Below, piece after piece: positions 1 through 16,557 of a stretch of 16,557 nucleotides of DNA. Position numbers and translations under genes: made by a program. Numbering within the stretch: position 1 is the stretch's first letter; each line of letters opens with the position of its first letter. The stretch is taken from NCBI GenBank assembly GCA_964351345.1, contig CAYGNZ010000015.1, positions 1 to 16,557 of the forward strand. The letters are read 5' to 3'. The notes beneath the pieces were generated by a model, which was given only the letters and a program-made list of their open reading frames with translations, was not told the origin of the DNA and searched no databases. This DNA comes from an uncultured Bdellovibrionales bacterium (GTDB taxonomy: Bacteria; Bdellovibrionota_C; UBA2361; SZUA-149).

Positions 1-167
1 GCTTTTGTTTTCGCGCTGGCTTTTTTCTTCGCCGCAGCTTTCTTTTTCGACTTTGTCGCGCTGAGCTTTACCTCGACAACCTTCTCTTTTGCGCTTTTTT
101 TCTTGGCAACTGAAGTCGCTTGTTTTGTATTCCGCTTCCGCGTTGAACCTTGACTACCTGCTTTCAT
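1..167 (-). CDS. Histone H1-like lysine/alanine-rich DNA-binding protein, N-terminal fragment (gene continues beyond window start)
   Basis: Not in the supplied ORF track because it runs off the edge. The minus-strand ATG at 165-167 overlaps the TAA stop (167-169) of the upstream acidic gene (TAATG). An SD-like GAGGAAG lies 4-5 nt upstream. 55 open codons reach position 1 and translate MKAGSQGSTRKRNTKQATSVAKKKSAKEKVVEVKLSATKSKKKAAAKKKASAKTK. This is K/A-rich, like bacterial H1/Hc1-type histone-like tails. It is low-complexity A-rich sequence, so a chance ORF is not excluded. Confidence 0.45.
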   Translation of the reverse strand, partial: MKAGSQGSTRKRNTKQATSVAKKKSAKEKVVEVKLSATKSKKKAAAKKKASAKTK

Positions 168-835
168 TATTCTTCCTCTGCTTCGTGTTCTTTTTGTGCG
201 TCATTCCGCACGCGCTCTGCCTCTGATCGCTGATACTCTTCAGCCTGCTGAGCTTTTCTCAAATCTTCTTCCTCCGGAGTCGAGCTTGAGACCACAATCG
301 GTCGTGATCCAGATTCGCCTCCCTCCACAAATCCAGTCATCGCATGGGGCAGAACCTTTTTCAGGATCGACTTCATATCAGCCAACTGAAAATCAATTCG
401 ATCTAAGGTTGCTCCATCCTGCGCCACTTCGAGCTGCGTTGTGATGCGATCAATCTTTGTGGTGAGAAGAGTAAGTCGGTTGGTAAGAATATCGAGCTGT
501 TTCTCGACCACGCCGAGTTGCTTAGCCGTGGCCAGACCCATCAAATGCACGATGCTTGAAACGGGCACATCTCGACTGTGCGACGGCGCTGTCTGTCGTG
601 ACTCAGAAAGTGCGGCCTTTGCTCGCTCAATTACCTCGCTTGCTGATTGCACTACCCCAGCGGCAGGGTCTTTCTGATCTTGTTCGCCAGATTCACTCTC
701 TTCCGCCTCTGTTTCCTCAGAACCCTCTGAGGCATCTTCTGCCTCGAGTGCCTCGGTTACCTCAGCCTCATCGACCATCTCGATTGCCTTCTCGGTAACA
801 CCAAGCTCTTCATTCGCCAGATTCTCTTCCGACAT
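167..835 (-). CDS. Highly acidic coiled-coil protein (hypothetical); acidic E/D/S-rich N- and C-termini flanking a heptad-repeat core
   Basis: 222-aa ORF. The N-terminal ~55 aa are dominated by E/D/S/T (EEAEESESGEQDQKD). The core has leucine/isoleucine heptads (LGVVEKQLDILTNRLTLLTTKIDRITTQLEVAQ). The C-terminus is EEEDLRKAQQAEEYQRSEAERVRNDAQKEHEAEEE. The stop is coupled to the start of the downstream K-rich ORF. It is not PspA-like despite similar size. No family assigned. Confidence 0.7.
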   Translation of the reverse strand: MSEENLANEELGVTEKAIEMVDEAEVTEALEAEDASEGSEETEAEESESGEQDQKDPAAGVVQSASEVIERAKAALSESRQTAPSHSRDVPVSSIVHLMGLATAKQLGVVEKQLDILTNRLTLLTTKIDRITTQLEVAQDGATLDRIDFQLADMKSILKKVLPHAMTGFVEGGESGSRPIVVSSSTPEEEDLRKAQQAEEYQRSEAERVRNDAQKEHEAEEE

Positions 836-857
836 AGGGGTACCAGCCTGCTCAGAA

Positions 858-887
858 CAGCCCTTCGAGAAAATCCATAAAGGGCTG
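858..887 (-). terminator. GC-rich 8-bp inverted repeat (CAGCCCTT / AAGGGCTG, 14-nt loop) in the spacer between the CorC-family gene stop and the acidic-protein gene start; possible terminator or 5'-UTR stem
   Basis: Perfect 8-bp stem at 858-865 and 880-887, seen directly. No clear U-tract follows on the minus strand (TTCT only), so a terminator role is uncertain. Confidence 0.2.
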
Positions 888-953
888 ATATCATTATCAA
901 ATATTGTATAGGTAAATTGCTAGGGAACTCACTTCTCAGCTAAGTTCTCTGCA

Positions 954-2438
954 CTAAGATTGTGATGCCTTAACCACGGGAGTGGTTTCATCAACTTCTT
1001 CGCTGTCGAGCTGTATTAGGCGCACAGCTTCAATTCGGTGATTTTCTACTTTTTCTACTCTTATCACGACTTTAACCTGGTCTTCGGTCGAATCCTCTGC
1101 CTCATCCTCTTCGCCGGCAGCACCGTTGAGTAGCTGAAGAGCTGCGCCGTTCTTGGAGCTCTCCGCCTCTTCTTCAACAACCACCTCTCCCGAGTCAGCA
1201 ATGGAAACCTCATCACCCCCTTCGGGCATTCGCCCCAGGGAAGTAAAAATGAAGCCCGCAATGGTATCGTAGTCACCTTCTGGGATTTCTAGATCAAGCC
1301 GATCATTGAGATCCGTGACCAGCATTCCGCCATCAACCACCACATCTCCATTATCATGCTCAACAAGCTCCAACTCGGGAGTGTCAGACTCATCGAAAAT
1401 GTCGCCAACGATTTCTTCGATTAAGTCTTCAAGAGTCACAAGCCCGTCCACGCCTCCGTGCTCATCAAGCACGATCGCCATATGAAGCTTACGGCTTTTG
1501 AACTCATTGAGCAGATCATCAATGGGCTTTGTGCCGGGAATAAAATACGCCTGCCGCATAATTTTCGAGAGATGAAAGTCTGCCGCTTCCGGCTCGGACT
1601 TATGGGCGATGTAGGAGAGAAGATCTTTTACTAATAAAATGCCGTGAATATCGTCAATACCATTGCCGCTTATCGGAAAGCGAGAAAACCCTGTTTCTTC
1701 TACTCTGGCGAGCACCTCGGGCAGCGCCGCACCAATATCAACCGCAACCAAATCCGTGCGCGGTGTCATTACCTCTCGTGCCACGGTTTCTGAGAAACCA
1801 AACACTCCTCGGAGCATGGTCTCCTCATGCTCGTCAAAGATACCGTGCTCGGTGCTTTGCGTAACAAGTCGGCTAATTTCTGAGGCCGAGTGCATGCGCT
1901 CTGCCGTTTCAGGAACACTCGTGCTGAAAGGCTTTAGGATAAGATTTGCCAACTCAATTACGAGAAAAAGAATTGGTCGAAACACTTGGGCTGCAACAAA
2001 CAACGGTATTGCAAAAACACGTAACGTGCTTTCTGGATTTGCCATCGAGATTGATTTTGCAACCATCTCAGCAATAACAATATGACTGAGCACGGTGGCA
2101 ACGATGGAGATAATCACCGCAAGCGCTTGCCGCCCCAGCCCCCCGAAGCTAAGCGCGTAACTTGACTGCTCCAGTGAGATGAAAAAGACATACGCCAGCC
2201 AGCCCAGCAGAATCGAAGCGACACTTCGCCCGAGCTGACAAACCGCAAGACTAATACTCACCCGTGCAAGCAACCAACACGCTGCGTGTGAGGACCATCG
2301 CTTTTTCTTTCCCTCGACTTCAAACGGTTCGGTACTGCAGCGCAGTATCGCCAATTCCCCTGCGGCACAAATGCCATTGGTCAAGAGCAGCACTGCAGCG
2401 AGGATTAAATAGAAGTGGAGGGAAAACGAGAGTTCCAT
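954..2438 (-). CDS. CNNM/CorC/TlyC-family transporter: DUF21 transmembrane domain + CBS pair + CorC_HlyC (transporter-associated) domain; putative Mg2+/Co2+ efflux or hemolysin-family protein
   Basis: 494 aa from the ATG at 2436-2438 (the track's extra M is a TTG one codon upstream). Four N-terminal hydrophobic helices. CBS motifs (VAREVMTPRTDLVAVD; HGILLVKDLL; MAIVLDEHGGVDGLVTLEDLIEEIVGDIFDE). C-terminal CorC_HlyC-like segment (VVVDGGMLVTDLNDRLDLEIPEGDYDTIAGFIFTSLGRMPEGGDEV...VKVVIRVEKVENHRIEAVRL) interrupted by an acidic low-complexity insert. Confidence 0.9.
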   Translation of the reverse strand: MELSFSLHFYLILAAVLLLTNGICAAGELAILRCSTEPFEVEGKKKRWSSHAACWLLARVSISLAVCQLGRSVASILLGWLAYVFFISLEQSSYALSFGGLGRQALAVIISIVATVLSHIVIAEMVAKSISMANPESTLRVFAIPLFVAAQVFRPILFLVIELANLILKPFSTSVPETAERMHSASEISRLVTQSTEHGIFDEHEETMLRGVFGFSETVAREVMTPRTDLVAVDIGAALPEVLARVEETGFSRFPISGNGIDDIHGILLVKDLLSYIAHKSEPEAADFHLSKIMRQAYFIPGTKPIDDLLNEFKSRKLHMAIVLDEHGGVDGLVTLEDLIEEIVGDIFDESDTPELELVEHDNGDVVVDGGMLVTDLNDRLDLEIPEGDYDTIAGFIFTSLGRMPEGGDEVSIADSGEVVVEEEAESSKNGAALQLLNGAAGEEDEAEDSTEDQVKVVIRVEKVENHRIEAVRLIQLDSEEVDETTPVVKASQS

Positions 2439-2681
2439 CAAAGGTATTGAAAGCTTCCTGCGCTACGTAATTATTTTGCTGAGACAGATTGCATGCCGGG
2501 AGTCTCCGCACGCCTCCGCAGACGCCGGGCGCGCGAAAGTTTCGCTCGAATCAGCTTGAACTGGATGTATGTATGGAGACCAATCGTAGGTGATCAGTAG
2601 GCTTCGACTAGGAGGTTCGTCTTTCACCTATATAGAATGACGGGATTTCTAAGGAACTGTCAAGCAGACACCTACAAAAAT

Positions 2682-2692
2682 AGATACTATCT
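2682..2692. promoter_or_regulatory. 11-bp palindrome AGATAcTATCT in the 380-bp divergent intergenic region between the CorC-family gene and the Hdr-like oxidoreductase gene; candidate operator
   Basis: Perfect inverted repeat with a 1-nt centre, seen directly. It sits ~130 bp upstream of the 2822 start in an AT-richer stretch. No known regulator motif is assigned. Confidence 0.2.
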
Positions 2693-2821
2693 GTTGTAAT
2701 TGCAGGCGCTTAAGCAAATTATCTCTGCTCTTCCACGAGTCCTCCCTCCGAGCCATTTTGGCCCCCTGGAGAGAAGTTACACCCTTTTCTGCCAAAGATT
2801 CGTTCTGCTAGAGTTTTGTGC

Positions 2822-5035
2822 ATGGCTACAAGCACTTCCTTAGATATCGCAAACAGAGAAATCCTCTGGAACGTCTCCTCCACCCCAAACGTGGTGACCA
2901 TGTATTTGCTCTTCGGCATCTCGCTCGTGGTTTGCCTCTGGGGATTCTGGCGTCGCTTTGAACTTTGGAGCGCGGGCACGACCGCCTCCGAGCGGCTGTC
3001 TGCTCCCCTGCGACGAGCGAAGATACTTTGGGACTGGGTGCTCAACCAGAAGGGCGTTGTTGCAGAGCGCAAACCGGGAATTTTTCACACCCTGATCCTT
3101 TGGGGATTCCTGGTGCTGCTATTTGCAACGACCATGGTTTTTATCGATCACGACCTTGGTATTCGTATTTATCAAGGACGCTACTACCTCGCAGTCACCC
3201 TCCTGGCCGATGTCTTTGGCCTGCTCCTCCTGATAGGACTGAGCTTGGCGTACTATCGCCGCTATATCGAACAGCCGGACCGCCTCCACAGTGGCTCAGG
3301 CGATAGTGTGATGCTGGGACTGCTTGTTGCCTTATGTGTGCAAGGCTTTTTGCTGGAAGCATTGCGTATCCACGCCACCGAGGATCCCTGGGCAATATAC
3401 TCTCCCGTGGGCTACGTGCTCAGTTTACTCTTTTGGAATTTCTCAGAAGAGAGCAGCAGGTTACTTCACTTTGTCATTTGGTGGTTTCATGCAATCAGCG
3501 TATTCATCTTTATTGCCCTGCTTCCCTATACCAAATTTCTCCACATTTTCTCTTCGAGCGCCAATTTGTTTTTCAAGGAAATCGATCGACCAAAAGGCGC
3601 GCTGCGATATCCTGGAGATATCGAATCGATGATGGAAGAGATGCTTTCTTCTGAAGATGACGAAGAGTTCATTCTCGGCACTCCGAGCTTGAAGGAACTT
3701 AGCTGGAAGGCACGACTCGACCTTGATGCCTGCACAAGTTGCGGACGCTGTCAGTCGGTGTGCCCCGCCTACAATTCCGGCAAAGCACTCTCCCCGAAAT
3801 GGCTTATCCTCGACACAAGAAATCACATGTTAAAGCTTCGTGCCGACGGCCATCTCGAGTCCGATGCTGAGGTGACTTCTGGGCTTCGCCAGCTCAATGC
3901 GCTCGATCGCGGGCTGCTTGATGACGTGCTCCTTGCCGACTTTAACGAGCCTACTCGTCGGCGAGCAGATAATGAGCTGGTGCAGAATGCGGCGCAGGCC
4001 GTCGGTGAGAAAACAGACGCCCGCCTTGCCGGCGAGGTGATGGACGAGGACGTCTATTGGTCCTGCACGACTTGTCGGGCATGCATGGAGGTCTGTCCTG
4101 TAGGCATCGAGCATGTGGATCACATTCTTGATGTTCGTCGCTCAATGGCACTGATGGACGGCAATATTCCGAGCGAGGCACAAACAAGTCTGCGTGCGAT
4201 AGAAACTCGAGGGAATCCTTTTGGCCCGGCTGAGGAACGCGCGAACTGGAGTGACGGCCTTGAGATTCGCCTGCTTGAAGAGGGTGATTCCGTTGAGGTG
4301 CTCTATTGGGTAGGCTGCATTTCCGCCTACGACAAGAGAAAGCAAAGTATTGCTCGGGCAATGGTTGAAATACTCAATCGTTCCGGGGTGAGCTGGGGGA
4401 TGTTGGGAAATAAAGAGCATTGCACGGGGGACCCCGCTCGTCGCCTCGGCGAGGAGAACCTATTTCAATCCTCTGCGAAGACCAACCTTGCCACGCTCCA
4501 TTCCGTCTCGTTTCAACGCATCGTTGCGAATTGCCCCCACTGTTTTAACACCTTGAAGAACGAATATCCTGCGCTTGGCGCCCTCCAGGAGCAAACCCAG
4601 GTAGAGGTCGTGCATCACAGCCATTTCATCAAGGAACTCCTTGATGCGGGAACGCTGCAGGTGAATCAGGACGCAACGCAAGACATCACCTTTCACGACC
4701 CCTGTTACCTTGGTCGTCATAATGACAGCTACCAGGAGCCACGTGACGTCTTGGTCCAAATCGGCGGAGCAAAGCTTCGTGAAATGAAAGATTCAAAAGA
4801 GCGCGGAATGTGCTGCGGTGCCGGTGGCGGACATTACTGGTTTGATATGAAAGTTGGCGAGCGCGTCAATGTCCAGCGTGCAGAACAAGCCGTCGCCACC
4901 GGCGCTTCTACGGTGGCCACCGGCTGCCCCTTTTGTTTGCAGATGATGGAGGATGGCATGAAACTCGGGGGTCACGAGGAGCAGGTGGAGGTGCGTGACA
5001 TCGCCGAGCTTGTTGCTGCCTCGCTTGTCTCCTAG
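2822..5035 (+). CDS. Fused membrane cytochrome b (NarI/HdrE/DsrM-like, 5 TM, di-heme His pattern) + HdrD/GlpC/DsrK-like iron-sulfur oxidoreductase (2x CX2CX2CX3CP ferredoxin motifs, 2x CCG cysteine-rich domains); putative quinol:acceptor oxidoreductase
   Basis: Five N-terminal TM helices with paired His (FHTLILWGF...FIDH in TM2; LHFVIWWFHAISV...KFLHIF in TM5). Two [4Fe-4S] motifs (CTSCGRCQSVCP, CTTCRACMEVCP). Two CCG-type domains (VGCISAYD...HCTGDP...CPHCFNT, then DPCYLGRHN...MCCGAGGG...GCPFCLQMM). The track ORF begins at TTG 2816. The first ATG is 2822. ATG 2900 (MYLLFG..., directly at TM1) is an alternative start. Confidence 0.85.
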   Translation: MATSTSLDIANREILWNVSSTPNVVTMYLLFGISLVVCLWGFWRRFELWSAGTTASERLSAPLRRAKILWDWVLNQKGVVAERKPGIFHTLILWGFLVLLFATTMVFIDHDLGIRIYQGRYYLAVTLLADVFGLLLLIGLSLAYYRRYIEQPDRLHSGSGDSVMLGLLVALCVQGFLLEALRIHATEDPWAIYSPVGYVLSLLFWNFSEESSRLLHFVIWWFHAISVFIFIALLPYTKFLHIFSSSANLFFKEIDRPKGALRYPGDIESMMEEMLSSEDDEEFILGTPSLKELSWKARLDLDACTSCGRCQSVCPAYNSGKALSPKWLILDTRNHMLKLRADGHLESDAEVTSGLRQLNALDRGLLDDVLLADFNEPTRRRADNELVQNAAQAVGEKTDARLAGEVMDEDVYWSCTTCRACMEVCPVGIEHVDHILDVRRSMALMDGNIPSEAQTSLRAIETRGNPFGPAEERANWSDGLEIRLLEEGDSVEVLYWVGCISAYDKRKQSIARAMVEILNRSGVSWGMLGNKEHCTGDPARRLGEENLFQSSAKTNLATLHSVSFQRIVANCPHCFNTLKNEYPALGALQEQTQVEVVHHSHFIKELLDAGTLQVNQDATQDITFHDPCYLGRHNDSYQEPRDVLVQIGGAKLREMKDSKERGMCCGAGGGHYWFDMKVGERVNVQRAEQAVATGASTVATGCPFCLQMMEDGMKLGGHEEQVEVRDIAELVAASLVS

Positions 5036-5039
5036 GACT

Positions 5040-6836
5040 ATGCTGCCCAAGCCCGATGCCCATATCGAGGTGCTCACGAAGCTCTCAGGCGAGCAGCAGC
5101 TCGAGCTATTTCAGCAAAACGCCTACGCCGAACTTTCCCAACACTACCTCTCCGTCCTTCACTACCTACAACGCTACCCCTTGCTGCAGTTAGGAGAAGA
5201 AACAAAAATTGCACTCAATCTTTTTATCGAACGCTTTCTCTTCTTTTTCTCACAGGCAAGCTTCGAACTCCCCGCCTCCGATGCAGAACGCTTTATTGCG
5301 GCCAATGCAAACATCGCAAATCTTACTGCTCTCTCCGAACTACAAACAACAGACGCCTATCTACAAAAAGTTGCGGTCCAAGAGAATGGACTTGCAAAGC
5401 TTCTCACGCTCTACTCTGCCCGAAACACTGTACGAATAGATCGTTCGGCATTGTTTCAACGTAACCCTCAGCTCGCCTCACGTTGGTATATGGCTTTTTT
5501 CGATACCTACACCAGCGCACTTGCCGACAATAACGCCCTAGAACATTTACGCATGCATCTTGAGAGTATCGACCCACGGATTGATCTCGGTCGGGCAGTG
5601 AATCGAGTGTACTTTGCCTGCACCTATATTGATCCAGAGAAAGACGCTGCGTTTAAACAGTTTATTAATACTCGCGTTCAAGAGAATCATCCGGTAACGC
5701 TCGAATTTGGCCCCGAACATAGGAACAACAAAATTGCCGTGTTCAGCGGCTGCTGGCGGAACACGCACGCGGTGTATAAAAATCAGTTTGCCTTCATCGA
5801 ATCGCTTCGAGATGACTATCAGCTTACCTTTTTCCCCCTTCGTAACCGTCAAGACACTTCGCTCTTTCACAAAATCGACCATTCCTGTCGCGAGGGACCG
5901 CTGCATCTTGAGTCTTTTCAACGGGAGAACTTTGCCGCAGTGTATTTTCCTGATGTAGGGATGACCGAGCAAAGCATTATCCTGGCAAACCTGCGGCTTG
6001 CTCCCTTACAAATCGCATCCTTTGGTCACTCGGTGAGCAGTTTTGGCTCGAAGGTGGACTACTTCATTGCTGGAGAGGAGGTCGAAGACATTTCTCTGTG
6101 GCAAGAGAACTACTCCGAGCGCTTGGTGATACTACCAGGACTGGGGATGGTGAACTTGTTACCCGAGGTCCCTGCCGTAGTTTCTCAGGATGAAAGCGAC
6201 GTCGTTCGTATCGCCTGCCCCTGGTCGGCACCAAAATGCTCTGCAGCGATTATTCAAACGCTAAAAAGAATCGTCGCACACGCTCAGCGCCCACTGCATT
6301 TCCTCTTTTTGGCAGGTGGTGGCGTGACACGAGCAAACGGTTACCTCCCTTTTGTGCGGCAATTGGAATCTACTCTGCAAGGGGCCTCAGTTGAAGTGCT
6401 CCCTCACCTTCCCTATCCAGAGTATTTAGAAAAGATCGGCCAATGTGATTTCGCTCTTGATTCATTCCATTTTGGTGGCTGCAATAGCGTGGTTGATGTC
6501 TTACTTCTTGGTAAAGCAATTCTCAGTCAACAAGGCTCAAAATGGTACAACCGAATCGGAGGAGCCCAGCTCAAACACATCGGGCTTGGGGAGCTGGTTC
6601 ACCAAAGCGATGATTCTTACTGCGAGCAAGCCCTACGGATAATTAACGAACCAGGGTATCTGGCCGCGCTTGAAGAAAAAATACATGCCGCAGACATCGC
6701 AAACGGAGCGCTGTTTTCAACCCAGCCTGCAGTCGGCTTTAAGCGTGCAATCGACTACCTCATGGCGAATCATCATCAGCTCAGCAAAGAAAACACCCGT
6801 GCGCCTATCGAAATTAGTTTGAATCTCTCGGATTAG
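5040..6836 (+). CDS. GT41-family glycosyltransferase (O-GlcNAc-transferase / HMW1C-NGT-like catalytic domain) with an all-helical N-terminal domain and no TPR repeats
   Basis: 598 aa from ATG 5040, 5 bp after the upstream TAG. The upstream GTG at 4995 lies inside the previous gene. The C-terminal two-thirds align by eye to OGT-family blocks: [26 protein letters not shown] vs OGT [43 protein letters not shown] vs G(Y/H)PGTTG..[21 protein letters not shown] vs [52 protein letters not shown] vs [35 protein letters not shown]. Its size (~600 aa) and helical N-terminal domain resemble HMW1C/ApNGT-type enzymes. Confidence 0.7.
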   Translation: [598 protein letters not shown]

Positions 6837-6962
6837 ATAGAATTAGCAAAAAACTTCCCCCGATAAGGTGACGCTTGATGCATACTAAAGCATATCCCTA
6901 GCGAACCAGTATTTTTGAGTATTGCGTTTGATGAGAACAAACACGAAACGGGGAATTGTATC

Positions 6963-7412
6963 ATGCCATCGCAAGCAACCGTACGTAACAACCGAGTGCT
7001 CAGCACAATATACTTTGTTGCTGCCCTAACGTTCTTCGGCGTAGCCTACTACATGGCTCGGACCTTTGAGATATGGTCCCCCTTACTGCTGACACTCAGT
7101 GCGGCAAGCCTGAGCATTGCCGTGCTCACCTTGCTGACCAAACGTCCGTTTATCACCTATCTAATTTGCGTGCTCACGTATGTATTTGCGATCCAGCAAA
7201 GCCTCTCAAGCCTACTCGGATCAAGTATCTATGACTCACTCGGTTTATTGTTTGCCTGCACGGCCTTCTTCTCGACTCCGCTGATTTATCTCTTAATCAA
7301 ACAGTCGCAGATCAACTCTCAACATTCGCTTCGTGATACGCTTTTTACGCTGCCCACTTTCCGCAGTGACGCTGCGAAGAAAAGCGATACCCCAACCGCT
7401 GCAAATAGTTAG
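6963..7412 (+). CDS. Small integral membrane protein (4 predicted TM helices), hypothetical
   Basis: The track ORF starts at TTG 6915. The first ATG is 6963, preceded by GGGGAA 7 nt upstream. Four hydrophobic stretches (LSTIYFVAALTFFGVAYY; LLLTLSAASLSIAVLTLL; ITYLICVLTYVFAI; LGLLFACTAFFSTPLIYLLI). No family recognised. Confidence 0.6.
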   Translation: MPSQATVRNNRVLSTIYFVAALTFFGVAYYMARTFEIWSPLLLTLSAASLSIAVLTLLTKRPFITYLICVLTYVFAIQQSLSSLLGSSIYDSLGLLFACTAFFSTPLIYLLIKQSQINSQHSLRDTLFTLPTFRSDAAKKSDTPTAANS

Positions 7413-7420
7413 AACCTCAA

Positions 7421-8422
7421 TCACGCTTGCTTCAGCTGCTCCGGCACGAGTGTACGTGCCGTCTGTGCCGCGATGAAATTCAACACCGGCGCGAGGTAAC
7501 GCAGGCCTGGTGTAAACTGCAGCGCTCTTCCTCCCTCCGTAGCAGCAACATTTAGAATATCTCGAAGACTGAAGTCAGACTGCGCAAGTCGCTCTGAGAC
7601 TCGGCGCAACTCACTCCAAAGTCCCGCAGAAAGCGTCGTTGCACTTTCTAGTACAGACGCAGTTTTTGGCGAAACCGCTGCAATCCCCTGCACGGCCAGC
7701 GAGAGTGGATCAAATACTGCTGCAATTTTTGCAAAATCTCCGAACGCCCCCCGGAGAAATGATCCAATGCCTCCACTCTTCTTGTAGTAGTAGGACACAG
7801 GAACGGTCTCACCTGTGGGCGTGTCCTTAAGCTCAAGAACATAATAGCGACGTCCATCCTTGATACGAATTCTATCACTCGGATTCTCCAAGAACTGTGC
7901 GAGTTCTTGTTCATATTCCGCAATGAAGTCATTCACCCAGCGGTCGATGTTCTCATTTGCAACTGAACTCTGATCGCTTCGCGCGGGGAGCTTACTGACT
8001 TCAATGCCGAGCGCGAGACTAATTTCTGCCAACTTCCTATTCTGTTCAGGTGTCAGCAAGGGGTTTCGCAGACGAACAAAGCCAAGGGAGCTCCAGGCCA
8101 GAAATCCGTTCTCACTATCTCCAAGCCCGCCGTTTCTTTCCGTCGCGGCGGATACCTCTTGTTGCCAGGCAGGACTGAGGAAATTCGCAACTCCTGCAGC
8201 TGCAATCTCTCCGGCTGACTTCGGTGTGGGCACATATGCGGCAATATACTCTTGGGTGATGTTCTCAAACGAGAGTTCGGCGTCTGCAATGGAGAGGCTT
8301 TGGTAGGGACGCTCGGCGAGCACTGCTGAGCCGAACTGGGTAGTGCTCGGTGCTTGCGCAAGGTACTGCGCTAACCGAGGTGCAAGCGGAGGAGAAGTGG
8401 TGGCAATCGAAGAAGTCATCAT
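7421..8422 (-). CDS. Hypothetical protein, 333 aa, no recognisable domain
   Basis: Long ORF with coding-like composition, starting ATGATG with no obvious SD. Its stop is 8 bp from the stop of the convergent membrane-protein gene. Its 300-bp upstream region is shared divergently with the TerB-like gene. Confidence 0.65.
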   Translation of the reverse strand: MMTSSIATTSPPLAPRLAQYLAQAPSTTQFGSAVLAERPYQSLSIADAELSFENITQEYIAAYVPTPKSAGEIAAAGVANFLSPAWQQEVSAATERNGGLGDSENGFLAWSSLGFVRLRNPLLTPEQNRKLAEISLALGIEVSKLPARSDQSSVANENIDRWVNDFIAEYEQELAQFLENPSDRIRIKDGRRYYVLELKDTPTGETVPVSYYYKKSGGIGSFLRGAFGDFAKIAAVFDPLSLAVQGIAAVSPKTASVLESATTLSAGLWSELRRVSERLAQSDFSLRDILNVAATEGGRALQFTPGLRYLAPVLNFIAAQTARTLVPEQLKQA

Positions 8423-8549
8423 AGCAGGGACTCAGTAAAACGGTTTTTCTTCTGAACTAATCGCTGAGAGCGCCATTTAGTTGCGCTTTGCTGATAAATA
8501 CTAGCCCAGGCCACGCGATCGCAGCTGATACCCTCAGATAATGAGTAGG

Positions 8550-8559
8550 AATTGCAATT
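8550..8559. promoter_or_regulatory. Perfect 10-bp palindrome AATTGCAATT (followed by a related ATTGCtttCAAT half-site pair) in the divergent promoter region between the orphan gene (-) and the TerB-like gene (+); candidate operator
   Basis: Seen directly in the sequence. It lies ~130 bp upstream of the orphan gene start and ~165 bp upstream of the TerB gene start. No regulator is assigned. Confidence 0.2.
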
Positions 8560-8723
8560 ACTTATTGCTTTCAATATCCAGGTTCACGATAATCACGCCA
8601 CAAAGGTAAAGCGAAGTGGCCCGTTTCACCGATACTAGCAATGAATTTTGTCAGAGGAACCTGAGCGAGCATGCTGCGAGAATTCTCGCAGTAGCATCAA
8701 GAAAGGTTCAAAAAGGAGCTAGA

Positions 8724-9185
8724 ATGTTTAAAAACATGGACCAATTCCTCCAGGGAGCAGCCACGCTAGAGGTTGATGTTTCTGGTCAGCTCAGTCAACG
8801 CGATTTACAAATAAGCACTGCCGCACTTTTGCTCCAGATGGCGCATGCGGATGAAAAACTTACCAATGGTGAAATTGATGCCATGGTAAGCACGATGGAT
8901 AAATTATTTGTGCTCCAAGGGAATGTGGCGGGAGATTTACTCGAAGTCGCTGACTTCCTTCGTCGAGATCAAACTAAGCTTGATGATCTGCTCAAAGTCG
9001 TCAATAAGCGATTCGACGCCGCTCAAAAACAAACAATCGTCGCAATGCTCTGGAAAGTGATGAATGCAGACGGTTTTATTGACCCCTTTGAAGCGAATTT
9101 GGCCGCCGAGATCAGCATGAAGTTAGGGCTCAGTGTTGATGAGGTAAAAAAAGCTCAATCTCTCGCGGATACCGCACAAGTTTAA
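8724..9185 (+). CDS. TerB-like (tellurite-resistance TerB / DjlA N-terminal-like) helical domain protein
   Basis: 153 aa from ATG 8724, with a strong SD AAAAAGGAG (8710-8718) 5 nt upstream. The track ORF starts at an upstream GTG 8616 without an SD. Two TerB-type repeats with the acidic-glycine signature: LLLQMAHADEKLTNGEIDAM and LWKVMNADGFIDPFEANLAAEISMKLGLSVDEV. Confidence 0.75.
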   Translation: MFKNMDQFLQGAATLEVDVSGQLSQRDLQISTAALLLQMAHADEKLTNGEIDAMVSTMDKLFVLQGNVAGDLLEVADFLRRDQTKLDDLLKVVNKRFDAAQKQTIVAMLWKVMNADGFIDPFEANLAAEISMKLGLSVDEVKKAQSLADTAQV

Positions 9186-9232
9186 ACTGAAGTCTAGGAC
9201 CTTATTGATACACATAGCCGAGGAAGAAAAAC

Positions 9233-10279
9233 ATGGGTTTATGGGACGGGATAAAGGGTCAACTCCGATCGGTCATCGAATGGGAGAATGCCAGCAAAGA
9301 TGCGCTCTTTGAGCAGTGGACCTCCAACGGTGATGAAATAAAAAATGCTTCAAAGCTAATCGTCAAACCCGGGCAAGGTGTTATCTTCCTCTACGAAGGA
9401 AAAATAGAGGCCGTCCATACCGAAGAGGGCATGTTTGATCTTGCGACATCGAACATTCCGTTTTGGACAACGATTACGAAGTTCATGCAGGCGTTTGAGA
9501 GTGAGCATAAGGTCGGCATTTACTACTTCTGGAAAACGCAGTTTCTCGACCAGAAATGGGGCACTGCAACGCCGGTGAAATACGACGATCCGGTGTATAA
9601 GTTTCCTGTGTCCCTACGTGCCCATGGAAACTTTACCTTCCAAATTACCAAGCCTGAATTCTTTTTTGTGCAGGTAGTGGGAAGTGAGAAGCTGTATCCT
9701 GTAGCAACGGCTCGCCGAGTAATTACTGATCGTTTCATTCAGGAGCTGAGCGACCTTTTTGCAGAAGCAGGGCATAGCTACGCTGAGATTGATAAAAATC
9801 GAAACGAACTCTCGGCAGCACTGAAAGAAAAACTCCAGCCCGTGTTCGAGCCGCTTGGCTTTACCATGAATGACTTCAGAATCGAGGGCACGGACTTCGA
9901 CCAAGACACGCAAGCTCGTATCGCTAAAATCGCCGATATGACTGCTGAAGCCGAGGCGGCGAAACGGGCGGGAATTTCTTATGCAGAAATGCAACAACTC
10001 CATGCGCTTCGTGATGCAGCGAAGAACGAAGGTGGTCTTGCGGGAGCAGGAGTCGGGCTTGGAGCAGGAGTTGGGCTTGGCCAGGTATTTGCCGCAGGAA
10101 TGGCTGGCAATATGGCACAGGGCAACGCCGGCGCTCCAGCCGCAGCCGCAGCCGCAGCCGCAGCCGATGAGAATAGTCCTACCGCACGATTAAAGAAACT
10201 CAAGGACATGCTCGATGCCGAGCTAATCTCTCAAGAGGAGTTCGATAAGAAACGAGCTGAAATACTCGCTGCCCTTTAG
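9233..10279 (+). CDS. SPFH/Band-7 domain protein with C-terminal SHOCT domain (YdjI-like), with a Gly/Ala low-complexity linker
   Basis: SD GAGGAAG 6 nt upstream of ATG 9233. The N-terminus MGLWDGIKGQLRSVIEWEN...ALFEQW...IKNASKLIVKPGQ follows the conserved YdjI-type SPFH start (MGLFDKLKGE..IEW...LVW). The C-terminal TARLKKLKDMLDAELISQEEFDKKRAEILAAL is a SHOCT-type helix-turn. The linker contains GAGVGLGAGVGLG and A9. Confidence 0.9.
   Translation: MGLWDGIKGQLRSVIEWENASKDALFEQWTSNGDEIKNASKLIVKPGQGVIFLYEGKIEAVHTEEGMFDLATSNIPFWTTITKFMQAFESEHKVGIYYFWKTQFLDQKWGTATPVKYDDPVYKFPVSLRAHGNFTFQITKPEFFFVQVVGSEKLYPVATARRVITDRFIQELSDLFAEAGHSYAEIDKNRNELSAALKEKLQPVFEPLGFTMNDFRIEGTDFDQDTQARIAKIADMTAEAEAAKRAGISYAEMQQLHALRDAAKNEGGLAGAGVGLGAGVGLGQVFAAGMAGNMAQGNAGAPAAAAAAAAADENSPTARLKKLKDMLDAELISQEEFDKKRAEILAAL
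10043..10078 (+). repeat. Tandem 18-bp direct duplication (GGAGCAGGAGTCGGGCTT / GGAGCAGGAGTTGGGCTT) encoding GAGVGL x2 within the SPFH-SHOCT linker
   Basis: Two adjacent 18-bp units with 1 mismatch, seen directly. Confidence 0.85.
10137..10166 (+). repeat. (CAGCCG)5 hexanucleotide microsatellite encoding poly-Ala (PAAAAAAAAAAD) in the SPFH-SHOCT linker
   Basis: Five perfect tandem CAGCCG units, seen directly. In-frame coding repeat, not a CRISPR. Confidence 0.9.
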
Positions 10280-10284
10280 AGAAA

Positions 10285-10899
10285 ATGAGTTCTCAAAACT
10301 ATACTTGCCCATCGTGTAGTGCTCCGCTTGAAGTTGCGCATCGGTTTACCAAGCTCGTGATTTGTGCGTACTGCAACCAAGCCTCCTTGGTCACACCGAG
10401 CGGTCTTGATCCAAGCGGTGAGCAGGTCCCTCTGGCAGACTTCCCTTCTCGCTTTGCGATTGGCAAATCGGGCACACTCAATGGCGAGACATTTACGGTG
10501 CTGGGTCGTCTTCGCTACGGCTATGAGGGAGGATTTTGGGACGAGTGGTTTCTTTCATTCTCCGATGGGAAAAAGCGCTGGCTTCAAGAAGACGAAGGCG
10601 AACTGACGCTGTTTGAAAAAGAGTCGCTCACCGCTCCTGTGCCCGCTTTTAATGAGATCTCAGTGGGCTCACTACTCCCCGTGAATGAATTCAAGGTGTT
10701 TGTCACGGAGAAAAACAAAGCGAGTATTCGTGGCGGGGAAGGCGAGCTGTTTTTTACCGTGCAACCGGGAAGCACCGTGTATTGCATCGACGGCAACGCG
10801 GGAGGTGAACTCGTCTCCTTAGAGTTTAGCGATTCAGAAATTTGCTTTTCAAAAGGGAAAGAAATTTCACACGAATCTATCAATCTGGAAGATCAATGA
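10285..10899 (+). CDS. DUF4178-type protein with N-terminal zinc ribbon (CPSC...CAYC)
   Basis: Starts 5 bp after the SPFH stop. N-terminal YTCPSCSAPLEV...VICAYCNQASL zinc ribbon. Trp-rich core GETFTVLGRLRYGYEGGFWDEWFLSFSDGKKRWLQEDEGELTLF, which matches what I recall of the DUF4178 signature (G..Y.v.GR..Y....WdEw.L..dG...WLe.d). Confidence 0.75.
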   Translation: MSSQNYTCPSCSAPLEVAHRFTKLVICAYCNQASLVTPSGLDPSGEQVPLADFPSRFAIGKSGTLNGETFTVLGRLRYGYEGGFWDEWFLSFSDGKKRWLQEDEGELTLFEKESLTAPVPAFNEISVGSLLPVNEFKVFVTEKNKASIRGGEGELFFTVQPGSTVYCIDGNAGGELVSLEFSDSEICFSKGKEISHESINLEDQ

Positions 10900-12218
10900 A
10901 AATCGAGGCACTTCGTTGCTCAAAATGCGATTTGCCTTTGCATGTCTCTCCAAGAGATGGAGAGAGAATTACCTGCCCTGGCTGCGGAGCAGAGAACCAC
11001 TTTGACTGGGACTCTCTCCAAGCGGACGCCACCGCCGCCCCGGATCGATTCAAACCACGCTCCTTTATCTCGCTAGGCGCTTCCGGCACCTACCAGGCAA
11101 AAGCCGTGGAAGTAATTGGGCGAATTTGCAAGTCGGCATCTATCCGAGAATGGGACCCTGAGGATAGTCGGTACTATACCGAGCCCTGGGATTTCGATGT
11201 CTGGGTGCTCGTAGATCAAGATAAAAAATACCTCTACCTCTCAGAAGACGCCGAAGGCTACTCCATCTCGGAAGCCTTCACCCCGAGCAATCCCGAAATT
11301 CCCGTCACGGGTGCTCAGCAGATGACGCTTTTTACCGAACAGCCACAGCAACGGGTGTTAGAGGAAGCCACGGTTACCACCGAGTATTTCGAAGGGGAGT
11401 TTACCTGGACCCCACGACGAGGAGCGCTCTCGAAGTATTTTGAATACGGACACCGTGGTCTAACCTATAGCGTAGAGTGGAGCCTCGCTGAAGATGGACA
11501 GGCAATTGAAGAAGTCGAATTTTTTAAAACTACCCCCCTGAGTAAGCTCCAAGTAGCAGAAATTTTCGGCGAAGAATCTGTGCTTGAGGAAGAACGACAG
11601 AAGCTCGCCGCTGCCGCGCAAGCAAAGAAGTGGGGTAAAGCCTTTTTTGCAGTAGGCGCATTTATGGCGCTCTTGTTACTCGTCAGTTTTTTCCAGAGCG
11701 GCAAGCTCCTCGCCTCCTACAAAGTTCCCTTGGATAAGATTGGCGAAGCGGGAGTGATTCAAGGCCCGATAGAGCTGAAACAAACAGACAGCGTCTACCG
11801 GATTGTGATTAGCACCAGCATTCCTGATAATTCCTGGGCATGGGCCGCCTATGAAATACTCGACCACGAGCAAGCGGCAATTAACGCCGTTGAGGGAGAG
11901 TTTTGGCGTGAGTCTGGGAGAGACTCTGATGGGCCTTGGTCAGAGCAGGACACTGAAACAGACGATTATTTCCGATTAAGCGAGGCAGGGAAGTACTATG
12001 TGCGTATTTTTGCAGAAGCGGGCACAGCCCGCACCGGAACGGTCTCGGTAAAAGTATTTGAGGGAATTACCCTTAGTCGCTACTACTTTTTAGTGATGCT
12101 GATGTGTTTTGGTTATGGCTTTGCCATACTGCGGTATAAATCGCTCAAGCCGTGGTATCTGATCGTGGGTATCCTGGCACTCGGTTTTTTCATACTCTCA
12201 AACATGGGCGATGACTAG
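10896..12218 (+). CDS. Membrane-anchored DUF4178-like paralog: N-terminal zinc ribbon + DUF4178-like core + TM helix + ~140-aa extracytoplasmic/intervening domain + two C-terminal TM helices
   Basis: ATG 10896 overlaps the upstream TGA (ATGA), with SD GGAAG 5 nt upstream. The track ORF has an unlikely upstream extension. Zinc ribbon LRCSKCDLPLHV...ITCPGCGAENHF. Core YQAKAVEVIGRICKSASIREWDPEDSRYYTEPWDFDVWVLVDQDKKYLYLSEDAEGYSISEAF, parallel to the W/E pattern of the preceding gene. TM helices WGKAFFAVGAFMALLLLVSFF, YYFLVMLMCFGYGFAIL and WYLIVGILALGFFIL. Confidence 0.8.
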   Translation: MKIEALRCSKCDLPLHVSPRDGERITCPGCGAENHFDWDSLQADATAAPDRFKPRSFISLGASGTYQAKAVEVIGRICKSASIREWDPEDSRYYTEPWDFDVWVLVDQDKKYLYLSEDAEGYSISEAFTPSNPEIPVTGAQQMTLFTEQPQQRVLEEATVTTEYFEGEFTWTPRRGALSKYFEYGHRGLTYSVEWSLAEDGQAIEEVEFFKTTPLSKLQVAEIFGEESVLEEERQKLAAAAQAKKWGKAFFAVGAFMALLLLVSFFQSGKLLASYKVPLDKIGEAGVIQGPIELKQTDSVYRIVISTSIPDNSWAWAAYEILDHEQAAINAVEGEFWRESGRDSDGPWSEQDTETDDYFRLSEAGKYYVRIFAEAGTARTGTVSVKVFEGITLSRYYFLVMLMCFGYGFAILRYKSLKPWYLIVGILALGFFILSNMGDD

Positions 12219-12220
12219 CG

Positions 12221-12454
12221 ATGAACGGACTATCAAAACTTTTTGCTGCAACGCTGCTCGCCTCTGCCGTAGGACTTCCCTACTTTGCCTCGACCCGTGG
12301 CTGGGGTGTGGGCACCGAGCGTAGTGCGCGCATCATGAGAGAACTGCAAAAAACATGTGTACAAAAAGATGCCTTTGGTAACTGCGCTCGAAGTCACCGC
12401 AGTTACTTCTACGGCAGGAGCCTCCGTGGAGGAGGCCCTCGATTCGGCAAGTAG
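12221..12454 (+). CDS. Small hypothetical protein (77 aa) with hydrophobic N-terminus (signal peptide or TM) and Arg/Gly-rich basic C-terminus
   Basis: ATG 2 bp after the upstream TAG, co-directional within the operon. N-terminus LSKLFAATLLASAVGLPYFAST. It fills the only gap (12219-12523) in the cluster. No family recognised. Could be a spurious ORF. Confidence 0.35.
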   Translation: MNGLSKLFAATLLASAVGLPYFASTRGWGVGTERSARIMRELQKTCVQKDAFGNCARSHRSYFYGRSLRGGGPRFGK

Positions 12455-12523
12455 CATAGAAACAATTAAGAACAAGGCCAACTGAGCAACATCAGCGAAA
12501 ACGAACTTACGAAGGAGAGCCTC

Positions 12524-12829
12524 ATGAAACTAAAATCTTTGCCCCTACTTTCCGCCCTGGCTGCATTCAGCTTCAATATGCTCAGCGCCTCTGCGGCACA
12601 GGCTGCGACAGTGGTCACTGGCGAGCCTCTCGTTGATGGCGTCGTACTGACCGTACTCTATAGTGTGGTGGGTATCATCATGACCTTTGTTGCCTACAAA
12701 GTGGTAGACTTAATCACTCCAGGCGATCTCTCTGCCGATATCGGTAAAGGCAATGTCGCCCTTGCGATACTCACCGGCTGCTTCGTCCTCGGCATTTCAA
12801 TTATCATCGCAGCAGCAATTGTCGGCTAG
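12524..12829 (+). CDS. DUF350 family small membrane protein (YjfL-like) with N-terminal signal/TM segment
   Basis: Strong SD GAAGGAGAG 4 nt upstream of ATG 12524. 101 aa with a C-terminal DUF350 signature VDLITPGDLSADIGKGNVALAILTGCFVLGISIIIAAAIVG (the I-T-P-x-D-E/L...GN-A-A...G pattern as I recall it from YjfL-family proteins). Confidence 0.75.
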   Translation: MKLKSLPLLSALAAFSFNMLSASAAQAATVVTGEPLVDGVVLTVLYSVVGIIMTFVAYKVVDLITPGDLSADIGKGNVALAILTGCFVLGISIIIAAAIVG

Positions 12830-12882
12830 CATGCGGGGCGGAGAAACACACACTCGCTCGCCTCATTGCACCTAAAGACTGT

Positions 12883-14409
12883 ATGACAGAAGCGAATTCG
12901 ACTCGCGACGCAAGGACTGCGATCCTGATTTTTGCAGTGCTCATCACCTCGTTCTGCGCGATTGTGTATGAGCTACTAATCAGCACCCTCTCTAGTTACC
13001 TCTTTGGCGGTAGCGTCCTGCATTTCTCTCTCACTATCGGACTCTTTATGAGCTTCATGGGAGTAGGCAGCTACCTTTCAAAGTACGTGGAAACAAAGCT
13101 GCTCGATTGGTTTGTCGGCATCGAAATTTTCATTGCGCTGCTGGGCGGATTCTCTGGGCTCCTGCTGTATGGTGCCTACAGTCTCACAGAATTTTACTAT
13201 GCAATTGCTTTTTGCCTGATTGCCCTAATTAGCATCGGCGTGGGCATGGAAGTGCCGCTCATTACAAGAATTATCAAAGAGAATTCCCGGCTACAAGACG
13301 CCTTAGCCAATGTGCTTGCCGTTGATTATGCAGGAGCATTACTGGCCTCCATCCTTTTCCCCGTTATTCTCTTGCCCTATCTCGGCGTCATGCGAACCGC
13401 GTTCGCGGTAGGCATCCTGCACGTCATTGTTGCTGCATATACCTGCGTGGTGCTCGCAGAGATTCTACAACTGAAAAAACTTCACCTGCTCGCCTCCGCC
13501 GCCTCCGCGCTGTTGCTGCTACTGGGGTTTGCCTACTCGCTTTCTCTCGTCGGCATTCTGGAACAGTATCTCTATCAAGATCAGATTTTGTATTCGCAGC
13601 AATCGAGCTACCAAAAAATCGTCCTCACCAAACACAAAGCAGACACACGACTCTTTCTTGATGGCAATTTGCAGTTTAGCTCAATTGATGAATATCGCTA
13701 TCACGAAACCTTAGTGCATCTCCCACTGCACCTCGTCCCTCAAGCCGAAAACGTCTTGCTCCTTGGCGCCGGTGACGGCTTAGCCCTACGAGAGTTACTG
13801 AAATACCAATCAATAAAAAGCATTACCTTAGTCGATCTAGACCCGGTGATTACGCAGCTCGCCAGAGAGAACAAAGACCTACGCGAGCTAAACGCAAACT
13901 CCCTGGATGATCCGCGCGTCACGATTTACAACCAAGATGCCTTTGAGTTTATCGCCAAGAACGAAGCGCTCTATTCCGTAATTATCGCTGACCTCCCTGA
14001 CCCGAACACACTTAGCTTAGGAAAACTCTACACCAAGGAATTCTATACCCTCCTCCGCAAACGTCTCGCAGGCGATGGAGTGTTTATCACCCAAGCCACC
14101 TCACCCTATTTTGCTCGCCTACCCTTTTGGTGCATTCATCAAACAATGGAGGCCGCGTTCCCGCATGTGCAAGCTGCGCAACTCTATGTGCCCTCTTTTG
14201 GTATTTGGGGATTTCAACTTGCGATGAACCACTCATTTAGCTTGCCGGATACGGAATTTCGCGTGCCCACCCGCTGGCTTACCCCAGAGTTGGTCTCGGG
14301 CATGGAGCGCTTTGACGCTGATATTGCTGAAGTGCCAACCACGATCAATCGCTTAGATAATCAGACCTTAGTGGGCTACTACGAAGCAAGCTGGGAGGAC
14401 TGGAACTAA
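12883..14409 (+). CDS. speE: Polyamine aminopropyltransferase (spermidine/spermine synthase family) fused to an N-terminal ~230-aa polytopic membrane domain
   Basis: N-terminal hydrophobic helices (ILIFAVLITSFCAIVYELLISTL; LTIGLFMSFMGVGSYL; IEIFIALLGGFSGLLLYGAY; AIAFCLIALISIGVGM; AGALLASILFPVILLPYLGV; GILHVIVAAYTCVVLAEI; ASALLLLLGFAYSLSLVGI). The C-terminal SpeE domain has the decarboxylated-SAM binding motif NVLLLGAGDGLALRELLKY (cf. GGGDGG) and the catalytic-region motif YSVIIADLPDPNTLSLGKLYTKEFY (cf. DVIIVDSSDP...LFT.EFY). Confidence 0.85.
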   Translation: MTEANSTRDARTAILIFAVLITSFCAIVYELLISTLSSYLFGGSVLHFSLTIGLFMSFMGVGSYLSKYVETKLLDWFVGIEIFIALLGGFSGLLLYGAYSLTEFYYAIAFCLIALISIGVGMEVPLITRIIKENSRLQDALANVLAVDYAGALLASILFPVILLPYLGVMRTAFAVGILHVIVAAYTCVVLAEILQLKKLHLLASAASALLLLLGFAYSLSLVGILEQYLYQDQILYSQQSSYQKIVLTKHKADTRLFLDGNLQFSSIDEYRYHETLVHLPLHLVPQAENVLLLGAGDGLALRELLKYQSIKSITLVDLDPVITQLARENKDLRELNANSLDDPRVTIYNQDAFEFIAKNEALYSVIIADLPDPNTLSLGKLYTKEFYTLLRKRLAGDGVFITQATSPYFARLPFWCIHQTMEAAFPHVQAAQLYVPSFGIWGFQLAMNHSFSLPDTEFRVPTRWLTPELVSGMERFDADIAEVPTTINRLDNQTLVGYYEASWEDWN

Positions 14410-14430
14410 AGATAGGGAAATGCTATCTTT
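14408..14430 (+). terminator. AT-rich hairpin (AAAGATAG-ggaaatg-CTATCTTT) overlapping the speE-like stop codon; weak candidate terminator/attenuator
   Basis: Perfect 8-bp stem with a 7-nt loop, seen directly. No T-tract follows (AAGCTAATT), so intrinsic-terminator function is doubtful. Confidence 0.2.
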
Positions 14431-14527
14431 AAGCTAATTAAAGCCGGAAGTTGCTCGGAATTGCGCTGCTCATCCGCGAATAGCTCCTGACAGTCCAGTT
14501 CTCTCAGATCTGATCGCCGTAGAATTC

Positions 14528-15890
14528 ATGCCTCACGATACCTCACGCAAAGACTTCTCATTTAAGCTGCTCTGTCTTGCTGACCTACATCTCGGTCGTA
14601 CTCCTTCTAAACTGCAATCCAGCCAACAACTTGAACAACTCTCTGAAGAAGAACTAGAACTTTGCTCGAGCGTGCAAATACGCAATCGATGCCAAACTCG
14701 ACGCGGTGTTGCTTGCAGGCGATTTAGTCGATAAATCAAACGCTCTATTTGAAGCCTACGGCATTCTTGCCAAGGGAGTGCAAAGCCTCCTTGCGGCGGG
14801 GATACCGGTAATCGCTATCGCAGGAAACCACGATTTCGAAGCACTACCTCGTCTCGCCGCGGAGCTTGATGGCTTCACCCTGCTGGGCGCATCGGGGGAC
14901 TGGGAGGAGGCGCTCATTGAAAATCGCTCCCAAACAAACCGCCTTCGAGTGCAAGGAGTCTCCTTCACTAGTAGCGAGTGGAACACAAACCCGCTTACTC
15001 ATTACACCGCGCCGGATGATGCAATCCCCACGATTGCCTTGCTTCATTGTGACCTCGATACCACCACAAGTAAGTATGCGCCGGTCACTCGCAGCGATCT
15101 CATCATGCAGCATCCTTCGGCTTGGCTTCTCGGGCATATTCACAAGCCGCAAATCCTCAGCACGCAGCCGCTCATTCTCTATCCAGGCTCACCTCAAGGT
15201 CTTGATCCAGGCGAGCCTGGTGCTCACGGCGGAACACTGATTACGCTCGATCAGAACAACGCCGTCCAAGCAACCCCGGTTGAATTTGCCGGTCTACGCT
15301 ATGAGAGCATTGCGGTAGATATCAGTGAAGCGACAACGGTCGAAGGCGTGCGAGCGTTGCTCATTCCAGAGCTTCGGCAATGGCATGAGCGCGAAACGAG
15401 GAATACCTCGTTCCTCCGATTTGTTTCGCTTCGGCTATCGCTCCAGGGAGCCTGCGATCTGTCGCGCAACGAGCTCGCGGCACTGCAACTTGAGTTAGAA
15501 CAAGACACTCTAGAGATTGGAGAAACTCGCTACCTTTTTGAGCAGGTTCGGCTAGAAACGAGACCACGGATAGACCTCGCCACGCTCTCAGGACGAGACG
15601 ACCCTCCCTCCCTTCTCGCCCGTCGCATTGAGATGCTGCAAACAAAATCTCCCCCTGATCAGTATCAAGAGCTGATTGCCACCGCTTCCGGTCGGCTCGA
15701 AGCCATCACTCAGCAACAACAGTTCCAAGTTTTAGGCATCGAGGAGCTTGAAGAAGAATGTGTGCGCCAGGATCTCCTTTCAGCGGCCTGGGCCTTGCTC
15801 GATGACTTGCTTAAGCAACAAAGCGCTCCCGTCCTGCAAAATCCTTCCTCCAATCAAGCGGCGGATCAAAGCACCGAGGAAACTCGATGA
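14528..15890 (+). pseudogene. sbcD: sbcD/Mre11-family metallophosphoesterase (DNA repair exonuclease), interrupted by a frameshift near 14655-14665 (authentic pseudogene or sequencing error)
   Basis: Phosphoesterase motif I (FKLLCLADLHLGR) is encoded at 14528 in one frame, which continues to ...SEEELEL. The rest of the domain (FARACKYAIDAKLDAVLLAGDLVD, motif II; IAIAGNHDF, motif III; LLHCDLD; LGHIHKPQ) is in the +1 frame, which opens only after a TAG at 14655-14657. A single 1-nt insertion or 2-nt deletion around GAACTAGAACTTTGCT would restore one ~450-aa ORF. The stop TGA overlaps the ATG of the downstream ATPase gene. Confidence 0.6.
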
Positions 15891-16557
15891 AGATTCGCAA
15901 GTTACAAATCGAGCAGCTTCACACCAGGCGTCCAATTGCGCTCCGCAACATTGGCAGCGGTGTGCATATCGTGATCGGCCCCAACGGCTCAGGGAAATCC
16001 AGTAGCGCACTGGCAATCAAAGGCCTTCTTTGGCCAGAACTACTGCACGACATCGCGTTCCCGCAGCTGAGAAGCATCTGGAGCATGCACGGTAAGGAAC
16101 TTCAAATTAACCGAACTGGACAAAACGCCGACTACCTCCTTGCCACCGAGAAGGCTTCTCCTCCGAGTCTCCCTCCGGCACACCTCGCCTCCTGCTTTAC
16201 GATAACCTTGGATGAGATTTTTGATGGGCAAGATAGAACCTTGGCCGAGGAAATTGAACGAGACTTCGCGGGTGGCTATGACTTAAAAGCACTGCGAGAA
16301 TCCCAACTGCATTCGACCTCCCGCAGTAGCCTCACCCGTGCTCGTTCGGAGTTACAAACCGCGAACAAAATTCGTCGCGCGACAGAACTTGAACAACAAA
16401 CACTGCGCAAGAAACAGGAAAAACTTGTTGAGCAGAAAGCAGAGATTGAAGCAATTGAACAGAGCATGCGACGTGCGAAGCATCTTGAAAAGGCTCTTCG
16501 TCGTCTTCAGCGCCTCTCCGAAGCACGACAGCTCGATCAACAACTACAAGGCTTTCC
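15887..16557 (+). CDS. SbcC-like / YhaN-like AAA P-loop ATPase with coiled-coil region, N-terminal 223 codons (gene continues beyond window end)
   Basis: Not in the track because it has no stop before the window end. ATG 15887 overlaps the sbcD TGA (ATGA), with SD GAGGA 7 nt upstream. Walker A: VHIVIGPNGSGKSSSALAIKGLLWPE after the conserved IRKLQIEQL...N-terminal strand. This is followed by a Q/E/R/K-rich heptad sequence typical of the SbcC/Rad50-family coiled coil. The frame is open to 16557. Confidence 0.75.
   Translation, partial: MKIRKLQIEQLHTRRPIALRNIGSGVHIVIGPNGSGKSSSALAIKGLLWPELLHDIAFPQLRSIWSMHGKELQINRTGQNADYLLATEKASPPSLPPAHLASCFTITLDEIFDGQDRTLAEEIERDFAGGYDLKALRESQLHSTSRSSLTRARSELQTANKIRRATELEQQTLRKKQEKLVEQKAEIEAIEQSMRRAKHLEKALRRLQRLSEARQLDQQLQGF

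Follow-up and report, generated by a model that had tools for sequence, protein, structure and literature searches.

A coiled-coil protein and a variant PHP-domain protein form a conserved gene pair in an uncultured Bdellovibrionota lineage, with a histone H1-like tail in one sublineage

Does a gene pair at the edge of this contig encode a bacterial histone H1-like protein together with an acidic chaperone of its own? The question arises within a 16,557-nucleotide stretch of DNA from an uncultured Bdellovibrionales bacterium (the whole stretch that was analysed, hereafter the window), at the left end of which the gene of a strongly acidic protein runs directly into a lysine-rich reading frame. 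The sequence-only reading of this DNA had proposed that the acidic protein serves as a dedicated chaperone or antagonist of a highly basic, DNA-condensing partner.

The gene of the acidic protein occupies positions 167..835 of the minus strand (ATG at 835, TAA at 169-167) and encodes 222 amino acids. Its stop codon and the start codon of the following gene overlap as TAATG (165..169, minus strand, as read from the sequence), and a Shine-Dalgarno-like GAGGAAG (172..178, minus strand) is housed within its last codons, with 7 nt from GAGG to ATG. The first 55 codons of the lysine-rich gene (1..167, minus strand) fall within the window and the remainder of the ca. 465-residue protein lies beyond it; the visible part reads MKAGSQGSTRKRNTKQATSVAKKKSAKEKVVEVKLSATKSKKKAAAKKKASAKTK, contains lysine at 18 of 55 residues and is open up to the window edge. 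Overlap, embedded ribosome-binding site and open frame are thus present as the sequence-only reading described them, and the stop just beyond the window that it had allowed for does not occur. On a contig 99.2% identical to window positions 1-10148 (L001) the frame stays open for at least 205 codons, and the complete genes of two relatives, L002 and L004, encode 466 and 473 amino acids with the same N-terminus as in the window, so the frame is not a chance one. In at least one public metagenome-assembled genome (MAG) this gene has been called on the wrong strand, a gene call that is corrected here. The -1 overlap recurs in L002 and L014, while the two genes are separated by 0-3 nt in L004, L077, L078 and L032 and by 14-50 nt in most other loci. 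Upstream of the pair lies a CNNM/CorC-family transporter gene (954..2441, minus strand; Pfam CNNM, CBS and CorC_HlyC), which 61 of 81 loci have in this position and orientation and which is possibly co-transcribed with the pair; a scan of the 118-nt minus-strand gap for sigma-70-like promoters and terminators returned neither, which is weak, uninformative evidence.

The acidic protein has a pI of 4.4 and, by composition count, 51 Asp/Glu against 22 Lys/Arg residues. It opens with an acidic N-terminal arm (residues 1-56; 668..835, minus strand), 41% Asp/Glu (23 Asp/Glu, 2 Lys/Arg) and predicted to be disordered (pLDDT of ca. 40-55), which is unalignable among relatives but keeps its acidic composition in all partners of the tailed clade described below. 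The conserved core (residues 87-167; 335..577, minus strand) consists of a short helix, a G-L-A-T break resembling a beta-layer and two heptad helices, with hydrophobic residues in unbroken 3-4 spacing at 106, 109, 113, 116, 120, 123, 127, 130 and 134 and in a second run over residues 144-162. AlphaFold2, applied to single chains throughout, places helices in the partner monomer at 92-98, 104-138 and 141-167, the last two being long; a second conserved motif, ATLDRIDFQ, lies between the two heptad helices, and M99, G100 and R146 are invariant across the partner alignments. The protein closes with a charged helix (residues 187-222; 170..277, minus strand; EEYQRSEAERVRNDA...) modelled at pLDDT >90 and ending in an EEE tail, residues 186-222 containing 14 Asp/Glu and 6 Lys/Arg. 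Short homologs retain this helix as (A)EEQSRKLREGI in the alignment. Translation, composition and predicted helices therefore agree with the acidic, heptad-bearing 222-residue protein originally read at 835->167 on the minus strand. An exact-sequence look-up of the window's protein gave no match, and a 99% relative, P0001, was used in its place.

The window copy of the break in the core, MGLATAKQ (518..541, minus strand), matches the beta-layer motif [aliphatic]-A-T-K-[polar]-[D/E] (PMC4786415), reading L-A-T-A-K-Q with Gln at the last position, and the family consensus is G-[LI]-A-[TS]-x-x-[DE]-L followed by heptads in register. When the family profile is compared with the PDB, the best matches are MATKDD beta-layer trimer constructs (7o92 and 5apz; E 2e-5 to 7e-5). 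The consensus motif and the in-register heptads resemble those of beta-layer trimers of the Tcar0761/DUF3782 type (Hartmann et al., 2016; PMC4786415), although those proteins carry a repeat array and the present family has one clear motif copy plus a GSDLERID-type break; a trimer is predicted. An exhaustive profile search collects 319 representatives (290 of the 319 at E<=1e-10, every one 100-240 aa), or ca. 320 clusters at 50% identity. Membership of a known unrelated family had been raised as an alternative, and none was found by Pfam, NCBIfam, Foldseek or profile search: Pfam and NCBIfam return nothing above threshold (noise only, TTI1 and NPV_P10) and Foldseek of the monomer against the PDB gives zero matches. 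Searches of Pfam, NCBIfam, PDB sequences and Foldseek likewise give no homology to histone-chaperone families. The first gene product is a small coiled coil with one beta-layer-type break, an acidic disordered arm and a conserved, charged C-terminal helix. A role in defence was dropped, PADLOC giving no defence-system match for either protein.

The lysine-rich protein is larger than its visible start suggests. At full length it comprises a ca. 190-residue tail rich in Lys, Ala, Ser and Thr, which a helical linker (LKPFREAAK) joins to a variant PHP domain of ca. 220 C-terminal residues. Residues 1-175 of the L001 copy contain 60 Lys, 48 Ala and 4 Asp/Glu; computed on L002, the tail has a pI of 11.0, with 34% Lys and 27% Ala. 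AlphaFold2 confidence is below 55 over residues 1-180, predicting disorder, and above 90 over residues 243-460. The basic region makes up ca. 40% of the 466-residue protein and varies among relatives from about 100 to 330 residues before the PHP barrel, which is the conserved part. Searched against Pfam and NCBIfam, the 55-residue fragment gives noise only, and neither it nor the 466- and 473-residue relatives match Hc1 (PF07432) or HC2 (PF07382) at E<=1. The tail has no regular pentamer or KPAA-type repeat, Tandem Repeats Finder (TRF) reporting one array only, of 2-3 copies of 18-21 nt. Of the H1-like Lys/Ala-rich protein first proposed, the long polycationic region stands, whereas the stand-alone nucleoid protein gives way to a tail on a ca. 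465-residue variant-PHP protein. In this sublineage, then, the second gene has gained a polycationic, disordered tail of ca. 190 residues of the H1 C-terminal-domain type. DNA as its ligand is an assumption; by composition alone RNA or polyphosphate would be equally compatible.

Lys/Ala-rich proteins of the H1 type have stand-alone forms in the chlamydial Hc1 and Hc2. In tailed proteins such as DdbA, Pseudomonas PhaF and AlgP, as here, a disordered Lys/Ala-rich polycation is joined to an unrelated folded domain; Streptomyces DdbA, for example, combines an H1-like with a DksA-like domain (PMC3643593). In Hc2 the tail also varies greatly in length between relatives, as here (PMC2848022). The present protein differs in carrying its tail at the N-terminus, in front of a PHP barrel, a domain order that no annotated family was found to share, in lacking the pentamer/KPAA repeat and any Hc1/HC2 match, and in having a conserved coiled-coil partner encoded upstream; its DNA binding is putative.

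Comparison across loci indicates what the pair has in common. With an HMM built from 3 sequences, 72 of 83 loci prove to have a partner homolog as the gene immediately before the PHP gene and in the same orientation, at intergenic gaps of -1 to about 50 nt and with PHP domains of only 40-60% mutual identity; synteny in other genomes, a check named by the sequence-only reading, is present and wide. Most additional metagenome loci also carry a partner by the same HMM, the metagenome scan contributing few extra tailed loci, and both families are confined to Bdellovibrionota MAGs. The two-gene operon at the left end of the window is real and conserved in this uncultured lineage. In ca. 60 species-level genomes an untailed PHP protein stands beside the same coiled-coil partner, so the pairing arose before the tail and does not depend on it. 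Conversely, among the 20 tailed loci whose upstream sequence is long enough, 10 lack an adjacent partner; an iterated partner HMM detects none in L008-L013, L015, L018, L080 and L084, where corC directly precedes the PHP gene. Loci that have lost the partner are dispersed over the tailed clade, which implies that a tail can persist with no acidic partner beside it. Taken together, the two sets of loci identify the pairing as one of coiled coil with PHP domain, and not of acid with base.

Charge nevertheless changes with the tail. The median net charge of the partner is -22 beside tailed proteins (n=9) and -4 beside untailed ones (n=77; Mann-Whitney p=2e-6, uncorrected for phylogeny), the partner's arms being unusually acidic in the tailed sublineage, while in some untailed lineages the partner reaches -12 to -18. 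The tailed loci form one monophyletic clade, so this association amounts to effectively one evolutionary event. Quantitative charge matching is rejected, as tail charge and partner charge show no correlation inside the tailed clade. At 1:1 stoichiometry a partner of net charge -29 would offset less than half of a tail of about +60 to +70. Charge neutralisation is plausible as a lineage-specific addition, and acidic disordered regions are known to chaperone basic disordered proteins, as with H1.0 and prothymosin-alpha (PMC7661507) and with Npm2 and Nap1 (PMC10987829).

These results weigh directly on the chaperone proposal. In its strong form it holds that the acidic protein is dedicated to chaperoning or antagonising an H1-like nucleoid-condensing protein and that the purpose of the pair is to regulate compaction, for instance in the course of a predatory life cycle. 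The opposite and extreme charges (pI 4.4 against 11), the translational coupling, the far more acidic partners of the tailed clade, the eukaryotic precedent of acidic disordered chaperones of H1 (PMC7661507, PMC10987829) and a nearby HU-fold gene, with dnaE also present in some loci, all speak for it. However, the pairing came before the tail and persists in ca. 60 genomes where no basic tail exists, 10 of 20 tailed genes lack an adjacent partner, conservation resides in the neutral coiled-coil core and the PHP barrel, outside the charged regions, and the basic protein is more than a simple histone-like protein, its DNA binding being putative. A dedicated acidic chaperone thus fails as the basis of the pair, and because the tail belongs to a PHP protein, was acquired after the pairing and is partnerless in half of those tailed loci, a chaperone called for by the basic tail is not the organising principle. 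The strong form is unlikely; an acidic chaperone for a bacterial H1, as first proposed, is possible. A narrower version, in which an oligomeric, acid-armed coiled coil would act as a linker-histone-type chaperone of an H1-tailed nucleoid protein with a dead PHP domain, permitting reversible nucleoid compaction in one sublineage, is quite unlikely. The resemblance to prothymosin-alpha, nucleoplasmin and NAP1 consists in acidic disordered arms on an oligomerising scaffold, encoded beside a polycationic protein (PMC7661507, PMC10987829). Homology is lacking, the partnership here mostly dispenses with a basic tail and the tail elsewhere dispenses with a partner, and binding of a client would be by analogy.

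A partnership of coiled coil and PHP domain shifts attention to the barrel. Foldseek of the barrel model retrieves PHP phosphoesterases, RNase AM and the PHP domains of Pol III alpha/PolC (E 3e-8 to 1e-4, probability 1.00), among them 3e0f at 3e-8 and the E. coli Pol III alpha PHP domain at ca. 1e-6. The Pfam PHP model (PF02811) recognises 23 of 30 members at E<0.1, the best at 2.8e-6, just under threshold (24.0 bits for P0074, the cut-off being 26.4), and for P0004 and P0074, in the stretches displayed, the alignment reaches only the first ca. 66 of 164 model positions. Active PHP enzymes coordinate metal through nine ligands, H, H, D/H, H, E, H, C/H, D/N and H (PMC3666897, Table 1), which were tallied over 179 distinct members. 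Positions 3, 6 and 7 are unconserved or unplaced, local hhalign with DnaE having covered the N-terminal half of the domain only and so left 6 and 7 without a reliable place. Position 1 is Arg in 160 and Lys in 18 of the 179, and never His; position 4 is Phe, Tyr or Leu, with His once; position 5 is Asp in 88 and Glu in 6; and position 9 is Asn in 118 and His in 12. His persists at position 2 in 139, with Gln, Asn, Lys or Arg in 39, and position 8 is Asn or Asp in 172. The second gene product hence has a PHP fold without most of the nine ligands. E. coli Pol III alpha, which binds no metal, has R10, F44 and D69 at positions 1, 4 and 5 (Barros et al., 2013; PMC3666897), the same Arg, aromatic and Asp residues on the same fold, although there the domain is part of a polymerase and here it stands alone over ca. 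220 residues with invariant motifs of its own, PSRxDKTP and FSFSNAxALAQxGSR. Given this resemblance in fold and in ligand replacements, a non-catalytic structural or binding role is predicted, and the domain is probably inactive judging from its residues.

An active enzyme with a re-modelled site is a rival to that prediction. The barrel would then be a phosphoesterase or nuclease acting on a nucleic-acid or phosphorylated substrate, with the coiled coil as regulator or scaffold and the charges as low-complexity drift. Across the 179 members the polar residues D248, E332, S381-R382, D384-K385-T386, R389, D406, S431 and R442 are invariant or nearly so, a set that exceeds structural need, and the frequent His at position 2 and Asn/Asp at position 8 point the same way. 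As the invariant D248, R382, D384, K385, R389, D406 and R442 could form a non-canonical active site, "non-catalytic" stays a prediction. Against activity, at least four of the nine ligands are now non-binding residues (Arg/Lys, Phe/Tyr/Leu, Asn), replacements of this pattern leave E. coli Pol III alpha unable to bind metal (PMC3666897) and even the His at position 2 is replaced in 39 members, which makes an active enzyme distinctly improbable.

The invariant Arg and Lys residues could instead bind phosphate, as in a granule-tethering scheme of the PhaF/PhaI or AlgP type, where the coiled coil would form a phasin-like coat on a polyhydroxyalkanoate (PHA) or polyphosphate granule, the lysine tail would link it to the nucleoid or bind polyphosphate and the degenerate phosphoesterase fold would bind the phosphate polymer. 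PhaF joins a phasin domain to a histone-like region that binds the nucleoid (PMC7590123), H1-like AlgP organises polyphosphate granules (PMC9239181) and 10 of 38 partner cores match Pfam Phasin (PF05597, PhaF/PhaI). These matches are sub-threshold (best E 0.0048) and common to DUF2730, NPV_P10 and other generic coiled-coil models, most likely reflecting a shared A-T-x-x-D coil motif. Moreover, PhaF carries its basic tail and phasin domain in one protein, and neither a PHA synthase nor a polyphosphate kinase gene, nor any other PHA gene in the case of the window, occurs among the scanned window ORFs, the first two being equally absent from the annotated recurrent neighbour clusters. Granule tethering as a whole is very doubtful.

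A replication or repair accessory, in which a stand-alone variant PHP domain mimics that of Pol III alpha, the docking site of the epsilon proofreader in E. coli, and works with DnaE while the tail confers DNA affinity, has similarly little probability. Its appeal lies in the best sequence-level PDB match of the domain, E. coli Pol III alpha, with the like substitutions to Arg, Phe/Tyr and Asp, and in the gene order of 22 loci, including the closest relatives L002 and L003, in which dnaE lies 80-4086 nt downstream of the PHP gene on the same strand with an HU-fold gene in between. Yet that match is marginal (E ca. 0.02), the shared substitutions are the commonest in variant PHP domains (PMC3666897) and the neighbouring DnaE retains its own canonical HLHLH/TDH/GCE PHP domain. 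The 6-kb downstream flank lacks dnaE in 46 loci with room for it; the linkage is therefore clade-specific and was set aside as a functional clue.

The best explanation as a whole is a coiled-coil/PHP partnership with lineage-specific charge shielding, to which we would give slightly less than an even chance. Under this partnership the two proteins would form a complex via their conserved parts, the coiled-coil core or the C-terminal helix on one side and the PHP barrel on the other. The coiled coil would oligomerise, probably as a trimer, and so present several PHP subunits, each barrel acting as a non-catalytic binding module like that of E. coli Pol III alpha. Where lysine tails are present, they would tether the complex to a polyanion, most likely chromosomal DNA, while the acidic arms of the partner would partly neutralise or shield the tails, reducing unspecific condensation until the tails reach DNA. 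Charge shielding would then be a secondary layer, specific to this sublineage, over an older partnership of coiled coil and PHP domain.

Two unannotated families are hereby defined, a beta-layer-type coiled coil and a stand-alone variant PHP protein, which share a conserved operon in an uncultured Bdellovibrionota lineage. Within this lineage an evolutionary series is apparent, the PHP protein having gained an H1-like tail and its partner matching acidic arms. Even in the absence of any interplay of charges, the pair would, on the predicted fold, join Pol III alpha as a second clear case in which a PHP barrel has been retained for a task other than catalysis. If the charges do counteract one another, the pair would serve as a small-scale bacterial model for the disordered polyelectrolyte complexes that eukaryotic H1 forms with its chaperones, and would constitute a new class of nucleoid-associated protein in relatives of predatory bacteria. 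Should the chaperone-client reading hold true, such a polyelectrolyte pair would have evolved independently of eukaryotic chromatin.

In the window, the acidic partner gene occupies 222 codons on the minus strand, from an ATG at 835 to a TAA at 169–167. The encoded protein has a pI of 4.4 (51 D/E versus 22 K/R), with acidic regions at residues 1–56 (23 D/E, 2 K/R) and 186–222 (14 D/E, 6 K/R) enclosing heptad stretches of uninterrupted 3–4 hydrophobic spacing, L106 to L134 and L144 to L162, where AlphaFold2 predicts long helices. The last A of the partner TAA is also the first base of the ATG (167–165, minus strand; TAATG) of a K-rich ORF, preceded by GAGGAAG (178–172, minus strand) at a 7-nt spacing, and the K-rich frame, MKAGSQGSTRKRNTKQATSVAKKKSAKEKVVEVKLSATKSKKKAAAKKKASAKTK, runs off the window edge. 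All elements described in the sequence-only reading, namely the acidic ORF with its heptad core, the stop/start overlap with its upstream GAGGAAG and the open K-rich frame, were found. Among homologous loci on other contigs, the TAATG overlap is common to L002 and L014, four others have gaps of 0–3 nt and most have gaps of 14–50 nt, indicating a general operon in which strict translational coupling is a lineage-specific trait.

Extension beyond the window relied on the contigs of the only three partner relatives retrieved by a word-indexed search. Locus L001 (GCA_030427545.1) shares 99.2% identity with window 1–10148 and continues for a further 448 nt, its K-rich frame meeting no stop for at least 205 codons and reaching a conserved segment, EEEKLRQNMISPSMASLKPFREAAKRN, which rules out a tiny peptide stopping just past the window. 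Complete K-rich genes in L002 (466 aa) and L004 (473 aa) have the start codon of the window copy, an ATG overlapping or adjoining the partner gene, and share its N-terminus, MK(A/S)(G/S)SQG. These genes identify the K-rich stretch as the N-terminal tail (approximately 190 residues) of a far longer protein that has a C-terminal PHP domain, and not as a stand-alone histone-like protein as had been proposed. The public annotation of L001:10028–10627, corresponding to the stretch that adjoins window position 1 on the left, places a 199-aa gene at the contig end on the opposite strand, which is probably a mis-call, since the homologs carry the conserved PHP domain on the K-rich strand.

Among members of this PHP family, tail length and sequence are variable, with tailed proteins spanning 300–550 aa (K+R forming 22–39% of the tail) and many members of 235–270 aa having no tail. 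A short motif, KVVEVxLS (window 59–82, minus strand; residues 29–36 of the K-rich ORF), is found at the same position in L002, L004 and the homologous proteins P0006–P0021, in tails that are otherwise unalignable, and may form a docking strand near the N-terminus. A search for a regular DNA-level repeat in the tail found none, and the tail matched neither the Hc1 nor the Hc2 model. By analogy with Hc1/Hc2, DdbA, PhaF and AlgP, the tail would bind a polyanion, most likely DNA.

An HMM built from the window partner and two relatives was run against all ORFs of 83 loci chosen through the PHP domain alone, giving one match per locus in 72/83, always immediately upstream and on the same strand; most extra metagenome loci likewise place the partner immediately upstream of the PHP gene. 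The pair is real and syntenic, and it is independent of the tail, as the partner adjoins approximately 60 PHP genes of species-level genomes without one. The tail is equally independent of the partner: where enough upstream sequence is available, 10 tailed genes have a partner and 10 do not, corC in the latter being followed directly by the tailed PHP gene. These partner-less loci are scattered within a tailed clade that is monophyletic on a neighbour-joining tree, pointing to several losses or relocations, and partner absence is more common in this clade (10/20 versus 4/81, Fisher p=6e-6). Partner net charge there ranges from -8 to -31 (median -22), versus a median of -4 and a maximum of -18 in the untailed clade (Mann–Whitney p=2e-6), and the acidic arms, although unalignable between lineages, keep their acidity. 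More acidic partners in the tailed clade fit selection for charge complementarity, a comparison resting on one clade, within which tail charge does not co-vary with partner charge. The interpretation given in the sequence-only reading is partly supported, in that the pair is syntenic and an interaction of the charges is quite possible, but what was taken for an "H1-like protein" is the tail of a PHP protein, on which the partnership does not depend. The strong chaperone model, in which the acidic protein would act as chaperone or antagonist of an H1-like protein in nucleoid compaction, has weaker support than the reading given below.

The partner family has a conserved core of approximately 75 residues (EVSAATIxRMMG[LI]A[TS]xxDLxLLEGKxDLLxxK...DRV...PxGSDLERIDVQIGxLK), many members also sharing a C-terminal helix, (A)EEQSRKLREGI. 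The best PDB matches of the core profile are GCN4-fusion constructs, 7o92 and 5apz, whose MATKDD "beta-layer" is that of trimeric alpha/beta coiled coils. The published consensus, [aliphatic]-A-T-K-[polar]-[D/E] (PMC4786415), fits the family, the window copy being LATAKQ, and by analogy the partner would oligomerise, probably as a trimer. When 1.84 billion representatives were searched exhaustively with HMMER, 319 proteins were recovered, 290 of them at E<=1e-10, all 100–240 aa; the family is compact and connects to no larger known family. Foldseek returned no match for the monomer model, neither partner nor PHP protein matched a defence family, and Pfam gave the partner only sub-threshold generic coiled-coil models (DUF2730, Phasin, NPV_P10). 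A granule-tethering system resembling PhaF/AlgP, two of the comparators for the tail, is less well supported as an account of the pair.

The wider block, consisting of an HdrD/DsrK-like Fe-S membrane protein on the opposite strand, CNNM/CorC, partner and PHP protein, is kept in 59–61 of 81 loci. A replisome accessory role also has weaker support: dnaE follows within 80–4086 nt in 22 loci, the closest relatives of the window included, and is absent from the downstream flank of 46 loci with room for it. In the window's relatives, the pair is separated from dnaE by genes for a receiver-only response regulator and an HU-fold protein. The HU-fold (PF00216) gene (L002:12899–13219, L008:7814–8167, L009:5201–5611, L011:2690–3133, L013:7320–7670) encodes an apparent N-terminal signal peptide (MKNSLSFLCLLCSVLVFTSTAFGEQ...), which suggests that this HU-like protein is exported or periplasmic, an unusual location if so. 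In the untailed clade (L020–L084), other genes, coding for an EVE-domain protein in 30 loci and for a methionine aminopeptidase in 27, hold the place ~0.8–1.3 kb downstream of the PHP gene that belongs to response regulator, HU and dnaE in the tailed clade.

Several further features of the window were recorded. The CorC_HlyC domain of the CNNM/CorC gene (954–2441, minus strand) is interrupted by ~35 acidic inserted residues, EEEAESSKNGAALQLLNGAAGEEDEAEDSTEDQ; the match to the 81-position model extends over residues 361–476. Divergent from it, the 739-aa HdrD/DsrK-like membrane Fe-S protein (2816–5035, plus strand), with a NarI-like N-terminus, two 4Fe-4S motifs and two CCG domains, keeps its position in 59/81 loci and overlaps by 41 nt a GT41-like (O-GlcNAc-transferase-type) ORF of 613 aa (4995–6836, plus strand). 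Genes for TerB, an SPFH/Band-7 protein with a SHOCT tail and DUF4178 lie in a row (8616–10899, plus strand), also in L001 and L002, and look like a membrane-stress type cluster. A 508-aa protein (12883–14409, plus strand) has a spermidine/spermine-synthase domain only in residues 271–446, leaving a long N-terminal extension; a polyamine-related gene, a PaeA/CorC-like exporter and a polycationic protein thus share the same window.

The family defined by the C-terminal ~220 residues of the downstream protein comprises more than 100 clusters when grouped at 90% identity. Its members come from MAGs mostly labelled Bdellovibrionota, Bdellovibrionales or Oligoflexia, the labels of some others being older or generic. 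In an AlphaFold2 model from a 38-sequence alignment, residues 1–180 are predicted to be disordered (pLDDT <55), two helices (185–197 and 204–230) form a linker and residues 243–460 form a barrel (pLDDT >90). Foldseek matches the barrel to phosphoesterases of the PHP family (3e0f, 3e-8), to RNase AM, and to the PHP domains of PolC and of Pol III alpha from E. coli and Thermus; Pfam PHP matches 23/30 members just below the gathering score. Active PHP domains have nine metal ligands (H, H, D/H, H, E, H, C/H, D/N, H), whereas E. coli Pol III alpha has R10, H12, D19, F44, D69, H83, G134, D201 and R203 and binds no metal (PMC3666897 Table 1). Across 179 distinct family members, counted at positions 1, 2, 4, 5, 8 and 9 (6 and 7 not being placeable), the canonical H of position 1 is R in 160 and K in 18 and never H, that of position 4 is F, Y or L (H once), and that of position 9 is N in 118 and H in 12; the E of position 5 is D in 88, otherwise S, V or A, while position 2 retains H in 139 and position 8 N or D in 172. 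R at position 1, an aromatic at 4 and D at 5 are shared with E. coli Pol III alpha, whose PHP domain is the best PDB sequence match of the family profile (HLRVHS / ITDF / GADF aligned with DLRIHT / ITDY / PGLD). The barrel is what Barros et al. (PMC3666897) call a "variant PHP domain" and is predicted to be non-catalytic, with the caveat that invariant polar residues (D248, E332, PSRxDKTP at 380–387, R389, D406, S431 and R442) show some site to be strongly constrained; an enzyme with a re-modelled active site has weaker support.

We infer that partner and PHP protein form a complex, in which the partner would be oligomeric, the barrel would have a non-catalytic binding role like that of its E. 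coli Pol III alpha counterpart, and the acidic arms would shield the tail in part, on the model of prothymosin-alpha/H1 and Npm2/Nap1. In our reading, the ancestral conserved relation is that of the coiled-coil core or C-terminal helix with the PHP barrel, with acid-base shielding plausibly added as a secondary adaptation of the lineage to which the window belongs. Neither family is annotated, and the literature search on them found comparators only and no paper. Bacterial proteins with H1-like tails were already known, as were variant PHP domains; what is new is the combination of tail and variant PHP domain, the conserved beta-layer coiled-coil partner, and partner acidification alongside tail gain.

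Follow-up and report, generated by a model that had tools for sequence, protein, structure and literature searches.

The window, i.e. the whole 16,557-nt stretch of DNA that was analysed, carries seven genes, all co-directional, which span positions 8724-14409:

8724..9185, + strand: TerB-domain protein, 153 aa, first gene of the operon (Pfam TerB)
9233..10279, + strand: SPFH (Band_7_1)-SHOCT protein, 348 aa (Band_7_1, Band_7 and SHOCT matches)
10285..10899, + strand: DUF4178a, cytoplasmic zinc-ribbon and DUF4178 protein, 204 aa (Pfam DUF4178)
10896..12218, + strand: DUF4178b, putative membrane-spanning DUF4178 paralog, 440 aa (alignment to DUF4178a)
12221..12454, + strand: small basic protein, 77 aa (conserved position, codon substitution pattern)
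12524..12829, + strand: DUF350 (YjfL-like) half-size membrane protein, 101 aa (Pfam DUF350)
12883..14409, + strand: 7TM-fused aminopropyltransferase of the PRK03612 family, 508 aa (NCBIfam PRK03612, Spermine_synth)

These coordinates and the intergenic gaps (in order 47, 5, -4 (an ATGA overlap), 2, 69 and 53 bp) match exactly those of the original prediction, and all seven genes are real. A clear Shine-Dalgarno sequence precedes only the TerB (AGGAG), SPFH and DUF350 genes, contrary to the earlier statement that nearly all genes have one; the other four display weak sites or apparent translational coupling. Because promoter and terminator consensus scans of the operon returned nothing exceeding chance, we infer from the spacing, and from synteny kept across phyla, that the seven genes form a single co-transcribed operon, as had been proposed.

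Profile HMM searches confirmed six of the domain calls (TerB, Band_7_1, SHOCT, DUF4178a, DUF350 and Spermine_synth). The first protein matches Pfam TerB (3.5e-21), and its length is the same in relatives L002, L010 and L014; Pfam detected no TerC/TerD/TerA/TerZ-type partner among the window proteins, TerB standing alone of the Ter families. The second matches Band_7_1 (7.2e-36), Band_7 (6e-8) and, at residues 319-345, SHOCT (1.8e-6; 27.9 bits versus a cut-off of 27). It is a soluble SPFH protein of YdjI type, in which a hydrophobic linker rich in Gly/Ala leads to a pair of SHOCT helices at the C-terminus.

Both DUF4178 proteins were examined by structure models and fold matching. The prediction of two consecutive DUF4178-like proteins holds directly for the first (Pfam DUF4178, 3.3e-12). 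The second gave no DUF4178 match of its own in the Pfam search, yet it aligns to DUF4178a over 200 aa (E=7e-9) and is its divergent paralog; PF13785 is present in many of its homologs. The AF2 model of DUF4178b agrees with the three transmembrane helices previously assigned to it: a cytoplasmic zinc ribbon and DUF4178-like beta domain are followed by a transmembrane helix, an extracytoplasmic beta-sandwich (approx. residues 270-389) and two C-terminal transmembrane helices.

The small basic ORF, formerly treated as incidental, belongs to the conserved core: at least 60 of 80 loci, in different phyla, have it at the equivalent place, while gene calling in the public contigs has mostly missed it. 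Compared with L002, it displays 41 synonymous and 8 non-synonymous codon differences, with 7/4/48 nucleotide differences by codon position; position and substitution pattern together argue for a real gene. The protein, without any Pfam family match, combines an N-terminal signal peptide or anchor, a GWG motif, a Cys pair, an FRSYY-like motif and a Gly-rich tail. Its C-terminal Gly-Lys is invariant in every homolog inspected (>60). Approximately 30 cluster representatives were retrieved among 1.84 billion proteins, and the 15 inspected, unnamed or annotated as ‘hypothetical protein’, all end in GK.

The DUF350 protein (Pfam DUF350, 6.1e-14, covering profile positions 2-66 of 133) has a predicted Sec-type signal peptide (…ASAAQA/AT) and two transmembrane segments (39-57 and 82-100). 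The last protein has seven hydrophobic segments in its N-terminal membrane part, matches Spermine_synth (9.6e-41) and reaches 582 bits, versus a cut-off of 472, against the NCBIfam equivalog PRK03612 (membrane-fused polyamine aminopropyltransferase). Its SpeE domain aligns to Bacillus subtilis SpeE 1iy9 (1.4e-36) and retains the dcSAM-binding GxGDG motif (as GAGDG), the acidic residue that binds ribose (in VDLD) and the catalytic D..DP motif (in DLPDP).

The expected synteny was borne out: related genomes from several phyla keep the cluster together in order, at identities ranging from 81% down to approximately 24%, and a genome scan of the collection found 75 loci. Co-occurrence was counted in 80 non-redundant loci, mapped by ORF calling and HMM. 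From these a conserved core emerged, composed of the zinc-ribbon DUF4178 pair and the small ORF, usually then DUF350 and 7TM-SpeE, in the order DUF4178a, membrane-spanning DUF4178b, small -GK protein, DUF350, 7TM-SpeE. This core was found in Bdellovibrionales-like, Bacteroidota, Chloroflexota, Actinomycetota and Myxococcota loci, and also in Gammaproteobacteria (Granulosicoccaceae, Thiotrichaceae); the nearest relatives of the operon carry the label Bdellovibrionales. DUF350 comes after the small gene in 35 loci, and SpeE is adjacent in 26 of the 50 loci with enough flanking sequence. As 19 Bacteroidota loci possess the DUF4178 pair and the small protein without adjacent SpeE, the DUF4178 pair does not necessarily require aminopropyl transfer.

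The anticipated co-occurrence of SPFH, DUF4178, DUF350 and SpeE was thus retained for the DUF4178 pair, the small ORF, DUF350 and SpeE, but not for the head of the operon. Indeed, an SPFH-SHOCT protein of the same architecture lies immediately upstream of DUF4178a in only 14 of the 80 loci, and TerB is present in approximately five; both are lineage-restricted accessories, outside the core. Since they are missing from most related loci, a scaffold role for SPFH and TerB would rest on analogy with B. subtilis YdjI and on the reasoning of Ravi et al.

The reported absence of a PspA gene from the operon and the window was upheld, as phmmer searches (E. coli PspA and YjfJ; a three-sequence profile) of all ORFs of at least 40 aa, in any frame, returned no PspA/IM30 homolog within the window, and no called gene of the window matched Pfam PspA. 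Likewise, no PspA was detected near 79 of the 80 non-redundant related loci, and neither YjfI nor YjfJ/PspA was matched in the window or in those 79. PspA is therefore almost consistently absent beside the relatives' clusters, the exception being L018, where PspA (Pfam 3.4e-18), AAA+, TerB, Band_7_1-zinc ribbon and DUF4178a genes are co-directional. Because this relative joins PspA-AAA+-TerB to SPFH-DUF4178, the module is not independent of Psp systems but linked to them in evolution. The suggested association with Psp and polyamine neighbourhoods is real, whereas the idea of a PspA-independent system is not sustained.

We lean, with modest confidence, towards an envelope-associated, SPFH-scaffolded aminopropyl-transfer module acting on a non-canonical acceptor. 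The 7TM-SpeE would transfer the aminopropyl group of dcSAM to a membrane-located amine acceptor, instead of producing spermidine in bulk. In keeping with such a use of dcSAM, several relatives (L007, L017 and L021-type loci) have an S-adenosylmethionine decarboxylase gene right behind SpeE. DUF4178b could be a trans-membrane receptor or adaptor, coupling its extracytoplasmic beta-sandwich to the cytoplasmic zinc-ribbon/DUF4178 domain, which would pair with the soluble paralog DUF4178a. SPFH-SHOCT, with TerB in this sub-lineage, would form a sub-membrane scaffold, holding the place of the CesT/Tir-PspA dyad of the Shewanella-type operon. Such a module likely serves to maintain the envelope or to protect against stress, by giving an envelope component a polyamine-like modification.

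The L018 cluster could also suggest that the operon is an incomplete Psp system, all the more so as the Shewanella-type operon includes PspA (PMC11237479). This seems unlikely, however, as PspA lies within reach in that single locus of the 80, where the SPFH protein ends in a zinc ribbon rather than SHOCT, and the published PspA-free Band-7-2TM-SHOCT replacement favours substitution over recruitment (PMC11237479). An incomplete Psp origin and an aminopropyl-transfer module are compatible with one another.

A more specific proposal concerns the acceptor of the aminopropyl-transfer module, since the small protein may be the target of the aminopropyltransferase. An outward-facing SpeE would modify the epsilon-amine of the exported small protein's C-terminal Lys, whose 4-aminobutyl side chain would, speculatively, mimic putrescine in a periplasmic reaction, and the DUF4178b sandwich would bind substrate or product. 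The invariant -GK terminus is consistent with this protein aminopropylation, and three operon types share the order small protein, DUF350, polyamine enzyme; E. coli yjfL-yjfM-yjfC offers a parallel, encoding a DUF350 protein, a Gly/Arg-tailed lipoprotein and a peptide-spermidine ligase. Published accounts of YjfC/YgiC and of membrane-APT fusions assign no physiological substrate to either. Furthermore, the K+R distribution of 29/29 SpeE homologs predicts, by the positive-inside rule and a crude hydropathy predictor, a cytoplasmic N-terminus and an external catalytic domain. However, an outward-facing dcSAM-dependent domain is biochemically awkward, as we know of no route of dcSAM into the periplasm. 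The small protein has no homology to YjfM/DUF1190 (hhalign probability 1%), and its topology is ambiguous between a signal peptide and an uncleaved anchor; in the latter case, its very basic tail favours the cytoplasm. Moreover, Chloroflexota-type loci have SpeE and lack the small gene, whereas the 19 Bacteroidota loci show the reverse. Protein aminopropylation in this form is accordingly rather improbable.

Still less probable is ordinary polyamine biosynthesis or export, in which SpeE would be a housekeeping membrane spermidine synthase beside unrelated membrane genes, even though its catalytic motifs are intact and its NCBIfam family is named polyamine aminopropyltransferase. PMC12803844, citing Li et al. 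2019, reports that bacterial membrane-APT fusions were shown experimentally to make neither spermidine nor spermine, which renders the local polyamine synthesis of the original prediction doubtful as well. In addition, L004 and L006 can cover canonical synthesis by a separate soluble AdoMetDC-SpeE fusion in the vicinity, and SpeE stays linked to DUF4178, the small gene and DUF350 in at least six phyla, where the flanks are otherwise unrelated. Finally, an anti-phage defence or abortive-infection island using SPFH and TerB, proteins which do occur in stress and defence contexts, is very improbable: an SF1-helicase-PLD gene is inserted between DUF350 and SpeE in L004, five loci have an SbcCD-like pair downstream and PADLOC matches mad2 to SpeE (2e-16), but this match is limited to the generic Rossmann methyltransferase fold, no other operon component matches a PADLOC signature protein, and the core is vertically conserved beside housekeeping genes (ispF in Bacteroidota), not in variable islands.

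Among known systems, B. subtilis pspA-ydjGHI, as described by Ravi et al. and reportedly by Scholz et al. 2021, likewise encodes a soluble Band_7_1-type SPFH protein (YdjI) with a zinc-ribbon membrane protein. In L018, a YdjI-like Band_7_1-zinc ribbon protein adjoins DUF4178, with PspA upstream. By contrast, the present operon has neither PspA nor the TPM-domain YdjH, its SPFH tail is SHOCT instead of a zinc ribbon, and its zinc-ribbon proteins carry DUF4178 where the B. subtilis one carries an NTF2-like YpeB-related domain. In E. coli yjfIJKLMC, DUF350 (YjfL) is likewise a neighbour of YjfM, a small envelope protein whose C-terminal tail is rich in Gly/Arg, and of the peptide-spermidine ligase YjfC, which conjugates polyamines. 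That cluster, however, possesses the PspA paralog YjfJ and CesT-like YjfI, and lacks DUF4178, SPFH and SpeE; a comparison of YjfK with DUF4178 revealed no sequence homology.

The counterpart of the SPFH-SHOCT protein in Ravi et al. 2024 (mSystems, PMC11237479) is their ‘Band-7 + 2TM + SHOCT’, which replaces the CesT/Tir-PspA dyad in a sister ATP-grasp (YjfC-like) polyamine operon (‘third group, second variant’). There, as here, a Band-7-hydrophobic linker-SHOCT protein adjoins DUF350 and a polyamine-metabolism enzyme. That enzyme is a relative of peptide-spermidine ligase, accompanied by DUF1190, DUF2491, a K+ channel, AdoMetDC and polyamine oxidase, whereas here an aminopropyltransferase occurs with DUF4178 proteins.

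The closest likeness is to the Shewanella-type operon, the ‘second major group’ of the same authors, composed of 7TM-SpeE, DUF350, a small lipoprotein and DUF4178 plus the CesT/Tir-PspA dyad (SO_3762-SO_3767, in the order small lipoprotein, DUF350, 7TM-SpeE, CesT, PspA, DUF4178; PMC11237479). Both have a 7TM-SpeE-like enzyme, DUF350, a beta-rich DUF4178 protein and a small protein that bears a signal and ends in a low-complexity tail; in both, the small protein, DUF350 and 7TM-SpeE follow one another in this order. The Shewanella-type lipoprotein (Ctha_1186 domain) is likened by position and tail description, the small protein here having no lipobox cysteine. The CesT/Tir(DUF2170)-PspA dyad and RHH regulator of the Shewanella type are both missing here, while DUF4178 is duplicated, one copy being membrane-spanning with an extracytoplasmic beta-sandwich, and the operon is headed by TerB and SPFH-SHOCT. 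Because Ravi et al. 2024 already described both the DUF4178/DUF350/7TM-SpeE operon and the Band-7-2TM-SHOCT replacement, the module had been flagged before: it is not a new system but a variant, without PspA, of a published polyamine-linked envelope operon.

Seven open reading frames, all on the forward strand, occupy positions 8724-14409 of the window. They are listed here with their neighbours and best domain matches:

6915-7412 (+): 165-aa hydrophobic protein upstream of the operon, no Pfam match
7421-8422 (-): 333-aa protein directly upstream, no Pfam match
First gene, from 8724 (+): TerB (Pfam, 3.5e-21)
Second gene (+): SPFH protein, Band_7_1 (7e-36) with C-terminal SHOCT (1.8e-6)
Third gene (+): DUF4178a, cytoplasmic zinc ribbon (ZnR) and DUF4178 (3.3e-12)
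Fourth gene, from 10896 (+): DUF4178b, membrane-spanning, only weak zinc-ribbon matches in Pfam
12221-12454 (+): small protein of 77 aa
Sixth gene (+): DUF350 (6e-14, half of the profile covered)
Seventh gene (+): SpeE fused to seven transmembrane (TM) helices (7TM-SpeE), Spermine_synth (1e-40) and NCBIfam membrane-fused equivalog PRK03612 (582 bits against a cut-off of 472)
14528-15890 (+): SbcD-like metallophosphoesterase gene downstream of SpeE, split by a frameshift

These HMM searches bear out the domains originally called (TerB, SPFH and SHOCT, DUF4178, DUF350, SpeE). With TerB starting at the ATG at 8724 and the fourth gene at the ATG at 10896, choices that match public gene calls of relatives, the genes are separated by 47, 5, -4 (an ATGA overlap), 2, 69 and 53 bp, identical to all the spacings first reported. 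Clear Shine-Dalgarno motifs, claimed for nearly all genes, were found only before TerB, SPFH and DUF350. A 300-bp intergenic region, at 8423-8723, and the divergent gene precede the operon. Over 8300-14800, sigma-70 promoter and intrinsic-terminator consensus matches were as numerous as in shuffled controls and say nothing about where the operon begins or ends; no Rfam family (at the gathering threshold), riboswitch leader or tRNA turned up in the window. The two upstream proteins are kept only in the closest relatives (loci L002, L010 and L014) and probably reflect clade-specific synteny.

The fourth gene aligns with the third over approximately 200 residues (E=7e-9) and PF13785 is present in many of its homologs, which identifies it as a divergent DUF4178 paralog. 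AF2 models are confident for both proteins. That of DUF4178b (pLDDT 88.5) runs from a ZnR through a beta domain resembling DUF4178 to a long TM helix (residues 227-266), a beta-sandwich of approximately 120 residues (270-389) and a C-terminal TM pair, in agreement with the three TM helices predicted originally. The SpeE domain matches B. subtilis SpeE (1iy9) at 1.4e-36 and retains intact GAGDG, VDLD and DLPDP motifs; it is very likely able to catalyse aminopropyl transfer from dcSAM. For its topology, hydropathy and the positive-inside rule were applied in a simple way to 29 homologs with seven TM helices, in which mean K+R counts were 1.6 at the N-terminus and 2.1, 3.2 and 3.2 in loops 2-3, 4-5 and 6-7, against 0, 0.1 and 0.7 in loops 1-2, 3-4 and 5-6. 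This pattern, consistent in 29/29 homologs, predicts a cytoplasmic N-terminus and a catalytic domain outside the cytoplasm, a biochemically surprising arrangement from a crude predictor.

A DUF4178a alignment was run against 185,579 species genomes, yielding 75 loci, and locus maps were drawn from called ORFs and HMMs built from the window proteins. The loci belong to Bdellovibrionales-like MAGs, many Bacteroidota (including two cultured species, Rhodocytophaga aerolata and Xanthocytophaga flavus, whose loci L024 and L035 run from DUF4178a through DUF4178b, the small gene and DUF350 to SpeE), Granulosicoccaceae, Thiotrichaceae, Chloroflexota, one Kineosporiaceae MAG, Myxococcota and Planctomycetota. 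The genes are syntenic: the cluster is kept around DUF4178b relatives of 81% down to approximately 24% identity, and the recurrent order in the mapped loci is DUF4178a, DUF4178b and the small ORF, usually followed by DUF350 and 7TM-SpeE. Among the 50 loci with enough flanking sequence, SpeE is adjacent in 26, and 19, all from Bacteroidota, hold the pair and the small gene only. The conserved minimal partner set is the DUF4178 pair plus the small protein. SPFH-SHOCT, first read as the scaffold of the module, is not central: it heads only 14 of 80 non-redundant loci, and TerB occurs in approximately five of the 80, a lower bound since the window-derived HMM misses the divergent TerB of locus L018. 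Both are accordingly lineage-restricted accessories rather than core components.

Several loci depart from this order. In L009 (betaproteobacterial, 8547-11935), a full-length DUF350, a Band-7-SHOCT protein and a 644-aa DUF4178 protein have no SpeE nearby, so that the SPFH-DUF4178-DUF350 trio can occur without the aminopropyltransferase. The module is duplicated in a Bacteroidaceae MAG (L030, 1559-4776), with two Ser-rich small proteins ending in YSGGSYSYGK, and two giant DUF4178b-like proteins of approximately 830 aa lie ahead of the pair in a Myxococcota locus (L077, approx. 5000-11800). At 12050-15223 of L004 (equivalent to L005 and L011), a 1057-aa SF1 helicase (AAA_11/AAA_12) that ends in a PLD nuclease domain separates DUF350 from 7TM-SpeE.

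In five loci of the window's clade (the window, 14528-16557; L002, 13534-18346; L006, L013 and L014), two genes follow SpeE on the same strand, one of the Metallophos type (SbcD/YhaO-like) and one for a protein of approximately 1150 aa (SMC_N/AAA_27, SbcC/YhaN-like) with internal hydrophobic segments. The upstream flanks of the five differ. This pair could be a further accessory or merely local synteny. The window's SbcD-like gene encodes residues 1-33 in frame 2 (14528-14611) and the rest in frame 3 (14661-15884), and its L002 ortholog is intact (462 aa); the split points either to a pseudogene or to an error in the MAG assembly.

No PspA/IM30 ORF was found in any frame of the window, and phmmer searches with E. 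coli PspA and YjfJ, together with a small PspA profile, detected PspA at one of 80 loci only, so that its reported absence extends to 79 related loci. The exception, L018, whose DUF4178a is 50% identical to that of the window, encodes co-directionally (376-10624) an unknown protein of 1130 aa, PspA (Pfam, 3.4e-18), an AAA+ ATPase, TerB, an unknown protein of 495 aa, a YdjI-like Band_7_1 protein with three zinc ribbons, and DUF4178a, the contig stopping before DUF4178b or SpeE could appear. L018 acts as a bridge and shows an evolutionary tie between the SPFH-TerB-DUF4178 association and Psp systems. A membrane-associated module with no PspA in the locus, as proposed, is retained, but not one independent of Psp systems in its origin.

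The small gene mostly lacks a call in the public annotation of relatives' contigs, yet it holds its place in the order in at least 60 loci from different phyla. Between the window and L002, the relative of 81% identity, it has 41 synonymous and 8 non-synonymous codon differences (7/4/48 nucleotide differences by codon position), indicating strong purifying selection on the protein. Members of the family start with a signal peptide or anchor, carry GWG and FRSYY-like motifs and usually a Cys pair (NCP.YY.N..G.C), and have a tail rich in Gly; all sequences inspected, without exception, end in Gly-Lys. A word-indexed protein search returned no match, the gene being short and rarely called, and phmmer, run exhaustively over 1.84 billion representatives, found only approximately 30 homologs, nameless or labelled 'hypothetical protein'. 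A Pfam scan of 22 members gave no family. Gene callers have thus systematically overlooked a conserved gene.

PRK03612-type fusions (mycobacterial SpeE among them), DUF350 and DUF4178 are all widespread, and to our knowledge no function has been established for any of them. The local polyamine synthesis first envisaged is unlikely in its ordinary form, as a 2025 JBC paper (PMC12803844), citing Li et al. 2019, reports that experiments found bacterial membrane-protein/APT-like fusions to be uninvolved in spermidine/spermine biosynthesis. A soluble AdoMetDC (S-adenosylmethionine decarboxylase)-spermidine-synthase fusion of approximately 362 aa lies within several kb of the cluster in L004 (19376-20461, -) and L006 (19353-20444, -), suggesting that canonical spermidine synthesis there is separate from the membrane enzyme.

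We lean, if only slightly, towards a membrane-embedded aminopropylation module with a possible role in envelope maintenance. With dcSAM as donor, the 7TM-SpeE would act on an amine acceptor of a non-canonical kind at the envelope, dcSAM being supplied in some relatives by a co-encoded AdoMetDC, which directly follows SpeE in L007, L017 and L021-type loci. DUF4178b would couple its extracytoplasmic, putatively ligand-binding sandwich to its cytoplasmic ZnR/DUF4178 domain, itself paired with soluble DUF4178a, and SPFH-SHOCT (with TerB in the window's sub-lineage) may form a sub-membrane scaffold, as CesT-PspA may in Shewanella-type operons.

A bolder and rather improbable version makes the small protein itself the acceptor. 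The outward-facing SpeE domain would aminopropylate, on the extracytoplasmic side, the invariant C-terminal Gly-Lys, whose Lys side chain would mimic putrescine, giving a protein-tethered polyamine. The modified protein would be sensed or chaperoned by the two DUF4178 proteins, with SPFH (in other lineages PspA) organising the complex. In mechanism this would resemble the ligation of spermidine to C-termini by YjfC/YgiC, which adjoin DUF1190 proteins. However, the small gene is missing from SpeE-bearing loci of Chloroflexota, and in Bacteroidota it often occurs with no SpeE next to it. If true, this version would provide the long-sought non-polyamine acceptor of membrane-fused aminopropyltransferases, a concrete candidate testable by mass spectrometry, and would account for the 'polyamine-independent role' of AdoMetDC. 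An anti-phage defence role was rejected, PADLOC giving only a generic MTase-fold match in the window.

Among known systems, E. coli yjfL-yjfM-yjfC (DUF350, a Gly/Arg-tailed lipoprotein, a peptide-spermidine ligase) is a positional analogue only, since hhalign gave a probability of 1% for the small-protein family as YjfM (DUF1190) homologs and 0.5% for DUF4178a as a YjfK (DUF2491) homolog. A DUF4178/DUF350/7TM-SpeE operon was already described by Ravi et al. 2024 (PMC11237479), the only paper mentioning DUF4178 in the literature searched, so that the system is not unflagged. Their proteobacterial operon of six to seven genes (Shewanella SO_3762-67) runs LipoSIG+Ctha_1186+low-complexity protein, DUF350, 7TM-spermine-synthase, CesT/Tir, PspA, DUF4178 and RHH. 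The window operon shares its sub-order of a small protein, DUF350 and SpeE, but has a duplicated and membrane-anchored DUF4178, and a Band-7-SHOCT head replaces the CesT/Tir-PspA dyad. The window locus and its relatives show SPFH-SHOCT and CesT-PspA to be exchangeable as heads of one module, which supports the view of SPFH and PspA scaffolds as functional alternatives. The operon is a recombination of published elements, a variant of a known, still uncharacterised operon type, to which we add a small -GK protein, conserved but mostly unannotated, that belongs to the core, and a testable substrate hypothesis.
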